Source: Eubacteriales bacterium | GTDB lineage: Bacteria; Bacillota; Clostridia; Oscillospirales; CAG-272 | Assembly: GCA_045605175.1 (NCBI GenBank) | Contig: JAZUPL010000013.1 | Location: 95-64,094 of the forward strand | Direction: 5' to 3' | Length of the DNA stretch: 64,000 nucleotides | Translations under genes and position numbers: made by a program | Shown: positions 1 through 64,000 of the stretch, piece after piece | Position numbering within the stretch: the stretch's first letter is position 1 | Layout: each line of letters starts with the position of its first letter | Notes under the pieces: generated by a model | What the model saw: only the letters and a program-made list of their open reading frames with translations | Told to the model about the DNA's origin: nothing | Database searches by the model: none

Positions 1-3000
1 AACCCCGCTACAATTATGACCGACACAACCATAGCAGACAAGGTATATATGGAGCCCTTGACGCTCGAATACATAGCAAAGATAATCCGCTACGAAAGAC
101 CTGATGCAATAGTCCCCGGCATCGGTGGACAGACCGGTCTTAATATGGCTATGCTCCTTGAGAAGAAAGGTATTCTCAAAGAAAACGGAGTTGAACTTCT
201 CGGCACTTCCAGTCGTAGCATCGAATGCGCAGAGGACCGCGAACTCTTCAAGGAGTTGTGCGAGTCGATAGGCGAGCCTGTTATTCCTTCTGATATAGCA
301 AACACGGTTGAAGAGGCGGTTCTGGCAGCAGAAAAGATAGGCTATCCCGTTGTTCTTCGCCCCGCGTTCACCCTCGGTGGTACGGGTGGCGGCTTTGCTT
401 ACAACCGTGAGGAACTTGAAATCGTAGCAAACGATGCGCTCACAGCCTCCCCTGTTCATCAGGTTCTCGTAGAGAAGAGTGTAAAGGGCTTCAAAGAGAT
501 AGAGTTTGAGGTTATGCGCGACTCCGCCGACCACGCAATTACAATCTGCGGTATGGAGAACATCGACCCCGTCGGCGTTCATACAGGTGACAGTATGGTC
601 GTAGCACCCATTCTCACTCTAAATGACCACGACCTGAAGATGCTAAATGATTCGGCTATCAAGCTTATCAAAGAACTTAAAATAGAAGGTGGCTGCAACG
701 TTCAGTTTGCACTCAACCCCACCTCCTCCGAATACTATCTCATAGAGGTCAACCCCAGAGTTTCCCGTTCCTCTGCTCTTGCCTCCAAGGCGTCGGGCTA
801 CCCCATAGCAAGGGTTACAGCAAAGATTGCAGTAGGTATGACTCTTGACGAAATCTCGGTTGCGGGAACAAAGGCGTCCTTTGAGCCCTCGCTTGATTAC
901 ATCGTAGCAAAGTTCCCCCGCTTCCCCTTCGACAAGTTCACAAGCGTGCCTAACAAACTCGGCACACAGATGAAAGCTACGGGCGAATGCATGGGTATCG
1001 GCTCTAACCTTGAGGAGTGCATCCTTAAATCGGTAAGATCGCTTGAAATCGGCGTTTGCCACCTCCATATGGCGAAGTACGACTCCAAGACCGACATAGA
1101 GATGCTATCCTACCTTGAGGACTTCCATGACGACAACGCTTTCGTAATAGCAGAACTTCTCCGTCGCTCTCACTCGGTTGAGGAACTCCACAATATAACC
1201 AAGATAACCCCCTTCTTCCTTGAATCCTTCAAGAAAATTACCGATATGGAAGCCATTCTTAAGGCAAACGTAGGAAGCGCCTCCGTCCTTAAAGAGGCGA
1301 AGATTATGGGCTTCTCGGATAAGTATATCGCAAAACTCTGGTCCACCACCGAACTTGAGGTAGTTGCAGTAAGAAAAGCAAACGGCATAATTCCCGTATT
1401 CCGTATGGTTGACACCGCCCACGTAGGTGCGTATATCCCTTACTTCTACTCCTCCTTTACAGGTGAAAACAAGTCTATCCGCACCGACCGCAAGAAGGTT
1501 GTCGTCCTCGGTGCAGGTCCTATCCGTATCGGACAGGGCGTCGAGTTTGACTACTCCACCGTTCACGCGGTAAACACTATTCGCAACTGTGGATACGAAG
1601 CAATTATCATAAATAATAACCCCGAAACCGTTTCCACCGACTACACCTGCTCGGACAAACTCTACTTTGAGCCTCTGACGGTCGAGGACGTAATGAGCGT
1701 TATCGACTTTGAACAGCCCGACGGAGTTATCGCCTCTCTTGGCGGACAGACGGCTATTAACCTCGCCGCCCCCCTTGCAGAAAGAGGTGTAAAGATTATA
1801 GGCACCGACTGCGAGGCTATCGACAGGGCGGAAAACCGTGACACCTTCGAGAAAATTCTTGAAGAACTCAACATTCCCCAACCCAAGGGACAGGCTGTCA
1901 CAAAAATCGAGGACGGCGTTAGAGTGGCAAAGGAAATAGGCTACCCCGTACTCGTTCGCCCCAGTTTCGTTCTCGGTGGCAGAGCAATGCAACTTGTTGG
2001 CAACGAGGAGCAACTCCGTCACTATCTGCGTACGGCGGTTGAAATTGACGAGGACAAGCCCGTACTCGTTGACCACTACATTCAAGGTAAAGAGGTCGAG
2101 GTCGATGCTATCTGCGACGGCAGGGACGTGTTCGTTGCAGGTATTATGGAACTGGTCGAGCGTACAGGTGTTCACTCCGGCGACTCTATCAGTATCTACC
2201 CCTCCTTCTCTATCTCGAACAAGGTTAAGGGCAAAATCCTCACCTACTCCAAGGCTCTCGGTCTTGGCATAGGCATTGTAGGTCTTTTCAACATTCAGTT
2301 CATCGTTGACAACAACGACGACGTATATATCATAGAGGTTAACCCCCGTTCTTCAAGAACTGTTCCCTTCCTCTCCAAGTCCACCGGCTACTCGCTGGCA
2401 GACATTGCAACCGAGGTCATTCTCGGCCGCTCACTCAAGGAACAGGGAATCTTCGACCTCTACCCCGAGGAGAAGAAGAGATGGTACTGCAAGGTTCCAG
2501 TATTCTCTCACAAGAAGATAAACGGCATTGACGCTTACCTCTCCCCCGAGATGAAATCAACAGGCGAGGCGATAGGTTACGACGACGACCTCTACCGTGC
2601 ATTCTACAAGGCTCTGCAAGCATCAGGTATGACTGTGCAAAACTACGGCACCGTGCTTGTAACCATAGCAGACTGCGACAAGGCAGAGGCACTTCCTCTT
2701 ATCCGTCGATTCTACAACCTTGGATTTAACATCGAGGCAACAGGTGGCACCGCCCGCTTCCTTAAGCAAAACGGTATTCGCACAAGAGTAAAGGCGAAGA
2801 TAAGCGAAGGCTCAAGCGATATTCCCGATTCTATTCGCTCTGGTCATATCGCCTACGTTATCAACACCAGTGAAGTTAACTCTACCTCTCAACAGAAGGA
2901 CGGATACGAGATCAGAAGACTTGCGGTAGAAACCAATACCACACTCTTCACCTCGCTCGACACGGTAAGAGTTCTGCTCGATGTACTTGAGGACATCACC

Positions 3001-3027
3001 ATTACCATCTCGACAATAGATAGTTAA
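1..3027 (+). CDS. carB: carbamoyl-phosphate synthase large subunit, 5' end outside window
   Basis: Frame 1 is open from nt 1 (NPATIMTD...; ORF track 16..3027). Two ATP-grasp halves (EVNPRVSRSSALASKA and EVNPRSSRTVPFLSKS) and a C-terminal MGS-like domain. About 65 N-terminal residues of a typical CarB are missing upstream. Confidence 0.95.
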   Translation, partial: NPATIMTDTTIADKVYMEPLTLEYIAKIIRYERPDAIVPGIGGQTGLNMAMLLEKKGILKENGVELLGTSSRSIECAEDRELFKELCESIGEPVIPSDIANTVEEAVLAAEKIGYPVVLRPAFTLGGTGGGFAYNREELEIVANDALTASPVHQVLVEKSVKGFKEIEFEVMRDSADHAITICGMENIDPVGVHTGDSMVVAPILTLNDHDLKMLNDSAIKLIKELKIEGGCNVQFALNPTSSEYYLIEVNPRVSRSSALASKASGYPIARVTAKIAVGMTLDEISVAGTKASFEPSLDYIVAKFPRFPFDKFTSVPNKLGTQMKATGECMGIGSNLEECILKSVRSLEIGVCHLHMAKYDSKTDIEMLSYLEDFHDDNAFVIAELLRRSHSVEELHNITKITPFFLESFKKITDMEAILKANVGSASVLKEAKIMGFSDKYIAKLWSTTELEVVAVRKANGIIPVFRMVDTAHVGAYIPYFYSSFTGENKSIRTDRKKVVVLGAGPIRIGQGVEFDYSTVHAVNTIRNCGYEAIIINNNPETVSTDYTCSDKLYFEPLTVEDVMSVIDFEQPDGVIASLGGQTAINLAAPLAERGVKIIGTDCEAIDRAENRDTFEKILEELNIPQPKGQAVTKIEDGVRVAKEIGYPVLVRPSFVLGGRAMQLVGNEEQLRHYLRTAVEIDEDKPVLVDHYIQGKEVEVDAICDGRDVFVAGIMELVERTGVHSGDSISIYPSFSISNKVKGKILTYSKALGLGIGIVGLFNIQFIVDNNDDVYIIEVNPRSSRTVPFLSKSTGYSLADIATEVILGRSLKEQGIFDLYPEEKKRWYCKVPVFSHKKINGIDAYLSPEMKSTGEAIGYDDDLYRAFYKALQASGMTVQNYGTVLVTIADCDKAEALPLIRRFYNLGFNIEATGGTARFLKQNGIRTRVKAKISEGSSDIPDSIRSGHIAYVINTSEVNSTSQQKDGYEIRRLAVETNTTLFTSLDTVRVLLDVLEDITITISTIDS

Positions 3028-3111
3028 TTGTAAATAATAGTTGACAAAGTTGCCCTGTTTGCTTGACACGGGTGCAGGGCAACTCCGAATACAGAAAGGA
3101 AAGGCCATTCA

Positions 3112-3843
3112 ATGAAGGATACACTTTTTACCCTTGTATCTAACAAAAGAATTGCAAAGAACACCTACGAATGGGTGCTTGAAGGTGACATCTCTGATAT
3201 CACCTCATCAGGGCAGTTTGTAAACATCAAACTTGATGGTTTTTATCTTCGCCGTCCCATATCGGTGTGCGACAGCGAGAACGAAAAACTCACCCTTATA
3301 TTCAAAGTAGTGGGTGACGGCACTGAAAAAATGAAAGAGGCAAAGGTGGGTGAAAAATTCCTCACCCTGACCGGTCTTGGCAACGGATACGACCTCTCGC
3401 TCGCAGGGGACAGTCCTCTGCTTATTGGTGGCGGTGCGGGAATACCACCTATGTATATGCTCGCAAAAAGGCTTATAGAAAAAGGGGCAACGCCCACAGT
3501 AATACTTGGATTTAACACAGAGGACGAATTGTTCTATAAAGAGGAGTTTGAGGCACTTGGAATTACGGTTTTAGTGACTACTGTCGACGGCTCGGTAGGT
3601 ATAAAAGGATTTGTCACCGACGCTATGAAAGAGTGCAACTACACCTACTTCTACACCTGTGGCCCTGAGCCTATGCTTAAAGCCATATACAACGCCTCTA
3701 CAACCTCCGGCCAGTTCTCATTTGAGGAGAGAATGGGTTGTGGTTTTGGTGCTTGTATGGGTTGCAGTTGCAAGACCAAATATGGCAACAAGAGAATATG
3801 CCGCGACGGCCCTGTTCTTGTAAAGGAGGAGATAATATGGTAA
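3112..3843 (+). CDS. pyrK: dihydroorotate dehydrogenase (class 1B) electron-transfer subunit
   Basis: 243 aa. Ferredoxin-reductase-like motifs (RRPISV, LIGGGAGIPP) and a C-terminal 2Fe-2S Cys cluster (CGFGACMGCSC...C). Stop overlaps the pyrD start. Confidence 0.9.
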   Translation: MKDTLFTLVSNKRIAKNTYEWVLEGDISDITSSGQFVNIKLDGFYLRRPISVCDSENEKLTLIFKVVGDGTEKMKEAKVGEKFLTLTGLGNGYDLSLAGDSPLLIGGGAGIPPMYMLAKRLIEKGATPTVILGFNTEDELFYKEEFEALGITVLVTTVDGSVGIKGFVTDAMKECNYTYFYTCGPEPMLKAIYNASTTSGQFSFEERMGCGFGACMGCSCKTKYGNKRICRDGPVLVKEEIIW

Positions 3844-4748
3844 ATACAAAGGTAACCCTCTGCGGAATTGAGATGGATAACCCGATTATCCCCGCCAGCG
3901 GAACTTTTGGCTTCGGCTACGAATTTGCCGAACTGTATGACATCAACATATTAGGCTCGCTCTCCTTTAAGGGAACGACGCTTAACCCCCGATTTGGAAA
4001 CCCCACACCCAGAATTGCCGAGTGTCCCTCGGGTATGCTCAACGCAGTAGGTCTTCAAAACCCCGGTGTTGATGCTGTTATCTCCCACGAACTGCCACTG
4101 CTTCGTGAAGTTTTCCACAAGCCCACCATGGCGAATGTGTCGGGATTTTCGCTCGAAGAATACGTGGAAACCGTGAGAAAACTTGACACGGTAGAGGACA
4201 TCGGCTGGTTCGAGGTAAACATTTCTTGTCCCAACGTCCACGGTGGCGGTATGTCTTTCGGCACATCCCCCGATATGGCAGAGAGTGTCACCCGTGCAGT
4301 AAGAGATGTGACAAAAAAGCCTATCATAATCAAACTTTCCCCTAATGTAACAGATATAGTATCAATAGCAAAAGCCTGCGAGGCAGGCGGTGCTGACGGC
4401 GTCAGTCTGATTAACACCCTGCTCGGTATGCGTATCGACCTGAAAAAGAGAAAGCCCCTGCTCGCCAACAAGACGGGAGGCTACTCCGGCCCTGCTATCA
4501 AGCCGGTAGCAGTGAGAATGATTTACCAGGTATATGAGGGAGTAAAAATTCCTATTGTCGGTATGGGTGGCGTTTGCCGAGCAGAGGACGTCATAGAACT
4601 TATGCTCGCCGGTGCTACCGCAGTAGAGGTGGGTGCTGAAAACCTCGTAAACCCCTATGCGTGTCGGGATATTATAGAGGAACTGCCCCTTGTTATGGAA
4701 AAATACGGAATAAATAATTTAAGTGAAATAATTGGAGGTGCTCACTAA
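3837..4748 (+). CDS. pyrD: dihydroorotate dehydrogenase catalytic subunit, class 1B
   Basis: Start placed at ATG 3837 ([10 protein letters not shown]...), which overlaps the pyrK stop as ATGGTAA. The ORF-track start 3738 lies inside pyrK. Motifs [20 protein letters not shown] and GGVSGPAIKP-like are present. Confidence 0.93.
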
Positions 4749-5446
4749 TGGGTAAGGATGTTATTATCGCCTGCGATTTCGCATCGGCAGAGGAAACCTT
4801 TGCATTCCTCGACAAATTTGAGGGCAAAAAGCCTTTTGTAAAAATTGGTATGGAACTCTACTATGCAGAGGGCCCTGCCATTGTAAGAGAGATCAAAAGA
4901 AGAGGACACAAGATTTTCCTCGACCTCAAACTCCACGATATTCCCAACACGGTAAAGAAGTCTATGGCAGTGCTTTCCAGACTTGATGTTGATATGACAA
5001 ACCTGCACGCAAGCGGCACTATCCCGATGATGAAGGCGGCTCTTGAGGGGCTCACAAGACCTGACGGAACAAGACCTATTCTTATCGCAGTAACCCAACT
5101 CACCTCCACCGATGAGGAAACTATGCGTCGCGATCTGCTTATCGAACAGCCCATAGCAGAGGTGGTTATGCACTATGCTTCCAACGCAAAAGAGGCAGGA
5201 CTTGACGGTGTTGTTTGCTCTCCCCTTGAGGCAGGTAAGGTTCACGAAAGATGTGGTGAGGGCTTTGTAACCGTTACCCCCGGCGTCAGATTTGCCGACG
5301 GTGACAAGGGCGACCAAAAGAGAGTTATGACTCCCGAACAGGCAAGACTTATCGGCTCGGACTACATAGTAGTCGGCAGACCTATCACCGCCGCAGCCGA
5401 CCCCGTTGCCGCATACGAGAGATGCTGTCGCGAGTTCATCGGTTGA
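4748..5446 (+). CDS. pyrF: orotidine 5'-phosphate decarboxylase
   Basis: 232 aa. [13 protein letters not shown] motif and IVVGRPIT C-terminal motif. Start overlaps the pyrD stop. Confidence 0.93.
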
Positions 5447-5557
5447 TAAAGAGATTTAAGGGTGTTAAAATAGAGTTCCTACTGCTTTCAATAGGATTTA
5501 TTATAGGATTTTTAACCACGCTTTATAAAAATAATAAATGAGAGAGGAAAAACAAAA

Positions 5558-6214
5558 ATGGAAGGCTACAAAAGAGAATTTATACAGTTCCTTGAAAAAG
5601 CAGGCGTTCTTAAGTTTGGAGATTTCACCGCAAAGAGTGGAAGAAAAATCCCCTACTTTATCAACGCAGGCATGATAAAGACAGGCGAAGATATAGCAAA
5701 ACTCGGCGAATTTTACGCCAAGGCATACTTTGACAAACTCGGCAAAAGGCCAACGGTTCTTTACGGCCCTGCTTACAAGGGAATTTCGCTCGCTGTTTCC
5801 GCGGCAGTCGCACTTTCCAAGAACGACCTCAACGTCCCCTTCTTCTTCAACAGAAAAGAGGCCAAGGACCACGGCGAGGGTGGCGTTTTCGTAGGCTACG
5901 TACCCACCCAAGGCGAAGAAATAGTTATTATTGAGGACGTTATCACCGCAGGCACTGCAATCCGCGAGTCTATGGAAATACTCTCTCACCTTGACGGCAC
6001 CAAGGTTGTCGCAACCTTTATTATGGTTAACCGCAAGGAAAAGGGACAGGGCGACAAGGGTGCTATGGAAGAGATCGCTGAGCAGTTTGGCTTCCCCGTT
6101 TATTCGATAGTTGACGTTTACGATATAATAGAATACCTCGAAGAAGACCCCGCAAACGAGGAAAACGTAACAAGAATTAAAAACTACCTTAAGGTTTACG
6201 GAGCACAGGCATAA
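5558..6214 (+). CDS. pyrE: orotate phosphoribosyltransferase
   Basis: 218 aa. PRPP-binding loop [13 protein letters not shown]. Located in the pyr operon. Confidence 0.92.
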
Positions 6215-7275
6215 TGAGAAATCTCATTGATATACTTGACTTTACAACCGAGGAAATCGACTCCCTTATCGAGGTTGCAAACGACATAATTGACAATCCC
6301 GACAAATACCGTGACGTGTGCCACGGAAAAATTATGGGTACACTCTTCTTCGAGCCGTCCACCCGAACAAGGCTCTCCTTCACCTCGGCAATGATGTCGC
6401 TTGGTGGCTCGGTCTTGGGCTTTGACAGTGCTGGCAATTCCTCTGTTTCCAAGGGCGAAACGGTGAGCGATACCATTCGCATGGTTTCTGCATACACCGA
6501 TATTATTGCGATGCGACACCCCAAGGAGGGCGCACCCATAGCCGCCTCTCGCGTGGCTACTGTACCTATCATAAACGCAGGTGACGGCGGTCACTTTCAC
6601 CCCACACAGACGCTCACCGACCTGTTAACCATTTCCCGTAAGTGCGGGAGATTTGACCACCTGACCGTGGGACTCTGCGGTGACCTTAAATATGGTAGGA
6701 CGGTACACTCGCTTATCTCGGCAATGTCAAGATACGAGGGGGTAAAATTCGTGCTAATTTCCCCCGACGAACTCAAACTCCCCGAATATGTAAAAGAGGA
6801 GTTTCTCGACAAGAACAAGTGCGAATATATTGAAACCGCCTCGCTTGAAGAGGCAATACCCTTCCTCGACATTCTCTATATGACAAGAATACAAAGAGAA
6901 AGGTTTGAAAGCGAGGAGCAGTACGAAAGGCTCAAGGACTCATACGAGTTGTGTCTTAGTAAACTAAAGTTTGCAAAGGAGAGTCTCTCTATATTGCACC
7001 CCCTACCCCGTGTTAACGAAATCAATGTTGACGTGGACGACGACCCTCGCGCTCACTACTTTGACCAGGCGATGTACGGAAGATATATCCGTATGGCTCT
7101 AATTCTTATGCTCCTCGAAACCAAGGGTGTTGATGACAGGAGAATCAAGGGCGAGGAAAACCCATCTCTTGAGTGCCTAAACCCCCACTGTCTTTCCCGT
7201 ACAGAAAGAGGAATTAAAAAACTCTTTGACGGTGCTCGCTGTATCTACTGCGACCAGACGGCGGTAAAGAGATAA
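6214..7275 (+). CDS. pyrB: aspartate carbamoyltransferase catalytic chain with C-terminal PyrI-like zinc-ribbon extension
   Basis: STRTR and HPTQ signature motifs and HPLPRV. The protein is 353 aa against about 300-310 for stand-alone PyrB. The extra 51 aa carry C-x4-C-x16-C-x2-C. Confidence 0.92.
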
Positions 7276-7276
7276 A

Positions 7277-7346
7277 AACAGATGCCCAAGCCAAGCATCC
7301 ACTGTATAGATAACAGATGCCCAAGCCAAGCATCCACCGTATAGAA
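7277..7346. repeat. 2 x 35-bp tandem direct repeat
   Basis: aacagatgcccaagccaagcatccac[t/c]gtataga occurs twice back to back (2 mismatches). Each unit contains a GATGC-n9-GCATC hairpin. Confidence 0.8.
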
Positions 7347-7349
7347 AAA

Positions 7350-7377
7350 CCGACAGGAATTGATCCTGTCGGTTTTT
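7350..7377. terminator. bidirectional rho-independent terminator between pyrB (+) and the LRR array (-)
   Basis: CCGACAGGA-attga-TCCTGTCGG stem, flanked by an A-run upstream and TTTTT downstream. Confidence 0.8.
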
Positions 7378-7434
7378 GATTTAGTTTTAACAGTCAAAAC
7401 AAGCACAGGGGGGCTTCTTTTTTCGACACACCCA

Positions 7435-8688
7435 TTAACTGAACTTTTCAACAATCTTCGCAAAGCAACCTGTATAGGCGTACGCACTGGTGCTTGAGGG
7501 ATTGGCGTGCAACCTTATTGTAGTCAATGAACGGCAGTTTTCAAAGGCGTACGCCCCGATATATTTTACACTTTTCGGCATATCAATATTCTTTATGCTA
7601 ATACAACCTGAAAAGGCTTTGTAGCCTATTTTTTGTACGCCCTCTGCGAGGGTTATATTTTTTAGTCCAAAGCACATCTCAAACAGTGAATCTGCAAGTT
7701 CTTCCACACTCCCGGGTATCGAAATCTCTTTCAAAGAAGTACATGAACAAAAGGCTTTTTTGCCGAGTTTATTTAAGGCTTTTGGCAGACTCACGGTCTT
7801 TATAATTGTTCCAAAGAATGCCGACTCCCCAATTTCTTTAAGTGTGGGTGGCAAAACAACCTCTTTTAAACCCGAACGGCTGAAAACACCCGTAGGCAAG
7901 GTTACAACCCCTGACGGAATATCCACCGATAGAAGTTTTTTGCACTCGGCAAAGGCATATTCGCCAAGTGTGACAAGCCCTCTGGGGATTTTTATTTCCG
8001 AGAGCTTTGTGCAAGAATAAAAAGCCATATCTCCAATTTCAAGCAAGCTATCAGGCAGTTCAACCTTTACAAGATTCCCTGAATTGCTAAAGGCGTTTCT
8101 GCCTATTTTTTCAAGGCCCTCGGGAAGTTTTATGGTCTTTATACCAGGTTTTTTTGAAAATACCCATTCGCCTATTTCCTTTACCCCAACAGGCACCGAA
8201 ACCGTGTCTTCCCTGCCAAGATATTGGGTAAGCACTCCGTCTGTGACACGAAACTCAGGAGGTATTGTCACAGGAACAGGTGTTGACTTCTCTTGTGTTA
8301 CCTCTGTCGTAAACAGGTCAGCCACAAAACCGCCGTCAATTAGTTTCTTCGCTTTGTCAACCGTCCTCGCTCCATCGTCCAAAATTACCAAGAAAAGCGC
8401 CACCGCCATTCGAGCAAAGCCGTCCGCCATCAAAGCGCGCGTGGTGAGGATATAGATGGCGTTATTAACCCTAAGATTTTCGCTCTGTGTCTGGTCTGAC
8501 AGGCTAAGAAGAAGTCCATACCTTGCACCAAAGGTGAGCATATTCCGTACTGCCTCGTATCTGTCGCCAGGGATAATATCGGTTGCAACTGCGCAGAGCT
8601 TTTTCACATTAGCCGATGTTACCCGACCACCGAGTTCGCCTCTTAAATATCCGCCGAGTTTTAGCCCCGCTTCGATAATATTATCCAT
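7435..8688 (-). CDS. cytosolic LRR protein, paralog 6 (conserved N-domain + BspA/LRR_5-type repeats)
   Basis: 417 aa. N-terminus MDNIIEAGLKLGGYL...LCAVATDIIPGDRYE is shared with five neighbours. C-terminal repeats of the type IP.SV..IG..AF..C..L..I. No signal peptide. Confidence 0.85.
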   Translation of the reverse strand: MDNIIEAGLKLGGYLRGELGGRVTSANVKKLCAVATDIIPGDRYEAVRNMLTFGARYGLLLSLSDQTQSENLRVNNAIYILTTRALMADGFARMAVALFLVILDDGARTVDKAKKLIDGGFVADLFTTEVTQEKSTPVPVTIPPEFRVTDGVLTQYLGREDTVSVPVGVKEIGEWVFSKKPGIKTIKLPEGLEKIGRNAFSNSGNLVKVELPDSLLEIGDMAFYSCTKLSEIKIPRGLVTLGEYAFAECKKLLSVDIPSGVVTLPTGVFSRSGLKEVVLPPTLKEIGESAFFGTIIKTVSLPKALNKLGKKAFCSCTSLKEISIPGSVEELADSLFEMCFGLKNITLAEGVQKIGYKAFSGCISIKNIDMPKSVKYIGAYAFENCRSLTTIRLHANPSSTSAYAYTGCFAKIVEKFS

Positions 8689-8811
8689 AATGCATCCTTT
8701 TGTTTACATTTTCTGTTTTAGTGCTACCCCGTGTCAATTTTCTTGGCGAGGTGATACACACTTTTTGTTTTTCTTATAAGGAAAAGTCCGTCTTGGACCA
8801 TCCAAGCCTGG

Positions 8812-10302
8812 CTATATCTTCTTGACAGGTCGTCTATTAGGGTTCCACTTAGTGCCAAAAATCTCCCAAGGCTTAAGACCACCCTCTTTGTATATGGTGA
8901 GCTTTGGACAGGAAGCAAAGGCATCCTTACCAATCTTCTCTACACTCTTTGGTATAGTGACCTTTTCGAGCTCAGGGCAAAACTTAAACGCCTCGTCACC
9001 TATGAATGTGGTACCTGCAGGAATTTCCATCTCCTTTAGTTTATCACAAGAACGGAAGGCGCTATATGCAATAGTTTTTATGCCACTCGGAAGAGTTACC
9101 GTGGTAAGGCTTTTGCAACCACAGAATGTTTGGCAATCTATCTCATCAACATCTTGTGGGATAGTTATGCTTTGAAGCTCGTAACAGTTTTCAAACGCAT
9201 AACGTCCTATTTTTTTTATTCCCGTTGGAATGTCAAAGGTCTTAAGACTTTCACAGTTACGAAACATATAATAACCAATCTGATAATTATCCTTTTCGGG
9301 TGTGAATGTAATAGTTTCGATATTTTTACAGCCATCAAATGCACCGGCGAGCATATAGCCACCCGTTACGGTGACGTGCTTTAGAGATTCTGGCACATAA
9401 TACGTACTGAACGAGCCATAATAGTGCTGAGTTATGCACATAGCATCATCGAATTTGCTTGTGCCAAAGATAAAGCCGAGAGGCTTTTGGTAATTCTCGT
9501 GGCTTCTCTTCATCTCAGCCCCCACAAATGGCAGAGTGATGCTCTCAAGCGAGGAGCAACCAGCAAAGGCTCCGCTAGCTATACTCTTCACATTTTTAGG
9601 AACTACTACGCTCTTCAAAAATCTGCAATCCTGGAACGCCTTGCCTGCTATCGCCTTAACGTTACTCGGCACAACCACGTGGGCGTCTCTGCCCCTGTAT
9701 GCTTTAAGCACCCCGTCAACTATGTAGAAGTCGGAGGGGTTGTTTGGTTTTTGGGGCTGGGTGGATACTTGTGGTTGGGTGGATTGCTGAGGCATTCCCT
9801 TTTGCGCCTCGGGGGTTGAGGTTGTGACTTGGGGTGTTAAATTTTGAGGTTGGGCGAATTGCTCTTTAGGGGTGGTTTGGTTTTGTGTCTGCTGTTTTGG
9901 TGGCACAGGGGTAACTGTATCAGAGTTTTGCCCCTCGGTTTGTTCTTCAAGCAATGTATTAGCAAATTCCTCCGCCTCCGCCGAGCCCTCGCAAATTATC
10001 ATAACCAATGCCGCCGCATAACGGGCAAAACCTTTCGCAAGCATTGCCCTATCGACAAGGGTATGCACTATCTCTTTGGCTCTCGTTTCTCTATCAAAAC
10101 TACTCTCACTGTAATTTTCTAAGAGGTGATACTTTTGGCACAGCGTAAGGAGTCCCCTCGCCTGCTCGTATCTCTCGCCGGGAAGAACGTCGGTTGCCAC
10201 CGCACAAAGCCGCTTAGCATTTGCTAAGGTAACTCACCCGTCGAGTTCTTCTCTTAAATATTTGCCAAGTTTTTGCCCGGCTTCAATAATTATGTCTTTC
10301 AT
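8812..10302 (-). pseudogene. LRR paralog 5, interrupted by in-frame TGA at 10234..10236
   Basis: ATG at 10302 gives MKDIIIEAGQKLGKYLREELDG*VTLANAKRLCAVATDVLPGERYE. The stop aligns with Arg (CGA) of paralog 6. The ORF track only reports the downstream part, 8812..10200. Confidence 0.8.
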
Positions 10303-10357
10303 ATCTCACCATAAGTACATTTTTTATAACTAAAAAGCAATACACCTATAACCCCTA

Positions 10358-11749
10358 TTACTTCAACTTCTTTACAGGTCGTTTGTCGGGGTTCCAGGGT
10401 AGAGTACGGAACATATCGCCAAAACTCAGCCCTCCCGCTTTGTATATCGTAAGGTTCGGACAGTTCGCGAAAGCATTATCACCAATTTCAGTGACGCTTG
10501 TGGGAATCTTGACCTCACGAAGTGCTTCACAACCAATAAACGCGGCTCTCTTTATTACAGTAGCCCCCTCGGGTACTTCAACCTTCTCAAGCGAGATGCA
10601 ACCTTCAAAGGCTTCCCTGCCAATCTCTTTCACCGCCCTAGGCAAAACAGCCTTGCTTAACAATTTGCAATTTGTAAAACTGTTATTTTCTATTATCTCA
10701 ACTCCGTCGGGGAGAATCAGGGACTCAAGGCTTTCACATGCATAAAACGCGCCCTGCCCAATCTCCAAAAGCCCTTTTGGAAATACAATATTTTTTAAAT
10801 TAGGACAATCTGCAAAGGCGTGGGAACCAATTTTCTTTACCCTATCTGATATAACCACTTTCTCAAGACACGAACATTTTCTAAAAACCCCTGCCCTAAG
10901 TTCGCAGACAAGCGCCGGAATGACAACACTTTTTAGGCTATTGCAACCCGAAAAAGCATATTGCTCTATTCTTTCCACATACGGTGGTATCGTCACACTT
11001 TCAAGTCCAGAGCAATCAGCGAACAAATACTGACTTATTACGGTAATTTTGTTAGGAAGAACTACGCTTTTCAAAGCATAGCACCTAGAAAAGGCAAAGC
11101 CCACCACCGTGTCAAGGCTATCCGGCAGAGCAACACTCTCCAAAGCCGAGCAACCGCAAAATGCCATAGACTCAATTCGTTTGACCCCCTCCGGCAGGAG
11201 AATACTTTTGACACTTGAACACCAGGAAAACGCACTATCACCTATAACGCTTACCCCATCGGGAACAATCACGTGGGAGTCGCTTCCCTTGTATTTAACA
11301 AGTCTGCCGTTTTCAATTTGGAAGTCCTGGGGATTGTTTTTAGTAGTGGGGCGTGTCGCGTTTTGCGTAGGTTTTATAGGTTCTTTTTTCTCTGCATCCG
11401 TCAGGAATTTCTCCACCTTGCCAATGCACTCGTCCGAGGGGTCTATGGCTATCATAAACACAGCCAAGGTCCGCCTTGCATTCTCCTCGGTGAACAATTC
11501 CTGCTCGGTAAGAGTGAAGATTTGCGCCTTAAGGTTGTTGTCCTCTGTTCCATTTTCGACAAGCCCCGCATAGACGTGCGACTCAAGTCCTCGACGCATC
11601 ATCTTCTTTATTCTGTCGTATTTGTGTCCGCCGAGGGTGTCAGAAATTATCCCCCAAAGTGCCTGGGGATTTACCTTAACCATTCGCGAAGCGTCAACAT
11701 CCCGAAATGCCTCGGCAAGCAGTTTGCCCGCCTCAATTATATCCTTCAT
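10358..11749 (-). CDS. cytosolic LRR protein, paralog 4
   Basis: Start at ATG 11749 (MKDIIEAG...) aligns with the paralog N-termini and has GGAG upstream; the ORF-track start 11761 is also possible. About 12 LRR_5-type repeats. The C-terminus WNPDKRPVKK is shared with paralog 5. Confidence 0.85.
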   Translation of the reverse strand: MKDIIEAGKLLAEAFRDVDASRMVKVNPQALWGIISDTLGGHKYDRIKKMMRRGLESHVYAGLVENGTEDNNLKAQIFTLTEQELFTEENARRTLAVFMIAIDPSDECIGKVEKFLTDAEKKEPIKPTQNATRPTTKNNPQDFQIENGRLVKYKGSDSHVIVPDGVSVIGDSAFSWCSSVKSILLPEGVKRIESMAFCGCSALESVALPDSLDTVVGFAFSRCYALKSVVLPNKITVISQYLFADCSGLESVTIPPYVERIEQYAFSGCNSLKSVVIPALVCELRAGVFRKCSCLEKVVISDRVKKIGSHAFADCPNLKNIVFPKGLLEIGQGAFYACESLESLILPDGVEIIENNSFTNCKLLSKAVLPRAVKEIGREAFEGCISLEKVEVPEGATVIKRAAFIGCEALREVKIPTSVTEIGDNAFANCPNLTIYKAGGLSFGDMFRTLPWNPDKRPVKKLK

Positions 11750-11904
11750 AATGTACTCCATTGATTACCTTGTTTATACTAAGTGGTAAGACGTGTTAAA
11801 TTAAATCCGTGTAAAGTCCGACACAGGTAAGCACCTCGCCGTATAAGTCGATAGAGAAGGCTATGATTTCTTGCCGACTTTGGATAAGGGAGAGTAAGAT
11901 TATA

Positions 11905-12957
11905 TTAAACCTTAAATGCCGGGCAAGCGAAGAATACGTCCTTGCCCATAGTAATGCCATCGTGTATCAAAACATCGGTAAGTTTGCTGCAATTACTAAA
12001 TGCCTGGTCATCAATACGGGTTACACTTTTTGGAATTTGAATATTCGTAAGACTTTCGCAGGACGCAAAAGCAACTTGACCTATGTATTTTACGCTGTCT
12101 GGTATTATAACCTTAGTAAGTCCTCGGCACTCTGCAAATGTACCATATTCAATACTAGTTATACTATTAGGAATAGTGATGCTCTTAATGCCCACGCACT
12201 TGCAAAAAGCAACTGACCCTATGTATTCTACGCTATCGGGAATTATGAAACTTTCAAGACCGGAACAACCCCAAAAAGCAAAGTTTTCAATCCTCTTTAC
12301 ACTTTTAGGGATGCTTATACTCGTCAGCCTTGAACAATCATAAAAGGCTCTTGCTCCAATGGTCGTAACACCATTAGGAATAACCACATAATCACCCTCG
12401 CCCTTGTATTTAATCAACACACCGTCAGAAATATCAAAGTCAGCGGGGTTGCTTTGCTTAAGTGTGCTTTGGGGCTGCGAGTTGTTAGCCTTTGGCTCGG
12501 TGGGTATTTGTGTAGGTTGAGTTTGTACGGGAACGGGTGTAGGCTGGGTTTGAAGAGGCTGGGGATTTGCGGTTGGTTGTGTAGGCTCTGTGCCACTAGG
12601 CGAGAGGATAGCCATAGCGTGTTTCTCTCCCTCCTCCTTGCCGTCACAAATCATAACTACCAACGCTGTAGCACAAAGAGCAAAGTTCTTAGCCAGCATA
12701 GCATCGTTATGAATAATATGTAAAACAGACTATGCACGAGCCGTCCAGTCAAGGTTGCCCTCTGTATATTTCTTGAAAGCGTGATATCTCTCACAAAGTG
12801 CGAGCAAACTCCTTACCTGACCGTACTTCTCGCCGGGGAGGAGGTCGGTCGCCACCGAGCAAAGTCTATGTATGTTCGCTTCGGTTAGGTTTGCGCTAAG
12901 TTGGGTTGCAAAATAATCTCTAAGTATTCTTCCCGCACTAACAATAGTTTCTTTCAT
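11905..12957 (-). pseudogene. LRR paralog 3, interrupted by in-frame TAG at 12730..12732
   Basis: ORFs 12730..12957 and 11905..12699 are in the same frame. The joined reading ...LDWTARA*SVLHIIHNDAMLAKNFA... aligns with paralog 5 ...RETRAKEIVHTLVDRAMLAKGFA... (stop opposite Lys). Confidence 0.8.
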
Positions 12958-13009
12958 AATAGTGCTCTTTCTATATATGTTTTATATATTTCTCTATACC
13001 CGTGTTAAA

Positions 13010-14395
13010 TTATTGATAGACTACGCTTTTAACGCCCTCGTCCCACATATCCTCAAGTCTTGCACCCTTGGATACAAGTACGGACACTCGGGCATTGTCA
13101 CATCCGTCAAAAGCAAATGCCTCAACGGTCACCGAGGAGGAGTTTATTTCGATGTTTTTTATACCCTCGCAATCACAAAAAGCATAGGAATGAACACGGC
13201 TTGCTCCGTCGGTTATGACAACCTTTTCAAGCGAGGTGCAATCGGTGTAGGCGTAGGAACAAACCTCGGGCAATCTGCCCCCTATATATATCGACCCCCT
13301 CAATGCTGTACAGTCGGCAAAGGCATACTCTCGCACCACCCTCAAGGTGCTTGGTAGCGAAACAACCGAGAGTTTTGGACAATCCGAAAAGGCATAGGCA
13401 GATATCTCCCTGACGCCCTCGGGTATATTTATTCTTCCTATATATTTATTAGAGGCAAAGGCATACGGGCCTATCGAGGTCACACCCTTGGGAATTGTGG
13501 GAAATGCCTCTGTGCCGTTGTACTTTACGAGGACACCTCCGCGTATGTCGTACAACGCCCCCGTCGTGCTGGGGCCACCGCTTGTGACGGTGACATTACC
13601 GCCGTTTCCTGTAACGGTGATGTTGCCACCGACGGTTACTGTGGTGTTATTATTGCTTGTGTTTACAGAAATATTTCCACCGCCACCCGACACGGTTACG
13701 CCGTTTATGGTTATATTGCCACCGCCACCGGTTATGGAAACGACGCCGTTATTAGTGGTGACGATTCTTGTATTGTTGTTTACGGTAGTGTTTGTTGTAA
13801 CCGTGACATTGTTGTTTTTCTGTATCGGTCTTGGTGTGGGGGTGTTTTGAATTCTCTGTACAATTGTAGGTTGTACAGGGGGTGTGGGGATATTTCTCAC
13901 CCTCTGTGGAATGGTAGGCTGAGGCGTTGGAGTTGGCTGTGGAGTTATAGGTCTTGGGGTAGGTTGAGGAATTATAGGTTGGGGCTGGGGTGTAGGTATA
14001 GGCGTTGTAGGTTGCTGATTGGGTTGTGGAGGCACGCCGTCAACAAATTTTTCTATTTTCCCTACTTCGTCGTCAGAGGGGTGTATAACCACCAAAAGCA
14101 GAGCAATCACCCTCTTTGCAAAACCCTCTGCAATCATCTCCCTGTTGATTAGCCTGTCCAAAGCAGATGCTACACGAATATTCATAGGCTCATCGCTAAG
14201 TACAATGCTCTCATATACCCCGCTTCGCGCGCCGAGGGACATCATTTTTCTGACCATTTCATACCCGTCACCGGGAAGCAGGTCTGTTGCCACGCTCGCA
14301 AGCAGGCGAAGTTCCTTTCTGCCGATTTTCGCTATTCCCTCTGCCTTTATATAATCGGATAGTTTTCGTCCTGCTGTCACTATTTCTCTTTCCAT
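13010..14395 (-). CDS. cytosolic LRR protein, paralog 2 (long Pro-rich plus N/G/T/V-repeat linker)
   Basis: 461 aa. Conserved N-domain, PQPTP-type linker, GGNITV-type repeats, then LRR_5-type repeats. Confidence 0.85.
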   Translation of the reverse strand: MEREIVTAGRKLSDYIKAEGIAKIGRKELRLLASVATDLLPGDGYEMVRKMMSLGARSGVYESIVLSDEPMNIRVASALDRLINREMIAEGFAKRVIALLLVVIHPSDDEVGKIEKFVDGVPPQPNQQPTTPIPTPQPQPIIPQPTPRPITPQPTPTPQPTIPQRVRNIPTPPVQPTIVQRIQNTPTPRPIQKNNNVTVTTNTTVNNNTRIVTTNNGVVSITGGGGNITINGVTVSGGGGNISVNTSNNNTTVTVGGNITVTGNGGNVTVTSGGPSTTGALYDIRGGVLVKYNGTEAFPTIPKGVTSIGPYAFASNKYIGRINIPEGVREISAYAFSDCPKLSVVSLPSTLRVVREYAFADCTALRGSIYIGGRLPEVCSYAYTDCTSLEKVVITDGASRVHSYAFCDCEGIKNIEINSSSVTVEAFAFDGCDNARVSVLVSKGARLEDMWDEGVKSVVYQ

Positions 14396-14466
14396 TTTTT
14401 CTCCAAACCGTCTTTTTATTTAGCAAAAGCACAACATAGTATCTACATTGTGCTTTCCTTATTATA

Positions 14467-15426
14467 TTAATAGTATCTTACTCCGTTTACGCCTTTTAGC
14501 GCGTTGTTGCGCACTATGGCTTTGTCGGGAATTTTCATATTTGTTATATTTGTGCATCCAAAGAATGCGTAGGTGCCTATCTCCTCAACGCTGTTGGGTA
14601 TGGATACGACGGTAAGTCCTGTGCAACCACGGAAAGCCGAAGCGCCTATGGTTTTCAGTCCCGCAGGGAAACTCACCGAAGTCACCGCTGTGCAATCCTG
14701 AAATGCGAATTTGCCGATATTCTTTATAGCCAGCGGAATATGAACATCTCCGCCCCTGCCAAGATATTTTACCAGGGTGTCGCCATCTATCTCAAAGTCG
14801 GACATAGGGGTGGTGGCGTTATGAACACCGCCTGAAAAAGGCGTTATGCCACTATCAGAGGTTGAGGTATCCGTCCCTGTCGAGCCGGGGCGAAGTCCGC
14901 CAAACCTGCCACCAAGGCGCACACCCGAGGTGCTGCTCACCGTACCGCCACCCGATGTAGTATGGCTACCCGTAGAGCCGGGACGAAGTCCGCCAAATCT
15001 GCCTCCTCCCTGTGGTGCGGGAGTTTCTGCCGTAGGGCGAGGTGCAGGAGTTGGCTCGGGGGCAGTGCCAACGAAACTTTCGGTGACATAGCGAATATTT
15101 TTCTCCGAGGTGTCAAGGGCGATAAGCAGTGCGGCGATAGCCTTTTTTGCATATTCTTCGCTCAAAAGTTCGCGAGTGGTAAGCACGGATATTCCGTCAA
15201 TAATAGCAAGACTACGCTCTGCCTCACCCGAGGCAACTATTTTACCGTAAACACCGCTGTCAAGTCCCTTTTTTATGAGTTTTTTCGCAACCTCGTACTT
15301 GGGATTTGTAACAAGGTCCAGAAGAATGCCGTAAAAGGCGGCGGGGCTGTGCTCCAAAAGACGCAAGCCGTCGTGTTCTTCTATTATCTTCGCCATAAAA
15401 AGGCCTGTTTCCTTAATGGTTTCCAT
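14467..15426 (-). CDS. cytosolic LRR protein, paralog 1 (short LRR region)
   Basis: 319 aa. Divergent copy of the N-domain, a linker with two GGRFGGLRPGSTG repeats, and about 4 LRR_5-type repeats. Confidence 0.85.
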   Translation of the reverse strand: METIKETGLFMAKIIEEHDGLRLLEHSPAAFYGILLDLVTNPKYEVAKKLIKKGLDSGVYGKIVASGEAERSLAIIDGISVLTTRELLSEEYAKKAIAALLIALDTSEKNIRYVTESFVGTAPEPTPAPRPTAETPAPQGGGRFGGLRPGSTGSHTTSGGGTVSSTSGVRLGGRFGGLRPGSTGTDTSTSDSGITPFSGGVHNATTPMSDFEIDGDTLVKYLGRGGDVHIPLAIKNIGKFAFQDCTAVTSVSFPAGLKTIGASAFRGCTGLTVVSIPNSVEEIGTYAFFGCTNITNMKIPDKAIVRNNALKGVNGVRYY

Positions 15427-15465
15427 CTATCCTCCATAGGGCGAACCCCAAATATTTCTTGATTA

Positions 15466-16623
15466 TTAGTGGAACAACTCGTGGAAAAACTCGGTAACTC
15501 CGCCAAGCACGTCGGCAAAGGTGGTTTTCTTTTTGTTGTTTTCTTTAGGCGGGTTGAAGGCAGGAAGATTTGAGCCGTCAAAAACGCCCTTTCCGTCTCC
15601 GAGAGTACGGTTGCCCTTTCCTGTGCGTCTGAGTTCAACATACACATTATGCGTAACGGGAGAAATCCTCATAGATGCAGGGCAACCCGCAATAGCAACC
15701 CCCGACTCTATCTGTCGCAGAATACGGTCGCCGTCAAGTTGTTCGTTTGCAAACTTAAAGGTAATAAAGTCGTCGCCCGCCTTGATACGGTCTCTGATAT
15801 AGCCCGCAATTTCGCCGACGGTCTTTACGTAAAGTTTGTGTTTATAATAATAATTATGAGCCAAAGCCTTGCAAGCGGGGTGGAATCTCCTATCCCATGC
15901 GTGCGAGAGGCCCATAAGTTTGTCGTCAATGTTAAAGTAATCGTAGTTTATAGAAACGTCACCCTTGTTTTTTAAGTCCCAAGTGACGTCCACATGATAA
16001 TAATCTCCGTCAAGAACAACCACATTCCACGCGTGAGGATCTTGTTGTTCAGTGCTACCCGCAGGGCAGCCGAAGATTACGTAAGACTTTATCCCACACC
16101 AATCGCACATAAGTTTGAATGCGCAGGATATACCCCAGCACACCGCAGTTCTTTTCAGCAATGCGCCAAGAATGTTAAACGCCTCGTTCACCGTCTTGGT
16201 AGGGTTTGATACAGCATTATTATCATACACCACCGTGGTTACAAGGTAATCGTGAATCGCTTTCTCTTTATCATAATCGGTCATAGAAGCGGTTATGTAT
16301 TTCTTTGAGAAGGCTTCAAGCCCATCCTTTATTCTCTTTTCGTACATTTCCTTTTCCGCCTCGGTATAGAGGTACTTGGGAATATAGAAAAAACCACCCT
16401 TGCAAGGTGCGTAAGAGAACATCGAGGGGGCGACATAGAAGAAGGACGGCACGTCATTATATACGTACTGCGCAATAAGTCCTATTCGCTCTATGCTTAT
16501 ATTTCCGCTTTTTAACCTTATCTGCCTTTCAAACTTTTCAAAGCCAAAATAAAGTTGTTTATATACTTCCTTTTCCTCATCGGGAAGAGCAAAATAGTAA
16601 AATTTCGAGTATTTCAGAATCAT
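15466..16623 (-). CDS. transglutaminase-like cysteine protease superfamily protein
   Basis: 385 aa. Core RTAVCWGISCAF...GIKSYVIFG...DPHAWNVVV...YYHVDVTWD matches the Cys-His-Asp transglutaminase-like fold pattern. No signal peptide. Confidence 0.8.
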   Translation of the reverse strand: MILKYSKFYYFALPDEEKEVYKQLYFGFEKFERQIRLKSGNISIERIGLIAQYVYNDVPSFFYVAPSMFSYAPCKGGFFYIPKYLYTEAEKEMYEKRIKDGLEAFSKKYITASMTDYDKEKAIHDYLVTTVVYDNNAVSNPTKTVNEAFNILGALLKRTAVCWGISCAFKLMCDWCGIKSYVIFGCPAGSTEQQDPHAWNVVVLDGDYYHVDVTWDLKNKGDVSINYDYFNIDDKLMGLSHAWDRRFHPACKALAHNYYYKHKLYVKTVGEIAGYIRDRIKAGDDFITFKFANEQLDGDRILRQIESGVAIAGCPASMRISPVTHNVYVELRRTGKGNRTLGDGKGVFDGSNLPAFNPPKENNKKKTTFADVLGGVTEFFHELFH

Positions 16624-16747
16624 CTTTACACCTTCGTTTTCTCACAGGCACTAAAAATCTGCTGCGCACCATAGAACGGCTAAACCCGACCGACACGGAC
16701 AAAAAGCCGCGCCGATCGGGACACAAACCTTGCCGAAGGTAAAAATT

Positions 16748-18670
16748 TTACACCTTAGGGAAGGTCTTAGGGCCGTTATCCTGTTGGGGCTTTTGGCCAC
16801 CAAGAGGAGTATTGTTGGACTGAGTTTCTCTGTTGTTAGCCTCTTGCTTTTTCTCGGTGGTGGGCGTTGTGGGTTGAATGGTAGGTCTTAAAACCACGGT
16901 TTCGGTAGTCATCTCGATAACCGAATCGCTGTTTTCACGTCTTACACACTCATAAGTGTATTCTTCTACAATACCCTCGGGCTCAACCGATATTTTAGGC
17001 TCGTCAACCGCTTCTACGGTGGGGGTTTCCACAGTTTCGGGGGCAGGCTCGGTTGCCTCCACTTCGGGAACAGCGACCTCCTCAGGCTCGGTAGCCGTAA
17101 CGGGAATCTCGGTAACATTGTCGGTAACGGGGATTTCTCCATCAGGTACTACGGGAGTTTCGGTAGCAGGCTCGGTGGTTTCGGGAGCGGGCTCTGCGGT
17201 CTGCTCTTCAGGTGCGCCACCAACAGACACTATAGGAATATCAAAGGCGTTCTTAGGCTCTGTGCCGTTTTCGGGATTTGTACCACCGCGCAGGTTGAAA
17301 ATGCCACCAAGAAGTTTTTCAAGGGGATTTTCACGCTTGCCGATACCATTTTTCTTCTCGTAGTCGGCAATCTTAGCACGAAGAGCATCAAGTTCCTTCT
17401 TCTTCGCTTCAAAAATCTCCACGTTGCTCTTCTTAAGTGCTTCCACCTGAACACCACGGGATTTTATCTGCTCTGCCTGAATTTTAATCTGCTCACGCTG
17501 TTTCTTAATGCTTTCGATGCGCGCCTCAAGTTCCTTGATTCTACGAGTGCACTCCTCGATTTCGGCATTTGCACGCTTGAACTCCTCACCCTTCTCGTTA
17601 AACCTGCGTCTTGCATCGGCAACCTGTGCCTCTGCCTGTGCTATGGTTGTGGTGAGTGCCTTACAAGCGTTTTCAAGTTCCTCGGCTTTTGCCTTTGCAC
17701 GCTTGTAGTTGTTGTCCGACTGCTTGCGTGTTGCTATTTCATAAAGGCTCGCCGCGATAACGTCAAGGTCACGGGTGTCGTAAATTACACCCATAGAGGT
17801 GTCGTCACCCTTCCAGTTGTTTGCTATGTTGGTGAGAATTGCCTTTTCAATGTTCTCCTCTGCCCAGGTCTCGCCCTTGGAGAAAGAGCCACCAACATTG
17901 TAGTAAACACCCTGTCTTGTAGCCTCGTCAAGAAGGCTGTCGTCAATACCATCAGAGTGAACCAATATAATTTTGGGGATGTTGAAGGATGCGTAGTGTC
18001 TGAAGCCCTCGATAACGTTTGCCTGACACATAGAAGTAGTAGCCTCTCCCTCTCCTACGAAGGGGTCGCGAGGCATATCCTCTATAAAGGATTGCAAGGG
18101 CTGAACACCGTTATGCTCCTCGGCATATACTGCAACGCAGTTTCCGTCACCGACCTGGATAGCATACCAGAACTTCTCGGTAACTACCGACGCGATAAGA
18201 GTCGTGCCGTATGCCCAGTAGTAGATACCCTGGTTTTTAAGTCTGTCAACATACTTCTTCTGCACGTTTGCAAGGTCTGCCTCGGTAAAGGGGTTTGCCT
18301 TAAAGTGCTGATCTACACTCGCTCTCCAACTTGCTACAATAACATTCTTGATATTGTCGAAAATGCTATCAGCTACGGGGTTTTGACCGTTGTCCTTGCC
18401 GTAAGCGGTAATCTGTCTTGCAAGTTCAGCGGGAGTCATCTTGTCAAGAATCTGGTTAGTTGCCTTGATAAGCACCGCCTTTGCCACTTCAACGGCATAA
18501 TGCGAGCCTACGTCAGAACGGAAATAGTCTGCACTTCCGTGACCGTCGGCAACAATGGCGATAGTCATACGCTCGTCAGAGTAACTGCCGGAGTGGTCCT
18601 GGCATACCTTACCCTCTTTGACGTGAGAACCGCCTATAATACACTTGTCAAAGGTCTTGAAATTGACCAT
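16748..18670 (-). CDS. PP2C-family protein phosphatase fused to coiled coil and P/E/T-rich tail
   Basis: 640 aa. N-terminal CQDHSG...IAIVADGHGS...VGDGN...HSDGIDD (PP2C-like metal-binding Asp pattern). Residues ~320-440 are heptad-rich (coiled coil). The C-terminus is low complexity. Confidence 0.85.
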   Translation of the reverse strand: MVNFKTFDKCIIGGSHVKEGKVCQDHSGSYSDERMTIAIVADGHGSADYFRSDVGSHYAVEVAKAVLIKATNQILDKMTPAELARQITAYGKDNGQNPVADSIFDNIKNVIVASWRASVDQHFKANPFTEADLANVQKKYVDRLKNQGIYYWAYGTTLIASVVTEKFWYAIQVGDGNCVAVYAEEHNGVQPLQSFIEDMPRDPFVGEGEATTSMCQANVIEGFRHYASFNIPKIILVHSDGIDDSLLDEATRQGVYYNVGGSFSKGETWAEENIEKAILTNIANNWKGDDTSMGVIYDTRDLDVIAASLYEIATRKQSDNNYKRAKAKAEELENACKALTTTIAQAEAQVADARRRFNEKGEEFKRANAEIEECTRRIKELEARIESIKKQREQIKIQAEQIKSRGVQVEALKKSNVEIFEAKKKELDALRAKIADYEKKNGIGKRENPLEKLLGGIFNLRGGTNPENGTEPKNAFDIPIVSVGGAPEEQTAEPAPETTEPATETPVVPDGEIPVTDNVTEIPVTATEPEEVAVPEVEATEPAPETVETPTVEAVDEPKISVEPEGIVEEYTYECVRRENSDSVIEMTTETVVLRPTIQPTTPTTEKKQEANNRETQSNNTPLGGQKPQQDNGPKTFPKV

Positions 18671-18808
18671 TGTAAGTCCTCCTAATTATTCTGCACCCTG
18701 GGGGTGCTCTATATGGTTTTATCTCTTTTTAGATAGTCGCAAATCTTTTATAACCCCAAAAGGTCCAAAAGGAATAGCGACCTCGCGAATTGTTAGTCGA
18801 AAGAAATA

Positions 18809-19618
18809 TTATTCCCAACCGCCGAAGAGAGCCTCTGCGTCGTCGTCGTCAATCTTACCCTCAACCTGGAGTGTCTCAACAACAGACTCAACGGTGCCGG
18901 CAGTATCGGAAGCGGTCTTCTCGAATTCCTCATCTCTACGCTTCTGGCTTGCCATATCGTCCTCAGAACCTGCGCCAACTGCGTGAGTAGCGGTGGTAGA
19001 TGCAACGACTGCTACGTTTGCAAGAATAGTAGAAAGAATAGCGATGTTATCAACGTTAAGTACGGTCTCGGGGTTACCTGTGAACTTCTTGAGGCAGGAG
19101 CGGTCTGCGTCCTCACCGATAGCGAAGCCGATACGAGTACCCTTTACGAACCAGTTGTTGCCCTTAAGAACCTTGATACCTGCGTCAACGTCGTCGGTGG
19201 GAACACCGTCGGTAAGAAGGATAAGAACGGCTCTCTTGTAGCCTGCGCACTGGCCCTTCTGAATAAGCTGAGAACGAGAAAGCATAGTTTCAAGTTCTTT
19301 GAAAGCGGCACCCATGTTGGTAAGACCGCCAAGACGGAAGTCGGGGTTTGCACTGGAAGGATCCTGAACCTTGCACTCCCAACGAGGTGCGGTATCGAAG
19401 CAAAGAACCGAGAGTTTAACCTCTGCGTCGTCATTGCTCATGTTAAGTCTTGCAAGCTCAACCTTGATGTTCTCAACAGCGGTCTTAACCTGCTCGATCT
19501 TCTCACCGCTCATACTTCCCGAGGTATCAACGATAAGGAACAGGGGCATAACGTGCTTCTGCACGCCACTGGCACCAAGGTCGTTGTCATCCTCAAAACC
19601 AAAGAAATTGTTATCCAT
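18809..19618 (-). CDS. von Willebrand factor A (TerY-like) protein with acidic tail
   Basis: 269 aa. MIDAS motif DTSGSMSG at the start of the domain, then LLTDGVPTD. The C-terminal ~60 aa are acidic. Confidence 0.9.
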   Translation of the reverse strand: MDNNFFGFEDDNDLGASGVQKHVMPLFLIVDTSGSMSGEKIEQVKTAVENIKVELARLNMSNDDAEVKLSVLCFDTAPRWECKVQDPSSANPDFRLGGLTNMGAAFKELETMLSRSQLIQKGQCAGYKRAVLILLTDGVPTDDVDAGIKVLKGNNWFVKGTRIGFAIGEDADRSCLKKFTGNPETVLNVDNIAILSTILANVAVVASTTATHAVGAGSEDDMASQKRRDEEFEKTASDTAGTVESVVETLQVEGKIDDDDAEALFGGWE

Positions 19619-19750
19619 TTTTTGTTTCCTCCATAATATAAAATTTATTATTTGTTTTTTTATTTATTCCTGTTTTATCAAATACTGTGGAGGCTTACCC
19701 CGAAAAAATCCTCGGGAGTATGCTCTCCAAAAAGCACGCAACTATCAGGC

Positions 19751-21139
19751 TTACTTAATAATTTCACCAATGATTGCGCCAATGGCTATCTTCATACCCA
19801 TCTTGAACTCGGCAACCTGACCGTAGGATACGTCCTTTCTCGTTCCGTCAGGATAGGTTACAACCCAGGGAGTATCCTTCATCATATTGCCAAAGCCGTA
19901 CATCTTCTTTGCAGTGTTGACCATAAACTTGAATGCAGGAACGTCGAATTCCTTGCAGGTACGGTCGAACTGGCACTTGAAGACCACGGTGCCGGGCACG
20001 ATGGGGATAATTGTTCCGGGGAACTTAATCTTACAAGGAACGGTAAGGGTAGCCTTACACTTAGGACACTGAACCGCGCCCTGGGTGCTAAGGAATACGG
20101 GAGCCTCCTTACACTTGGGGCAGTCAACCATCTCGCCACGAAGACGAACTATTGTATCGATAAGCAAAGCCTCAACGGGACGGGACGCGGGGTTGGTAAG
20201 TCCCTGCTTGCCGAAGAAGGCAAGGAACATCTTGTGTATGTACTCAGGATATTGAGGCCACATTACAAGCACGTTTTTGTGCTTCTCTTTTACGGGTGCG
20301 TTTCTGTTATCGGTGGGATCAAAGAGGAATACGGGATCCTTACCGTAAACCGTCTTCTCATCGTTGTTCTCGGAATAAACGCCCTCCAAAGGGTGCTGGC
20401 CCGCCATCATAATACGGAAGAGTATGATAGCAAGCGAGAAACGGTCGGTCATCTTATCGGGAGCGTGTCCCATAACGACCTCAGGAGCCATGTATCTGTC
20501 CTTACCACCAACGCCAAGGTTCATTCCGTTGGGTGTGATGTTATCGTTATCGGCGATAAGCACCTCGCCTGTATCAGCCTTGATAAAGATGTTACCATTG
20601 TTAAGGTCCTGGTAACTAAGTCCACGTACATGGAGTTTCTCAAACGCCTGAATAATATTCAAGCAAGCGGTGAGCATTGCGCTTCTGTCCTTGAATCTTG
20701 CCTTGAACAGGAAGTAGTCTGTAAGCTCGATATATGTACCCATATCGATGAAGTCCATAATATATCCGTAGGAGTCCTGCGAGCCGGAGTGCCAAACGGT
20801 TACGTCCTGTGGCCAAACAAAATGCTTGGTAGGGGGTGCATTCTTCGAGTTAGCACAGAGGTTGTTGTAGAACGCCTCTGCCGCACTGATAGTGGTATCT
20901 CCTTTCTCGTCGGGCTCGGTCATCTTCTTGACTTCACCGTTAGCATTACAGCGTATCTGCTTTTTCCTTAAACCCCCAAGGTACGTGCTCTTGTACCACT
21001 TAAGAACTCTTGGTGCCCCGCCGTAATCTACGCCGTAGACAAGGCCCTGTCCTCCCTTGGCACTGATCAACTTGGTAATCTTGATTGTGACGCCCTTCTT
21101 GGAAACTATGGAATCACCAACCTTAAGAACCTTTCCCAT
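19751..21139 (-). CDS. divergent Ser/Thr protein kinase with C-terminal zinc ribbon
   Basis: 462 aa. Gly-loop-like KGGQGLVYGV, VLKWYK, catalytic loop YQDLNNGNIF, IADNDN, YMAPEVV, then CPKC-x17-CPKC. Confidence 0.88.
   Translation of the reverse strand: MGKVLKVGDSIVSKKGVTIKITKLISAKGGQGLVYGVDYGGAPRVLKWYKSTYLGGLRKKQIRCNANGEVKKMTEPDEKGDTTISAAEAFYNNLCANSKNAPPTKHFVWPQDVTVWHSGSQDSYGYIMDFIDMGTYIELTDYFLFKARFKDRSAMLTACLNIIQAFEKLHVRGLSYQDLNNGNIFIKADTGEVLIADNDNITPNGMNLGVGGKDRYMAPEVVMGHAPDKMTDRFSLAIILFRIMMAGQHPLEGVYSENNDEKTVYGKDPVFLFDPTDNRNAPVKEKHKNVLVMWPQYPEYIHKMFLAFFGKQGLTNPASRPVEALLIDTIVRLRGEMVDCPKCKEAPVFLSTQGAVQCPKCKATLTVPCKIKFPGTIIPIVPGTVVFKCQFDRTCKEFDVPAFKFMVNTAKKMYGFGNMMKDTPWVVTYPDGTRKDVSYGQVAEFKMGMKIAIGAIIGEIIK
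20114..20190. repeat. left copy of 77-bp inverted repeat (native kinase coding sequence, codons ~317-342)
   Basis: The reverse complement matches 21953..22029 at 76 of 77 positions by manual alignment. Confidence 0.9.
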
Positions 21140-21877
21140 TTTCTTGTCCTCTCTTAAAAGTATTTTTTATTTCTTATTCGCAAAATTCAAGATATTTTTG
21201 AAGAATAAAAGGCTAAATATTTAGTATATTAAACATCTTACAAAAATATTTAATTATATTATAGCAAATAAAGATGATAATTGTCAATAGTAAAATGTAT
21301 ATTAAATTAACAAAGATATAAAACCGCAAATAATCCAAAATAAAAATTTCATCGAAATGTAAATAATTGTTGTCTTTATACACCTTTTTGTCATTATTTT
21401 TATGCATAAATATCCAATTCTGACTGTATTTTCCTTATTATACTCAGTCTGTGTTTTCCCGCCTCGTTTTTTGAAAATCCTCTCCCCTTACGCTCTTTTC
21501 TTATAGCCAGTGCCACCCCGTGTTAAGTTTAAGTCTTTTTCTTCATCTTAAACCATAGGTTTCTTTAACGCCATATATAACTCCCCTCTATCGCAGATAA
21601 AAAAGGCAAACGCAAAGACAAAATCCTGCACGTCCGCCATTTTTTATTAAATTATCATATACTTAATTTACTTTGATATATTGATTTATTGTTTTATATA
21701 TGTTACAATTTTGTTAAAAGTGATATAAAAAAAGGTGCAACGAAAAGAACGGTAGAAACATTGTAAACACCACGGCGTTACACGCTATGCACTTATGAAC
21801 CACTACCACCACATATGTATAAAACCAGCCCTTAACACAATAGTTTATTTATAAATATTATATAAAAGAGGTAAAAT

Positions 21878-24115
21878 ATGAAAAAACTTATCCTGCTTAC
21901 GTTCTGCCTTTTGGCGACCCTTCTGCTCCTTGCTTCCTGCGGCAACCCGACGCCGCGTCCCGTCCCGTTGACGCTTTGCTTATCGATACAATAGTTCGTC
22001 TTCGTGGCGAGATGGTTGACTGCCCCAAGCCTTACCGAAATCACCCTGCCAAGCACTCTTACAACGCTCGAGGGACTTTGGGATTGCTCCTCGCTTGAGA
22101 GCATTACTCTCCCCGAGGGCTTGACCACGTTGGGCACATACAATTACCCTGCTTTTGGAGGTTGCTCCTCGCTCAAAGAGATAATAATTCCCGACTAGGT
22201 TACAACCATATATCCTAAAACCTTTGAGGGCTGCACCTCGCTTGAGAAGATAGTCCTGCCCGCCAGTCTTGAAAGAATACCCACAGGTCTTTTCTCAGGG
22301 CTGCCAAGCCTTAAGAGTATAACAGCTCCCACCAACCCTCTTGTAGGCTTTGAAATGGAAGAGATAAGCAACTCGGATTTCCAAGCTCTTTATGAGCAGT
22401 ATCTGCAAAACCCCAACGAATTTGAATATGCAATTGTCAAAATAAGCCAGGACTACGGCGGGAATGTAACCTACGCAAAGCTGCCCAAGGGCATACATAA
22501 TGAAAAGGGGTTGGAATTTACGATTACCCGTGAGATTGGAGAAACACCTCTCTCTATATCCGGCAATATTTCTATAATTCTCGGCGAGGGCGTAACCGAG
22601 ATTGGTGCGTATGCCTTCAAAGAGGCAAGGATTAAGTCCCTGACTCTGCCCAACACGCTTACAAAAATTGGCGAAGGGGCTTTCCAGTCATTTGGATTTA
22701 TTGACTCGGGCGAACTCCTCCTCCCTGATAGTGTTAGCGAGATAGGAGCATCTGCCTTCTTCTTGGCTCAATTGGAAAAGGTCACACTCCCCGAGGGCTT
22801 GACTACCTTGCCGGACGAAATTTTCAGCGATGCTATTATAAAGAGCATTACCCTCCCCTCCACGATTACCGAGATAGGATATAGAGCCTTTTATAGATGT
22901 GAACAGTTAACAGAAGTCAACCTCCCTGCTTCACTTGTCAATATAGGCTCTTCCGCTTTTTATAATTGCTCCTCCCTGACAAGCATCACTCTGCCCCAAA
23001 ACCTTACCACCATCGGCGCGTGGGCCTTTGAAAATACCGGACTTACCTCTCTTGAAATACCGAGGTCTGTAACCACCATAGGATACCAAGCATTTATTGG
23101 CGCACCTATCACAAGCGTGACCGGCGGCGAGGGATTAACCTCGCTTAAGACCGACGCCTTTAACTTTGATTTTATAGAAGAAACTACATACGGCAATGTT
23201 CGTTACAAGTTCCTCTTGGCTCTCGGCCCTGTATCTACCGACGTTGAGTGGATAAGACTCAAGCCAGGCTCTATTGTTGTAGCAAACGCCTTTGAAAACT
23301 GTCAGGCGCTCTATACTGCATTTATCCCCGAGGGCGTAACTCTTGGTAGTAATATGTTCTACAACAACAGCTCGGCTCTTCGAGTATTCCTTGAGGGCAG
23401 AGTCCCCACCGACTCCTCGGATTGGCGAGTAATTTACAACGAGGGAACGAGAGTTCTTATAGGTGGATATGTCCAGGTTGGCGCAGACCGTGTAAGAATG
23501 GGTAGCGTCACCGAAGAGGTAAATATAACCGAGGGCGGATTTATCTACAAGGACGGTACTATTTTAGGCTACGTTGGTGGCGAGAGAGAGATTACCTTCC
23601 CCACAAGCACCGAAGATATGCCTATAACCTCGGTTGGCGAGTTGGCTCTTGCCTATCGCTCTGACATCACCTCTGTAACGATAAACGGTATCAGAACCAT
23701 ATCCCCTCTTGCCTTTGCAGAGATGGATAACCTTGTATCGGCAACGCTTTCGGGTGTTGAAACGATAGACCAGCAGGCGTTTATGAATTGTACCTCGCTC
23801 GCTACCCTCTCGCTTGGCGAGGGACTCGGTTATATTCGTGCCTACGCATTCTACGGTTGCACCTCTCTTAGCGAAGTGACTATGCCCGCAACACTTTACA
23901 CTATTATGCAGGGCGCATTTGCAGGTTGCACAGGGCTTACCTCGGTTAGCTTCGCCCCCGGCAACACCTCTTGGTCGGTGATAGGAACAACAACCGACGG
24001 CTATCCCGTTGAGGTTGAAGTGCTCGACCTCGCAAACAGTGAAACCGCCGCGGCAAAGCTTACATCAGAGACTTACTATATGTTCGCTAACACGAATATG
24101 TTAAATAATCAGTAA
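21878..24115 (+). pseudogene. BspA-type LRR lipoprotein gene with two in-frame TAG stops
   Basis: ATG 21878 encodes lipoprotein signal MKKLILLTFCLLATLLLLASC. The same frame continues to 24115 but is broken by TAG 21992..21994 (inside the kinase-derived insert) and TAG 22196..22198 (IIPD*VTTIYPKTFEGC, within an LRR unit). The ORF track shows only 22004..22198 and 22355..24115. Confidence 0.75.
21953..22029. repeat. right copy of 77-bp inverted repeat, embedded in the 5' end of the LRR lipoprotein pseudogene
   Basis: ccgcgtcccgtcccgttgaCgctttgcttatcgatacaatagttcgtcttcgtggcgagatggttgactgccccaag. Single mismatch at 21972. Confidence 0.9.
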
Positions 24116-24187
24116 GCGATAAAAGCAAGGCGGCATTCCGCCCCGATATACAAATAAAATATACTCAAACTAAGTTAACATTAAAAA

Positions 24188-24245
24188 CCCCCTTAAAGTT
24201 AAGCCGTAAAACCTCACGGTCGACTCGCTTTAAGGGGGATTTTTT
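24188..24245. terminator. bidirectional terminator between convergent genes
   Basis: CCCCCTTAAAG ... CTTTAAGGGGG stem (29-nt loop with an inner stem), A-run before and TTTTTT after. Confidence 0.6.
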
Positions 24246-24289
24246 GTTCTTATTTTTTGCAAAACTTGTCTTGCTTTGTATATATTTGT

Positions 24290-24706
24290 TTACAGAAGAT
24301 AGATTGGCAACTCGCCACCGATGTTTATATATCCCTCGCCACTGCGCATAGCGACGGTTTCTGCCACCTCGGTAGGTGTGGGAATGTCAGTATTTGACAC
24401 GGGGGTGGGCTTCTTAATGCTTTTCGTCCTCTTTTTCGGCGCGGGCTTAGGCTCGCTCTTTTTCTTTGGGGTAGTTGTTTTCTTTTGGCCAGTGGGAGCG
24501 TCTGCCTTTTTCTTCGGGGCGGTTTTTTTCTTTGTGGCAGGCTCTGTTGCTTTCTGCTCTGCCTCTACATCCGACACATCAACCACCACTACGGACAGGT
24601 CAATAGGCTCGACAATGCTACTGTTTTCCATATCGGGAGCAGAGGTGGTCACACGGCTATATCCGTTGTTTCTGACACGCTTTATAGAATCCTTACCTAA
24701 CGGCAT
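24290..24706 (-). CDS. lysine-rich intrinsically disordered protein, candidate ParA partner/adaptor
   Basis: 138 aa. AAGGAGA RBS 9 nt upstream; the start overlaps the ParA stop by 14 nt. Centre is KKKTAPKKKADAPTGQKKTTTPKKKSEPKPAPKKRTKSIKK. N-terminus is MPLGKDSIKRVR. Confidence 0.75.
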   Translation of the reverse strand: MPLGKDSIKRVRNNGYSRVTTSAPDMENSSIVEPIDLSVVVVDVSDVEAEQKATEPATKKKTAPKKKADAPTGQKKTTTPKKKSEPKPAPKKRTKSIKKPTPVSNTDIPTPTEVAETVAMRSGEGYINIGGELPIYLL

Positions 24707-25484
24707 ACTTCATAATCTCCTTTGCAAGTTTGACGTACTCAAGGGCAGAGCGACTGTATTTCTTGTAGGCGACGACGGGTTGACTGTTATCCTGTGCCCA
24801 CTCAACAGCGGCATCCACACGAATATAGGTGTCAAAGAGCCTTGCAATATCGCCCTCTTTCAAGGTTTGTATAGTCTGTTTGAAATAGTTCTTCCTCTCA
24901 TCCGCCTTGGTTATCGCAATACCCAGCACCTCAAGTTTTGGGGATATGTTACGCACCTGTGCAATAAAATCAAACATATTGGCAAGTCCAAAAAGTCCCC
25001 AGGGGCTTGCCTCAACAGGAATTACCACAAAATCCGAGGCACACATTATATTCATCACCCAGCCACCAAGCGTGGGGGGTGCATCTATCAGAACATAGTC
25101 GTAATATCCACGGGCAAGTATGGGGGATAGGCATTTTTTAAGTATCAACTCCCTTTGCCACTTGGAAAAGAGGTCAAACTCCACACCACTCATAAGCGAG
25201 GTGGAGGGGATAAGGTCAAGCCCTTGGTAGGGGGTTTCGACCACGTAGTCCGACAAATCCTTTTCGCCTTTTATCGCATTATATATATTCTTTTCGCCTG
25301 TGGCAAGAGCCATAGCCTCCTCCTCACCAAAGAAGGAAAGGGTGAGGTTCATCTGCATATCGCCGTCTATAAGCAATACACGTTTGCCAGCACGAGCCAT
25401 AGCACAACCCACGTTTGAAACAGTGGTGGTCTTTCCGCTACCGCCCTTGTTGTTGGCGAAAGAAATCACAATAGTTCTGCTCAT
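24693..25484 (-). CDS. ParA/Soj/MinD-family ATPase
   Basis: 263 aa. Deviant Walker A NNKGGSGKTT including the signature Lys, then LLIDGDMQMN. Start overlaps the pduV-like stop (ATGA). Confidence 0.92.
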   Translation of the reverse strand: MSRTIVISFANNKGGSGKTTTVSNVGCAMARAGKRVLLIDGDMQMNLTLSFFGEEEAMALATGEKNIYNAIKGEKDLSDYVVETPYQGLDLIPSTSLMSGVEFDLFSKWQRELILKKCLSPILARGYYDYVLIDAPPTLGGWVMNIMCASDFVVIPVEASPWGLFGLANMFDFIAQVRNISPKLEVLGIAITKADERKNYFKQTIQTLKEGDIARLFDTYIRVDAAVEWAQDNSQPVVAYKKYSRSALEYVKLAKEIMKYAVR

Positions 25485-25939
25485 TCTTTATTCTCACTTT
25501 CGGTTTGGTTTTCGTCCTCGTTTAGAAAATCTAAAATTGCCGACAGACCCTCGCCCGTCACGGCACTAACAGGGAAAATTCTTTTGCACCCTGCAAGGCG
25601 CAGCCACCTTTCGACTCGCTCAACGTTGGCGTCAGGTTTATCTATTCCCGAAATAATGCCTATAACCTCACGGTTTACAAGGCTGGTAATACATGGGGAA
25701 AATATTGAGTACGGCTCGTTTGCACTAAGCACCAAGCCCACCACGTCCGCCTCATACGCATATAGTGCCAAAGCACCGCTTGTCTGCCGCAGTTCGGTAT
25801 ATTCGCCGGGCGTATCAATAACGGTATCAAGATAGTTTATATACTGCGTTTTGAAATATTTAATCTCTTCGCCACGCAAAGCCTGTGTAAGAGTGGTCTT
25901 GCCTGCGGCGACTCGACCTATCAAAATTATCTTTTTCAT
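25481..25939 (-). CDS. pduV: EutP/PduV-family small GTPase
   Basis: Start set at MKKIILIGRVAAGKTTLTQAL (P-loop near the N-terminus, as in EutP/PduV). The ORF-track start 25984 would overlap the upstream shell gene. Confidence 0.85.
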   Translation of the reverse strand: MKKIILIGRVAAGKTTLTQALRGEEIKYFKTQYINYLDTVIDTPGEYTELRQTSGALALYAYEADVVGLVLSANEPYSIFSPCITSLVNREVIGIISGIDKPDANVERVERWLRLAGCKRIFPVSAVTGEGLSAILDFLNEDENQTESENKE

Positions 25940-25962
25940 CCTTGTCGCCTCGTTAGAGTATC

Positions 25963-26322
25963 TTATGTCCTCGTAATTTCGCAACAGGTGTAGCCGAGTT
26001 TGTTAATCACGTATGAACGAATAGCGGTAAATGCCGACTCGACTGCAGACACGCTGCCTGAAATTATAAGAGTTCCTGTAAATCTATCAACAAATCCCAC
26101 ATCGGCGCCCGAAGATTTAAGAGCGATATCTGCGGCGATAACCGCACTCTCGGCAGGGCTTATGGTAAGAACGCCTATGGCACTCTTCGTGTAATCCGTC
26201 CTCGGATCAAGTCCAAGTTTAACGTAAAGCACGTCATCGGGATTTGCAATAATATGACAGAGAGTCACCTGCTTACCCGGGACAAGTTCCTGCACTATTC
26301 TCATATTTTCTCTCAGTTCCAT
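25963..26322 (-). CDS. pduU: BMC shell protein, EutS/PduU type (permuted BMC domain)
   Basis: 119 aa. IGVLTISPAESAVIAADIALKSSGADVGFVDRFTGTLIISG pattern typical of EutS/PduU. Confidence 0.88.
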   Translation of the reverse strand: MELRENMRIVQELVPGKQVTLCHIIANPDDVLYVKLGLDPRTDYTKSAIGVLTISPAESAVIAADIALKSSGADVGFVDRFTGTLIISGSVSAVESAFTAIRSYVINKLGYTCCEITRT

Positions 26323-26373
26323 ATATATCTCCTTGCTCTTGTGAGCGTAAACAATTGTTTGCTTTTAATTAGT

Positions 26374-27159
26374 TTATCCACCTATCTGACATTTAAGTCC
26401 CGACTCCTCTGACACCGACAAAAGGTATTCCATTTTAGCACGGGTAGGGGGTTCTATATCAGGAAGCGAGTATTTTCTTCCAAGTCCCTCGTACTTATCT
26501 ATGCCGAGCCTGTGATAAGGCAAAAGGTGATGCTCTTCTACCGTACCAAGGCTTCGAGCAAACATGGAAATGGCGCGTATCTCCTCGGCAGTATCGTTAA
26601 AGGTGGGGATAACGGGCGTTCGAATTATAAGTTCTACGCCACTTTTTGCAAGAGTCCTCGCGTTTTCTAAAATTCGCTCGTTAGGCATACCCGTATATTC
26701 CTTGTGCTTTGCCGAGTCCATGTGCTTTATATCCATTAGAACAAGGTCAAGGTGTGGCAGGAGTTTTTCTATCTCGGCAAAAGGGAGCGATGCCGCCGTT
26801 TCTATTGCCGTGTGAAGTCCGTTTTCCTTTGCGGCTCTTAACAAATCTTTGGCAAAATCTGCCTGTGCAAGCACCTCGCCACCCGACAGGGTAAGTCCAC
26901 CGCCCGAACGGTCATAGTAAGGCATATCCGAGAGGATTTCGGGCATTATTTCGCCCACGGTGACATCTCTGCCCACCGTCTTCTGTTTTCCGCCCTCACT
27001 CATAACCTCTATTTCGTAGTTTTGGCTCTCAGGGTTACAGCACCAGGCGCATCGCATATAGCACCCTTTAAGGAACACTATGGTACGAATTCCCGGGCCA
27101 TCGTGAATAGAAAACCGCTGGATATTAAATATTCTGCCTTTGGTATCGTATATACTCAT
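26374..27159 (-). CDS. glycyl-radical enzyme activating protein (radical SAM, PflA-like, no ferredoxin insert)
   Basis: Start at ATG 27159 (MSIYDTKGRIFNIQRFSIHDGPGIRT) with a GAAAGGAAG RBS. CxxxCxxC motif as CYMRCAWC. The ORF-track extension to 27504 runs through non-coding repeats. Confidence 0.92.
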   Translation of the reverse strand: MSIYDTKGRIFNIQRFSIHDGPGIRTIVFLKGCYMRCAWCCNPESQNYEIEVMSEGGKQKTVGRDVTVGEIMPEILSDMPYYDRSGGGLTLSGGEVLAQADFAKDLLRAAKENGLHTAIETAASLPFAEIEKLLPHLDLVLMDIKHMDSAKHKEYTGMPNERILENARTLAKSGVELIIRTPVIPTFNDTAEEIRAISMFARSLGTVEEHHLLPYHRLGIDKYEGLGRKYSLPDIEPPTRAKMEYLLSVSEESGLKCQIGG

Positions 27160-27250
27160 AGTCTTCCTTTCTGTAAATTTGTGCCCTGCTTTTGGGACAA
27201 AATTATCTTCTATTTGCGGGCGAACACAGTTCGCCCCTACGTATTTTCCC

Positions 27251-27346
27251 CACGTTTGCGTAGCAAACATATCACGCCGAGTGAAGTGAGGTATATCACG
27301 TTTGCGTAGCAAACATATCACGCCGAGCACGGCGAGGCATATCACG
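27251..27346. repeat. 2 x 46-bp tandem repeat (plus partial third unit) in the GRE-activase spacer
   Basis: cacgtttgcgtagcaaacatatcacgccgag occurs at 27251 and 27297. Each has a GTTTGC-gta-GCAAAC hairpin. ATATCACG occurs 4 times at 22-24-bp spacing (27269, 27293, 27315, 27339). Confidence 0.85.
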
Positions 27347-27373
27347 CGTGTTCTCCGCAAGGGGACACGCCTT

Positions 27374-29917
27374 TTACCATCCCTGTTGGGTACGGTTAAT
27401 AATATCGTCCTGCAAGGACTTGGAAAGCGTGGTAAACAGTGCCGAATATCCTGCAACTCTAACGACGAGCGTCTTATAGTTTTCGGGGTGTGCCTGTGCG
27501 TCAAGGAGGGTTTCTCTTGTCACTACGTTAAACTGCATATGCATACCCTTTTGGTCGAAGTAGGAACGAATCAGGGCAACAAACTTGCATAATCCCGACA
27601 TTCCCTCAAGAGCCGAGGGGTGGAACTTCTGGTTTAAGAGAGTGCCGTTTGATGCTATTCCCTGCTCCAACTTTGCCACCGAGTTTGCAGTAGCGGTAGG
27701 GCCTTTTATATCTCTGCCCGAGGCAGGGCCTATGCCGTCTGCCAAGGGGGTGTATGCGAGTCTTCCGTCAGGGGTTGCGCCTGTTGTACCGCCAAGGGGT
27801 ACGTTTGCCGAAACCGGATAAAGTCCTGCCTGGAACATTCCTCCACGGACGTTCTTGTACTTTTCAACTTCCTTGGTGTAGGAGTTTGCCACGTCGCGCG
27901 CGAACATATCCACCTCGAAAATATCGTTGCCGTACTTGGGGCAGTCCTCGTCTATGGCGCGCTTGATTTCTCTGTACTTCGCCTTCTCTTCGGGGGTAAG
28001 GGATGAACAGGTGGTCACCTCACGGTAGATAAGTTCCACGGCTTCGGTGGTTATCTCAATACCCTCAAGAGCAAGTTCGGTTGCTATTTCAAGGGTGAGT
28101 TTTTCCGCTGCCGCGCCCGAAAGAGGATAGCCGAAGTTTGCCTTCATAGCCTCGCGGAAGTCTGTCAAGGTGTATCTCTTCTCGTCAAAAACGAGTTTCT
28201 TTATGGCAATAAGTCCGTCGGTGTTGTTTGCAATACCAAAGCCCTGCGGTCCTGTGAAGTTGTAGATTGCTCCACCCTCCTGCAAGGACTTTCCTCTGCC
28301 TATACAATCGTCAACCATACAGGACTGGAAGGGCAAGGGGCAACGCACCGCGTGGGCGGCATCTATTGCGTTGTTGGCGTTGACAAGCAGTTTTATCATA
28401 TACGCCTGCTGTGTCTTGTAGGCATTGTAGAATTGCTCAAAGGAGGTGATGTCCTCAACACGGGGGGTGTCAACACCTATCTTTATACCCTTGTCAACAC
28501 CTGCGTTAAAGGCGAGTTCCATCGGTCTGCACATATTGAAGAAGGCAGCATCGTGCCAACCGTCGGTCTTGTGGGGTGCTTGTGGCTCTACGCAACCGAT
28601 AATGCAGTAATCTCTGGCATCTTCGAGGGTGAGGCCTCTTGCCATAATCGAGGGAATTATAATTTCATCGTTGTAGTAAGCGGGCAAGCCTGTGCCAAGT
28701 CTTGTAAGTGCCGCCGCCTTGATAAGCAGGTCACGGGGCGAGCCATTCCATACTCTAATAGATATGGAGGGCTGGGGGAGCGGAACGTGCATAGCCGCTT
28801 CAAGGCACATATAAGAGAGGTCGTTGGTCGCATCAAGACCGCTTCTGTCCTGACCGCCGACAATGAGGTTCTGGAACATACCGTAGCCTGCAAAGCCGTC
28901 TGCCGAGCCTGCATCTCTTACCTTGTTTATATCGTTGAGTTTTACCCAGATGCAGTCGATAAGTTCCTGTGCCGACTCTCTGGTGATTATTCCACGGTCA
29001 AGGTCTGCCTTGTAATAGGGGTACATATACTGGTCGAAACGTCCGGGGGAAATAGAGTGTCCGCTGGACTCAACCTGAAGAAGAAGTTGTACAAACCAGA
29101 AGGACTGGCAGGCCTCCCAGAAGGAGGTAGCGCCAAACTCAGGCACTCTGGCGCAGTTTCTTGCTATTTTTTCAAGTTCGGCACGTCTTACGGGACATTT
29201 TTCGGTCTTTGCCGACTCTCTTGCAAGTCTTGAATATCTGCGCGCGTACTCGATAACGCCCTCGCAACTCTCAATAACTGCCCAGAGGAAGTTACTTCTC
29301 GCTATGTATTCGGGGTCTGAAACATCAAGGCTGTTAAGGGCGGCTTGAGCCTCGGATATGATACCGCGATAGCCCTTTGCCAAGACCTTGCCGTAGTCCA
29401 CGCACACGTGACCTATACCGTTATAGAAGTAGTTGCCGGGAGTAAACACCGAGTGCTTTGTAAAGGCGGCATAAGCCTCCGGCGACATATTCGAGCGCGC
29501 CAAATCCGAGCAGGTGCGTCCGTGCCAATAGGGATATACCTCACGGAGTTCCTTTTTTGTCTTTTCGCTGATATAGAAGGGGTCTGCCGCACGTGTTGCC
29601 ACAGTTTCAAACTCTGCTTCGAGCCACTCGTAGGAATACTCGGGGAACACCTGACATCCACGGGGTGAGGTCGTCGCACTTCCTACTATCAACTCGCCAT
29701 CCCTGATAACGATAGGAATGTTGCGAAGTATGTGAGCAAAGGCGGCACTACGACGTTTTATTATAGGCAAGTCCTCGGTAGCACGGTAACTTTCGGTAAC
29801 CAAAATTCCACGGCTGGACTCTATCTCGGGCATTTTCTCATAGAGATCTGCCACAAGTCTATCAATTCTTGAACTCTTATCTATTACGAATTTAATGCTT
29901 TCCATCTCTCTCTCCAA
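27374..29917 (-). CDS. glycyl radical enzyme, probable B12-independent 1,2-propanediol dehydratase (by locus context)
   Basis: 847 aa. C-terminal glycyl radical motif VRVAGYSALF and active-site GCVEP Cys/Glu loop. The substrate assignment is inferred only from the neighbouring aldolase, PduP and PduL genes. Confidence 0.95.
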   Translation of the reverse strand: MEREMESIKFVIDKSSRIDRLVADLYEKMPEIESSRGILVTESYRATEDLPIIKRRSAAFAHILRNIPIVIRDGELIVGSATTSPRGCQVFPEYSYEWLEAEFETVATRAADPFYISEKTKKELREVYPYWHGRTCSDLARSNMSPEAYAAFTKHSVFTPGNYFYNGIGHVCVDYGKVLAKGYRGIISEAQAALNSLDVSDPEYIARSNFLWAVIESCEGVIEYARRYSRLARESAKTEKCPVRRAELEKIARNCARVPEFGATSFWEACQSFWFVQLLLQVESSGHSISPGRFDQYMYPYYKADLDRGIITRESAQELIDCIWVKLNDINKVRDAGSADGFAGYGMFQNLIVGGQDRSGLDATNDLSYMCLEAAMHVPLPQPSISIRVWNGSPRDLLIKAAALTRLGTGLPAYYNDEIIIPSIMARGLTLEDARDYCIIGCVEPQAPHKTDGWHDAAFFNMCRPMELAFNAGVDKGIKIGVDTPRVEDITSFEQFYNAYKTQQAYMIKLLVNANNAIDAAHAVRCPLPFQSCMVDDCIGRGKSLQEGGAIYNFTGPQGFGIANNTDGLIAIKKLVFDEKRYTLTDFREAMKANFGYPLSGAAAEKLTLEIATELALEGIEITTEAVELIYREVTTCSSLTPEEKAKYREIKRAIDEDCPKYGNDIFEVDMFARDVANSYTKEVEKYKNVRGGMFQAGLYPVSANVPLGGTTGATPDGRLAYTPLADGIGPASGRDIKGPTATANSVAKLEQGIASNGTLLNQKFHPSALEGMSGLCKFVALIRSYFDQKGMHMQFNVVTRETLLDAQAHPENYKTLVVRVAGYSALFTTLSKSLQDDIINRTQQGW

Positions 29918-29929
29918 GCAATAAATTTA

Positions 29930-30475
29930 TTACATCTGACTCCACAAATCCTCGTGGGGTGCTGCGATAACCGAGGTGGCAGACAGGGATGCTACGCTCT
30001 TGGCATAGTCGCTCGCCGCCTCTACTGCCGCAGTAACGTCACCAATTTCGCCCGTCAACATCACAACGCCCTTGCCACCCATTCCTCGGGAAACGCGAAG
30101 GTCGTATATACTGACACGAGAGGTCTTTACTGCAATATCTGCGCACTTGATAGCGCTCGCCGCAGAGAAGGTTTCTACCAAGCCAAGCGCTCCGTCGGGC
30201 GTGGAAGTGCCGGTGCCAAAGAGCGCCTTTATAACCTGCTCGTCTATCCTACCCATAATCGACGAGTCGATAACGTAACCGTCAAAACGAGTCACCACGT
30301 GATTTACTGCCGCAGTTATATTGGATATTGAGCCACTTAATATTATCTCGTATTTTCCGGGGCAGGAGGGGTGTGCCGAAACCATTTCTACTCCTGCACT
30401 TTTGAGTGCCGCATCGGCCGCCTCCACTCCCTTGGGAATACATTTTAATTCAATTACTCCAATAGCCTTATACAT
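29930..30475 (-). CDS. pduT: tandem-domain BMC shell protein (BMC-T, PduT-like)
   Basis: 181 aa with two BMC domains. SCPGKY Cys lies at the position of the PduT pore Fe-S ligand. Confidence 0.85.
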   Translation of the reverse strand: MYKAIGVIELKCIPKGVEAADAALKSAGVEMVSAHPSCPGKYEIILSGSISNITAAVNHVVTRFDGYVIDSSIMGRIDEQVIKALFGTGTSTPDGALGLVETFSAASAIKCADIAVKTSRVSIYDLRVSRGMGGKGVVMLTGEIGDVTAAVEAASDYAKSVASLSATSVIAAPHEDLWSQM

Positions 30476-30490
30476 CTTAAACCTCTATCA

Positions 30491-31807
30491 TCACTTCTTA
30501 TCTATTCTGATACTGTCCCTCTGTACGCTTACAACGCCGTCAATAGATGCCGCAATGCTCACGGAAAGCCCCTCGCCGTACTTTGCGACGATATCTCCGC
30601 GAGTGACAACCTGTCCGTCCGAAACCACGGGGACTGCGGGCGCTCCGATAATTCTACCGAGAGGTATTTCCACACGGTCAAACTCCATTTGTCCTAAATA
30701 TTCAGGGACTCTATCATAATTTCTCACACCAAGGGCAGATGACCATTTTTCGGAGGGTATCATTCTGTACTCCCTCTCCGCTCTGACCTGTACGTCCTCG
30801 GTGGCTATATATTTCATCTTATTTTTTGCAAGCAACGCCTTGTAACCGCTTATGACCGCCTTTGGCGATATTCCCTGGCTGCAAGCAAGACTCTCGCAAA
30901 TTCCGCATCCGCAACAGAGCGTAGCAGAAATAACAAGACTTGGCTCTGCCTTTACAGCACCCATAGCAGTTCTTACCATTTTGTGTGGCTCAAGCGGATA
31001 ACCAAGAAGCGCACGCGGACACATATCGGTGCATCGGGTGCATTGACAACAAGCGGTTTCGGCTCTGGTTATTGCCACTCGCTCGTTAAGTCTTTTTGCC
31101 TCTATTGCTCTCGTTTCGGTGGGCAAAACATTTATCGCTTTGGTGGTCTTTGTGACAACTGCGGTGTTGGGGTTTATAAGTTTACCCATAGATGGGCCGC
31201 CGTCAAGCACGCTGTGAGTGGGCGGGACTGTTATACCGAGGGCGGCAAGAATATCCTGCACTCTCGTTCCGACAGGGACTCTCACTACTGCGTGGCGCTC
31301 TACGTCACCGCCGACGGTGAGCCACTTTTCCCATACACGCTCGCCAAATTTGACAGCACGACCAAGGTTATACATAGTTTCCACATTATCAACTATAACC
31401 GCGGCGGTTATCGGGAGATTTCCCGGCTTCACTATCCTGCCCGTAGCCTGATAAATAATACTAATCTCGTCGCCTATCGGATAGACGTCGGGGAGAACCT
31501 TTACATATATTCCCGCATCAAGCGCCTGTCCGTCCTCAAAGGAAAGACGCTCGGCGGTGTGTCGCTTTACGCACAGGAGCGCTCGGGGAATATGGCAATA
31601 TGCCATAACCTCGGATATACCCGCCAAAATGAGGGGCAACTCCCGTCCCATAAGCACGTAGTCGGTATATAAGAGTGGCTCGCACTCGGCGCCGTTCACC
31701 ACCAGGGTGTCAGCCCCGTCGGCAAGTTTGGCATATGAGGGAAAACCCGCTCCACCGGCACCAACAATACCCGACTCCTTCATTAGTTTTTTAAGATCCA
31801 TAAGCAC
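30491..31807 (-). CDS. pduS: PduS/RnfC-like flavoprotein with two 4Fe-4S motifs
   Basis: 438 aa. GAGGAGFP nucleotide-binding motif, NGAECEP, CCQCTRCTDMCP and CCGCGICESLAC clusters. Confidence 0.85.
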   Translation of the reverse strand: MLMDLKKLMKESGIVGAGGAGFPSYAKLADGADTLVVNGAECEPLLYTDYVLMGRELPLILAGISEVMAYCHIPRALLCVKRHTAERLSFEDGQALDAGIYVKVLPDVYPIGDEISIIYQATGRIVKPGNLPITAAVIVDNVETMYNLGRAVKFGERVWEKWLTVGGDVERHAVVRVPVGTRVQDILAALGITVPPTHSVLDGGPSMGKLINPNTAVVTKTTKAINVLPTETRAIEAKRLNERVAITRAETACCQCTRCTDMCPRALLGYPLEPHKMVRTAMGAVKAEPSLVISATLCCGCGICESLACSQGISPKAVISGYKALLAKNKMKYIATEDVQVRAEREYRMIPSEKWSSALGVRNYDRVPEYLGQMEFDRVEIPLGRIIGAPAVPVVSDGQVVTRGDIVAKYGEGLSVSIAASIDGVVSVQRDSIRIDKK

Positions 31808-31836
31808 CTCACTCCCTGCCGAGGGAGAAAATCATT

Positions 31837-32085
31837 TTAATCTACTATACCTACTATAACAGCATCTGCGGGGGCAGAGGTGTTACCCAGTGCAAGACGA
31901 GCCGACGAGCCGGTAGTGATAAGCACTATCCCGCCAATACCTGCACCTACCGAATCAATTGCCACTATGTAATCGTCGGTAAGCACTCCGTTTTTCATAA
32001 GTTGAACTTCCATAAACTTTGAGCCGACAAGAGCCGCCTGCTTTTTGGTTGACACTATGTGTCCTTTAATCATTCCTCTTAACAT
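31837..32085 (-). CDS. pduN: BMC vertex pentamer protein (EutN/PduN/CcmL family)
   Basis: 82 aa. MIKGHIVSTKK...AIDSVGAGIGGIVLITTGSSAR pattern. Confidence 0.9.
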   Translation of the reverse strand: MLRGMIKGHIVSTKKQAALVGSKFMEVQLMKNGVLTDDYIVAIDSVGAGIGGIVLITTGSSARLALGNTSAPADAVIVGIVD

Positions 32086-32098
32086 ATCTATCTCCTCT

Positions 32099-32761
32099 TT
32101 ATTCTTTTACAATCTTAACACGGCAGCCGTTGCCTATGCCGGTAGCATTTGCATCGTCGGTATCCACGTGCATCTCAAGACGGAAGTCCTTGTGGACTCT
32201 TACCTGTACGTCGTACCATCTGGTCCTGCGAGTGCCCTCGACATCTACCGTGACGTAGTCGCCGTCCTTAACACCAAAGCGCACACCGTCCTGTGGGGAC
32301 ATATGTATATGCCTGTTTGCTATGATACAACCCTCGCCGAGTGTGACAACACCCTTTGGGCCTATAATCGTGATAGGGGAAGAGCCTGCTATCCTGCCCG
32401 ATTCTCTTACAGGGGGCTTGACTTTAAGCGTATAGGAATCGGTCTTGGATATTTCCACCTGCGACTCCCTTCTGACAGGCCCTAAAACTCTTACGTTTTC
32501 GATAGGGCGCAGCGACGGACCTATAATAGTCAAGGTTTCCTTGCAGGCATACTGCCCCGGCTGGCTTAACTCCTTCATAGGAGTAAGTTCATACCCTGCG
32601 CCAAAGAGGGTTTCGAGGTCTTTTTTTGACAGGTGTATATGTCTGTTTGACACACCCACAGGCACAGTGCCTTCCTCGTTGGCGGTTATAGGTTTTGATG
32701 TGTCCATACCCGCTATAACTCTTTTTACTATTTCCGCTATTTTATCGTTTAGATTTTCCAT
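32099..32761 (-). CDS. pduL: phosphate propanoyltransferase PduL
   Basis: Start at ATG 32761 (MENLNDKIAEIVKRVIAG, RBS GGAAG). Duplicated PduL motifs VSNRHIHLS and ANRHIHMS. Confidence 0.9.
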   Translation of the reverse strand: MENLNDKIAEIVKRVIAGMDTSKPITANEEGTVPVGVSNRHIHLSKKDLETLFGAGYELTPMKELSQPGQYACKETLTIIGPSLRPIENVRVLGPVRRESQVEISKTDSYTLKVKPPVRESGRIAGSSPITIIGPKGVVTLGEGCIIANRHIHMSPQDGVRFGVKDGDYVTVDVEGTRRTRWYDVQVRVHKDFRLEMHVDTDDANATGIGNGCRVKIVKE

Positions 32762-32883
32762 AGCCGCTTCCTTTCGTCTTGATAAATCCTTTGTATTGAA
32801 GAAAGGCTTAAAAAATTCAAGCCCTTTTTCAATACCCAAAGGCACGAGGCCTTTGGATATTGTGTCGATAACTAAACCTTCTA

Positions 32884-33156
32884 TTACTTAATAGAGGGGA
32901 GAAGTTTCTCAACGTCTGCGTGGGGACGGGGAATAACGTGAGTAGCGATAACCTCACCAAGAGAGGTTGCCGCAGCAGAGCCTGCCTCAACAGCCGCCTT
33001 AACTGCACCGACATCGCCACGAACCATAACGCTTACAAGTCCGCTGCCGATTTTCTCGGAGCCGATAAGCACAACATTTGCAGCCTTTACCATTGCATCT
33101 GCAGCCTCGATAGCGGCTACAAGACCTCTGGTCTCTACCATTCCAAGTGCTTCCAT
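32884..33156 (-). CDS. BMC-H hexamer shell protein (PduA/EutM type)
   Basis: 90 aa. [28 protein letters not shown]... Near-identical paralog of 33586..33861. Confidence 0.93.
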
Positions 33157-33290
33157 TGTGTTTTCCTCCTATAAAAATATTTTTAATAACAAATCTATAT
33201 TTTCAGCATAAGCCAAAAACCTTCTTTAAGATGAATGACGCAGCACGGGGTTGCCCTCGCCACAGTGAGCAACACCATGGCGAAGAAATA

Positions 33291-33563
33291 TCAGCCCGTC
33301 GTCAAAAACGCCATTACATCGGGGTGAGGGCGTGCGATTACCTCGCAGCACTTCACCTTGCCGACCTCGGCAGCGGCCGCAGCACCCGCATCAAGCGCCG
33401 CCTTTACGGCAGAGACCTCGCCCTCGACAACAACCGTGACGAGTCTGCCTCCAAGACGCTTCTCGACGTGGATAAGTTTGACGTCGGCCGCCTTTACCAT
33501 AGCGTCGAGGCCTGTTATTGCGGCGACCATCGCCTGCACTTCAAGCAACGCTATTGCCTTCAT
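33291..33563 (-). CDS. BMC-H hexamer shell protein (divergent paralog)
   Basis: 90 aa. IALLEVQAMVAAITGLDAMVKAADVKL. Single BMC domain. Confidence 0.9.
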   Translation of the reverse strand: MKAIALLEVQAMVAAITGLDAMVKAADVKLIHVEKRLGGRLVTVVVEGEVSAVKAALDAGAAAAAEVGKVKCCEVIARPHPDVMAFLTTG

Positions 33564-33585
33564 TTGTCAAGCCGCCCTTCCTGAA

Positions 33586-33861
33586 TTACTTAATAACAGG
33601 AAGAAGTTTCTCAACGTCCGCATGAGGACGAGGAATAACGTGAGTAGCGATAACCTCACCAAGAGAGTGAGCAGCGGCAGAACCTGCCTCAACTGCTGCC
33701 TTTACCGCGCCAACGTCACCACGAACCATAACGCTTACAAGTCCGCTGCCGATTTTCTCGGAGCCGATAAGTACAACGTTTGCAGCCTTTACCATTGCAT
33801 CTGCAGCCTCAATAGCGGCTACAAGACCTCTGGTTTCTACCATTCCAAGTGCTTCCATCAT
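33586..33861 (-). CDS. BMC-H hexamer shell protein (PduA/EutM type)
   Basis: 91 aa. [29 protein letters not shown]... Confidence 0.93.
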
Positions 33862-33918
33862 TTTTTGTTTCTCCTTTTAAGTGTTTTTTATTTTCATTTA
33901 ATCTTGTTGCTTAAATAA

Positions 33919-34236
33919 TTACCTGAGTTTGTCCTTGCCGAGTGCAGAAAGACGGGCGAACCACTCTATTTCATCGCTCTGTCTTGCGATGACCTTGTGA
34001 GTTATGTAAAGTTCTCTCTTGTCTGCCTCCATCTTGCCCGCAGCGATAGCCGCCTCAACAGCAGCCGCCGAGCCCTCAACCTTTATGGCCATCACCAGAG
34101 GTACTCTGGCAGAGTCACCTGCGGCAGGCTTGTTCTTGTCTATGGCAACGACCTTTACGTCCGCCGCCTTTGCCATGGCATCTGCCACGACTATCGCGGT
34201 CGCAAAGCCGAAAACCTCTATCATTCCAAGTGCCAT
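33919..34236 (-). CDS. BMC-H shell protein with C-terminal extension
   Basis: 105 aa. MALGMIEVFGFATAIVVADAMAKAADVKVV BMC domain. Confidence 0.85.
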   Translation of the reverse strand: MALGMIEVFGFATAIVVADAMAKAADVKVVAIDKNKPAAGDSARVPLVMAIKVEGSAAAVEAAIAAGKMEADKRELYITHKVIARQSDEIEWFARLSALGKDKLR

Positions 34237-34246
34237 AGGCTACTCC

Positions 34247-35443
34247 TTATTCTGCTACGTAGCAGATCTTAATTCCCTGCTGGGAAACGTTGACCTCCAT
34301 AGCCTCATTGAGTTTGTCGAGGGGGAACTGGTGGGTGATAAGTTCCTTTATCGGAATTTTCATCTCCCTTGCCTGGCGAAGGAATGCCATGGTGGTGGGA
34401 TAGTCGTCTGCGCTGTAATCCCAAGAGCCGACGATGGTTATTTCCTTGTTGCACATTGCGAAGTGGGGGTTTACCGAATATTCTCCGTTGTTTACGAAGA
34501 AGCCCATTTCACACATACCGCCGCCTCGACGAATGTACTCGTAGATATCCTTTGCCGCCGCGGGAGCGCCTGTACACTGGAAGGCAAAGTCAACACCTAC
34601 GCCGTTGCAGATACCCTTAACGAGAGCAACTCTCTCTTCAAGCGAGGCAATTTCCTTGAAACTTATTACGGTTTTAGCACCAAGTTTCTTCGCCATATCA
34701 AGACGCTTGGGAGTGCCGTCGATAGCCACGATATGATTTACGCCTGCGGCACGAAGTACCGAAATCATAACCAGACCGACAGGGCCAAGTCCTTGAACGA
34801 GAACCTTGGAGTTGAAGTTTATAAGACCTGTGGAGTTTGCCCTCTTGAGCGCGTGAACGCACACACAAGCAAGTTCGAGGAGCATTCTCTCCTTAAGGTC
34901 AAGGTCGTTTACTACAAAGTAGGTCGAGCCCTTTCCTCTGATAAGCAGGTAGTCAGAGAACCAACCTGTCAGGGGTTGAGCGTCGCTGTGGGGGATAAGA
35001 CCAAACACGCCCTGCTTGTCGCAAAGGTTGGTGTTGGCGGGTTGGTTGCGACAGACGTAGCACTCGCCACAACTGATAACACTGGTGACTATCTTGTCGC
35101 CAACCTTGATAGGCTTGCCCGAGGTGTCCGCCTTGATGTTCTTTCCGAGATAAACTATCTCGCCCGTGCCCTCGTGACCGAGAGTAACGGGAATAATGCC
35201 AAAGGGATCTGCCCGCCACTCGTGAACGTCGGTACCGCACACACCGCAACCCTCTACACGGACGAGAATATCGTCATCGGTAAGGGCGGGGACGGGAAAC
35301 TCTTTGACCTCTATCTTCTTCTGTCCTGTAAGCATCGCAACTCTTGCGGTCTTGGGAATAGCGCCACTCTTCTGAACAGGGCCACCAATCTCACCGAGAA
35401 TCTTACGAACGATGCTCTCTACCTGAGATGAACTGAAATTCAT
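34247..35443 (-). CDS. zinc-dependent (MDR-family) alcohol dehydrogenase with N-terminal encapsulation-peptide-like helix
   Basis: Start at ATG 35443 (AAGGAAAGGA RBS). MNFSSSQVESIVRKILGEIGG, then GVCGTDVHEW, GHEGTGEIV and CGECYVCR zinc motifs. Confidence 0.9.
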   Translation of the reverse strand: MNFSSSQVESIVRKILGEIGGPVQKSGAIPKTARVAMLTGQKKIEVKEFPVPALTDDDILVRVEGCGVCGTDVHEWRADPFGIIPVTLGHEGTGEIVYLGKNIKADTSGKPIKVGDKIVTSVISCGECYVCRNQPANTNLCDKQGVFGLIPHSDAQPLTGWFSDYLLIRGKGSTYFVVNDLDLKERMLLELACVCVHALKRANSTGLINFNSKVLVQGLGPVGLVMISVLRAAGVNHIVAIDGTPKRLDMAKKLGAKTVISFKEIASLEERVALVKGICNGVGVDFAFQCTGAPAAAKDIYEYIRRGGGMCEMGFFVNNGEYSVNPHFAMCNKEITIVGSWDYSADDYPTTMAFLRQAREMKIPIKELITHQFPLDKLNEAMEVNVSQQGIKICYVAE

Positions 35444-35462
35444 TTTTCTATCCTTTCCTTGA

Positions 35463-36929
35463 TTAAATAATACGGAAACTTTCTGCAAGAACGCATCTGC
35501 GAAGTCTGGTAAAACTCTTCGCGCTGGTGATGCCCTCACCGGTAGGTCCTGCTATGGTGAAGGTGGTGTGTCCCTCGCCACCAAAGCCGATACCCGCATA
35601 AGAGGGTGCGTTCTTTACGAAAATCGTGGTCTCCACCGCCCTTGCAAAGCGGGTGAGGTTGTCTATGTTCTTCGAGTGCATATGTGCGGTGTGACGGTTA
35701 CCGTGCTCCGCCTTTACTGCAAGGTCAATAGCCTCGTCGATGTCGTTAACCCTTACTATCGGAAGTATGGGCATCATCAATTCGTGCTGTACGAAGGGGT
35801 GTCCAAAGTCGGTTTCGCAAATAATGCAACGGACCTCGTCCCCTACGTGAATTCCAACCTTTTCAAGAATAACCTTTGCATCTCTTCCAACACAATCACG
35901 GTTTACTATTTTAGAAACCACGCCTGTCTTTGGATTTTTCTTGTCAACGAGGACAATATCTGCAAGTCTGTCGGCGGTCGCTCTGTCAATTTTGTAAGCA
36001 CCAGCCTCTATCATCGAACTAATAAGTTCGTCGGCGATATTCTTAAAGGCAAACACCTCTTTCTCGGCAATACAAGGCAGGTTGTTGTCAAAGGTACAAC
36101 CGTCGATAATGTCCTTGCCCGCCTTTCTTACGTCTGCGGTATCATCTACTATTACAGGGGGGTTGCCCGCACCTGCACCGATAGCCTTCTTTCCGCTTGA
36201 CAGCACCGCCCTTACAACACCGGGGCCGCCTGTGCAAACGAGCAGTTTGATTACAGGGTGCTTATACATCACGTCAGCGCTCTCAAGCGTGGGCTTTACC
36301 ACCGAGGCAACAAGCACACGGGGGCCGCCTGCCAAGGCACTTGCACGGTTGATAAGGTCAACCGCATAGTTTGAGGTTGCGATAGCACCGGGGTGAGGGT
36401 TAAACACAACGCCGTTGCCCGCTGCTATCATTCCGATACTGTTACAAATAACCGTTTCGGAGGGGTTGGTACTTGGGGTAATACTACCGACTACTCCAAA
36501 GGGAGCCATTTCGGTAAGCGTAAGTCCGTAGTCGCCGGTCTTTGCCTGGGATATTATGTCCGAGGTGCCGGGAGTCTTGTCTGCGACGAGAATATGCTTT
36601 GCCGTCTTGTGATCTACCCTGCCCATTTTCGTTTCGGCAACGCCGAGAGCCGCCATAATAGGCGCTTCCTTGCGAGTGAGGTCACGGATAACCGCGATTA
36701 CCTTCTCCCTCTCGTCAAGCGACATAGCACGAATAGCCTTGTAGCCGGCGGTTGCCGCCTCAATAGCGTCATTCATATCCTCATAAACACCGATAAATCT
36801 GCGACCACAATAGCCTGTGGAATCCCACTGACAAGCCGTTGTCTTTTTTTCGGTGGTCTGTGTACCAAGACTGCGAAGAACCGATGCAACTACCTCTTCA
36901 ATTTGAGCCTCTGTCCAATTTATAGCCAT
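35463..36929 (-). CDS. pduP: CoA-acylating aldehyde dehydrogenase (PduP/EutE family)
   Basis: 488 aa. N-terminal amphipathic helix TEAQIEEVVASVLRSL. Aldehyde dehydrogenase core with catalytic Cys region FDNNLPCIAEKE. Confidence 0.92.
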   Translation of the reverse strand: MAINWTEAQIEEVVASVLRSLGTQTTEKKTTACQWDSTGYCGRRFIGVYEDMNDAIEAATAGYKAIRAMSLDEREKVIAVIRDLTRKEAPIMAALGVAETKMGRVDHKTAKHILVADKTPGTSDIISQAKTGDYGLTLTEMAPFGVVGSITPSTNPSETVICNSIGMIAAGNGVVFNPHPGAIATSNYAVDLINRASALAGGPRVLVASVVKPTLESADVMYKHPVIKLLVCTGGPGVVRAVLSSGKKAIGAGAGNPPVIVDDTADVRKAGKDIIDGCTFDNNLPCIAEKEVFAFKNIADELISSMIEAGAYKIDRATADRLADIVLVDKKNPKTGVVSKIVNRDCVGRDAKVILEKVGIHVGDEVRCIICETDFGHPFVQHELMMPILPIVRVNDIDEAIDLAVKAEHGNRHTAHMHSKNIDNLTRFARAVETTIFVKNAPSYAGIGFGGEGHTTFTIAGPTGEGITSAKSFTRLRRCVLAESFRII

Positions 36930-36956
36930 CTTTCTTCTCCTATCTTAAGAGGGGGA

Positions 36957-37703
36957 TTATTTGCCGAGTGCCTCAAGCACCTTTCTGGTGATAGCGGCAA
37001 CAACGTCCTCGCTTATCTCACTCTTAGGCTCTTCGGCATAGTCGATGCCGGGGTGACGACCGGGAATGTTCATCTTCTTTCTGAGTTCCATAAGTTTTTT
37101 AAGTTCTGCGTTGGGAATCTCGTGAACTGCACCAAGTTCCATAGCATTTTTGCAAATCTTTGCATTGAACTCAACCTCTTCCATAATGAAGAGCGCCTTG
37201 GTAAGGTCGCAACCTACGGTCAGAGCACCGTGGTTCTGAAGAAGGAACGCATCGTGGTTCTGGATATAGGGTTCAAGAGAGTCGGGAATCTCCATAGTCG
37301 AGGGAGTTCCGTACGCACAGGTGGGAACTTCACCGATGGTGAGAACCGCCTCGGGGAGAATGTACTGGTCAAGGTCAACGCCTGCAACCGTGAATGCGGT
37401 AGCAATCGGGGGATGAGCGTGAACTACTGCAAATACGTCAGGACGCTCCTGGTAAACTCTCATGTGCATCTTGATCTCAGAGGAGGGGTTGAGTTTGCCC
37501 TCAAGTTTGTTACCAAAACGGTCAACCTTGATAATCATATCAGGGGTAAGAACTCTTTTGGATACACCTGTGGGGGTGCAGTAGAATTCGTTGTCGGACA
37601 CCTTTACCGAGATGTTACCGTCGTTTGCAGCAACGAAGCCGAGTTGATAAAGAATGTGACCTGCTTCGCAGATTTCCTTCTTAATTTCATAAACAGATTT
37701 CAT
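36957..37703 (-). CDS. class II aldolase (fuculose/rhamnulose-1-phosphate aldolase family) with C-terminal extension
   Basis: 248 aa. NDGNISV, VVHAHPPIATAF and QNHGALTVG motifs. About 35 extra C-terminal residues end in an amphipathic helix, SEDVVAAITRKVLEALGK. Confidence 0.9.
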   Translation of the reverse strand: MKSVYEIKKEICEAGHILYQLGFVAANDGNISVKVSDNEFYCTPTGVSKRVLTPDMIIKVDRFGNKLEGKLNPSSEIKMHMRVYQERPDVFAVVHAHPPIATAFTVAGVDLDQYILPEAVLTIGEVPTCAYGTPSTMEIPDSLEPYIQNHDAFLLQNHGALTVGCDLTKALFIMEEVEFNAKICKNAMELGAVHEIPNAELKKLMELRKKMNIPGRHPGIDYAEEPKSEISEDVVAAITRKVLEALGK

Positions 37704-37730
37704 TTTTTTCTTCCTTTCAGAATATATAAA

Positions 37731-38924
37731 TTATTTATTAGCCAAAGCAAGTGTGTCAAGAGCAATCATATATTCCTCGTTTGTAGGAATAACGAAGGTT
37801 CTGACGGTTGCGCCCTCTGCGGTGAGTTCTACAATCTCGCCCGAGGGGCAGGTCATATTAAGTTCCTCGTCTATCTTGATACCGAGATAGGACATATCAC
37901 GGCAGACGTTTTGACGAAGGACTCTGTCATTCTCGCCTATTCCCGCGGTGAACACGAGCACATCTACTCCGTTCATCTCGGCAACATACGAGCCTATAAT
38001 TTTCTTGATATTGTGGGTGAGTATTTTAAGTGCCAGAGCAGCACGGGCGTTGCCGGCATTTGCTGCGGCGGTGATGTCACGGCAGTCGCTGGATACACCC
38101 GACACACCGAGAAGTCCCGACTTTGAATTAAGGAGTTTTTCTACCTCCTCGGCACTAATACCCTCCTTTTTCATTATATAGGGGGCAACGGTGGGGTCAA
38201 TAGCGCCGCTTCTTGTTCCCATAGGCACGCCGTCCTGGGGAGTGAAGCCCATCGAGGTGTCAACCGCTCTGCCGTCAACGGTGGCAGTTATAGAAGAACC
38301 GTTACCAAGGTGGCAGGTGATAACCTTTGCCTGCTTGTCGCCTACTATCTCGGTCGCCTTGCCACAGACGAATCTGTGAGAGGTGCCGTGGAAGCCGTAA
38401 CGGCGAATCTTGTACTTTTCATAGAGTTCGTAGGGAATGGGATAAATGTATGCGTGCACCTCCATACCCGAATAGTAAGAGGTGTCAAACACGCCAACGT
38501 GAGGCACGTCAGGCATTACACTTCTGCAAGCCTTAAATCCGCTTATTGCAGGCGGGCCGTGCAGGGGGTTAATCTCGACTATACTCTCAAGGTATTTAAG
38601 TTCTTCCTCACCAAGAAGCGAGGATCTGCGCAATTTCTCGCCACCGTGAGCAAATCTGTGTCCAACCGCGCCAATCTCATCAACGCTCGAAATAACTCCG
38701 AGTTCTTTGTCGGTAAGAAGCGAGAGAACCAACTCAATGGCCGCCTTATGATCGACCATTTCCACCTCGGCAGAATAGGTTTCTTTGCCGGGACGTTTGT
38801 GGGTAACAGCACCGCCGATGCCAATTCTCTCGCACAGTCCCTTTGCGATTACCTCGCCGGTTTCCATGTCGAAGAGTTGGTATTTAAGCGAGGAACTACC
38901 CGCGTTAACAACAAGGATCTTCAT
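37731..38924 (-). CDS. ackA: acetate/propionate kinase
   Basis: 397 aa. MKILVVNAGSSSLKYQLF and HRFVHGG-like GHRFAHGG motifs. Confidence 0.93.
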   Translation of the reverse strand: MKILVVNAGSSSLKYQLFDMETGEVIAKGLCERIGIGGAVTHKRPGKETYSAEVEMVDHKAAIELVLSLLTDKELGVISSVDEIGAVGHRFAHGGEKLRRSSLLGEEELKYLESIVEINPLHGPPAISGFKACRSVMPDVPHVGVFDTSYYSGMEVHAYIYPIPYELYEKYKIRRYGFHGTSHRFVCGKATEIVGDKQAKVITCHLGNGSSITATVDGRAVDTSMGFTPQDGVPMGTRSGAIDPTVAPYIMKKEGISAEEVEKLLNSKSGLLGVSGVSSDCRDITAAANAGNARAALALKILTHNIKKIIGSYVAEMNGVDVLVFTAGIGENDRVLRQNVCRDMSYLGIKIDEELNMTCPSGEIVELTAEGATVRTFVIPTNEEYMIALDTLALANK

Positions 38925-39116
38925 TTTCTTCTCCTTAAATATATTTTCTTTTTTATTTGATTTTGTAATAACTAACTTATATCAAGTATCCCTCTCTATA
39001 TTTCAAGAGTTGGTTTTAGGGCCACAGAAAGCCTTTTTCTACAAAGGTGTTTAAGAATTTGAAGCCATCCTTCAAGACTTCCTTTTCTCTGTTTTCCAAA
39101 AGCCCCTCCCTTTGTT

Positions 39117-39956
39117 CTACTCAATAATTCTCTTGGAAATCAGTTCCTCCTCTTCCCTGCCAATTTCCTTGGCTCGGCTGGAGTTCTGATAAACCATTCT
39201 GTAACACAGCGCGTCTATTACGACCAATCGTGATAGATGCGAATTTAGTCCAAGCGAACTGTGTCTTGTTTCCTCGGTGTCAGTAAGAAGCACTATGTCG
39301 CTGATTCTTGCGATAGGTGACCTCTCTCTTGAGGTTATGGCAATCGTGGTGGCTCGGTTTGCCTTCGCCGCTCTCATTGCCTCGGCTATATCCTTTGACG
39401 AGCCGGATTGGGATATTCCTATCACGGTGTCACCCTCTCGCAGTTGCGAAACCGCTATCGCCTGCATATGTGTATCCGAATAGGCTGCACAATTACACCC
39501 AGCACGCAGGAACTTGTTGGAGGCGTCTTCCGCTACCGAAGCAGAAGCACCAAGACCAATAAGCACCACCCGTCTTGAATTAGATATAGCATCCACCGCC
39601 CTCGTCATCTCGGCTGCAGACAACGTCTTTTTTGTTCTTTCGAGTGACATATAAGCATCGTTACATACCTTCTCGAAGATAGCATAGGCGTCGTCCTCAC
39701 CCGTGATTATGGGAGCAATGACCTTTTTCTCGTGTTCTCTTGCGAGATTTAACTTCAATTCCTGGTATCCCGAACAACCGAGCCTCTTTGAGAAGCGGAC
39801 AATTGTCGCCTCGCTACTCTCACAGAGAGAGGCAAGGTCGGATATGGAATATGGCAACATCTCGCCAGAGTGAGAAAACAACCAATCAGCGACTCGCCGC
39901 TCTGACTTGCCCATCTCGTTATACATAAGTTGGGCTTGCAGCAAAGTCCTGTTCAA
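39117..39956 (-). CDS. RpiR/MurR-family transcriptional regulator (HTH + SIS domain)
   Basis: Likely TTG start at 39956, 7 nt after AAGGAGG, giving MNRTLLQAQLMYNEMGKSERRVADWL, a typical RpiR N-terminus. SIS domain VVLIGLGASASVAED. The ORF track extends to 40040. Confidence 0.88.
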   Translation of the reverse strand: MNRTLLQAQLMYNEMGKSERRVADWLFSHSGEMLPYSISDLASLCESSEATIVRFSKRLGCSGYQELKLNLAREHEKKVIAPIITGEDDAYAIFEKVCNDAYMSLERTKKTLSAAEMTRAVDAISNSRRVVLIGLGASASVAEDASNKFLRAGCNCAAYSDTHMQAIAVSQLREGDTVIGISQSGSSKDIAEAMRAAKANRATTIAITSRERSPIARISDIVLLTDTEETRHSSLGLNSHLSRLVVIDALCYRMVYQNSSRAKEIGREEEELISKRIIE

Positions 39957-40139
39957 TAACCTGCCTCCTTTCTCTGTTTGTTTTATGGCAAAAGACACGG
40001 GCTGTGCAATCTGCCTACAAGCGTTTTTGCAAGTAGTCATTTGTATAGAGTAGTCTATATAGTAGTGCGCTATACAGTAGGCGCATATAAGGCTAACATT
40101 CCCCGCCCTTTTGCCATTGTTGAGTTGTTTTTCAGGGTT

Positions 40140-40427
40140 ATGAAAATAATTTTCATTTTATCATAAGTTTCAACGCAAAATTGTGTAAGTTATGAAAACT
40201 TATTTCATTTATTATGAAATTTACTTTCACATTTTAGATTTTAACAGAAAAAATCCTGTTTGTCAATGGGTTTTTATGATTTTTTTAGAAATTTTTGATT
40301 TATAAAATATTTTATATATTTTAATAAGTATTGAAACCCACTTTTAATTTCTCGGTATTTTTTGAAAATTATTTTCATTTTTTCGGGTTATTTGAAAAAT
40401 TTGTTGAAAATTTGAAAAATTTTTTCA
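40140..40427. promoter_or_regulatory. AT-rich control region with repeated TGAAAA-n-TTTTCA palindromes
   Basis: ATGAAAATAATTTTCAT 40140..40156 (perfect 8-1-8). ATGAAAACTTATTTCAT 40192..40208. ATGAAATTTACTTTCAC 40214..40230 (imperfect). TGAAAATTATTTTCA 40363..40377. TGAAAAATTTTTTCA 40413..40427. Confidence 0.5.
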
Positions 40428-40680
40428 TTTACAGTTTATTCACATTTTTATATTGTGACACTCGCCAAATCCTGACTATTTCGCTTGCTTTGGCTCAAAT
40501 CTGCGGTTTTACGGACGGGATATGCAGGATTACTCCTTTGTATTGTATACAATTATAAATTCTCTTTTTGGGGGAATTTTATAGGTTTCAATAAAATGTT
40601 TGTCTAAATAAAAAGGGACTTGCTCCACCGAGCAAATCCCACAAAACTTGTTAAATTTTCCAGATCTCACATTTTTATCT

Positions 40681-41379
40681 TTACACATATACAACCTCGC
40701 CACTTTCAAGACACAGGCAAGCGAGCCTCCCGCCAAAGGTAGCGGCACAATCAATGAAAATCATGTTTCCGCTTTTATAGACCTCGTGTCTGCCCCAGAG
40801 CGAAATAGTCGGGGTATGCCCTACTACCACCGTCAGGTTTTCGTCATAATATACGGTGTCACCCTCGGGACGAGTGTCGCAAAGTTCTGACAGCGAATAG
40901 TCCTCAAGCCGACGCTGTGACGAATATCCACCAAGCCCCGCGTGAACGAGAATAAACCTGCGTCCATCCGAGGTCGTGACCTCGGCATAGGGGGCAAAGC
41001 CTCCGATATAATCAATCAACAATTCCCTCCGTTCAGGAGATAGACGACGAAAATCTCGTAGCGTTGTGTCACCGCCGTCCGACTGCCACATAGCAAGGCG
41101 GGACAAAAGTTCCCCATCAAGGATGCTTTCCAGATTTTCCTCGGTCACCACTTTATTAAGCCCGGATAGTATTATATACGCCATAAGGTCGTGATTTCCA
41201 ACAAGGGGGTATATATTTTTTCGCTTTGACATATCCTCAAGCACCGCGACAGGCATAGGCCCACGGTCCACCACATCTCCGAGGACATAGAGGGTGTCCT
41301 CGTCCTTTAAGTTTATCTTTTTTAATAAGGCTATGTATTTATCATATTCGCCGTGAATATCCGAAATGCAATAGTTCAC
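40681..41379 (-). CDS. metallophosphoesterase (PP1/ApaH-like Ser/Thr phosphatase family)
   Basis: Likely GTG start at 41379, 5 nt after GAGGTG. Motifs DIHGEYD, GDVVDRGP and GNHD. The ORF track extends to 41433. Confidence 0.85.
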   Translation of the reverse strand: MNYCISDIHGEYDKYIALLKKINLKDEDTLYVLGDVVDRGPMPVAVLEDMSKRKNIYPLVGNHDLMAYIILSGLNKVVTEENLESILDGELLSRLAMWQSDGGDTTLRDFRRLSPERRELLIDYIGGFAPYAEVTTSDGRRFILVHAGLGGYSSQRRLEDYSLSELCDTRPEGDTVYYDENLTVVVGHTPTISLWGRHEVYKSGNMIFIDCAATFGGRLACLCLESGEVVYV

Positions 41380-41624
41380 TCTGCCACCTCGAAATCCTCG
41401 GAAGAAAGACCGACACAAAATACAGAAATTCACGCACCTATATCGATTGTTTTCCGATTTTTATTTTACTATTATATTATAACATATTTTATGGGGGTTG
41501 TGTTGCCGTTTTAGAAAAAATATGCTTTTAGACAAAATGCTTTGACAGTCACAAAACTTGACACCGCAGCAAATTTGTGGTAATATAAGTTAGACGCCCC
41601 AAAAAAACTTTTTATGAGGCCTTT

Positions 41625-42920
41625 ATGAAAATTAAAATTATCGAGAAGCCCTACTCCGCCGTTATGGCAGAGCATAGAGCAAAAAAAGAAAAACACCAAA
41701 AGCCAAAAAGACCAAACATCTTTTTCCGCACCCTGATGAAACTCGTCGCCCTGCCCGACCTTTGGGCAACCCACTTCCACTGTGATAAGGTGGGTATGGA
41801 ACGTCTTGGCAGAAAAGAGCCCGCCTTTTTCCTTATGAACCATTCGAGTTTTATCGACCTTGAGATAGTTGCGGACATTTTATATCCCCGCCCCTTTAAT
41901 ATCGTTGCAACCACCGACGGATTTATCGGCAAGGACTGGCTTATGCGACAGATAGGCTGTATTCCGACAAAGAAGTTCGTGACCGATACAACCCTCGTGC
42001 GTGATATGCTTCACACGGTCAAGAAGTTAAAAGACAGTATCGTTATGTTCCCCGAGGTGGGCTACTCCTTTGACGGTACGGCAACCACCATGCCCGACAC
42101 CCTTGGCAAGTGCGTCAAGATGCTGGGAATACCACTCTGTATGATAACCACATACGGTGCATTTGCCCGTGATCCGCTTTACAACAATCTGCACCGTCGC
42201 AAGGTTGACGTGTCTGCAAGAATGGAATACCTGCTCTCGGCAGAGGAGATTTCCAAAATGAGTGCCGAAGAGATAAACGCCCTTATTCGAGAGAAGTTTT
42301 CCTTCGATGCCTTCGGGTGGCAAAGAGCAAATCATGTAAAAATAGACGAGCCACTACGTGCCGAGGGGTTAAACCGTGTTCTCTATAAATGTCCTCACTG
42401 CATGGCGGAGGGCAAAATGCACGGCGAGGGAATATACCTCGAATGTACCGCCTGCGGTGCAAAATACCGCCTTGACGAATACGGCTCTTTGGTCGGGGAA
42501 AACGTCCAAGCCAAATTTGCCCACCCACCTCTTTGGTACGCCTGGGAGCGTGAGTGCGTAAGAGAGGAAATCCTGCGAGGCGAATACTCGCTCGATGTGC
42601 CCGTAGATATAATGGTAAGTGTGGACACCAAAAACCTCTTCCACATCGGAGAGGGTAGGCTCATCCACACCACCGAGGGCTTCCACCTGACCGACAACCT
42701 GGGCGAACTTGACTACAAACAAAAGCCCACCGCCTCATACAGTGTAAACTCCGACTTTAACTGGTACGAGATTGGCGACATTGTGGGAATAGGTGACGGC
42801 GAATGCCTGTATTACTGCTTCCCGAAGTGCGAAGGAGACGTGGTGACAAAGGTGCGACTTGCCGCAGAGGAGATATATAAAATTGTCTCGGCAGACCTTT
42901 CGAATATAAGAGATAAATAA
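41625..42920 (+). CDS. lysophospholipid (PlsC-like) acyltransferase-domain protein with C-terminal Cys4 domain
   Basis: 431 aa. HxxxxD box as NHSSFID and a FPEVGYS-type motif. CPHC...CTAC lies downstream. Confidence 0.8.
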   Translation: MKIKIIEKPYSAVMAEHRAKKEKHQKPKRPNIFFRTLMKLVALPDLWATHFHCDKVGMERLGRKEPAFFLMNHSSFIDLEIVADILYPRPFNIVATTDGFIGKDWLMRQIGCIPTKKFVTDTTLVRDMLHTVKKLKDSIVMFPEVGYSFDGTATTMPDTLGKCVKMLGIPLCMITTYGAFARDPLYNNLHRRKVDVSARMEYLLSAEEISKMSAEEINALIREKFSFDAFGWQRANHVKIDEPLRAEGLNRVLYKCPHCMAEGKMHGEGIYLECTACGAKYRLDEYGSLVGENVQAKFAHPPLWYAWERECVREEILRGEYSLDVPVDIMVSVDTKNLFHIGEGRLIHTTEGFHLTDNLGELDYKQKPTASYSVNSDFNWYEIGDIVGIGDGECLYYCFPKCEGDVVTKVRLAAEEIYKIVSADLSNIRDK

Positions 42921-43232
42921 GAACCTCGCAAACCCGCAAAGCGAGAAAGCCAACTCCTTAAAAACCTTTTATTAAAACAATATTACAAAAACCTCTTTAG
43001 GCAAAAACCAATTACGCCGCAAGGGGTTTTTCTTTTGTAAAGTTTTCCGACCAGAGGGATTTATTTGTATATTTTATTGACGAAACTTGCAGGTAGAGTT
43101 TCGGTGACATCTTATATCTACAAGGTACAGACGGAGGCTCAAGTATAAAGAAATATGCTATACATTTTTTATAACTATTGAAAAACATTTTTGGGGATAT
43201 AATAAGGGTAAGAAAAAAATAAGGAAAAGAAA

Positions 43233-44615
43233 ATGCATACCAAGGTTAAAGTTTTCACACACGACAAGAGTTTTTACAAATCACTTATTTTGCTATCCCT
43301 GCCGATAGCCCTGCAAAATCTGATAACCTTTGCAATAGGACTTGCCGACAATGTAATGTTAAGCCCCCTCGGAGATTCGGCGGTGTCGGGCGTGTATATG
43401 GCAAATCAGGTGCAAACGCTCTTGCAACTTCTGTCGGGTGGTATAGAGAGTGCTATTCTCGTCCTTGCCACCCAGTACCTCGGCAAGGGTGACACCGAGT
43501 CGATGCGCAGAATCTCTGCCATAGGTGTACGGGTAGGTGCATTGTTCGGTGCTTTGACAAGTATTGTTTGCATTTTCGCCCCCTCGTTTGTCCTCTCTCT
43601 TTTCACCAACAAGGCGGAAATAATTGACACGGGTGCCGAGTACTTATTCATTTTAGCCTTTTCCTTTATCCCTTTCACCATAACGCAGTCGCTTATAGCC
43701 ACAGCGCGCTCGACAGAAAATCCAAGGATAGGAACTTATGTTTCTCTGCTCTCCTTAGCCACCAACGTCGGTCTGAACTATATACTGATTTACGGCAAAC
43801 TTGGTCTGCCCGCCCTTGGTGTACGTGGTGCGGCTATCGCAACGTTAATTTCAAGGCTTATTGAATGTGCTATCATAATTATCTACACCCTTTTTATAGA
43901 AAAAAGGCTAAAACTGCGACTTATTTATCTCTTCCGCTTTGACAAAAAACTCTTTCTTGACTTTGTGCGTTACGGCGCTCCGCTTCTGCTCGGGCAGATT
44001 GTCTGGGCTTCAAACATGCTTATCGGCTCGGGTATTATGGGCAGGCAGAGCGAGGAAGGAATAGTTGCCGCCCTGAGCATAGCAAACACGATGCACAACC
44101 TCGCCTACGTCACTATGAACGGTATGGCAGGGGCCGTGGGCATTATAACCGGCAAGACGGTGGGAAGCGGTGACACCGAGAAAATGAAGGAATACGCCAG
44201 AACGACGCAAATCATTTTCCTCGCCCTCGGTCTTGTCACGGGGCTCGGTGTATGGCTCTTGAAATCCCCCTTTATCTCGCTATACCGTGTATCGGAGAGC
44301 GCAATAGCACAGGCGCATCTTTTAATCAATGTCATAAGTGTCACCATAATAGGCTCTTGCTATCAGGTTGCCTGTCTTTTCGGCTTGGTCAAGAGTGGGG
44401 GTGACACGGGCTTTGTCTTTCGAATGGATTTGATTTTCGTCTTTCTTATAGTTCTTCCCGCAGGGTTCATATCCTCTTGGCTCGGCGCACCCGGTTGGGT
44501 GGTTTTTGCCGCTCTGAAATGCGACCAGATACTAAAATGCTTCGTCGCCTTCTTCAAAATCCGAACCTACAACTGGATGAAAAATCTCACACGGGACGAC
44601 ACCCCGAAGAATTAA
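43233..44615 (+). CDS. MATE-family efflux transporter
   Basis: 460 aa, about 12 hydrophobic segments, and a typical MATE N-terminus (LLSLPIALQNLITFAIGLADNVML). Confidence 0.9.
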   Translation: MHTKVKVFTHDKSFYKSLILLSLPIALQNLITFAIGLADNVMLSPLGDSAVSGVYMANQVQTLLQLLSGGIESAILVLATQYLGKGDTESMRRISAIGVRVGALFGALTSIVCIFAPSFVLSLFTNKAEIIDTGAEYLFILAFSFIPFTITQSLIATARSTENPRIGTYVSLLSLATNVGLNYILIYGKLGLPALGVRGAAIATLISRLIECAIIIIYTLFIEKRLKLRLIYLFRFDKKLFLDFVRYGAPLLLGQIVWASNMLIGSGIMGRQSEEGIVAALSIANTMHNLAYVTMNGMAGAVGIITGKTVGSGDTEKMKEYARTTQIIFLALGLVTGLGVWLLKSPFISLYRVSESAIAQAHLLINVISVTIIGSCYQVACLFGLVKSGGDTGFVFRMDLIFVFLIVLPAGFISSWLGAPGWVVFAALKCDQILKCFVAFFKIRTYNWMKNLTRDDTPKN

Positions 44616-44693
44616 CCTTTTTTATTATACGTTACACTCGCTTTTATTTCGCATTATTTTTAACTACACCCGCCCCCCTCTATCTAAAAACGT

Positions 44694-44720
44694 AAACGGT
44701 TGCCATCGGCAACCGTTTTT
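44694..44720 (+). terminator. rho-independent terminator after the MATE gene
   Basis: AAACGGTTGCC-atc-GGCAACCGTTT followed by TTATT. Confidence 0.8.
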
Positions 44721-44856
44721 ATTATTGTGTGCGGTTTTTCGGTTTTGCTTTTTGCATTCTTCTGTTTTTACACGTTTTGCAAGTTTTAACGCTCGTTCTT
44801 GCAGAATTTTCGCCAAAATACGCCAATTTTGTACAAACAAAGAACAATTTGGGGGC

Positions 44857-44886
44857 TTGACAAAACATGATTTCATATTATATAAT
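44857..44886 (+). promoter_or_regulatory. sigma-A-type promoter upstream of the citrate synthase gene
   Basis: TTGACA-18 nt-TATAAT, about 60 nt upstream of ATG 44946. Confidence 0.6.
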
Positions 44887-44945
44887 ATAGGCATATTATA
44901 AAAAAATTGTATACACTTATACAATCAGAGAAAGGAAAACGGAAA

Positions 44946-46322
44946 ATGATTAGCAAAAACAGGCACTCCAACCTATTGGAGCATCACCAGTACAAATATT
45001 CGCTCCAAGATGTGGACAGCCCCAATCTTTACAGAGATATATATCCCTATACCGAAATCCCTAAAATTGCCTTCAATCACCGTCGCGTTCCTCTCTCTGT
45101 ACCGGATGAAATTTGGATAACAGACACTACTTTTCGCGACGGTCAGCAATCAAGAGCCCCCTATACCGCCTCGCAGATAGTGGAAATCTTTAAAATGCTC
45201 CACCGCCTTGGAGGACCGAAGGGCCTTGTTCGCCAGAGCGAATTTTTTGTTTATACGAAGAAAGACCGTGAAGCAGTAGAGAGATGTATGGCTCTCGGTT
45301 ACGAATTCCCTGAGGTTACCACCTGGATAAGAGCGAAAAAAGAGGACTTTGCCCTGGTGCGAGATATCGGTATCAAGGAAACTGGAATTTTGGTTTCCTG
45401 CTCGGACTACCATATCTTCAACAAGTTGGGACTTACGAGAAAGGAAGCGCTCGACCACTATCTTGGCGTGGTGAAAAACGCGTTTGAGGCGGGCATTCGC
45501 CCCCGTTGTCACTTGGAGGACATAACTCGTGCAGACTTTTACGGCTTTGTCGTTCCATTGGTTAACGAACTGACCGAGTTAAGCCACGAGGCAGGAATAC
45601 CTGTAAAGATAAGAATGTGCGACACTATGGGCTACGGTGTTTCCTACCCCGGTGTTTCTCTGCCGAGAAGTGTGCCGGGTATTGTCTATGGCCTGCACCA
45701 CTACGCCGACGTACCCTCGGATATGCTCGAGTGGCACGGACACAACGACTTTTACAAGGGTGTTGTAAACGCAGTAAATGCCTGGCTATACGGTTGCTCG
45801 GCGGTAAACTGCTCGCTGCTTGGAATAGGCGAAAGAACAGGCAACGTGCCTCTTGAGGCTATGGTTATTGAATACGCATCTATACGTGGAACGCTCGACG
45901 GTATGGACACAAGGGTGATAACCGAGATTGCCGAATACTTCAAAAACGAACTTGGCTACAACATTCCCCCAATGACGCCCTTTGTAGGTGACAACTTCAA
46001 CGTCACAAGGGCAGGCGTACACGCAGACGGACTTATGAAGGACGTGGAAATTTACAACGTCTTTGACACCGAAACCATACTCGCTCGCCCCGCAGAGGTG
46101 GCAATTTCCAACACCTCAGGTCTTGCCGGTATAGCCTACTGGATAAACAAGCACTTCGGACTGACAGGCGACCGTCAAATAGATAAGCGCTCCGAGATAG
46201 TTGTACGTACCAAGGAGGCAATTGACAGACTCTATGCCGATGGTAGAACAACTCTTATGGGCGACGAGGAATTGTACGCACTTATTGAAAGCGTAGCCCC
46301 CAAAGCAAACGGAAGTTTTTAG
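44946..46322 (+). CDS. homocitrate/isopropylmalate-synthase-family enzyme, probable Re-face citrate synthase
   Basis: Start at ATG 44946 (MISKNRH). DRE_TIM/HMGL-like motif ITDTTFRDGQQ, then HGHNDF. The Re-citrate synthase call rests on linkage to aconitase and IDH. Confidence 0.75.
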   Translation: MISKNRHSNLLEHHQYKYSLQDVDSPNLYRDIYPYTEIPKIAFNHRRVPLSVPDEIWITDTTFRDGQQSRAPYTASQIVEIFKMLHRLGGPKGLVRQSEFFVYTKKDREAVERCMALGYEFPEVTTWIRAKKEDFALVRDIGIKETGILVSCSDYHIFNKLGLTRKEALDHYLGVVKNAFEAGIRPRCHLEDITRADFYGFVVPLVNELTELSHEAGIPVKIRMCDTMGYGVSYPGVSLPRSVPGIVYGLHHYADVPSDMLEWHGHNDFYKGVVNAVNAWLYGCSAVNCSLLGIGERTGNVPLEAMVIEYASIRGTLDGMDTRVITEIAEYFKNELGYNIPPMTPFVGDNFNVTRAGVHADGLMKDVEIYNVFDTETILARPAEVAISNTSGLAGIAYWINKHFGLTGDRQIDKRSEIVVRTKEAIDRLYADGRTTLMGDEELYALIESVAPKANGSF

Positions 46323-46403
46323 TCTATCGACTATTTCTATTTAACTCTATTATTATTTCTTTATCATTAAATACGCAAGAATACAAGACAAGGAGGACTA
46401 AAG

Positions 46404-47081
46404 ATGATAATCAGCGAAAGAACAAAATCACTTGAAGAACAGGTATATCTACAACTTGAAGAGGAGATACTCTGTGGCATTTATAAAAAGGGCGATACGC
46501 TTACCGAAACTTCAATTTCGAAAAGAATCGGAGTCAGCCGTACCCCTGTGCGTTCTGCACTGCAAAGGCTGGGAGAAGAAGGGCTTATCGAATTAGTCCC
46601 CAACAAGTGTGCCGTGGTAGTAGGCGTCACGGTGGATGACCTTATCGACACCTATCGTATTCGTATGCGTTTGGAGGGGCTTGCCACTGCTATGGCGACA
46701 AGCCACCTGAGCGAGGATGACAAGGAACGTCTAAAAGAGGCTATGGAACTGTCCGAATTCTATATGAAAAAACAGGACACCGAGCAACTTAAGGAACTTG
46801 ACACCACATTCCACAGCACCATATATCAAGCATCGGGAAACAGAATGCTAAACAAAATACTCTCCGAACTTCACCGAAACATAAGAACCTACCGAAAACT
46901 CTCCCTGACCATGCCAGGCAGACTTGAAGCGAGCATAAAAGAGCATCGCGAGATACTTGAGGCTATGCTCGCAGGCGACTGCGATAAAGCAGACAGACTG
47001 ACGAGCATGCATATCGAGAGGGCAATGAACAACATGGTAGAGGCTATGAAAAGAGAGGAAGAAGTGCTCGCCCTCGTGTGA
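46404..47081 (+). CDS. GntR-family (FadR/FCD subfamily) transcriptional regulator
   Basis: 225 aa. N-terminal winged HTH (LTETSISKRIGVSRTPVRSALQRLGEEGLI) plus a helical FCD-like C-terminal domain. Confidence 0.9.
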   Translation: MIISERTKSLEEQVYLQLEEEILCGIYKKGDTLTETSISKRIGVSRTPVRSALQRLGEEGLIELVPNKCAVVVGVTVDDLIDTYRIRMRLEGLATAMATSHLSEDDKERLKEAMELSEFYMKKQDTEQLKELDTTFHSTIYQASGNRMLNKILSELHRNIRTYRKLSLTMPGRLEASIKEHREILEAMLAGDCDKADRLTSMHIERAMNNMVEAMKREEEVLALV

Positions 47082-47217
47082 GAGCATCTCATCCAGCACT
47101 ATGCGCGGGTTAGATAACTTTTTTGAAAACAATTGTTTGCTTTTGTTAGGAGTTTTGTTTCAAAACCACACACCCGTGTTAAATAAAACCAAAAAAGGAA
47201 AGGAATTTACGTAATCA

Positions 47218-49152
47218 ATGGGTTACACAATAGCCGAAAAAATTATTTATAGCCATTTGGTTGACGGAACGCCCGAAAAGGGCAAGGAAATTGGCATACG
47301 TATAGACCAAACTCTGACACAGGATGCCACGGGAACTATGGCGTACCTGCAACTCGAAGCGATGGGCATAGACCGGGTAAAAACAGATCTCTCGGTTGCC
47401 TATATCGACCACAACACCCTGCAAGCAGGCTTTGAAAACGCAGACGACCACAGGTACATAGCCACCGTGGCAAAAAAGCACGGCGTGAGATTTTCTCGAC
47501 CTGGCAACGGCATTTGTCACCAGGTACATCTTGAGCGTTTTGCCACACCGGGCGGCACTCTTATAGGCTCGGATAGCCACACCCCGACCGCAGGCGGTAT
47601 AGGCATGCTCGCTATGGGTGCGGGCGGTCTTGATGTGGCGGTGGCTATGGGTGGTGGTGCTTACTACATCACTATGCCAAAGATGATTAGAATAAACCTC
47701 GTAGGAAAACTTGGCGACTTTGTTAGTGCCAAGGACGTTATTTTAGAGGTGCTTCGCCGTCTTGGAGTCAAGGGTGGCGTAGGCGCAATTGTCGAATACG
47801 GCGGTGAGGGGGTTTCCTCGCTTTCGGTACCCCAGCGTGCCACCATTACCAATATGGGCGCAGAACTCGGTGCTACCACCTCCATATTCCCCTCGGACGA
47901 GGTGACAAAACAATTCCTTGTAGCCGAGGGCCGTGGCGAATGCTACACTCGGATAGAGGCGGACGAGGACGCAGTTTATGACAAGGTTTTAGAGATAGAC
48001 CTCTCTACCCTATCGCCTCTTGCCGCCTGTCCACATAGCCCCGACAATGTAAAGACGGTAAAGGAACTTGAGGGAATGAAGATAGACCAGGTTTGTATCG
48101 GCTCTTGCACTAATTCCTCTCTCGTGGACCTCTTAACCGTAGCCCATATATTAAAAGGAAAGACGGTGCACCCCGACGTGTCGCTCTCTATCTCCCCCGG
48201 CTCAAAGCAGGTATATACTATGCTTGCCGAATGTGGCGCTCTTGCCGACCTTATCGCAGCGGGAGCAAGAATTTTGGAGTGTGCCTGCGGACCGTGTATC
48301 GGTATGGGCTTCTCTCCGGGAAGCGGAGGAGTGAGCCTTAGAACCTTTAACCGAAACTTCCTCGCCCGCAGCGGCACAAAGGACGCCGAGGTTTATCTCG
48401 TTTCTCCCGAAACCGCGGCGGTATCCGCCCTCTGTGGAGTATTTACGGACCCAACCATGTTGGGAATTGCCCCGAAATTTGAACTGCCAAAGGAATTTAA
48501 GATAAACGACAATATGATAGAAATGCCCGCACCGAAAGACCTCGCCCACGAGGTGACGGTCGAGCGAGGCCCGAATATAAAACCCATTCCCAAGGGTATG
48601 CCCCCAGAGGAAAATCTTGTAACAAAACTAATCCTTAAAGTTGGCGACAACATAACCACCGACCATATAATGCCGGCAGGAAGCAAAATTCTACCTTATC
48701 GATCTAACGTACCAAAACTATCCGAATTCTGCTTTACCGTATGCGACCAGAACTTCCCTGATAGAGCGAAGAGAGAGGGCGGCGGAATAATACTCGGCGG
48801 TCACAACTACGGACAAGGCTCATCCCGTGAGCATGCGGCACTCGTACCCCTTTTCCTGGGTGTCAAGGCGGTTATCGCCAAGAGTTTTGCAAGAATTCAC
48901 GCAGCAAATCTTATAAACTTCGGAATTCTGCCTCTTGTCTTGAAGTGCGAGGAGGACTACGACGCCCTTTGCGAGGGTGATGAACTCTATATTGAAGGAC
49001 TCGCCTCGGCAGTAAAGGACAGCGACGAGGTAACACTCAGATGTAAAAACAAAAAAATACCCCTTTTGCTCTCTTTAACCCGAAGACAGAGAGATATTAT
49101 CCTGTCGGGCGGACTTTTGGAGTACACAAAGGCGAATAGCGAGGAAAAATAA
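47218..49152 (+). CDS. aconitate hydratase
   Basis: 644 aa. Fe-S ligand regions GSDSHT, IGSCTN and CGPCIG, plus a swivel domain with GQGSSREHAA. Confidence 0.93.
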   Translation: MGYTIAEKIIYSHLVDGTPEKGKEIGIRIDQTLTQDATGTMAYLQLEAMGIDRVKTDLSVAYIDHNTLQAGFENADDHRYIATVAKKHGVRFSRPGNGICHQVHLERFATPGGTLIGSDSHTPTAGGIGMLAMGAGGLDVAVAMGGGAYYITMPKMIRINLVGKLGDFVSAKDVILEVLRRLGVKGGVGAIVEYGGEGVSSLSVPQRATITNMGAELGATTSIFPSDEVTKQFLVAEGRGECYTRIEADEDAVYDKVLEIDLSTLSPLAACPHSPDNVKTVKELEGMKIDQVCIGSCTNSSLVDLLTVAHILKGKTVHPDVSLSISPGSKQVYTMLAECGALADLIAAGARILECACGPCIGMGFSPGSGGVSLRTFNRNFLARSGTKDAEVYLVSPETAAVSALCGVFTDPTMLGIAPKFELPKEFKINDNMIEMPAPKDLAHEVTVERGPNIKPIPKGMPPEENLVTKLILKVGDNITTDHIMPAGSKILPYRSNVPKLSEFCFTVCDQNFPDRAKREGGGIILGGHNYGQGSSREHAALVPLFLGVKAVIAKSFARIHAANLINFGILPLVLKCEEDYDALCEGDELYIEGLASAVKDSDEVTLRCKNKKIPLLLSLTRRQRDIILSGGLLEYTKANSEEK

Positions 49153-50327
49153 TGTCAACAAATATTTACAACGAAAGACTTGAAGAAGCCTGTGCAAAAT
49201 TTCGCAGAATTTTGGAGCAACAACTAACCCGTGTCGAAAATATGAAGGCTCAAGGCGATTTTGTGGACTACGAAAATCTCGACACAATAAGGATAGGAAT
49301 ATGTGGCGGCGACGGCATTGGCCCGACGATAACCAAGGAAGCAGGCAGGGTGCTTGCTTTTATCCTTGACGACCTTGTAAAGGCGGGAAAAATAACCTTT
49401 GTACCTATTGACGGACTGACTATTGAAAACAGAATTGCGGCAGGCAAGGCTATTCCCGACGACGTAATGGAAGAACTGAAATCCTGTCACATTATCCTGA
49501 AAGGTCCAACCACCACACCCCAAAAGGGCGACGGTATGCCTAATATTGAGAGTGCCAACGTCGCTATGCGAAAGGCTCTTGACCTCTTTGCAAACATTCG
49601 CCCTGTAAAGGTGCCCGACGAGGGAATTAGTTGGTGTATTTTCCGTGAGAATACCGAGGGTGGCTATGCCGTAGGCTCGCAGGGCTTCAACGTCACCGAG
49701 GATTTGGCGGTGGACTTCACTATAACTACAAGTCAAGGCTCCGAGAGAATTGCAAGACTCGCCTACGACTACGCGAGGCGAAACGGCCTATCAAGAGTGT
49801 CGCTCGTCACCAAGGCGAATATCATCAAGACCACCGACGGCAATTTCCTTGAGGACTGCCACAGGGTGGCAGAGGAATATCCCGAAATTACCACCGACGA
49901 GTGGTATGCCGATATTATGACGGCAAAACTCATCGACAAAAAGCGACGCCGTGACTTCCAGGTGCTTTTACTTCCCAACCTCTACGGTGATATTATCTCG
50001 GACGAGGCTGCCGAATTCCAAGGCGGTGTCGGCACGGCAGGCTGTGCAAATATTGGTAAAAAATACGCAATGTTCGAGGCCATTCACGGCTCTGCTCCCC
50101 GAATGGTACGCGAGGGGCGTGCTAAATATGCAGACCCCTGCTCTATGCTCCGTGCCACGGTTATGTTGCTCTCGCATATAGGTCTGCAAGACAGAGCGGA
50201 CAGGCTTGAAAGAGCGCTTGACATCTGCTCCTTTGAGGAAAAACGCCTCGTTATAACAGGGCGTGATACCGGTGCTACCTGCGAGGAATTTGGCGACTAC
50301 GTAATGGAAACCTTAAAAAGTCTTTAA
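49152..50327 (+). CDS. icd: isocitrate dehydrogenase (isocitrate/isopropylmalate dehydrogenase family)
   Basis: 391 aa. NLYGDIISDEAA signature. Start overlaps the aconitase stop. Confidence 0.88.
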   Translation: MSTNIYNERLEEACAKFRRILEQQLTRVENMKAQGDFVDYENLDTIRIGICGGDGIGPTITKEAGRVLAFILDDLVKAGKITFVPIDGLTIENRIAAGKAIPDDVMEELKSCHIILKGPTTTPQKGDGMPNIESANVAMRKALDLFANIRPVKVPDEGISWCIFRENTEGGYAVGSQGFNVTEDLAVDFTITTSQGSERIARLAYDYARRNGLSRVSLVTKANIIKTTDGNFLEDCHRVAEEYPEITTDEWYADIMTAKLIDKKRRRDFQVLLLPNLYGDIISDEAAEFQGGVGTAGCANIGKKYAMFEAIHGSAPRMVREGRAKYADPCSMLRATVMLLSHIGLQDRADRLERALDICSFEEKRLVITGRDTGATCEEFGDYVMETLKSL

Positions 50328-50505
50328 GTCCTGTTTTTCATTCATGTAAACATATCAACAGTTGTAACAAAATCGCCACCACGTTTTATACGCCAACCTA
50401 TGTATAATTCGTTTTAAGGCGTACTCCATATTTTACAAAAAAAGGCTTACCCACCTTTCGCTTTTTGCAAGAGGAGAGGGCAAGCCTTTTCTATTTCTTC
50501 TATAT

Positions 50506-51411
50506 TTAAATATTGTTCTTGAAAAATTCCAAGGCGTTGAGCCCTGCTATACGCTCTGTGATACGCTCACCATATCTTTCAAGAAGTAAATCTATGAGCC
50601 TGTCGTGAATACTGCTCTTCTCGTCGAAGCCCTCGGGATAGGAGTCAATGCCGTCTATATCAAGGCCGAAAGCAAGAGCGTTTTCCCCAATATTTTCAAG
50701 GGCGTAGTCTATCTGTCGATATATATCGTCTACCGTAGCCCTGCCGCTTTCGCTTAAGAATGAGGGGCAAAGATTAAGCCCTATTACGCCGCCCCTTCTT
50801 GCTATGCCTTTTGCTATATCGAGGGGGAGATTGCGAGATGCGCCGCAGACATCTCTAAAGTTGGAGTGGGTTGCTATTACCGGATAGGCGGTTAGGTCGA
50901 GCAGTTCTCTCGTCGCCCTGTCGGACAGGTGTGACACATCTAAAACTATACCAAGTTCCGAGCATCGACGAACCATAGCACGCCCCTCGTCGGTAAGACC
51001 GTAGTCATCCGTCTCACCAGAGCAGGCGGCGAGTTCGTTAGAATCCCAGGCAAGCCCCAAGACACGAAGCCCCGCACGGTATAAAGTTCCCAGTTCCTCG
51101 GAATCGGCAAACAAGCCTCCACCACCCTCTACCGAGAGTATAACAGAGCGTTTGTCACATTCTATGGCGAAGTTCAAATCGTGACAGTTTGTCACCTCGA
51201 CCAGTCGCAGTCGCTTCACTTCGGAGATGAACACATCAAGATAGTGCATAAGTTTTCGTCTGCGAGCCTGTGCCGACTCCCCTCTCGCAGGAACAAACTC
51301 TGCAAAGAGTTGAAGTTGCGGATACTCTCGCGACATATTGTATCTTGTGACAAGACCGTTATCGGCGTTTACTCGGGACAGACTGTCACAGTGCAAATCG
51401 GCAATATACAT
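50506..51411 (-). CDS. membrane dipeptidase (peptidase M19 family)
   Basis: Start at ATG 51411 (MYIADLHCDSL, RBS GAAAGG). VSHLSD and ATHSNFR motifs. The ORF-track start 51582 is AT-rich leader sequence. Confidence 0.88.
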   Translation of the reverse strand: MYIADLHCDSLSRVNADNGLVTRYNMSREYPQLQLFAEFVPARGESAQARRRKLMHYLDVFISEVKRLRLVEVTNCHDLNFAIECDKRSVILSVEGGGGLFADSEELGTLYRAGLRVLGLAWDSNELAACSGETDDYGLTDEGRAMVRRCSELGIVLDVSHLSDRATRELLDLTAYPVIATHSNFRDVCGASRNLPLDIAKGIARRGGVIGLNLCPSFLSESGRATVDDIYRQIDYALENIGENALAFGLDIDGIDSYPEGFDEKSSIHDRLIDLLLERYGERITERIAGLNALEFFKNNI

Positions 51412-51540
51412 AGATAACCTTTCGCTTTGGTTTTTTACATTGTTTGACCAAAATAAGTATATTTGTTCGTACTCTTTTATATTACTACAATATTTTCCCT
51501 TTGTCAATTGTTTTATTTTTGAACAAATAATACCTACCTC

Positions 51541-51569
51541 TTGACAAAACGGGTGATAAAAGGTATAAT
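51541..51569 (+). promoter_or_regulatory. sigma-A-type promoter of the T-box leader
   Basis: TTGACA (51541)-17 nt-TATAAT (51564). Confidence 0.65.
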
Positions 51570-51576
51570 TACTATA

Positions 51577-51832
51577 AAACACGACCGAGGCAGAGAGAGT
51601 ATCGTGGGAGTAGGCTTACAGAGAGAGGGCGGATGGTGCAAGCCCAAAGCAACACTGCGTGAAGCATTCTGCCAAGTGGGGGGCGAGAAAGGCAAAGCCA
51701 CAAGTCCCACGGGCACGCCCGTTAAAGCGTAGGCTCACAGAGCCCGAGGGCATCTTCGAGAGGAGTGCCGAATTACGGTGGTAACACGGGAAATCCGTCC
51801 GTAGCATACATAGGTATGCCACGGACTTTTTT
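51577..51832 (+). promoter_or_regulatory. T-box riboswitch leader with terminator/antiterminator
   Basis: Stem I GGCAGAGAGAGUA...UCUGCC. AG bulge and distal loop CAGAGAGAGGGCGGAUGGUGCAAGCCC. F-box CCGUUA 51719..51724. T-box AAUUACGGUGGUAACACGGG 51771..51790. Terminator GTCCGTaGCATAC...GTATGCcACGGAC plus TTTTTT at 51797..51832. Confidence 0.85.
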
Positions 51833-51846
51833 ATTTAGGAGGATAT

Positions 51847-52329
51847 ATGAACAAGGAACTACTCAAACTAATTGAAAACAATGCAAGAATGTCACTCTAC
51901 GATATGGCGACGGTGCTTAACATCACCGAGGAGGAAGTCGAGGAAGAAATCGCCCGTATGGAAAACGAGGGTGTTATCCGCGGCTACAAGACCGTAATAG
52001 ACTGGGACAAGGTGGACACCTGGACGGTTAGCGCTATTATCGAACTTAAAGTAGTACCCAAGGCAGGCTTTGGCTTTGAAGAGGTGGCAGAGCAAATTGC
52101 CACATACCCAGAGGTAGAGTCGGTATCCTTAATGTCGGGCGCCTGCGACCTGACGGTGACCGTCAAGGGCAAGACCTTCCTTGAGGTGTCAAACTTTGTG
52201 GCAAAGGAACTGGCATTTATTGACGGGGTGACCTCTACTGCAACTCAATTTATTATGAGAAAATACAAGGAATACGGCGTTGAACTCACAAGAAGTGAGG
52301 ACGACGGAAGGAGCAAAATTTCACTATGA
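51847..52329 (+). CDS. Lrp/AsnC-family transcriptional regulator
   Basis: 160 aa. N-terminal HTH (LIENNARMSLYDMATVLNITEEEV) plus a RAM/AsnC-type ligand domain. Confidence 0.9.
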   Translation: MNKELLKLIENNARMSLYDMATVLNITEEEVEEEIARMENEGVIRGYKTVIDWDKVDTWTVSAIIELKVVPKAGFGFEEVAEQIATYPEVESVSLMSGACDLTVTVKGKTFLEVSNFVAKELAFIDGVTSTATQFIMRKYKEYGVELTRSEDDGRSKISL

Positions 52330-53504
52330 TAGATTATACAAAGATTTTGTCCGAAGCCACGAGAGAGATGAAACCGTCGGGAATACGCAAATTCTTTGAT
52401 ATAGTAAACAAAATGGAGGGGGTAATATCTCTTGGTGTCGGCGAGCCGGATTTTAGAACACCCTGGCAGATTCGCTCGGCAGGTATTCGCTCGCTTCAGA
52501 GGTCGAATACCCGATACACCTCAAATCGCGGACTTGACGAACTGCGTCTTGAAATATCCCGTTACCTGTGCCGCAAATACGGCGTGGAGTATGACTCGGA
52601 GGAGGAAATTCTCGTCACGGTGGGTGGTAGCGAGGCGATAGACGTTGCCATAAGAGCCGTGACAAACCCCGGTGACGAGATTATAATTCCACAGCCCTCC
52701 TATGTTTGCTATGAGCCTATAACCCGACTGGCAGGCGGAGTCCCCGTCATCATTAACACTAAGGCGGAAAATGACTTCAAACTGACAAAAGAGGAACTTC
52801 TCGGTGCAATTACCGAGAAAACAAAGGCTCTTATACTTCCCTACCCCTCTAACCCCACGGGCGCTATTATGGAGAGAGATGACCTTGAAAAGATAGCCGA
52901 GGTTTTAAGAGATAGGGATATAATAGTCATATCCGACGAGATATATGCCGAACTTACCTACGGCGGCAAAAGGCACGTGACCATAGCCTCGCTCCCCGGC
53001 ATGAAGGAAAAGACGATATTGATAAACGGTTTTTCCAAGGCGTCTTCTATGACAGGGTGGCGAATGGGCTATGCCACAGGTCCTGAGCCCTTGATGAGCC
53101 AGATTACAAAGATACACCAATACGCCATTATGTGCGCACCCACCACCTCGCAATATGCAGCAATAGAAGCGCTTCGCTCCTGCGACGGGGAGGTGGCGGA
53201 AATGCTCGCCGAGTATGACGTAAGAAGAAAGATAATAGTCCAAGGCTTTTGCGACTTAGGTCTTGAATGCCGCGAGCCAAACGGAGCGTTTTACGCCTTC
53301 CCCTCTATTAAATCCACAGGGCTATCAAGCGAAGAGTTTTGCGAAAGACTGCTCTATTCCAAGGGCGTGGCGGTCGTCCCCGGCACGGCTTTCGGCGAGT
53401 CGGGAGAGGGCTTTATCAGGGCTTCCTACTGTTATTCTACCCTGCATATCAAGGAGGCGCTAAGACGTATAGGAGAGTTCCTGAAAGAGCTAAAAGAGAA
53501 CTGA
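52326..53504 (+). CDS. class I/II PLP-dependent aminotransferase
   Basis: 392 aa. PSNPTG, the SKASSMTGWRMGY Lys motif and a conserved Arg near the C-terminus. Overlaps the regulator stop by 4 nt. Confidence 0.92.
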   Translation: MIDYTKILSEATREMKPSGIRKFFDIVNKMEGVISLGVGEPDFRTPWQIRSAGIRSLQRSNTRYTSNRGLDELRLEISRYLCRKYGVEYDSEEEILVTVGGSEAIDVAIRAVTNPGDEIIIPQPSYVCYEPITRLAGGVPVIINTKAENDFKLTKEELLGAITEKTKALILPYPSNPTGAIMERDDLEKIAEVLRDRDIIVISDEIYAELTYGGKRHVTIASLPGMKEKTILINGFSKASSMTGWRMGYATGPEPLMSQITKIHQYAIMCAPTTSQYAAIEALRSCDGEVAEMLAEYDVRRKIIVQGFCDLGLECREPNGAFYAFPSIKSTGLSSEEFCERLLYSKGVAVVPGTAFGESGEGFIRASYCYSTLHIKEALRRIGEFLKELKEN

Positions 53505-53560
53505 AAATTGGCAATTGAAAATGGAAAGTTAATAATTGGCAATTGAAATTAAACAAAAAA

Positions 53561-53605
53561 AGAACAGACACGCAAGAAAAAATCTTGTATGTCTGTTCTT
53601 TTTTT
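53561..53605. terminator. bidirectional terminator between convergent genes
   Basis: AGAACAGAC ... GTCTGTTCT stem with an A-run upstream and a T-run downstream. Confidence 0.7.
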
Positions 53606-53712
53606 GTTAGTGAAGTTTTGCTACGCAGTGAATCTGTGCGTTGCACAGTGAAGCCATTACGAAGTAAAGTTATCTTCGATAATGAAGTTCCGCTCGGTGG
53701 CGAAGTTTACTA

Positions 53713-55398
53713 TCAGTCGATAGTCATATCAAGTTTGAATCTCATTATCTTGCGAAGAGTATTCTTGGGGAATTCCTCGGTACGAACCTTAAGCACGCCT
53801 ATCTTCTTGTAGGGTACGGCAGTCTTATTGTACTCGGTGACAAACTTCCACAGGTATGTGTGAACGTCCTCTATACCGTTATTTTTCATATAGTCATAGT
53901 CGGGGTAAATCTCAGCAACTATCTTGTTCTCCTCAAGTCCTCTCTTGGACTGTCCTTCGTAAACAATTACGTCGATAACGCCTGGGACGGCTATGAACTC
54001 GCTCTCTATCTCCTCGGGGTAAACATTCTTACCGTTGGAGAGAATGATAAGGTTCTTCTTTCTTCCGGTTATGGTAATAGAGCCGCCTCTGGTAATCTTA
54101 CCGTAGTCGCCGGTGCGGAAGAAACCGTCCTCGGTCATAGCCTCGGCAGTTGCCTCCTCGTCCTTGAAGTAGCCGAGCATAACGTTGGGGCCCTTGACAC
54201 AAATCTCGCCCTCGCCGTCCTCGTTGGGATCGTCAATACGCACCTCGTCGCCGTCAATGGGGAAGCCGACACTTCCCTTTACAATTCTGCCCGTGTGGTT
54301 TACCGAAATAAGCGGACCGCACTCGGTTATACCGTATCCGTTAAGAATCTCGATGCCTATTCCGTCAAAGAAGTCTATCATATCCTGGTTAATAGCAGCA
54401 CCACCCGAAACGATAAGGCTAAGTCTGCCACCAAAGGACTCAAGTATCTGACCGAAGAACTTTCTACGCAGGTCAATACCTATCTTGCGTAAGAAGTTGG
54501 ACACTTTTATCATTGTGTTTACGGTTTTAAGTTTGCCCTTATCCTTAAGGGTTGCCTGTATCCTACGGTAGAAGGTTTCGATATAAAGAGGCACCATAAC
54601 CAAGTGTCCCGGCTTCTGCTCCTTAAGTTCGGGGAGAATATAGCGAATGCCCGAGGAAATATATACCTCGATACCCACGCTGTTCTGTCCGTAAATCGAA
54701 ACGGTAGAGCCATAGGTGTGGTGGGGAGGAAGCACGCCCACCGACTTGTCCGAGAAGCCGATGAATCCTACAACATCCTCAAGGTCCCAGGTGAGAGCCT
54801 TCTGCGAGAGCATAACGCCCTTGCCCTTGCCGGTAGTACCCGAGGTGAACACGAGAAGCGCCATTTTCTCGTTGTCTATTTCTCTGTTAAAGTAGGGCGC
54901 ACTGTCAAGAGCAAATTCCTGGACTCCCATTTCCAAGAGGGCGTCAATTCCCTCGCCCGTCTTGATAGGCTGGTCAAGTCCTACCTCTTTTGCTATCTCT
55001 TCGCCCTTGTCAAAAATGTCCTTGTCACAGATAAGCACCTCTGTATCCGCCTTCTTAGCCGTAGCCGAAAGGTCGGCAGTCGTCCAATCTCTGTCAAGCG
55101 GGATAAGCACCGAGCCTGTGCAAAGCGCAGCGTAATAAACCAACACCCAGTTGTAGGAGAGTTTACCAATAAGCGTAATATGCTTGCCTGCATAACCCTC
55201 TTTTATAAAAGCGGTGGAAAGGGCGCGGACATCGTCACGGAGCTCTTCGTAGGTCTTTCTTACAATTTGGTCCTCTTTATCTCTGGGGTTTATTCTATAT
55301 GCATACGCGCCGTGGTCCTTAAATCTTACACCCACGTCCTCTATCATCTCGCGGACGTTTTCGTAGTGATATCTTTCGCGAATTCTTCTCTCTGCCAT
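53713..55398 (-). CDS. AMP-dependent synthetase/ligase (long-chain fatty acid-CoA ligase-like)
   Basis: 561 aa. AMP-binding signature FTSGTTGKGKGVMLS, then TGDYGK. Confidence 0.9.
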   Translation of the reverse strand: MAERRIRERYHYENVREMIEDVGVRFKDHGAYAYRINPRDKEDQIVRKTYEELRDDVRALSTAFIKEGYAGKHITLIGKLSYNWVLVYYAALCTGSVLIPLDRDWTTADLSATAKKADTEVLICDKDIFDKGEEIAKEVGLDQPIKTGEGIDALLEMGVQEFALDSAPYFNREIDNEKMALLVFTSGTTGKGKGVMLSQKALTWDLEDVVGFIGFSDKSVGVLPPHHTYGSTVSIYGQNSVGIEVYISSGIRYILPELKEQKPGHLVMVPLYIETFYRRIQATLKDKGKLKTVNTMIKVSNFLRKIGIDLRRKFFGQILESFGGRLSLIVSGGAAINQDMIDFFDGIGIEILNGYGITECGPLISVNHTGRIVKGSVGFPIDGDEVRIDDPNEDGEGEICVKGPNVMLGYFKDEEATAEAMTEDGFFRTGDYGKITRGGSITITGRKKNLIILSNGKNVYPEEIESEFIAVPGVIDVIVYEGQSKRGLEENKIVAEIYPDYDYMKNNGIEDVHTYLWKFVTEYNKTAVPYKKIGVLKVRTEEFPKNTLRKIMRFKLDMTID

Positions 55399-55421
55399 TT
55401 TGTTTTCTCCTTTTTATAAAA

Positions 55422-55877
55422 TCAGGTAGTTTTTGCAGTTAATTTTTCAAAATTTCTGTGAAGTTTTTCAAGAGTGATGTAGAAAGCCTCAAGTTCCCCC
55501 TCGCTTATTCCCACGTCAACCGTGCTTTGAATACGCATAGCCTCCTCGGATATCTTCTCTGCGAGTTCCCGTCCCTTTTCGGTAAGCGAAATGCGGGCGT
55601 TATATTTTCTTCGTCTGCCCTTTACCTCGGCTAAGGCGATATATCCGCTTTCCTCCAAAATTTCTATCTCGCGTGAAACCAAGGAACGGTCTATCTTTCT
55701 CGCCTGTGCAATCTCGGCAGAAGTAAGCCCTTCGGGATTACGCCACAGGTGATACAGCCACAAAAGATGCACGCTTTTGACACCCAAAGCGGGGGCAATT
55801 TCGTCCTTTAATTTGTTTATACCCTTGTGAATACCGTCAAGCAAAAGGGTAAACCTCTCAAATCTGAAGTTGTCCAA
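55422..55877 (-). CDS. MarR-family transcriptional regulator
   Basis: 151 aa. Winged HTH LTSAEIAQARKIDRSLVSREIEILEESGYI. Confidence 0.9.
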   Translation of the reverse strand: MDNFRFERFTLLLDGIHKGINKLKDEIAPALGVKSVHLLWLYHLWRNPEGLTSAEIAQARKIDRSLVSREIEILEESGYIALAEVKGRRRKYNARISLTEKGRELAEKISEEAMRIQSTVDVGISEGELEAFYITLEKLHRNFEKLTAKTT

Positions 55878-56138
55878 TTATCTCGCCTGCTCCTTTCTCC
55901 CTCTCGGATTAGTTGACCGACACCTAAGCAAAGGGCAAAAGCCTCGCACAAGTGCGACGAATACGCCACGCTAAGATGTTTACCTGTCAACTTCCAAAAA
56001 CGATTATAACACAAGTTTTCCCCATTGTCAACAATTATATTTACATAAACACGTGCGCCCTCGACTTTATCCTTGATATTCGTTGCAGAAAACATTTTTT
56101 AAAAACACAGTGTCCCTCTCACTGTCGCGATACAAAAA

Positions 56139-56165
56139 AGAACGGCTTGCGCCGTTCTTTTTTTG
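56139..56165 (-). terminator. terminator downstream of pfkA (bidirectional shape)
   Basis: AGAACGGC-ttgc-GCCGTTCT with flanking A- and T-runs. Confidence 0.7.
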
Positions 56166-56288
56166 CTTTTATTGTTTGGTTTTTGTTTTGATGTTGTTTT
56201 TTAGTTTGGTTTCTTTTTTGATTGTTTGCTTTTTACATTAGAGGTTAATTTTCTTGCTTTAATATTGGGGGGTGGTTTGTGCCTGATA

Positions 56289-57353
56289 TTAGAGGTTAAT
56301 AGTCTTGGAGATGCCGTAGAGTCTTGCCATATACGCCTGCTTTGCCTTGACGTCGGCGCGCATACGGGCAATTTCTTCCTCGGTAAATCTGTCGAGGTCG
56401 CCGTCCTTAAGTTTGTTCTTATACATTCTGTCAAGAATAAGCGCGTAGTTGATATCTACTGCAACTATCTTACCCTGCTTTTCGCACATAACGAGGTTAG
56501 AGTTGCCCTTGAGCAATTCCTCAACCGCAATAGCGCCCATAGTAGAGGCAAGCACACGGTCACGAAGATTGGGGTTGCCGCCACGGACGATGTGGGCAAA
56601 TCTTGCAAACTTGCTCTCAACTCCCGTCCCCTCCTCGATAATCTTAGTAAGAGCAGGGCCGTACTCAGAGCCGACGCCCTCGGACACGATAATTATGAAA
56701 TTGCGCTTTCCAAGCTTGCGAGCGTGCTGAATATGCTCGACAAGTACGCTCGGGTCAAAGTGGAATTCGGGAATAACCACTGCAGTAGCACCCGAGGCGA
56801 TACCCGTATGCAGGGCGATGTCACCTGCACCTCTTCCCATTACCTCAACCACGTTGCATCTTGCGTGGGACTCACAGGTGTCGCGGAGTTTGTCAACGAG
56901 TTCTATTACCGTGTTCATAGCGGTATCAAAGCCTATGGTATTGTCGGTAGAAGTGATATCGTTGTCGATAGTGCCGGGCAGACCGATACAAGGCACGCCG
57001 TGGGCAGTGAGGTCGGTAGCACCACGGAATGTACCGTCACCGCCGATGGCTATAATACCGTCAATGCCAAACTTTTTGCAGGTTTCGACAGCCTTTGCCA
57101 TACCCTCAGGAGTCTTGAACTCAGGGCAACGGTCGGAGTAAAGTATCGTTCCGCCTTTATTGATAATATTTGAAACGTCACGGAATTCAAGAGGACGGAT
57201 ATCTCCGTCGATAAGTCCCGAATAACCGCGATATATGCCCATTACCTCGACTTCGTGGGAAAGTGCAGTACGAACCACCGCACGTATTGCCGCATTCATT
57301 CCGGGAGCGTCGCCGCCGGAGGTAAGCACACCTATTCTTCTAAATTCTTTCAT
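56289..57353 (-). CDS. pfkA: ATP-dependent 6-phosphofructokinase
   Basis: 354 aa. IGVLTSGGDAPGMNAAIR, GGDGT and PGTIDND motifs. About 35-aa C-terminal extension. Confidence 0.93.
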   Translation of the reverse strand: MKEFRRIGVLTSGGDAPGMNAAIRAVVRTALSHEVEVMGIYRGYSGLIDGDIRPLEFRDVSNIINKGGTILYSDRCPEFKTPEGMAKAVETCKKFGIDGIIAIGGDGTFRGATDLTAHGVPCIGLPGTIDNDITSTDNTIGFDTAMNTVIELVDKLRDTCESHARCNVVEVMGRGAGDIALHTGIASGATAVVIPEFHFDPSVLVEHIQHARKLGKRNFIIIVSEGVGSEYGPALTKIIEEGTGVESKFARFAHIVRGGNPNLRDRVLASTMGAIAVEELLKGNSNLVMCEKQGKIVAVDINYALILDRMYKNKLKDGDLDRFTEEEIARMRADVKAKQAYMARLYGISKTINL

Positions 57354-57562
57354 AACAAACGCCTTTCATAACCTTAGAGAGGAACTCTCTACTATATTAA
57401 AAACGGCAAACAGAGCCTAATTGTTATTATTATACAACAACAAAAAACTATTTTCAACATTAAAATTAAAAAATTTTTGTCAGATTTGGCAACTAATTTT
57501 GTTCACTTTGCTACTATATCCCCGATTATCTTTATTTTTTCGAAAAACATTGTTCCATTTTG

Positions 57563-57591
57563 TTGACAATATAATATTTTAGTGGTATAAT
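57563..57591 (+). promoter_or_regulatory. sigma-A-type promoter
   Basis: TTGACA-17 nt-TATAAT, about 115 nt upstream of ATG 57708. The leader contains an AAATTTGGG...CCCAAATTT hairpin. Confidence 0.6.
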
Positions 57592-57707
57592 TATAAGAAA
57601 TTTGGGCGCATTATTTTTCCCAAATTTTGTTTGCTTATAAACCTGTTTGCCATGACGGATAAGTCCCGTTACACGGCAACGCGACCAATATAAAAGGAGG
57701 GCCCACA

Positions 57708-58142
57708 ATGTATATTGCTTTGATAGCGGAAGACAACAAGAAAGAATTGATGGCACAGTTTTGCATTGCCTACTCAGGAATACTCTCTAAGCATAACCTC
57801 TGTGCTACCCACATTACCGGCAAGTATATTTCGGACGCCACCGGACTTGAGATAGAAACTCTTCTCGCGGGCGATTACGGTGGAACTGATCAAATATCCT
57901 CTATGGTTTCCTTCAACGAAATAGATATGGTATTCTATTTCCGCATCACCGACTCGGCTCGCGAGGCAGAGGAGTCCGAACTTAACCTTCTCCGTCTGTG
58001 CGACGTATATAACATTCCCCTTGCGACCAACATCGCTACTGCCGAGGCGCTTGTAACCGCCCTTGACGCAGGAAATCTTAACTGGCGCGAATTTATAAAT
58101 CCTCGCAGTGAATACAATATGAAAAAGAAAGGCAAGTTCTGA
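57708..58142 (+). CDS. methylglyoxal synthase-like domain protein (catalytic residues substituted)
   Basis: 144 aa. Alignable with MgsA over its full length (YIALIAEDNKK vs HIALVAHDHCK; NIPLATNIATA vs NIPVATNVATA). Confidence 0.8.
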   Translation: MYIALIAEDNKKELMAQFCIAYSGILSKHNLCATHITGKYISDATGLEIETLLAGDYGGTDQISSMVSFNEIDMVFYFRITDSAREAEESELNLLRLCDVYNIPLATNIATAEALVTALDAGNLNWREFINPRSEYNMKKKGKF

Positions 58143-58263
58143 TACAGCCCCTCAAACGAGGTAGGCTTTCGGCGAAAACACGCCCCCCGTCAGGAGTAGC
58201 CCATAGGCTGGCTCAAATCCCCATATCGGTTTGAGGCAGTCTTTTCTTTACCAAGGAGAAAAA

Positions 58264-58689
58264 ATGAAGTTTGTCAAGATAACCGTCCACTCTGTTATAG
58301 AAAACGTCGATGAGCGGGGCATACCAGAGGACGAGCCCGAAATAAGCATCTCTACCCACTCAGGCAGTTTGCGGGACGAGGGTGAAATACTGCACCTCGG
58401 CTATACCGAAGAGGGCGAGGGCGCAAACGTGGAGTGCCACATAGTTATATACCCCGACGGCGGCGTTTCACTCTCTCGACGTGGCGCTATCGTCAGCGAT
58501 ATTCTGTTCAAAGAAGGTGAAGAGTGCCACACCGTCTATTCCATTCCCCCCTACAAATTTGATATGACGGTATATACAAAGCGTGTTCGCTCTGATATGA
58601 GTGCCGAGGGTGGAATTTTACGCCTTTTGTACTCGATGAACGTCGGTGGCCAAGAGAAAAAGGTGCAGATGAAAATCACCGTAAAATAA
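58264..58689 (+). CDS. DUF1934 (YwiB-like) family protein
   Basis: Start at ATG 58264 after AAGGAGA. The pattern SRRGAI...F.EG......Y..P....M.VYT..V...GG.L.L.Y resembles DUF1934. Recognition is from memory only. Confidence 0.6.
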   Translation: MKFVKITVHSVIENVDERGIPEDEPEISISTHSGSLRDEGEILHLGYTEEGEGANVECHIVIYPDGGVSLSRRGAIVSDILFKEGEECHTVYSIPPYKFDMTVYTKRVRSDMSAEGGILRLLYSMNVGGQEKKVQMKITVK

Positions 58690-58813
58690 TTCCGAAAAGG
58701 CATAATTAAAACACAGGCAAACTGTATAACCCTAAAAATTTATAAAAGATAGAAAATACTTCAACACTAAAACCGACAAAGCGCTCCAAAAATCAAAAGA
58801 AAGGATAGCCCTC

Positions 58814-59848
58814 ATGATGACCGAAAGCGAACTTAAAGCAAGAATAAAGCAGGGAAAACTCGGCGGTTGTTATATCTTCACGGGCGAGGAGGACTATCTC
58901 AAGCGCTTTTACCTTGGGGAGTTTCGAAAGGCGGTAATAACCGACGACGCCTTTGCTTTCTTTAATCACGTGGTGTATGACGGCGGTGCGGTTGATTTTG
59001 CCGCCATATCCGACGATATAAAAGCGCCGCCGATGATGAGCGACCTGAAACTTATAGAGTGGAAATACCCCGCCTTTACCAAGATGAAAAGCGAGGACTT
59101 GGGCGCTTTTGAAGAGGTTCTTGCCCTTCTTAAAGAATATGACAATGTGGCGCTTTTGTTTCTTTGCGCCGACGGCGAGCCCGACCTTGGAAATCCGAAA
59201 AGAAAATCCTCCTTCGTTGGACGGTTTGGCGAGGACGTCAATATAATTAAATTTGACAAAAAGACCTCGGACCACGAGCTTCTCGGTTGGCTTAAAAGAC
59301 ATTTTGCCTCCGAGGGAGTCACCGCGTCAGAGCAGGTGATGCGTGACCTTATGTTTCGCTCGGGGCATAATCTGTCGGTGCTTAACGACGAGGTTATAAA
59401 ACTCTCGCTCTTTGCTAAGGCTAACGGCAGAAGCGTTATCACCCGAGAGGACGTGGAACAGGTTGCATCATCCACCCCCGAATGCGACACCTTTGCCCTT
59501 TCCAATGCGCTCTGTGACAGAAACAAGCAAGCAGCGCTTCTCGCTCTTTCAGAGATGAAACTCAAGAGAGTAGATCCTATTGTTATAATGTCTATGATTG
59601 CCAAGACTATGACAGAACTTGCCGCCGTTTCTATTATGCTCTCGGACGGAATGAGTCAGGACGATATTACAAACGCCACGAAAATAAACTCAAAACGCAC
59701 CCCCCACGTGATAAATGCGGCTCGCCGTTTCACAAGAGAACACGCAGTGAGGATAGTTGAGGAACTTTTGCGTGTTGATACGGGGGCAAAGTACGGCGGA
59801 GTGACAGGCTACACCGCCATAGAACTCTTTATTACAAAATGTCTATAA
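58814..59848 (+). CDS. holA: DNA polymerase III delta subunit
   Basis: 344 aa. N-terminal YIFTGEEDYLK and overall delta-subunit architecture. Confidence 0.85.
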   Translation: MMTESELKARIKQGKLGGCYIFTGEEDYLKRFYLGEFRKAVITDDAFAFFNHVVYDGGAVDFAAISDDIKAPPMMSDLKLIEWKYPAFTKMKSEDLGAFEEVLALLKEYDNVALLFLCADGEPDLGNPKRKSSFVGRFGEDVNIIKFDKKTSDHELLGWLKRHFASEGVTASEQVMRDLMFRSGHNLSVLNDEVIKLSLFAKANGRSVITREDVEQVASSTPECDTFALSNALCDRNKQAALLALSEMKLKRVDPIVIMSMIAKTMTELAAVSIMLSDGMSQDDITNATKINSKRTPHVINAARRFTREHAVRIVEELLRVDTGAKYGGVTGYTAIELFITKCL

Positions 59849-59890
59849 CATACGACAAACCGTATAGAAAAAAATAAAAAGGAAAGAAAA

Positions 59891-60490
59891 ATGAAAAAAT
59901 CTATTCTTCGCTTAACAGCCTTTATCCTGCTTGTAGCACTGATGATTATTCCCACCCTCACCTCCTGCAAAAAGGACGTGTACTATGTAAAAATGAGTTT
60001 TGGCGCTTACGGTGACATTGTACTGGAACTTGACAGAAAGAGCGCTCCCGGGACGGTGGACAACTTTCTCCGCCTTGTAAACGAGGGCTTCTATGACGGA
60101 CTTACCATTCACCGCGCCCAACTCGGCTTTGTTATCCAGGGCGGCGACCCCAAGACCGGTAACAAGGAAGAAACACCCTCTATTCCCGGCGAATTCTCGT
60201 CCAACGGTTACTATGGCAACAATATAGAGCACGTGCGAGGCGTTATCTCCATGGCTCGCACAGATGATCCCAACTCAGCCTCCAGCCAGTTCTTCATCTG
60301 CCTCGGCGACTGCCGTTCTTCGCTTGACGGCTCCTACGCAGGATTTGGTTACGTGGTCGAGGGTATGGACGTGGTAGATGCTATTGCAGAATTCATGGCG
60401 CCCTACGGCGACTCTCGTTTAGGAATGGTCAGTGACAAGAATTACCAGATAAAAATCACCGACGCCGAGGTTTTGGACAACTATAAATAA
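59891..60490 (+). CDS. cyclophilin-type peptidyl-prolyl isomerase, lipoprotein
   Basis: Signal peptide with lipobox LTSC. Cyclophilin motifs FHRAQLGFVIQGGDP and SQFFIC. Confidence 0.92.
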   Translation: MKKSILRLTAFILLVALMIIPTLTSCKKDVYYVKMSFGAYGDIVLELDRKSAPGTVDNFLRLVNEGFYDGLTIHRAQLGFVIQGGDPKTGNKEETPSIPGEFSSNGYYGNNIEHVRGVISMARTDDPNSASSQFFICLGDCRSSLDGSYAGFGYVVEGMDVVDAIAEFMAPYGDSRLGMVSDKNYQIKITDAEVLDNYK

Positions 60491-60565
60491 AGCCTATTGG
60501 TCAATATAGACAAGTAAAAGCCAAAAACGGCATGTAAATCCTAAATGTAAGTTATTATTTAGTTA

Positions 60566-60594
60566 TTGACATAGTAGTTTTTGTGTGTTACAAT
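60566..60594 (+). promoter_or_regulatory. sigma-A-type promoter upstream of guaB
   Basis: TTGACA-17 nt-TACAAT. Confidence 0.6.
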
Positions 60595-60634
60595 AGTTAA
60601 AATAAAAAAATGAGTATAAGGAGAGGACCTGAAA

Positions 60635-62143
60635 ATGGCAACCTATTTTACCGAACCCTCACACACGTTTAGTGAGTATTTGCTCATCCCCGGATACACC
60701 GACGAGAGGTGCATTCCGGCTAACGTTTCGCTCCGCACCCCGCTTGTAAAGTACAGAAAGGGTGAGGAGGAATGCCCCCTTATGATGAACATTCCCCTGA
60801 CCAGTGCTATTATGCAGTCTGTATCCAACGATACGATGGCTATTGCTCTGGCAAAAGAGGGGGGCGTATCCTTTATCTACGGCTCGCAGTCTATTGAAGA
60901 CGAGGCGGCTATGGTCGCAAGAGTAAAGAACTACAAGGCGGGCTTCGTCGTAAGCGACTCCAACCTTACCCCCGACAGCACTCTTATGGACGTGCTTGCT
61001 CTCTACGAGGAAAAGGGACACTCCACTATGGCGGTTACCGACGATGGAAGTGCGTGCGGCGTCCTTCTCGGTATAGTTACCTCTCGTGATTACCGTGTCA
61101 GCCGTATGGATGTCACCGACAAGGTTGCCACCTTTATGACTCCTATTGACAAACTCATCACCGCCCCCGAGGGAACGACTCTCAAGGCGGCAAACGATAT
61201 CATCTGGGAGCACAAACTCAACTCGCTTCCGATAGTTGATAAAAACGGCAGACTTCTCTACTTCGTATTCCGCAAGGACTACTCTCAACACAAGGAAAAC
61301 CCACAGGAACTTCTCGACGCAAACAAGAGATATATAGTTGGTGCAGGTATCAACACCCGCGACTTTGCCGAGCGTGTCCCCGCACTTATTGAGGCGGGTG
61401 CAGACGTGCTTTGCATTGACTCCTCCGAGGGTTACACCATCTGGCAAAAGCGCGCTATTGATTTTATCAGAGAAAAATACGGCGACACCGTAAAGGTTGG
61501 CGCAGGAAACGTCGTTGACAGAGAGGGCTTTATGTTCCTCGCCGAGGCGGGCGCCGACTTTGTTAAAATCGGCATTGGCGGTGGCTCTATCTGTATCACC
61601 CGTGAGCAAAAGGGTATCGGTAGAGGTCAGGCAAGCGCGGTTATCGAGGTTGCTGCGGCAAGAGATGAATATTATCAAAAAACAGGTGTCTATATTCCCA
61701 TCTGCTCCGATGGCGGTATAGTACACGACTATCATATGACTCTCGCCCTCGCTATGGGTGCAGACTTTATGATGCTTGGTAGATATTTCGCAAGATTTGA
61801 CGAGTCCCCCACACCCAAGATTATGATAAACGGTCAGTACGTCAAGGAATACTGGGGCGAAGGCTCTAACAGAGCAAAGAACTGGCAGAGATACGACCTT
61901 GGCGGTAAGTCGGGTCTATCCTTCGAGGAAGGTGTTGACTCCTATGTCACCTATGCCGGCTCGCTCCACGACAACGTAGAGAAGTCGCTCTACAAGGTTA
62001 AGTCAACTATGTGCAACTGTGGTGCTATCACTATTCCCGAACTTCAGGAAAAGGCGAAGATGACTCTGGTTAGTGCAACCAGTATCGTCGAGGGTGGCTA
62101 TCACGATGTTATGCTCCGTTCCACCACTACCGGTGTGAAATAA
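60635..62143 (+). CDS. guaB: IMP dehydrogenase (with CBS pair)
   Basis: 502 aa. Catalytic loop [16 protein letters not shown]-like insert, and GADFMMLG. Confidence 0.88.
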
Positions 62144-62177
62144 CTAAGTTTACCGTAAATAACCGAAATTATTTATT

Positions 62178-62217
62178 ACAAACGAGAGGAGCATCCCTCT
62201 CGTTTGTTGCTTTTTTT
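62178..62217 (+). terminator. rho-independent terminator after guaB
   Basis: ACAAACGAGAGG-loop-CCTCTCGTTTGT followed by tgcTTTTTTT. Confidence 0.85.
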
Positions 62218-62328
62218 CACCCTGCGAAATGAAAAAAGAATAATTTTTTTAGAAAACCGAATTTATTTAAGAGTAAAAAGCAATTATAATTTTAGAGAAG
62301 ATCTAAATGTATAGCAAAAGGAGGCAAA

Positions 62329-63339
62329 ATGAACAAACTCGTCATTCCCGATGGATATTGTCCGAAAACCGATCTATACCGCACGCAAAAGGCAATATCC
62401 TTTATAAAAGCCACATTCCAGGGCAAACTTGCCGAGTCGCTCAATCTTCGACGAGTGTCCGCACCGCTTTTTGTAACCGAGGCATCGGGACTTAACGACA
62501 ACCTTAACGGACACGAGCGCCCTGTCAGTTTTGATATTCCCGCCGTGGGCGAAAACGGCCAGGTAGTCCACTCGCTGGCAAAATGGAAAAGGCTCGCCCT
62601 AAAAGAGTATGGTTTTTACGTAGGACGTGGTCTTTACACCGATATGAACGCTATACGGCGCGACGAGGACCTCGACAATATACACTCTATATACGTAGAT
62701 CAATGGGACTGGGAAAAGGTTATTACAAGAGAAGACCGTACCCTTGACTATCTTACCGAGGTGGCAAAAAAAATAGTGGACGCAATTTGCGACACGCAAG
62801 AACTCTTAAAAGAGGAATTCCCCGAACTTTGTGACGTGAGCCTTTCTCGGGATATGTACGCCCTGACTACCACCGAACTTTGTGAAATGTTCCCAAACCT
62901 CACCCCCAAGGAGCGTGAAAACGAAATCTGTCGAAGAAAGGGTACGGTGCTTCTTATGCAGATAGGTGGCCCGCTTAAAGACGGCAAGCCCCACGACGGC
63001 AGAGCACCCGACTACGACGACTGGGAGTTAAACGGTGATATTCTATTCTACAACCCCCTCTTGGACTCGGCTCTTGAAATATCCTCTATGGGTATCAGGG
63101 TTGACGAAGAATCCTTGGCAAGGCAATTAAAGGCACGCGGGTGCGAAGAGAGGGCGAAACTCCCCTTCCACAGTATGCTTCTAGACGGAAAACTTCCCCT
63201 GACGATAGGCGGAGGTATAGGTCAGTCCCGTCTTTGTATGCTTATGATGGGGTGTGCCCATATAGGCGAGGTACAGTCAAGCCTTTGGGACAAGGCAACA
63301 ATAGAGGGGTGTCAAAAGGCGGGAATAAGACTTCTGTAA
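62329..63339 (+). CDS. asnA: aspartate-ammonia ligase
   Basis: 336 aa. Typical AsnA N-terminus (TQKAISFIKATFQGKLAESLNLRRVSAPLF) and C-terminal GGGIGQSRLCM. Confidence 0.93.
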   Translation: MNKLVIPDGYCPKTDLYRTQKAISFIKATFQGKLAESLNLRRVSAPLFVTEASGLNDNLNGHERPVSFDIPAVGENGQVVHSLAKWKRLALKEYGFYVGRGLYTDMNAIRRDEDLDNIHSIYVDQWDWEKVITREDRTLDYLTEVAKKIVDAICDTQELLKEEFPELCDVSLSRDMYALTTTELCEMFPNLTPKERENEICRRKGTVLLMQIGGPLKDGKPHDGRAPDYDDWELNGDILFYNPLLDSALEISSMGIRVDEESLARQLKARGCEERAKLPFHSMLLDGKLPLTIGGGIGQSRLCMLMMGCAHIGEVQSSLWDKATIEGCQKAGIRLL

Positions 63340-63579
63340 TTTTATAATAAAATCAAAGACCACGCCGACAAAAGAAAAATAATATCCACAAAAAACAAAA
63401 CCGATAGAACCTAAAATCGAAAAGCATAAATAGGCTCAAAACTAAAAAAAATAAAAATTACAAAGCAAACAGCCGAACAATTAACAGCACAATGTCGATG
63501 TTTTTGTCAAGTATTTTTCTTTGCAAAGTCACCTTTTGCCCAATCGTTTACTTTTGTCAGTTTATTTACCAATTTGATA

Positions 63580-63608
63580 TTGACAAAAATATAACAATCA
63601 GGTATAAT
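63580..63608 (+). promoter_or_regulatory. sigma-A-type promoter
   Basis: TTGACA-17 nt-TATAAT, about 70 nt upstream of ATG 63676. Confidence 0.6.
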
Positions 63609-63675
63609 ATTTATGCTATCTAATTTGCCACACGGCAAAAGAGAAGAAAATAAATATAAAATTTAGGAGAAAACA

Positions 63676-64000
63676 ATGAAAAGAATTATCGCATTCGTCC
63701 TCCTTGCTTGTATGCTCGTGCTTGCATTTGCATCCTGTGGCCCTACCGAGAAGGAGTACAAACTCGCTATCGGCGTAAGTGTGTCTAACAAGACCGCAAC
63801 TATCGAAACCGAGCAAACCGTTGCAGCCCTCGTTATCGACAACGCAGGTAAAATAGTTGCCTGCCGCATCGACGCGCTTGCAGTGAAGGCTACCCTCACC
63901 GAAGGTGCAGTTGACGCAGCCCCCACCTACAAGACCAAGATGGAACTCGGTGACGATTACGGAATGCTCAACTCCCCCTACGGCGGATCTACTCTCGCTG
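63676..64000 (+). CDS. putative lipoprotein, 3' end outside window
   Basis: Not in the ORF track because no stop lies within the window. AGGAGA RBS, then MKRIIAFVLLACMLVLAFASCGPTEKEYKLAIG... with lipobox FASC. Open to the window end. Confidence 0.7.
   Translation, partial: MKRIIAFVLLACMLVLAFASCGPTEKEYKLAIGVSVSNKTATIETEQTVAALVIDNAGKIVACRIDALAVKATLTEGAVDAAPTYKTKMELGDDYGMLNSPYGGSTLA

What the first reader, a model, noticed from the sequence alone, without database searches (positions are those of the whole stretch)
7435..21139. Candidate undescribed system: kinase-vWA-PP2C triad, transglutaminase-like protein and six tandem cytosolic LRR paralogs
Ten consecutive minus-strand genes with short spacers start from a 740-bp AT-rich upstream region. 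In order they are: a divergent Ser/Thr kinase with a zinc ribbon, a TerY-like vWA protein with intact MIDAS (DTSGSMSG), and a PP2C phosphatase fused to a ~120-aa coiled coil and a P/E/T-rich tail. Next comes a transglutaminase-like Cys-His-Asp protein. Then come six paralogs, each built as a shared ~110-aa N-domain, a hypervariable low-complexity linker and BspA/LRR_5 repeats, all without signal peptides. The first three genes match the kinase/vWA/PP2C 'TerY-P triad' noted in comparative genomics of Ter-associated genes (Anantharaman, Iyer and Aravind 2012), which is still functionally uncharacterised as far as I know. I do not recognise its coupling to a transglutaminase-like enzyme and an expanded, partly pseudogenised array of intracellular LRR proteins as a described system. 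LRR ligand-recognition modules, rapid paralog diversification and decay, and a reversible phosphorylation switch with a vWA assembly module all resemble immune or conflict-type sensing systems. Alternatively it could be a phospho-regulated scaffold.
Basis: partly seen in the sequence, partly recalled or inferred. Interest (0 to 1): 0.85.

Follow-up and report, generated by a model that had tools for sequence, protein, structure and literature searches.

The report
TerY-P kinase switch with cytosolic LRR array
A gut Clostridia bacterium carries a ten-gene operon joining a known but mechanistically unsolved kinase/phosphatase/vWA switch (TerY-P triad) to a cytoplasmic transglutaminase-like enzyme and six leucine-rich-repeat proteins that share a very rare, previously undescribed N-terminal domain; the combination recurs in related genomes, so it is probably one conflict or defence-type system.

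Summary
Ten minus-strand genes (7435-21139) follow a perfect sigma-70 promoter. They encode a kinase with a Zn-ribbon, a MIDAS vWA protein, a PP2C with a coiled coil, a Cys-His-Asp transglutaminase-fold protein, and six paralogs built as N-domain, Thr/Pro/Gln-rich linker and BspA-type LRR. Two paralogs carry a single nonsense codon.

The first three genes are the published TerY-P triad. It is listed as an anti-phage system, so it is not wholly uncharacterised.

Three things appear to be new:
- **TGase branch.** The TGase is a signal-less branch of the TglA family (PDB 9CRN). 0 of 17 triad-linked copies have an N-terminal signal, against 56% of 96 stand-alone copies.
- **N-domain.** It is a confident seven-helix fold with no PDB, viral or Pfam match. 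It occurs in only 28 of 1.84 billion representative proteins, always N-terminal, fused to LRR, Sel1, TPR or RCC1 repeats.
- **Linkage.** N-domain and signal-less LRR genes sit inside or beside such triads in 12 of 22 triad loci examined. Some of these loci are ICE-like, prophage-adjacent or next to a resolvase.

My best reading (about 0.45) is a conflict or defence system. The repeat proteins would act as interchangeable recognition subunits, the triad as the switch and the TGase as the output. Function is inferred, not shown. I rate it a new variant of a known kind.

The parts
21258..21287 (-). Sigma-70-type promoter (TTGACA, 18-nt spacer with TG extension, TATAAT), about 120 nt upstream of the kinase start
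   Evidence: the only 12/12 match in 7000-22500. It lies in the AT-rich spacer 21140-21887 (GC 0.338 in the 21001-22000 window).
19751..21139 (-). Ser/Thr kinase (462 aa) with a C-terminal CxxC...CxxC Zn-ribbon and a ~100-aa beta-rich domain; the TerY-P-type kinase
   Evidence: Pkinase 2e-12. The motifs VLKWYK, YQDLNNGN, ADNDN and MAPE are conserved across 9 orthologues. Zn-ribbon models hit weakly at ~1e-3. The family has 2065 hits, some named HhH/kinase (COG4248/YegI-like).
18809..19618 (-). Stand-alone vWA protein (269 aa) with a MIDAS motif (DTSGS) and an acidic C-terminal tail ending LFGGWE
   Evidence: VWA 1e-12. DxSxS is kept in 8 of 9 orthologues. Tails end in acidic residues plus F/W in most loci.
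16748..18670 (-). PP2C phosphatase (640 aa) with a ~130-aa coiled coil and a P/E/T-rich tail
   Evidence: PP2C_2 4e-22 plus coiled-coil families over residues 310-450. Tail composition. Orthologues are present in all triad loci.
15466..16623 (-). Cytoplasmic TglA-like transglutaminase-fold Cys-His-Asp protein (385 aa) with a disordered tail and a terminal amphipathic helix
   Evidence: Transglut_core 1.5e-11. C162, H197 and D212 are invariant. AF2 pLDDT is 83.7. Whole-chain match to S. pyogenes TglA 9CRN: E 2.7e-17, TM 0.66/0.70. No N-terminal signal.
14467..15426 (-). Paralog L1: N-domain, 98-aa G/T/S/P linker with GGRFGGLRPGSTG repeats, then a short LRR_5 array
   Evidence: Orthologues in L001 and L002 keep the N-domain (79-89% identity) and the LRR region (83-94%), while the linker does not align.
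13010..14395 (-). Paralog L2: N-domain, 169-aa P/T/Q/N linker (10 N-x-S/T sequons, GGGNIT-type repeats), then LRR_5
11905..12957 (-). Paralog L3: N-domain interrupted by one TAG codon (12730-12732), linker, LRR_5; a recent pseudogene or a truncated product
   Evidence: Intact orthologues P0126 and P0127 have Lys at this codon.
10358..11761 (-). Paralog L4: N-domain, 34-aa linker, about 11 LRR_5 units
   Evidence: LRR_5 4e-118..
8812..10302 (-). Paralog L5: N-domain interrupted by one TGA codon (10234-10236), Q-rich linker, LRR_5
   Evidence: Intact orthologue P0123 has Arg at this codon.
7435..8688 (-). Paralog L6: N-domain, 33-aa linker, about 10 LRR_5 units; last gene of the cluster
   Evidence: LRR_5 3.6e-73..
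7277..7303 (-). Terminator-like hairpin (12-bp stem plus T-run) after L6. It lies within a 35-nt tandem duplication (7277-7346) and is convergent with the pyrB terminator.

Best explanation
The locus is one operon that encodes an expanded TerY-P-type conflict (probably anti-phage or anti-mobile-element) system of gut Clostridia.

**Core.** The core is the known triad: an active Ser/Thr kinase with a Zn-ribbon and beta-domain, a MIDAS vWA protein, and a PP2C phosphatase. I read this as a reversible phospho-switch.

**Added modules.**
1. A cytoplasmic, signal-less branch of the TglA transglutaminase-fold Cys-His-Asp enzymes. I propose this is the output enzyme, acting by cross-linking, deamidation or cleavage of a bound target or host protein.
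2. A set of paralogous proteins in which a compact, invariant seven-helix N-domain is tethered to variable repeat arrays by a Thr/Pro/Gln-rich disordered linker. The arrays are LRR_5 here and Sel1, TPR or RCC1 in relatives.

**Proposed mechanism.** The repeat arrays are interchangeable recognition subunits for foreign proteins. The N-domain docks them onto the shared core, either on the vWA MIDAS face or on the kinase C-terminal domain. The Thr-rich linkers are the kinase/PP2C substrates that set the on/off state.

**Shown.** Gene content, intact catalytic motifs, absence of export signals, conserved gene linkage, rarity and orphan fold of the N-domain, paralog turnover.

**Inferred.** Docking, substrates, enzymatic output and the defence role.
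For: - **Triad identity.**, matched to published descriptions.
- **TGase-triad linkage.** Seen in the window and L001, L002, L003, L008, L009, L010, L020, L021, L028, L031, L033, L034, L041, L068 and L101, across 31-97% identity.
- **Signal loss.** 0 of 17 triad-linked TGases have an N-terminal hydrophobic signal, against 54 of 96 stand-alone ones. The streptococcal TglA homologue is a lone lipoprotein.
- **N-domain.** Only 28 proteins in 1.84e9 representatives, always N-terminal. C-terminal parts are LRR_5 13/28, Sel1 3/28, TPR and others, and RCC1 or PT in L020. AF2 pLDDT is 92.9 with no PDB or viral fold match.
- **N-domain position.** N-domain genes lie directly after triads in L014 and L018, next to the TGase in L006 and L016, and in L001, L002, L003, L009 and L020.
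- **More LRR partners.** Signal-less Zn-ribbon/LRR_5 proteins sit inside the module in L028, L033 and L041, with an LRR gene next to the kinase in L034; L031 holds a homologue of these proteins whose LRR content was not confirmed.
- **Mobile or conflict context.** Integrase plus ClpP plus TraG/VirD4-like in L003 and L020. Resolvase in L018. Prophage structural genes 4 kb away in L101. A plasmid-borne triad with a different cassette in L019. Vsr and NOV_C flanks in L010.
- **Turnover.** Two fresh nonsense mutations, hypervariable linkers and copy-number differences between relatives.
- **Transcription.** One strong promoter and short spacers are consistent with co-transcription.
Against: - No experiment bears on function.
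- In the window the cluster is flanked by housekeeping genes (the pyr operon and a glycyl-radical microcompartment locus). There is no integrase or known defence gene nearby.
- PADLOC gives only generic kinase hits. That library also fails on a canonical TerY-C triad, so the result is uninformative.
- LRR_5 and TglA-type proteins are normally extracytoplasmic. Some relatives carry EssC-like/WXG100-like or TraG-like ATPases, which could point to export instead.
- One N-domain-LRR gene (L007) stands alone.
- Most triads and most TGase-family members occur without each other.
- The N-domain was not detected on any core protein, so the docking partner is unknown.
Confidence: 0.45

Rival explanations
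1. Non-classical export or surface display. The LRR_5 proteins and the TglA-like enzyme are cargo of an FtsK/VirD4-family ATPase-driven route (EssC-like plus WXG100-like, or TraG-like). The triad regulates export post-translationally, as PpkA/PppA/Fha1 do for the Pseudomonas H1-T6SS. The TGase would then act on the envelope or on other cells.
For: - Both families are typically extracellular. The streptococcal TglA homologue is a lipoprotein. 56% of solo TGases carry signals. LRR_5 matches adhesin models such as HupY/LrrG.
- A coiled-coil EssC-like ATPase with two WXG100-like proteins adjoins the module in L002 and L003; an FtsK-family ATPase with small proteins of undetermined family adjoins it in L008; L065 has an FtsK-family hit.
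- TraG/VirD4-like ATPases occur in L003, L014 and L020.
- The literature links WXG100/FtsK cassettes with TerY-P.
Against: - The window has no such ATPase or WXG gene near the cluster; only the flanking ORFs were scanned, and the FtsK-family HMM found no match in the whole window.
- The EssC-like proteins described in the literature lack TM segments.
- The N-domain is a compact bundle of seven short helices. It is not a WXG100/LXG long hairpin and has no fold match.
- Most triad-TGase loci lack any FtsK- or TraG-family gene.
Confidence: 0.2
2. Housekeeping phospho-regulated assembly, for example a spore-coat or other intracellular scaffold. Signal-less repeat proteins would be made in the cytoplasm, cross-linked by the TGase (as B. 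subtilis Tgl does for coat proteins) and controlled by kinase and phosphatase.
For: - There are no signals on any protein.
- The linkers are Gln/Lys/Pro-rich and so plausible TGase substrates.
- The host is a Clostridia lineage.
- One triad (L004) sits beside a SipL/LysM gene.
- The PP2C carries a coiled coil.
Against: - Distribution is patchy and partly on mobile elements.
- Paralogs are decaying and copy number varies.
- The promoter is a perfect vegetative sigma-70/A type, not an obvious sporulation sigma promoter.
- The N-domain is present in only 28 representative clusters, too rare for a conserved developmental machine.
Confidence: 0.1
3. Fortuitous adjacency. A TerY-P triad (with or without the TGase) happens to lie next to an unrelated, locally amplified LRR gene family, with no functional coupling.
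For: - LRR_5 genes are very abundant in gut Firmicutes.
- Another, disrupted lipoprotein-type LRR_5 gene lies just upstream on the other strand.
- L007 shows a solo N-domain-LRR gene.
- Internal promoter-like sites exist.
Against: - N-domain genes adjoin a triad and/or this TGase in 10 of 11 independent N-domain loci (window, L001, L002, L003, L006, L009, L014, L016, L018 and L020, against L007). These loci span very divergent sequences.
- An N-domain-like/LRR_5 branch is embedded between PP2C and TGase in L028 and L033, with homologous genes beside the module in L031 and L041.
- Genes share one strand, with 39-143-nt spacers.
Confidence: 0.07

Closest known systems
TerY-P triad (Anantharaman, Iyer and Aravind 2012; TerY-P-like anti-phage modules of Gao et al. 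2020, as summarised in PMC11090510 and PMC4978471)
   Same: Three adjacent genes: a TerY-like MIDAS vWA, a PP2C and a Ser/Thr kinase fused to a C-terminal Zn-ribbon. The triad is frequently mobile and is combined with variable downstream cassettes and with coiled-coil EssC-like/WXG100 modules. Relatives L002 and L003 have exactly that extension, and L008 has an FtsK-family ATPase with small proteins of undetermined family.
   Different: The associated cassette here is not a nuclease, McrBC or CoCoNuT module. It is a cytoplasmic TglA-like TGase plus orphan-N-domain repeat proteins. No TerY-C domain gene is present in the window. The Gao-type kinases are described as OB-fused, whereas this one has a Zn-ribbon and an unassigned beta-domain.
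E. coli YegI (kinase) / YegK = PphC (PP2C) / YegL (vWA) operon (bioRxiv 10.1101/819920 and 10.1101/303594)
   Same: Same three protein types in one operon. Some kinase-family relatives carry the COG4248-type name. Substrates and physiological role are unknown there too.
   Different: [quoted passage not shown] The window kinase has no TM segment and has a Zn-ribbon plus beta-domain. E. coli has no TGase or N-domain partners described.
Streptococcus pyogenes TglA (PDB 9CRN) and related transglutaminase-like lipoproteins or SLH proteins
   Same: Whole-chain fold (TM 0.66-0.70, E 2.7e-17) and profile match (9e-36). Conserved Cys-His-Asp core plus flanking N- and C-terminal subdomains.
   Different: The streptococcal TglA homologue examined (S. 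ictaluri, L011, 66% identical to 9CRN) is a stand-alone lipoprotein with no triad nearby. The window protein and all 17 triad-linked homologues lack any signal. No functional paper for TglA was found.
BspA-type LRR (Pfam LRR_5) surface proteins and adhesins (e.g. HupY/LrrG-type)
   Same: Same repeat type, with strong LRR_5 scores.
   Different: No signal peptide, lipobox or anchor. Instead there is an N-terminal seven-helix cytoplasmic-type domain and a disordered linker. The genes are embedded in a kinase/phosphatase operon.
Effector-associated domains (EADs) and bacterial Death-like adaptors of NTP-dependent conflict systems (Kaur et al. 2020, PMC7159879)
   Same: A small all-alpha domain at a protein terminus, fused to many alternative modules, in lineage-specific paralog sets encoded beside a signalling core. 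That paper also records the kinase-ZnR-beta-domain, PP2C and vWA trio.
   Different: EADs occur on both the core and the effector, giving homotypic coupling. This N-domain was found only on the repeat proteins. It has no Pfam EAD/bDLD hit and no Death-fold match. There is no NTPase core in the window.
T6SS threonine-phosphorylation pathway (PpkA with vWA domain, PppA PP2C, Fha1) - from general knowledge
   Same: A kinase, a PP2C and a vWA element act as a post-translational switch for a multiprotein machine.
   Different: There is no T6SS here. FHA similarity of the kinase C-terminal domain was tested and not found.

Membership tests
TerY-P triad | Stand-alone TerY-like vWA protein with an intact MIDAS motif (DxSxS...T...D) | tested here: met
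   VWA 1e-12. DTSGS at residues 31-35, conserved in orthologues.
TerY-P triad | PP2C-family phosphatase encoded adjacently | tested here: met
   PP2C_2 4.4e-22. Adjacent in every triad locus examined.
TerY-P triad | Ser/Thr kinase fused at its C-terminus to a zinc ribbon | tested here: met
   Pkinase 2e-12. CPKC...CPKC with weak Zn-ribbon model hits.
TerY-P triad | Associated TerY-C metal-binding domain protein (present in many but not all triads) | tested here: not met
   No TerY_C hit among the window proteins. It is present in relatives L014 (weak) and L019.
TerY-P anti-phage defence system (Gao 2020 type) | Match to defence-system HMMs or demonstrated phage protection | tested here: inconclusive
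   PADLOC gives only generic kinase models. The library also fails on a canonical TerY-C triad. Protection cannot be tested computationally.
CoCoNuT type II/III-A (TerY-P-associated McrBC-like systems) | CnuB/McrB GTPase, CnuC/McrC and CnuH helicase/HEPN genes in the operon | tested here: not met
   The operon holds only the ten genes described. Flanks are pyr genes, an LRR pseudogene and a microcompartment locus.
TglA-like transglutaminase-fold proteins | Cys-His-Asp core and whole-chain fold similarity to TglA | tested here: met
   C162, H197 and D212 invariant. Profile E 9.3e-36. Foldseek E 2.7e-17, TM 0.66/0.70.
TglA-like transglutaminase-fold proteins | Lipoprotein or secretion signal (extracytoplasmic location) | tested here: not met
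   No N-terminal hydrophobic segment: 0 of 17 triad-linked against 54 of 96 solo.
BspA-type secreted LRR adhesins | LRR_5 repeats | tested here: met
   LRR_5 E from 9e-20 to 4e-118 in all six paralogs.
BspA-type secreted LRR adhesins | Signal peptide, lipobox or cell-wall anchor | tested here: not met
   All six start with the helical N-domain. No TM-length hydrophobic stretch. By contrast the neighbouring + strand LRR gene has a lipobox.
Type VII secretion substrates (WXG100 / LXG) | N-terminal long helix-turn-helix hairpin and genetic linkage to EssC | tested here: not met
   The N-domain is seven short helices with no WXG100 Pfam hit and no fold match. No FtsK-family gene was detected in the window. 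Linkage is seen in only 4 of 22 related loci.
Effector-associated (EAD) or Death-like adaptor domains | Same adaptor present on a core component and on effectors; profile match to the EAD or bDLD families | tested here: not met
   The N-domain HMM hits only the repeat proteins in all loci. No Pfam hit at E<=10 apart from four isolated weak matches to unrelated families. No Death-fold match.

The most novel reading that the evidence does not exclude
This is a bacterial pattern-recognition immune system of a new design. Cytosolic LRR, Sel1, TPR or RCC1 receptors share an orphan seven-helix adaptor domain. They would signal through a Ser/Thr kinase, PP2C and vWA switch, analogous in logic to LRR-receptor/Pelle-IRAK-type signalling in plants and animals. 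The output would be a transglutaminase-fold effector that covalently modifies or cleaves invader or host proteins. If so, the locus would also reveal what TerY-P triads sense and phosphorylate.
Probability: 0.3. Interest if true: 0.85.

Novelty: new variant of a known kind. Interest (0 to 1): 0.62.

Why it matters
TerY-P triads are widespread; the kinase family alone gave 2065 hits. They were predicted in 2012 and reported as anti-phage in 2020. Yet what they sense, what they phosphorylate and how they act are all unknown.

This variant supplies concrete candidates for each of those roles in one operon:
- six repeat proteins with Thr-rich linkers, as candidate sensors and substrates;
- a conserved orphan adaptor domain, as a candidate docking module;
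- a cytoplasmic TglA-like Cys-His-Asp enzyme, as a candidate output.

It also shows that two protein families normally found on the cell surface (BspA-type LRR and TglA-type TGase) have been re-deployed inside the cell alongside a phospho-switch. That makes the long-standing TerY-P question directly testable with pull-downs, phosphoproteomics and phage challenge.

Tried and rejected
- **N-domain, word-indexed search.** It found nothing outside the window. Only the exhaustive HMMER search worked.
- **The search for related loci with the diverse N-domain alignment.** It failed for lack of a conserved stretch.
- **N-domain as a known domain.** Pfam and PDB sequence searches at E<=10 and Foldseek against PDB and viral libraries gave no significant match. 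WXG100/LXG, Death-like/EAD and TM-anchor readings are rejected. A KD19 of 2.0 in L6 comes from a 10-residue buried helix, not a TM segment.
- **Kinase C-terminal domain as FHA.** The sequence pattern suggested it, but profile searches against PDB and Pfam found nothing. Rejected; the domain stays unassigned.
- **PADLOC as a membership test for TerY-P.** It is uninformative, because a canonical TerY-C/kinase/vWA/PP2C plasmid locus also gets no TerY hit.
- **Literature for S. pyogenes TglA (9CRN).** No paper was found.
- **Anantharaman 2012.** The paper is not held in the library, so its content is cited only through later papers.
- **The 83-nt inverted repeat as an inverton or regulatory element.** This is unresolved. 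It is absent upstream in L001 and closer to the window's own kinase (96%) than to L001's (88%). I treat it as a recent intragenomic patch inside a disrupted lipoprotein gene.
- **TGase homologues in uncultured faecal 'Bacteriophage sp.' records**. Unannotated short contigs, not pursued.

Full report
**1. What is in the sequence**

Pfam confirms each assignment:

| Gene | Coordinates | Pfam result |
|---|---|---|
| Kinase | 19751-21139 | Pkinase 2e-12 |
| vWA | 18809-19618 | VWA 1e-12 |
| PP2C | 16748-18670 | PP2C_2 4e-22, coiled-coil families over residues ~310-450 |
| TGase-like | 15466-16623 | Transglut_core 1.5e-11 |
| Six LRR proteins | 7435-15426 | LRR_5, 9e-20 to 4e-118 |

- The kinase keeps its catalytic motifs (VLKWYK, YQDLNNGN, ADNDN, MAPE). 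It has a CPKC...CPKC zinc ribbon followed by a ~100-aa beta-rich domain, conserved in nine orthologues.
- The vWA has the MIDAS DTSGS motif and an acidic tail ending LFGGWE. Similar acidic/aromatic tails recur in orthologues.
- The TGase has invariant C162, H197 and D212 across 30 homologues.
- The six LRR proteins share a ~115-aa N-domain, then an unalignable linker of 33-169 aa, then LRR_5 units. The linkers are 15-20% Thr, 11-21% Pro and up to 22% Gln; L2 has 10 N-x-S/T sequons.
- Two paralogs are longer than the listed ORFs. L3 (to 12957) has one TAG codon and L5 (to 10302) has one TGA codon. Intact orthologues have Lys and Arg at those positions, so these are fresh nonsense mutations.
- No protein has a signal peptide or a TM-length hydrophobic segment.
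- Spacers are 39-143 nt.
- A perfect extended -10 sigma-70 promoter lies at 21287->21258 in the AT-rich spacer. A 12-bp-stem terminator follows L6.

**2. Host and flanks**

The nearest genome hit is a Eubacteriales MAG with a 97% identical kinase. The window cluster sits between the pyrimidine operon (carB, pyrF, pyrE, pyrB) and a glycyl-radical-enzyme microcompartment locus. No integrase or known defence gene is nearby.

**3. The triad is known**

- The vWA, PP2C and kinase-Zn-ribbon trio is the TerY-P triad. The CoCoNuT paper describes it with exactly these features, as hypothesised to be a phosphorylation switch, and notes that TerY-P-like modules act as stand-alone anti-phage systems.
- The triad's link to WXG100/FtsK cassettes is documented.
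- Kaur et al. 2020 describe the same kinase-ZnR-beta-strand-rich domain with PP2C and a stand-alone vWA.
- E. coli YegI and PphC are biochemically characterised, but their substrates are unknown.
- PADLOC gave only generic kinase hits. A canonical TerY-C/kinase/vWA/PP2C locus on a Prevotella plasmid is also not recognised, so that negative carries no weight.

**4. The TGase is a conserved fourth component**

- From the kinase side, relatives at 97%, 73% and 56% identity (L001, L002, L003) all have the TGase after the PP2C. A 45% relative (L004) does not.
- From the TGase side, orthologues at 43%, 42% and 31% identity (L008, L009, L010) all sit next to a triad.
- I ran a census of 80 TGase-family loci from species-representative genomes. 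It found an adjacent triad in eight, complete or cut by a contig end (L020, L021, L028, L031, L033, L034, L041, L068), and a partial triad in L065 and L036. The rest stand alone.
- The split is clean. 0 of 17 triad-linked TGases have an N-terminal hydrophobic signal. 54 of 96 stand-alone ones do, many with lipoboxes.
- The AF2 model (pLDDT 83.7) matches S. pyogenes TglA (PDB 9CRN) over the whole chain: E 2.7e-17, TM 0.66/0.70, and profile E 9e-36.
- A streptococcal homologue is a lone lipoprotein with no triad nearby.

The window enzyme is therefore a cytoplasmic, triad-linked branch of a mostly extracytoplasmic family. I found no functional paper for TglA.

**5. The N-domain is a rare orphan domain tied to triads**

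- It has no meaningful Pfam or PDB sequence hit.
- AF2 gives a confident compact bundle of seven short helices (pLDDT 92.9). There is no significant match in the PDB (best E about 1) or in viral structures.
- An exhaustive profile search of 1.84 billion representatives found only 28 proteins. The domain is always at residues ~1-120.
- Their C-terminal parts are LRR_5 (13), Sel1 (3), TPR and others. L020 adds RCC1 and PT-repeat versions.
- Neighbourhoods of distant members:
  - L014: TraG-like ATPase, kinase, vWA, PP2C, N-domain protein, TerY_C.
  - L018: resolvase, kinase, vWA, PP2C, 145-aa protein, two N-domain proteins.
  - L006 and L016: N-domain gene(s) next to the TGase, with the contig cut upstream.
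  - L007: a solo gene.
- L003 and L020 share an extended order: triad, TGase, ~275-aa protein, ClpP, TraG/VirD4-like ATPase, N-domain proteins.
- A further branch has a Zn-ribbon, then LRR_5, with no signal. In L028 it shows a weakly N-domain-like region. It lies between PP2C and TGase in L028 and L033 and just upstream of the kinase in L041; L031 holds a homologue whose LRR content was not confirmed, and L034 has an LRR gene beside the kinase.
- Overall, 17 of 22 triad loci have the TGase and 12 have an N-domain and/or signal-less LRR gene in the module. Four have an FtsK-family (EssC-like) ATPase and three a TraG/VirD4-like ATPase. These loci were partly selected through TGase and N-domain queries, so the fractions describe this sub-family, not all TerY-P triads.

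**6. Mobile and conflict context**

- L003 carries an integrase.
- L018 carries a resolvase.
- L019 is a plasmid.
- L010 is flanked by Vsr and NOV_C genes.
- L101 is a genuine (pro)phage contig with major head protein, protease, portal, TerL and TerS. It has a transposase-disrupted TGase plus triad about 4 kb away.

**7. Interpretation**

The linkage pattern has three parts: the triad as hub, the TGase and adaptor-repeat proteins attached separately or together, and variable ATPase or ClpP additions. Rapid paralog turnover and partial mobile-element carriage come on top of that. This is the grammar of a modular conflict system.

I commit to that reading at about 0.45. In it the repeat arrays are interchangeable recognition subunits, the N-domain is the docking adaptor, the Thr-rich linkers are kinase/PP2C substrates, and the TGase is the output.

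All mechanistic steps are inference. The docking partner is unknown, because the N-domain was not found on any core protein. That also separates it from the EAD adaptors of Kaur et al..

**8. Rivals**

- **Non-classical export (0.2).** This is suggested by the extracellular pedigree of both families and by the ATPase/WXG cassettes in some relatives. Against it, the window lacks those genes and the N-domain is not WXG/LXG-like.
- **Spore-coat-like or other housekeeping scaffold (0.1).** This fits signal-less, Gln-rich, TGase-linked proteins. It does not fit the rarity, mobility, decay and vegetative-type promoter.
- **Chance adjacency (0.07).** The census contradicts it.

**9. Verdict**

This is a real, conserved, uncharacterised multi-gene system. 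It is a new variant of a known kind: TerY-P. The new parts are the cytoplasmic TglA-like enzyme and an orphan adaptor domain on LRR, Sel1, TPR or RCC1 proteins. I found no prior description in the papers I could search. Its value is that it offers concrete candidate sensors, substrates and an effector for a widespread switch whose mechanism is unknown.

Noticed in passing
window 20114-20196 and 21947-22029: An 83-nt inverted repeat, 96% complementary. One arm encodes kinase residues ~315-342, just before the Zn-ribbon. The other arm is a copy embedded in the upstream + strand gene. Identity stops sharply at both ends. The copy is closer to the window's own kinase (96%) than to the L001 orthologue (88%), and it is absent from the 1.1 kb upstream of the kinase in L001. 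It could be a recent gene-conversion-like patch, the arms of an invertible 1.75-kb segment holding the promoter and the kinase 5' end, or an assembly artefact.
   Followed up: partly
window 21888-24115 (+): A lipoprotein-type BspA/LRR_5 gene (MKKLILLTFCLLATLLLLASCGN, with a lipobox). It is disrupted by two in-frame stops, one inside the kinase-derived patch and one near 22190. The listed ORF 22355-24115 is its 3' remainder. It contrasts with the six signal-less paralogs.
   Followed up: partly
window 7277-7346: A 35-nt tandem duplication (94% identical) between the pyrB stop and the end of L6. It overlaps terminator-like hairpins on both strands.
   Followed up: no
window 6214-7275 (+): The aspartate carbamoyltransferase (PyrB, 353 aa) has a ~50-aa C-terminal extension with CxxxxC...CxxC beyond the Pfam OTCace domains. 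This may be a fused PyrI-like zinc domain.
   Followed up: no
window 25481-32845 (-): A glycyl-radical-enzyme microcompartment locus: EutP/PduV GTPase, radical-SAM activase, PFL-like GRE (847 aa), BMC shell protein, RnfC/Nuo51-like flavoprotein and PduL phosphotransacylase.
   Followed up: no
window 13550-13950 (paralog L2 linker): The L2 linker holds 10 N-x-S/T sequons within GGGNITINGVTVSGGGGNISVN-type repeats. It may form a beta-rich or glycosylatable segment and differs in composition from the other five linkers.
   Followed up: no
window 18809-18830 and orthologues in L002, L008, L009: The vWA proteins end in an acidic stretch followed by an aromatic motif (LFGGWE, LFGNW, RFEGW, FFESWD, EGWD, GWGIWK). 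This may be a conserved C-terminal docking tail.
   Followed up: partly
window 15466-15520 (TGase residues 370-384) and L002 orthologue: After a ~35-aa disordered segment the TGase ends in a predicted amphipathic helix (FADVLGGVTEFFHELFH). It is present only in the closest orthologues. The ~335-aa orthologues lack it.
   Followed up: no
L073, L078, L082, L096, L098: Tandem arrays of 4-7 secreted or lipoprotein TGase-like paralogs in Ruminococcus and Oscillospiraceae MAGs. This is a separate expansion of the same enzyme family, without triads.
   Followed up: no
L028 9281-9970: An AIM24-family protein (1.8e-67) is encoded between the Zn-ribbon/LRR_5 gene and the TGase in one triad module.
   Followed up: no
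window 40001-41000: A second low-GC stretch (0.367) elsewhere in the window.
   Followed up: no

Follow-up and report, generated by a model that had tools for sequence, protein, structure and literature searches.

A candidate McdAB-like positioning system in a GRM5-like microcompartment operon of uncultured gut Clostridia

The last two genes of a GRM5-like microcompartment operon probably constitute an McdAB-type two-component positioning system for the compartment that this operon encodes. One of them encodes a ParA/MinD-family ATPase and the other a lysine-rich, disordered protein that is a candidate McdB-like adaptor. The two genes were analyzed within a window of 64,000 nucleotides from an Eubacteriales bacterium (contig JAZUPL010000013.1). 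To our knowledge, McdAB of carboxysomes is the only worked-out system for the positioning of microcompartments (BMCs). A first-pass annotation of the window had proposed that a ParA and a disordered adaptor are dedicated to a microcompartment in the manner of McdAB, and this central claim is supported at the sequence level by synteny, motifs, and disorder.

Organization and linkage of the gene pair

Both genes lie on the minus strand. The ATPase gene (24693-25484; 263 aa, ATG start) encodes a small, Soj-like protein, and the small ORF of the adaptor (24290-24706; 138 aa, ATG start) is located directly 3' of it, the position expected of an McdB gene next to a ParA-type gene. Reading of the sequence confirmed the positions of the two ORFs and the overlaps first reported for them: the stop of the upstream PduV gene and the ParA start share 4 nt (ATGA), and the ParA gene overlaps the adaptor gene by 14 nt. 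The second overlap is also 14 nt in 73 of the related loci and 26 nt in 10 others. The adaptor gene has a Shine-Dalgarno sequence, AAGGAG, at 24717-24722 on the minus strand, which falls within ParA codons K255-E256 and 10 nt 5' of the ATG; the same hexamer at the same distance is present in all 60 distinct upstream sequences of related loci. A bidirectional, terminator-like hairpin (24183-24243) lies between the adaptor gene and a convergent LRR gene and closes the operon on its 3' side. It is an inverted repeat with 16-nt arms (94% complementary) and a 29-nt loop, bordered by a run of A and a run of T, as seen in the repeat scan and the sequence itself. Given the two overlaps, the invariant AAGGAG, and a terminator only past the adaptor gene, co-expression of the pair with the operon is supported. 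The pair is translationally coupled to the microcompartment operon.

The operon is of the GRM5-like type, in which a glycyl-radical microcompartment serves the route from fucose or rhamnose to 1,2-propanediol. Immediately upstream of the pair, on the same strand, are the genes for a PduV/EutP-family small GTPase (25481-25984; Pfam PduV-EutP 2e-50, NCBIfam TIGR02528 6e-43), which probably starts at the ATG of M16 (MKKIILIG), and for a PduU-like BMC shell protein (25963-26322; Pfam BMC 1e-11) that is 72-97% identical and syntenic in related loci. The remainder of the operon (26374-40040, minus strand) was assigned with Pfam, and its gene order matches that of related loci. From the 5' end, it encodes an RpiR regulator, acetate kinase, class II aldolase, aldehyde dehydrogenase, alcohol dehydrogenase, four BMC-H proteins, PduL, BMC-P (31837-32085, minus strand), a PduS-like protein, BMC-T, the glycyl radical enzyme (GRE), and its activase. 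All of the genes by which the GRM5 type is defined (PMC6325248) lie within 26374-38924 of the minus strand. The regulator is RpiR-type, in contrast to the DeoR regulator of the 2014 description of GRM5 (PMC4207490).

The pair is strictly linked to the GRM BMC locus across many species. The ParA gene is directly 5' of the adaptor gene in 87 of the 87 loci that were fetched, PduV and PduU are encoded in all 76 loci with more than 1.5 kb of upstream sequence, and the GRE is present in all 62 with more than 6.5 kb upstream. Three look-ups begun from ParA homologues led to the same BMC context, and the flanking genes 3' of the pair vary from locus to locus. The adaptor was not found in 72,556 plasmids, and the best plasmid ParA is less than 40% identical to this one. 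It had been suggested at first that the annotation would fail if relatives carried the pair independently of BMC loci; these counts (87/87 for ParA, 76/76 for PduV and PduU, 62/62 for GRE, and 0/72,556 plasmids) place it with the BMC locus throughout.

This distribution bears on whether the pair could be an ordinary chromosome or plasmid partition module that merely adjoins the BMC operon, which we regard as very improbable. The ATPase does most resemble chromosomal Soj/ParA, and thousands of plasmids encode ParAs at <40% identity. Against this, no plasmid record contains the adaptor, the pair is 100% linked to the GRM operon in all the species compared, with flanks that change on the downstream side, and the pair overlaps operon genes in a window of chromosomal housekeeping DNA. 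The pair comes with no ParB, HTH, or RHH protein. The 39 long ORFs (at least 140 aa) outside the pair in the window are BMC genes or chromosomal housekeeping genes, and no ParB, plasmid, or replication gene was found among them, as the first-pass annotation had noted of the neighborhood. A search of the window with the parS consensus, allowing up to 3 mismatches, gave 0 matches against 1.9 expected. There are likewise no iterons in the window, where the repeat scan gave just an in-frame duplication in the adaptor linker and the terminator, and scans of the window with Rfam and for tRNAs were negative. Two specific origins were considered and rejected. A ParABS system was ruled out by a partner without domain match and by the lack of ParB among the scanned long ORFs, of parS, and of iterons; a plasmid origin was ruled out by the absence of the adaptor from plasmids and the <40% identity of the best plasmid ParA.

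A Soj-like ATPase

The first protein of the pair matches Pfam AAA_31 (8e-52) and CbiA (3e-20), and its identity across loci is 65-95%. Its deviant Walker A motif reads N-N-K13-G-G-S-G-K18-T-T, and the aspartates of Walker A' (D40/D42) and Walker B (D134) are present. The Walker A motif with its signature K13, Walker A', and Walker B are kept across family members, and the ATPase motifs are intact. Among 80 members of the ParA family, K13, K18, R197, and K198 do not vary, and position 202 is either K or R. The original description as a ParA/MinD-family ATPase with a deviant Walker A is therefore sound, on the basis of the AAA_31 match and the invariance of K13 and K18 in 80 sequences.

The best solved relatives are the chromosomal ParA/Soj proteins (8ray, 4e-32; HpSoj 6iub, 4e-29; TtSoj 1wcv). 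The Soj alignment spans residues 6-259 of the 263, which indicates that there is no MinD-type membrane-targeting C-terminal helix; the protein is also without an N-terminal HTH extension. A MinD identity was rejected on the grounds that no extension follows the ATPase fold at the C-terminus and that the NCBIfam minD models score far under their cut-offs for this protein. The solved McdA-like protein of Cyanothece (6NON/6NOO), which is a plasmid-type, type-1-like McdA, aligned at 6e-15 over residues 4-180 only, a weaker match than those to Soj/ParA. Orthology with carboxysomal McdA was not found in a comparison that had this Cyanothece protein as its only comparator.

The DNA-binding residues of Soj (PMC6393308) were mapped onto the ATPase. 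The alignment keeps HpSoj K199 as K202 (K/R) and BsSoj R189 as the invariant R197, and substitutes S/A225 for HpSoj K227 and Y/T/N243 for HpSoj K247. HpSoj K230 (BsSoj R218) aligns with an invariant Glu228. Other conserved basic residues are located near the patch, namely R/K222, K241, K242, and R245. As the DNA-binding patch of Soj is partly kept, nucleoid binding by this ParA is partly supported and, from the sequence, plausible.

A disordered candidate adaptor with two conserved ends

The adaptor ORF is a real gene rather than a chance ORF. A first protein search returned 32 homologues and a profile search 278 clusters at 50% identity, relatives are encoded by 134 GTDB species representatives of uncultured gut Clostridia, and both termini are conserved. 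The protein had been described as 138 aa without a recognizable fold, and this is borne out: there is no Pfam match at E<=0.01, just a low-complexity match in NCBIfam (0.04), and only K/A/P-rich noise at E 6-7 in a PDB profile search. AlphaFold2 gave a mean pLDDT of 59 and a pTM of 0.14, with two short helices only. The adaptor is disordered and modular, with conserved N- and C-termini on either side of a linker of variable length, and 80 of 82 distinct relatives have a pI of 9.2-10.2. The peptides first quoted for the pair were all found, namely NNKGGSGKTT (ParA aa 11-20), MPLGKDSIKRVR, and the K/P/T tract. All carriers of the adaptor family are uncultured.

The N-terminal module (codons 1-29; 24620-24706, minus strand) is near-invariant by per-position counts in 82 distinct sequences and reads M-P-[I/L]-G-K-N-[A/S]-I-K-R-V-x-N-N-G-Y-S-x-V-x-T-x-A-P-D-M-E-N-S. 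G4, R10, N13, G15, Y16, A23, P24, D25, M26, N28, and S29 are invariant, and K5, I8, and K9 nearly so. K18 and K20 are also common, and the module has the charged N-terminus described for McdB proteins (PMC8359340). In Helicobacter pylori, the ParB peptide MAKNKVLGRG binds HpParA and its R9 stacks on Phe52 of the ParA loop L23 (PMC11229316). K5, I8, and K9/R10 of the adaptor parallel K5, L7, and R9 of that peptide. On the ATPase side, an invariant F52 in an acidic FGEEE loop aligns, one residue off in the HMMER alignment, with the place of HpParA Phe52. By analogy, the N-terminus would be the end of the adaptor that binds and activates ParA.

The linker (codons 30-122; 24341-24619, minus strand) is variable and K/A/P/E/T-rich. 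Across the family it ranges from 27 to 158 aa, with 23% K, 18% A, 11% P, and 9% E, and its net charge is positive in 81 of 82 members. The window protein carries a 48-nt internal direct repeat within it (24458-24492 and 24506-24540, minus strand; 80% identity). An acidic patch at aa 30-55, which the first-pass annotation had listed, is conserved in close relatives only and not family-wide, where a basic linker composition is the shared feature.

So strong a charge (Lys 23%, net positive in 81/82) would also suit a linker that attaches compartments to the chromosome by binding DNA directly, in which case ParA would regulate attachment or release rather than form a DNA-bound gradient. K-rich tails on PduV in many relatives are consistent with such a tether, as is the partial substitution of the ParA DNA patch, including the invariant Glu at the BsSoj R218 position. 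However, R197, K198, K202, K241, K242, and R245 are conserved as basic residues on the ParA face that matches the DNA-binding face of Soj, and the free variation of the linker in length (27-158 aa) and sequence is typical of a spacer. We know of no ParA system that works as a tether of this type, and we consider this explanation improbable.

The C-terminal motif (codons 123-138; 24293-24340, minus strand) is conserved across the 82 sequences as G-x-x-x-[V/I]-x-x-G-x-[E/D]-[M/L]-P-[Y/I/V]-[Y/H/W]-L-L-COOH, with no variation at P(-5), L(-2), or L(-1). At position -3, 67 sequences, the window protein among them, have Y, 12 have H, 2 have W, and 1 has F; Y, W, or F hence occupies -3 in 70/82, while Y or F is found at -4 in 53/82 and E or D at -7 in 65/82. 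According to section 2.9 of PMC8359340 and to PMC11321042, McdB-like proteins near PDU and GRM operons have Tyr or Phe instead of Trp in the last four to five residues and an acidic residue within five. The adaptor carries this signature. It does not carry the invariant C-terminal Trp of carboxysomal McdB, as Trp is at -3 in only 2/82; McdB needs that residue to bind carboxysomes, and in H. neapolitanus the residue is enough for binding (PMC11321042). The first-pass annotation, which overlooked the conserved tail, had taken the missing Trp to define a distinct type of adaptor. The residue at -3 is indeed Tyr, but the claim of distinctness does not stand, given that an aromatic at -3 matches both the Trp position of H. 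neapolitanus McdB and the PDU/GRM signature. By analogy with McdB, the tail may be what attaches the adaptor to the shell. The 12/82 adaptors with His, a non-aromatic residue here, at -3 count against a positioning role.

A similar tail is found on the neighboring GTPase. Among about 76 related loci, 19 encode a PduV with a K-rich tail that ends in TWLL (18) or TYLL (1), against a background of ~0.25% for [YWF]LL ends among antisense ORFs; the PduV of the window itself has a short acidic tail only. These endings provide independent support for the aromatic-LL tail as a docking motif. PduV has been proposed to distribute Pdu compartments, a positioning role that derives from a single study (summarized in PMC8262871). 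Its gene is directly upstream of the pair in the same operon, and in the 19 loci the protein shares the adaptor's design of a K-rich disordered linker with an aromatic-LL end. Unlike the ParA and its adaptor, PduV has a Ras-like NTPase fold and its tail is fused, with no separate adaptor.

Proposed positioning of a catabolic microcompartment

On the reading we favor, the ParA-type ATPase would dimerize on ATP and coat a cellular surface, most likely the nucleoid. The adaptor would dock on the shell exterior through its C-terminal [M/L]-P-x-[Y/H/W]-L-L-COOH, the flexible polycationic linker would let it reach outward, and its basic N-terminal peptide (K5, I8, K9, R10) would bind ParA and stimulate ATP hydrolysis. 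ParA would be depleted locally around each compartment, and the compartments would be pushed apart by a Brownian ratchet, as in carboxysomes. Aggregation would thereby be prevented and compartments inherited by both daughter cells. We infer both the positioning phenotype and the nucleoid as its matrix.

The pair resembles the McdAB systems of carboxysomes (alpha, H. neapolitanus; beta types 1 and 2, cyanobacteria) in genetic organization, with a ParA-type gene followed by a small partner gene in or next to a BMC operon. The adaptor shares with McdB a charged N-terminus, intrinsic disorder, a biased composition, and an aromatic residue in the last four, third from the end as in H. neapolitanus McdB, and an acidic residue close to it; like McdA of the alpha and beta type 2 kinds, the ATPase has retained the signature lysine of Walker A. 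There are also clear differences. The cargo would be a catabolic glycyl-radical metabolosome of anaerobic gut Clostridia rather than a carboxysome. Compared with McdB, the adaptor has Tyr or His as its usual -3 residue (Trp 2/82), set within a fixed P-x-aromatic-L-L, its N-terminal module is a near-invariant block of 29 aa and thus longer than a simple charged peptide, and it is without a coiled coil, a Gln-rich region, or demonstrable sequence homology. Homology to McdA was not found either, and the ATPase matches Soj better than it does the McdA-like protein solved from Cyanothece (6e-15).

The pair also resembles chromosomal Soj/ParA with the N-terminal peptide of Spo0J/ParB, for example the H. 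pylori ParA complex with the ParB N10 peptide (PDB 8JMJ-8JML). Chromosomal Soj/ParA proteins are the closest solved ATPases in fold and sequence (4e-29 to 4e-32, full length), the H. pylori ParB peptide MAKNKVLGRG is matched by the first ten residues of the adaptor in Lys5, a hydrophobic residue, and Arg9/10, and the aromatic F52 of the arginine-clamping loop has a counterpart in the GRM ParA. In contrast to ParB, the adaptor lacks the HTH and CTPase domains, and parS is missing. Compared with Soj, two of four DNA-patch positions are non-basic in the GRM ParA, one being an invariant Glu. The GRM pair would serve a protein organelle, not DNA.

A dedicated role need not be one in transport. The adaptor may instead nucleate or glue shell and cargo, for example as a condensate scaffold, with ParA as an assembly or quality-control factor and no matrix-based movement. 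Strict operon linkage suits any BMC-dedicated role, and the canonical DNA-binding patch of Soj is incomplete in the ATPase. In addition, the adaptor is disordered and polycationic, as are known BMC scaffolds, and McdB proteins themselves make condensates (PMC11321042). We nevertheless judge an assembly role rather unlikely. The adaptor gene is the last of the operon and is coupled to ParA in translation, and the first ten residues of its product mimic a ParB-type peptide for ParA activation. The C-terminal motif contains Gly and Pro, and is therefore not an amphipathic helical encapsulation peptide. Finally, the common accessory genes of classical GRM5 loci were described without a ParA (PMC4207490), which indicates that it is not a core assembly factor.

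The McdAB-type reading of this pair has precedent. Genes resembling McdA and McdB have been shown near PDU and GRM operons (MacCready 2021, Fig. 8f; Basalla 2024, Fig. 4), where McdB-like ORFs lie beside ParA-like genes and bear the same C-terminal signature. The adaptor family described here is likely to be identical with those examples, compared by their published descriptions only. The published examples number a handful; here, the family is delimited by 134 species, 278 clusters at 50% identity, motifs, GRM5-like synteny, and the aromatic-LL tail of PduV. The suggestion in the first-pass annotation that the pair would extend ParA-based positioning to metabolosomes therefore stands as a prediction but is not a new idea, as ParA/adaptor positioning of metabolosomes was already proposed in print between 2021 and 2025, likewise as a prediction. 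Such positioning is not general for metabolosomes, since the positioning of Pdu compartments in Salmonella does not depend on ParA, MinD, or heterologous McdAB (PMC12866334).

More tentatively, an aromatic-Leu-Leu-COOH tail behind a polycationic disordered linker might be a general signal for docking to the outer surface of this metabolosome. Two unrelated NTPase systems of the operon would share it: PduV, to which it is fused in many species, and ParA, served by an adaptor whose 29-aa module would recruit and fire the ATPase. In that case, the pair would represent the first ParA-based partition machine dedicated to a catabolic microcompartment, and it would have arisen independently of carboxysomal McdAB through recruitment of a Soj-like ATPase. 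The tail would also provide a portable tag for fixing proteins to BMC exteriors, which would be useful in engineering.

The pair bears on the question of how catabolic microcompartments are spaced and inherited. As the adaptor has a sharply defined peptide motif at either end, the hypothesis is open to reconstitution tests. The family represents an abundant, strictly BMC-linked candidate for this role in the gut Clostridia that degrade fucose and rhamnose.

A ParA ATPase and a candidate adaptor at the end of a GRM5-like operon

The microcompartment operon ends with two minus-strand genes, which encode a ParA ATPase of 263 aa (24693-25484) with the deviant Walker A motif NNKGGSGKTT and a lysine-rich candidate adaptor of 138 aa (24290-24706) with the N-terminus MPLGKDSIKRVR, a K/P/T-rich tract and the C-terminus ...GGELPIYLL. 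Both reading frames are placed as the first-pass annotation described, and the window sequence contains the overlaps it reported: 4 nt (ATGA) between the stop of the PduV-like gene and the ParA start, and 14 nt between the ParA and adaptor genes. The adaptor ATG is preceded by an AAGGAG Shine-Dalgarno sequence 10 nt upstream. A hairpin with 16-nt arms, flanked by an A-run and a T-run (24183-24243), lies between the adaptor gene and a convergent leucine-rich-repeat protein gene and therefore marks the operon end. The ATPase matches the Pfam families AAA_31 (8e-52) and CbiA, and the genes upstream match PduV-EutP (2e-50) and BMC. The adaptor has no family match in Pfam, NCBIfam or PDB sequences.

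On the basis of Pfam assignments, the same-strand upstream genes make up a full GRM5-like metabolosome locus. Read 5' to 3', they encode an RpiR-type regulator, acetate kinase, class II aldolase, aldehyde dehydrogenase, Zn-alcohol dehydrogenase, four BMC-H proteins, PduL, BMC-P, a PduS-like flavoprotein, BMC-T, a glycyl radical enzyme (GRE), its activase, PduU and PduV. This fits the published definition of the GRM5 type, which converts fucose or rhamnose to 1,2-propanediol (PMC6325248). Given that the regulator is of the RpiR family (HTH_6 plus SIS; 39117-40040, beside acetate kinase at 37731-38924), whereas a DeoR-family regulator is listed for GRM5 in the 2014 description (PMC4207490), the window holds a locus variant. 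The GRE-activating enzyme (26374-27504) is a mechanical ORF of 376 aa from a TTG start that overlaps the GRE gene by 131 nt; its real start is probably about 115 codons downstream, since relatives encode proteins of 260-261 aa.

Elsewhere, the window carries chromosomal housekeeping genes (pyrimidine synthesis, aconitase/IDH, PFK, holA, IMPDH, asnA). Seven BspA-type leucine-rich-repeat (LRR_5) protein genes occupy 7435-15426 and 22355-24115, six in a tandem minus-strand array and one facing the BMC operon end in convergent orientation. The minus-strand cluster at 15466-21139 encodes a transglutaminase-like protein, a PP2C phosphatase with a long coiled coil, a VWA-domain protein and a Ser/Thr protein kinase, and may be a signalling module. 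Between the kinase and LRR genes, ORFs do not exceed 103 aa over about 1.2 kb (21140-22354), a stretch with neither an Rfam match nor a tRNA.

Linkage of the pair to the compartment locus

The first protein search found 32 adaptor homologues, and a profile search found 278 clusters at 50% identity, including 242 below 1e-10. When one genome per species was scanned, relatives were present in 134 species, all of them uncultured gut Clostridia (labelled Eubacteriales, Candidatus Scatosoma, Oscillospiraceae and Christensenellaceae) from human, ruminants, deer, rabbit and chicken.

The operon proteins of the window were compared against all 87 related loci fetched by then. A ParA gene lies directly upstream of the adaptor gene in every one, with ParA 65-95% identical; the two genes overlap by 14 nt in 73 of the loci and by 26 nt in 10. 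AAGGAG precedes the adaptor gene in all 60 distinct upstream sequences. PduV and PduU are present in 76/76 loci having more than 1.5 kb of upstream sequence and the GRE in 62/62 having more than 6.5 kb. Three look-ups begun with ParA homologues returned the same context. The downstream neighbours vary by locus (ribosomal genes, a phosphoglucomutase fusion, a peptidase, an ABC transporter), and hence the pair belongs to the operon rather than to its neighbours. In addition, the adaptor has no match in 72,556 plasmid records, and the best plasmid ParA is less than 40% identical to that of the window. Given this linkage, the agreement from the ParA side and the plasmid result, the pair appears to be BMC-dedicated; the occurrence independent of BMC loci that the first-pass annotation named as contrary evidence was not seen in the loci examined.

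These data also bear on whether the ParA gene belongs to a conventional DNA partition module. Such a role is highly improbable: the pair is fixed to the BMC operon, no parS-like site occurs in the window and, as noted in the first reading, the long ORFs scanned (39 outside the pair; about 40 ORFs of at least 140 aa) include none for ParB, replication or plasmid functions.

The PduV-ParA junction is not always tight, as an extra 0.6-1.3 kb separates pduV from parA in four related loci (L040, L074, L078, L084). The insert in L040 (1159-2310) and L078 (8357-9103) carries an ORF of 250-383 aa with no obvious BMC relation.

Features of the ATPase and the adaptor

The ATPase is a bona fide member of the ParA/MinD superfamily and, judged by its sequence, a small Soj-like ParA. 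Among solved structures it is nearest to chromosomal ParA/Soj proteins, with alignments spanning residues 6-259 (8ray at 4e-32; H. pylori Soj at 4e-29; T. thermophilus Soj at 8e-27), and it has neither an N-terminal HTH extension nor a MinD-type membrane helix. It is expected to be active because K13 (the signature lysine), K18 and the acidic Walker residues do not vary across 80 family members. In the H. pylori Soj-DNA structure, the basic DNA patch comprises K199, K227, K230 and K247; its B. subtilis counterpart consists of R189, K201, R215 and R218, of which R189 and R218 are needed for DNA binding (PMC6393308). We carried these residues over through the Soj alignment. R197, equivalent to B. 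subtilis R189, is invariant, and residue 202 (H. pylori K199) is K or R. The counterparts of H. pylori K227 (S/A225) and K247 (Y/T/N243) are not basic, and that of H. pylori K230/B. subtilis R218 is an invariant Glu (E228). Conserved basic residues occur near the mapped patch (R/K222, K241, K242, R245). With the patch partly replaced and basic residues kept nearby, the nucleoid is graded as the likely, rather than demonstrated, matrix for ParA.

Comparison of 82 distinct adaptors (72-203 aa; pI 9.2-10.2 in 80) resolves three parts. An almost invariant N-terminal module of 29 aa (M-P-I-G-K-N-A-I-K-R-V-x-N-N-G-Y-S-x-V-x-T-x-A-P-D-M-E-N-S) is followed by a linker of 27-158 aa (Lys 23%, Ala 18%, Pro 11%, Glu 9%; net positive in 81/82) and the C-terminus [M/L]-P-[Y/I/V]-[Y/H/W]-L-L-COOH. 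In this tail, Pro(-5) and Leu-Leu never vary; at position -3, 67 members have Tyr, 12 His, 2 Trp and 1 Phe, and 65 have an acidic residue at -7. The first-pass annotation overlooked this signature, which ties the adaptor to the published McdB-like class; the acidic patch it described recurs in close relatives but is not a family feature. A 48-nt in-frame direct repeat, 80% identical, in the window linker (24458-24540; peptides KKKTAPKKKADAPTGQ and KKTTTPKKKSEPKPAP) suggests that the linker lengthens by duplication. AlphaFold2 with the family alignment gave a mean pLDDT of 59, a pTM of 0.14 and two short helices only, and in this model the adaptor looks like a disordered protein with linear motifs.

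ParA partners fire the ATPase via Lys/Arg at their very N-terminal end. The H. pylori ParA-DNA-ParB(1-10) structure shows the peptide MAKNKVLGRG next to the dimer interface; its key residues are K5, L7 and R9, with R9 stacking on Phe52 of loop L23 (PMC11229316). The adaptor begins MPIGKNAIKR, in which K5, I8, K9 and R10 are invariant or nearly so among the 82 members, and the HMMER alignment places an invariant F52 of the GRM ParA, within an acidic F-G-E-E-E loop, one residue off the aligned position. By analogy, we infer that the N-terminus is the ParA-contacting end.

The other end resembles McdB, with the same geometry of an aromatic residue third from the end and acidic residues nearby. 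McdB requires its invariant Trp to bind carboxysomes; in H. neapolitanus, this Trp stands third from the C-terminus, and there the C-terminal motif is by itself enough for binding. Tyr can replace it partly or fully, and acidic residues are found no more than five positions away (PMC11321042). A separate hint comes from the related loci: PduV, a GTPase unrelated to ParA, has acquired a K-rich disordered extension of 30-70 aa in 19 of about 76 loci, ending ...[D/Q/A/P/E]-T-W-L-L-COOH in 18 (L038, L040, L045, L046, L051, L052, L056, L062, L065-L067, L070, L071, L076, L080-L082, L086) and ...T-Y-L-L in one (L049). K-rich PduV tails elsewhere lack this ending (e.g. L001, L048, L055, L064, L078), and the window PduV tail is short and acidic only. 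The background for [YWF]LL ends is about 0.25% in antisense ORFs of the same DNA. As a polycationic linker plus aromatic-LL-COOH is common to two different NTPase systems of one operon, the tail is most simply explained as docking on the shell; alternatively, it may bind ParA. The Lys-rich linker could instead tether compartments to DNA with ParA regulating the tether, which we consider quite unlikely, and it is unlikely that the pair serves in assembly or as a scaffold.

Relation to McdAB systems

The pair probably, though far from certainly, acts as an McdAB-type Brownian ratchet that positions compartments. ATP-bound ParA dimers would coat a matrix, probably the nucleoid, and the adaptor would be held on the compartment surface by its tails while its N-terminal peptides set off ATP hydrolysis and ParA release. 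Compartments would then drift toward higher ParA concentration and repel one another, such that both daughter cells receive a share.

The finding is real and the core of the first-pass reading is probably correct, yet it is less novel than was thought there. ParA positioning at non-carboxysome BMCs is not a new concept, and the proposed extension of the principle to metabolosomes is already in print in papers from 2021-2025. ParA (PF01656) already appeared in 2014 on a list of accessory Pfam families for BMC loci (PMC4207490). MacCready et al. described four non-carboxysome loci that carry McdA-like and McdB-like genes, with Tyr rather than Trp in the last four residues (PMC8359340), as restated in a 2021 mBio review (PMC8262871). 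Basalla et al. in 2024 named PDU and GRM, with Tyr or Phe among the final five residues (PMC11321042), and a 2025 review places mcdAB-like genes 'occasionally' near other BMC operons. These papers and the literature searched contain no experimental test of an McdAB-like system at non-carboxysome BMCs. In Salmonella, neither ParA, MinD nor transplanted McdAB affects the Pdu compartments (PMC12866334).

The pair shows every operational feature used in print to recognise 'McdAB-like (non-carboxysome)' systems, the published examples being compared by description, and the adaptor differs from strict carboxysomal McdB in lacking an invariant Trp. Orthology of ParA to McdA is not demonstrable, as the ATPase is nearer to Soj than to the Cyanothece McdA-like protein of known structure, itself an atypical plasmid-type relative. 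The system probably works like McdAB, and independent recruitment of a Soj-like ATPase seems probable. The pair is strictly linked to one GRM5-like variant, with RpiR regulator and acetate kinase; ParA is not listed in the 2014 description of GRM5 from Ruminococcus, Roseburia and C. phytofermentans (PMC4207490).

This analysis adds the bounds of the family (134 species, 278 clusters), its strict GRM5-like linkage, precise motifs for both adaptor ends, the likeness to the ParB N-terminal peptide, the DNA-binding-patch caveat and the aromatic-LL tail common to PduV and the adaptor. A specialist would be unsurprised, yet the family provides an unusually clean handle on how metabolosomes are positioned.
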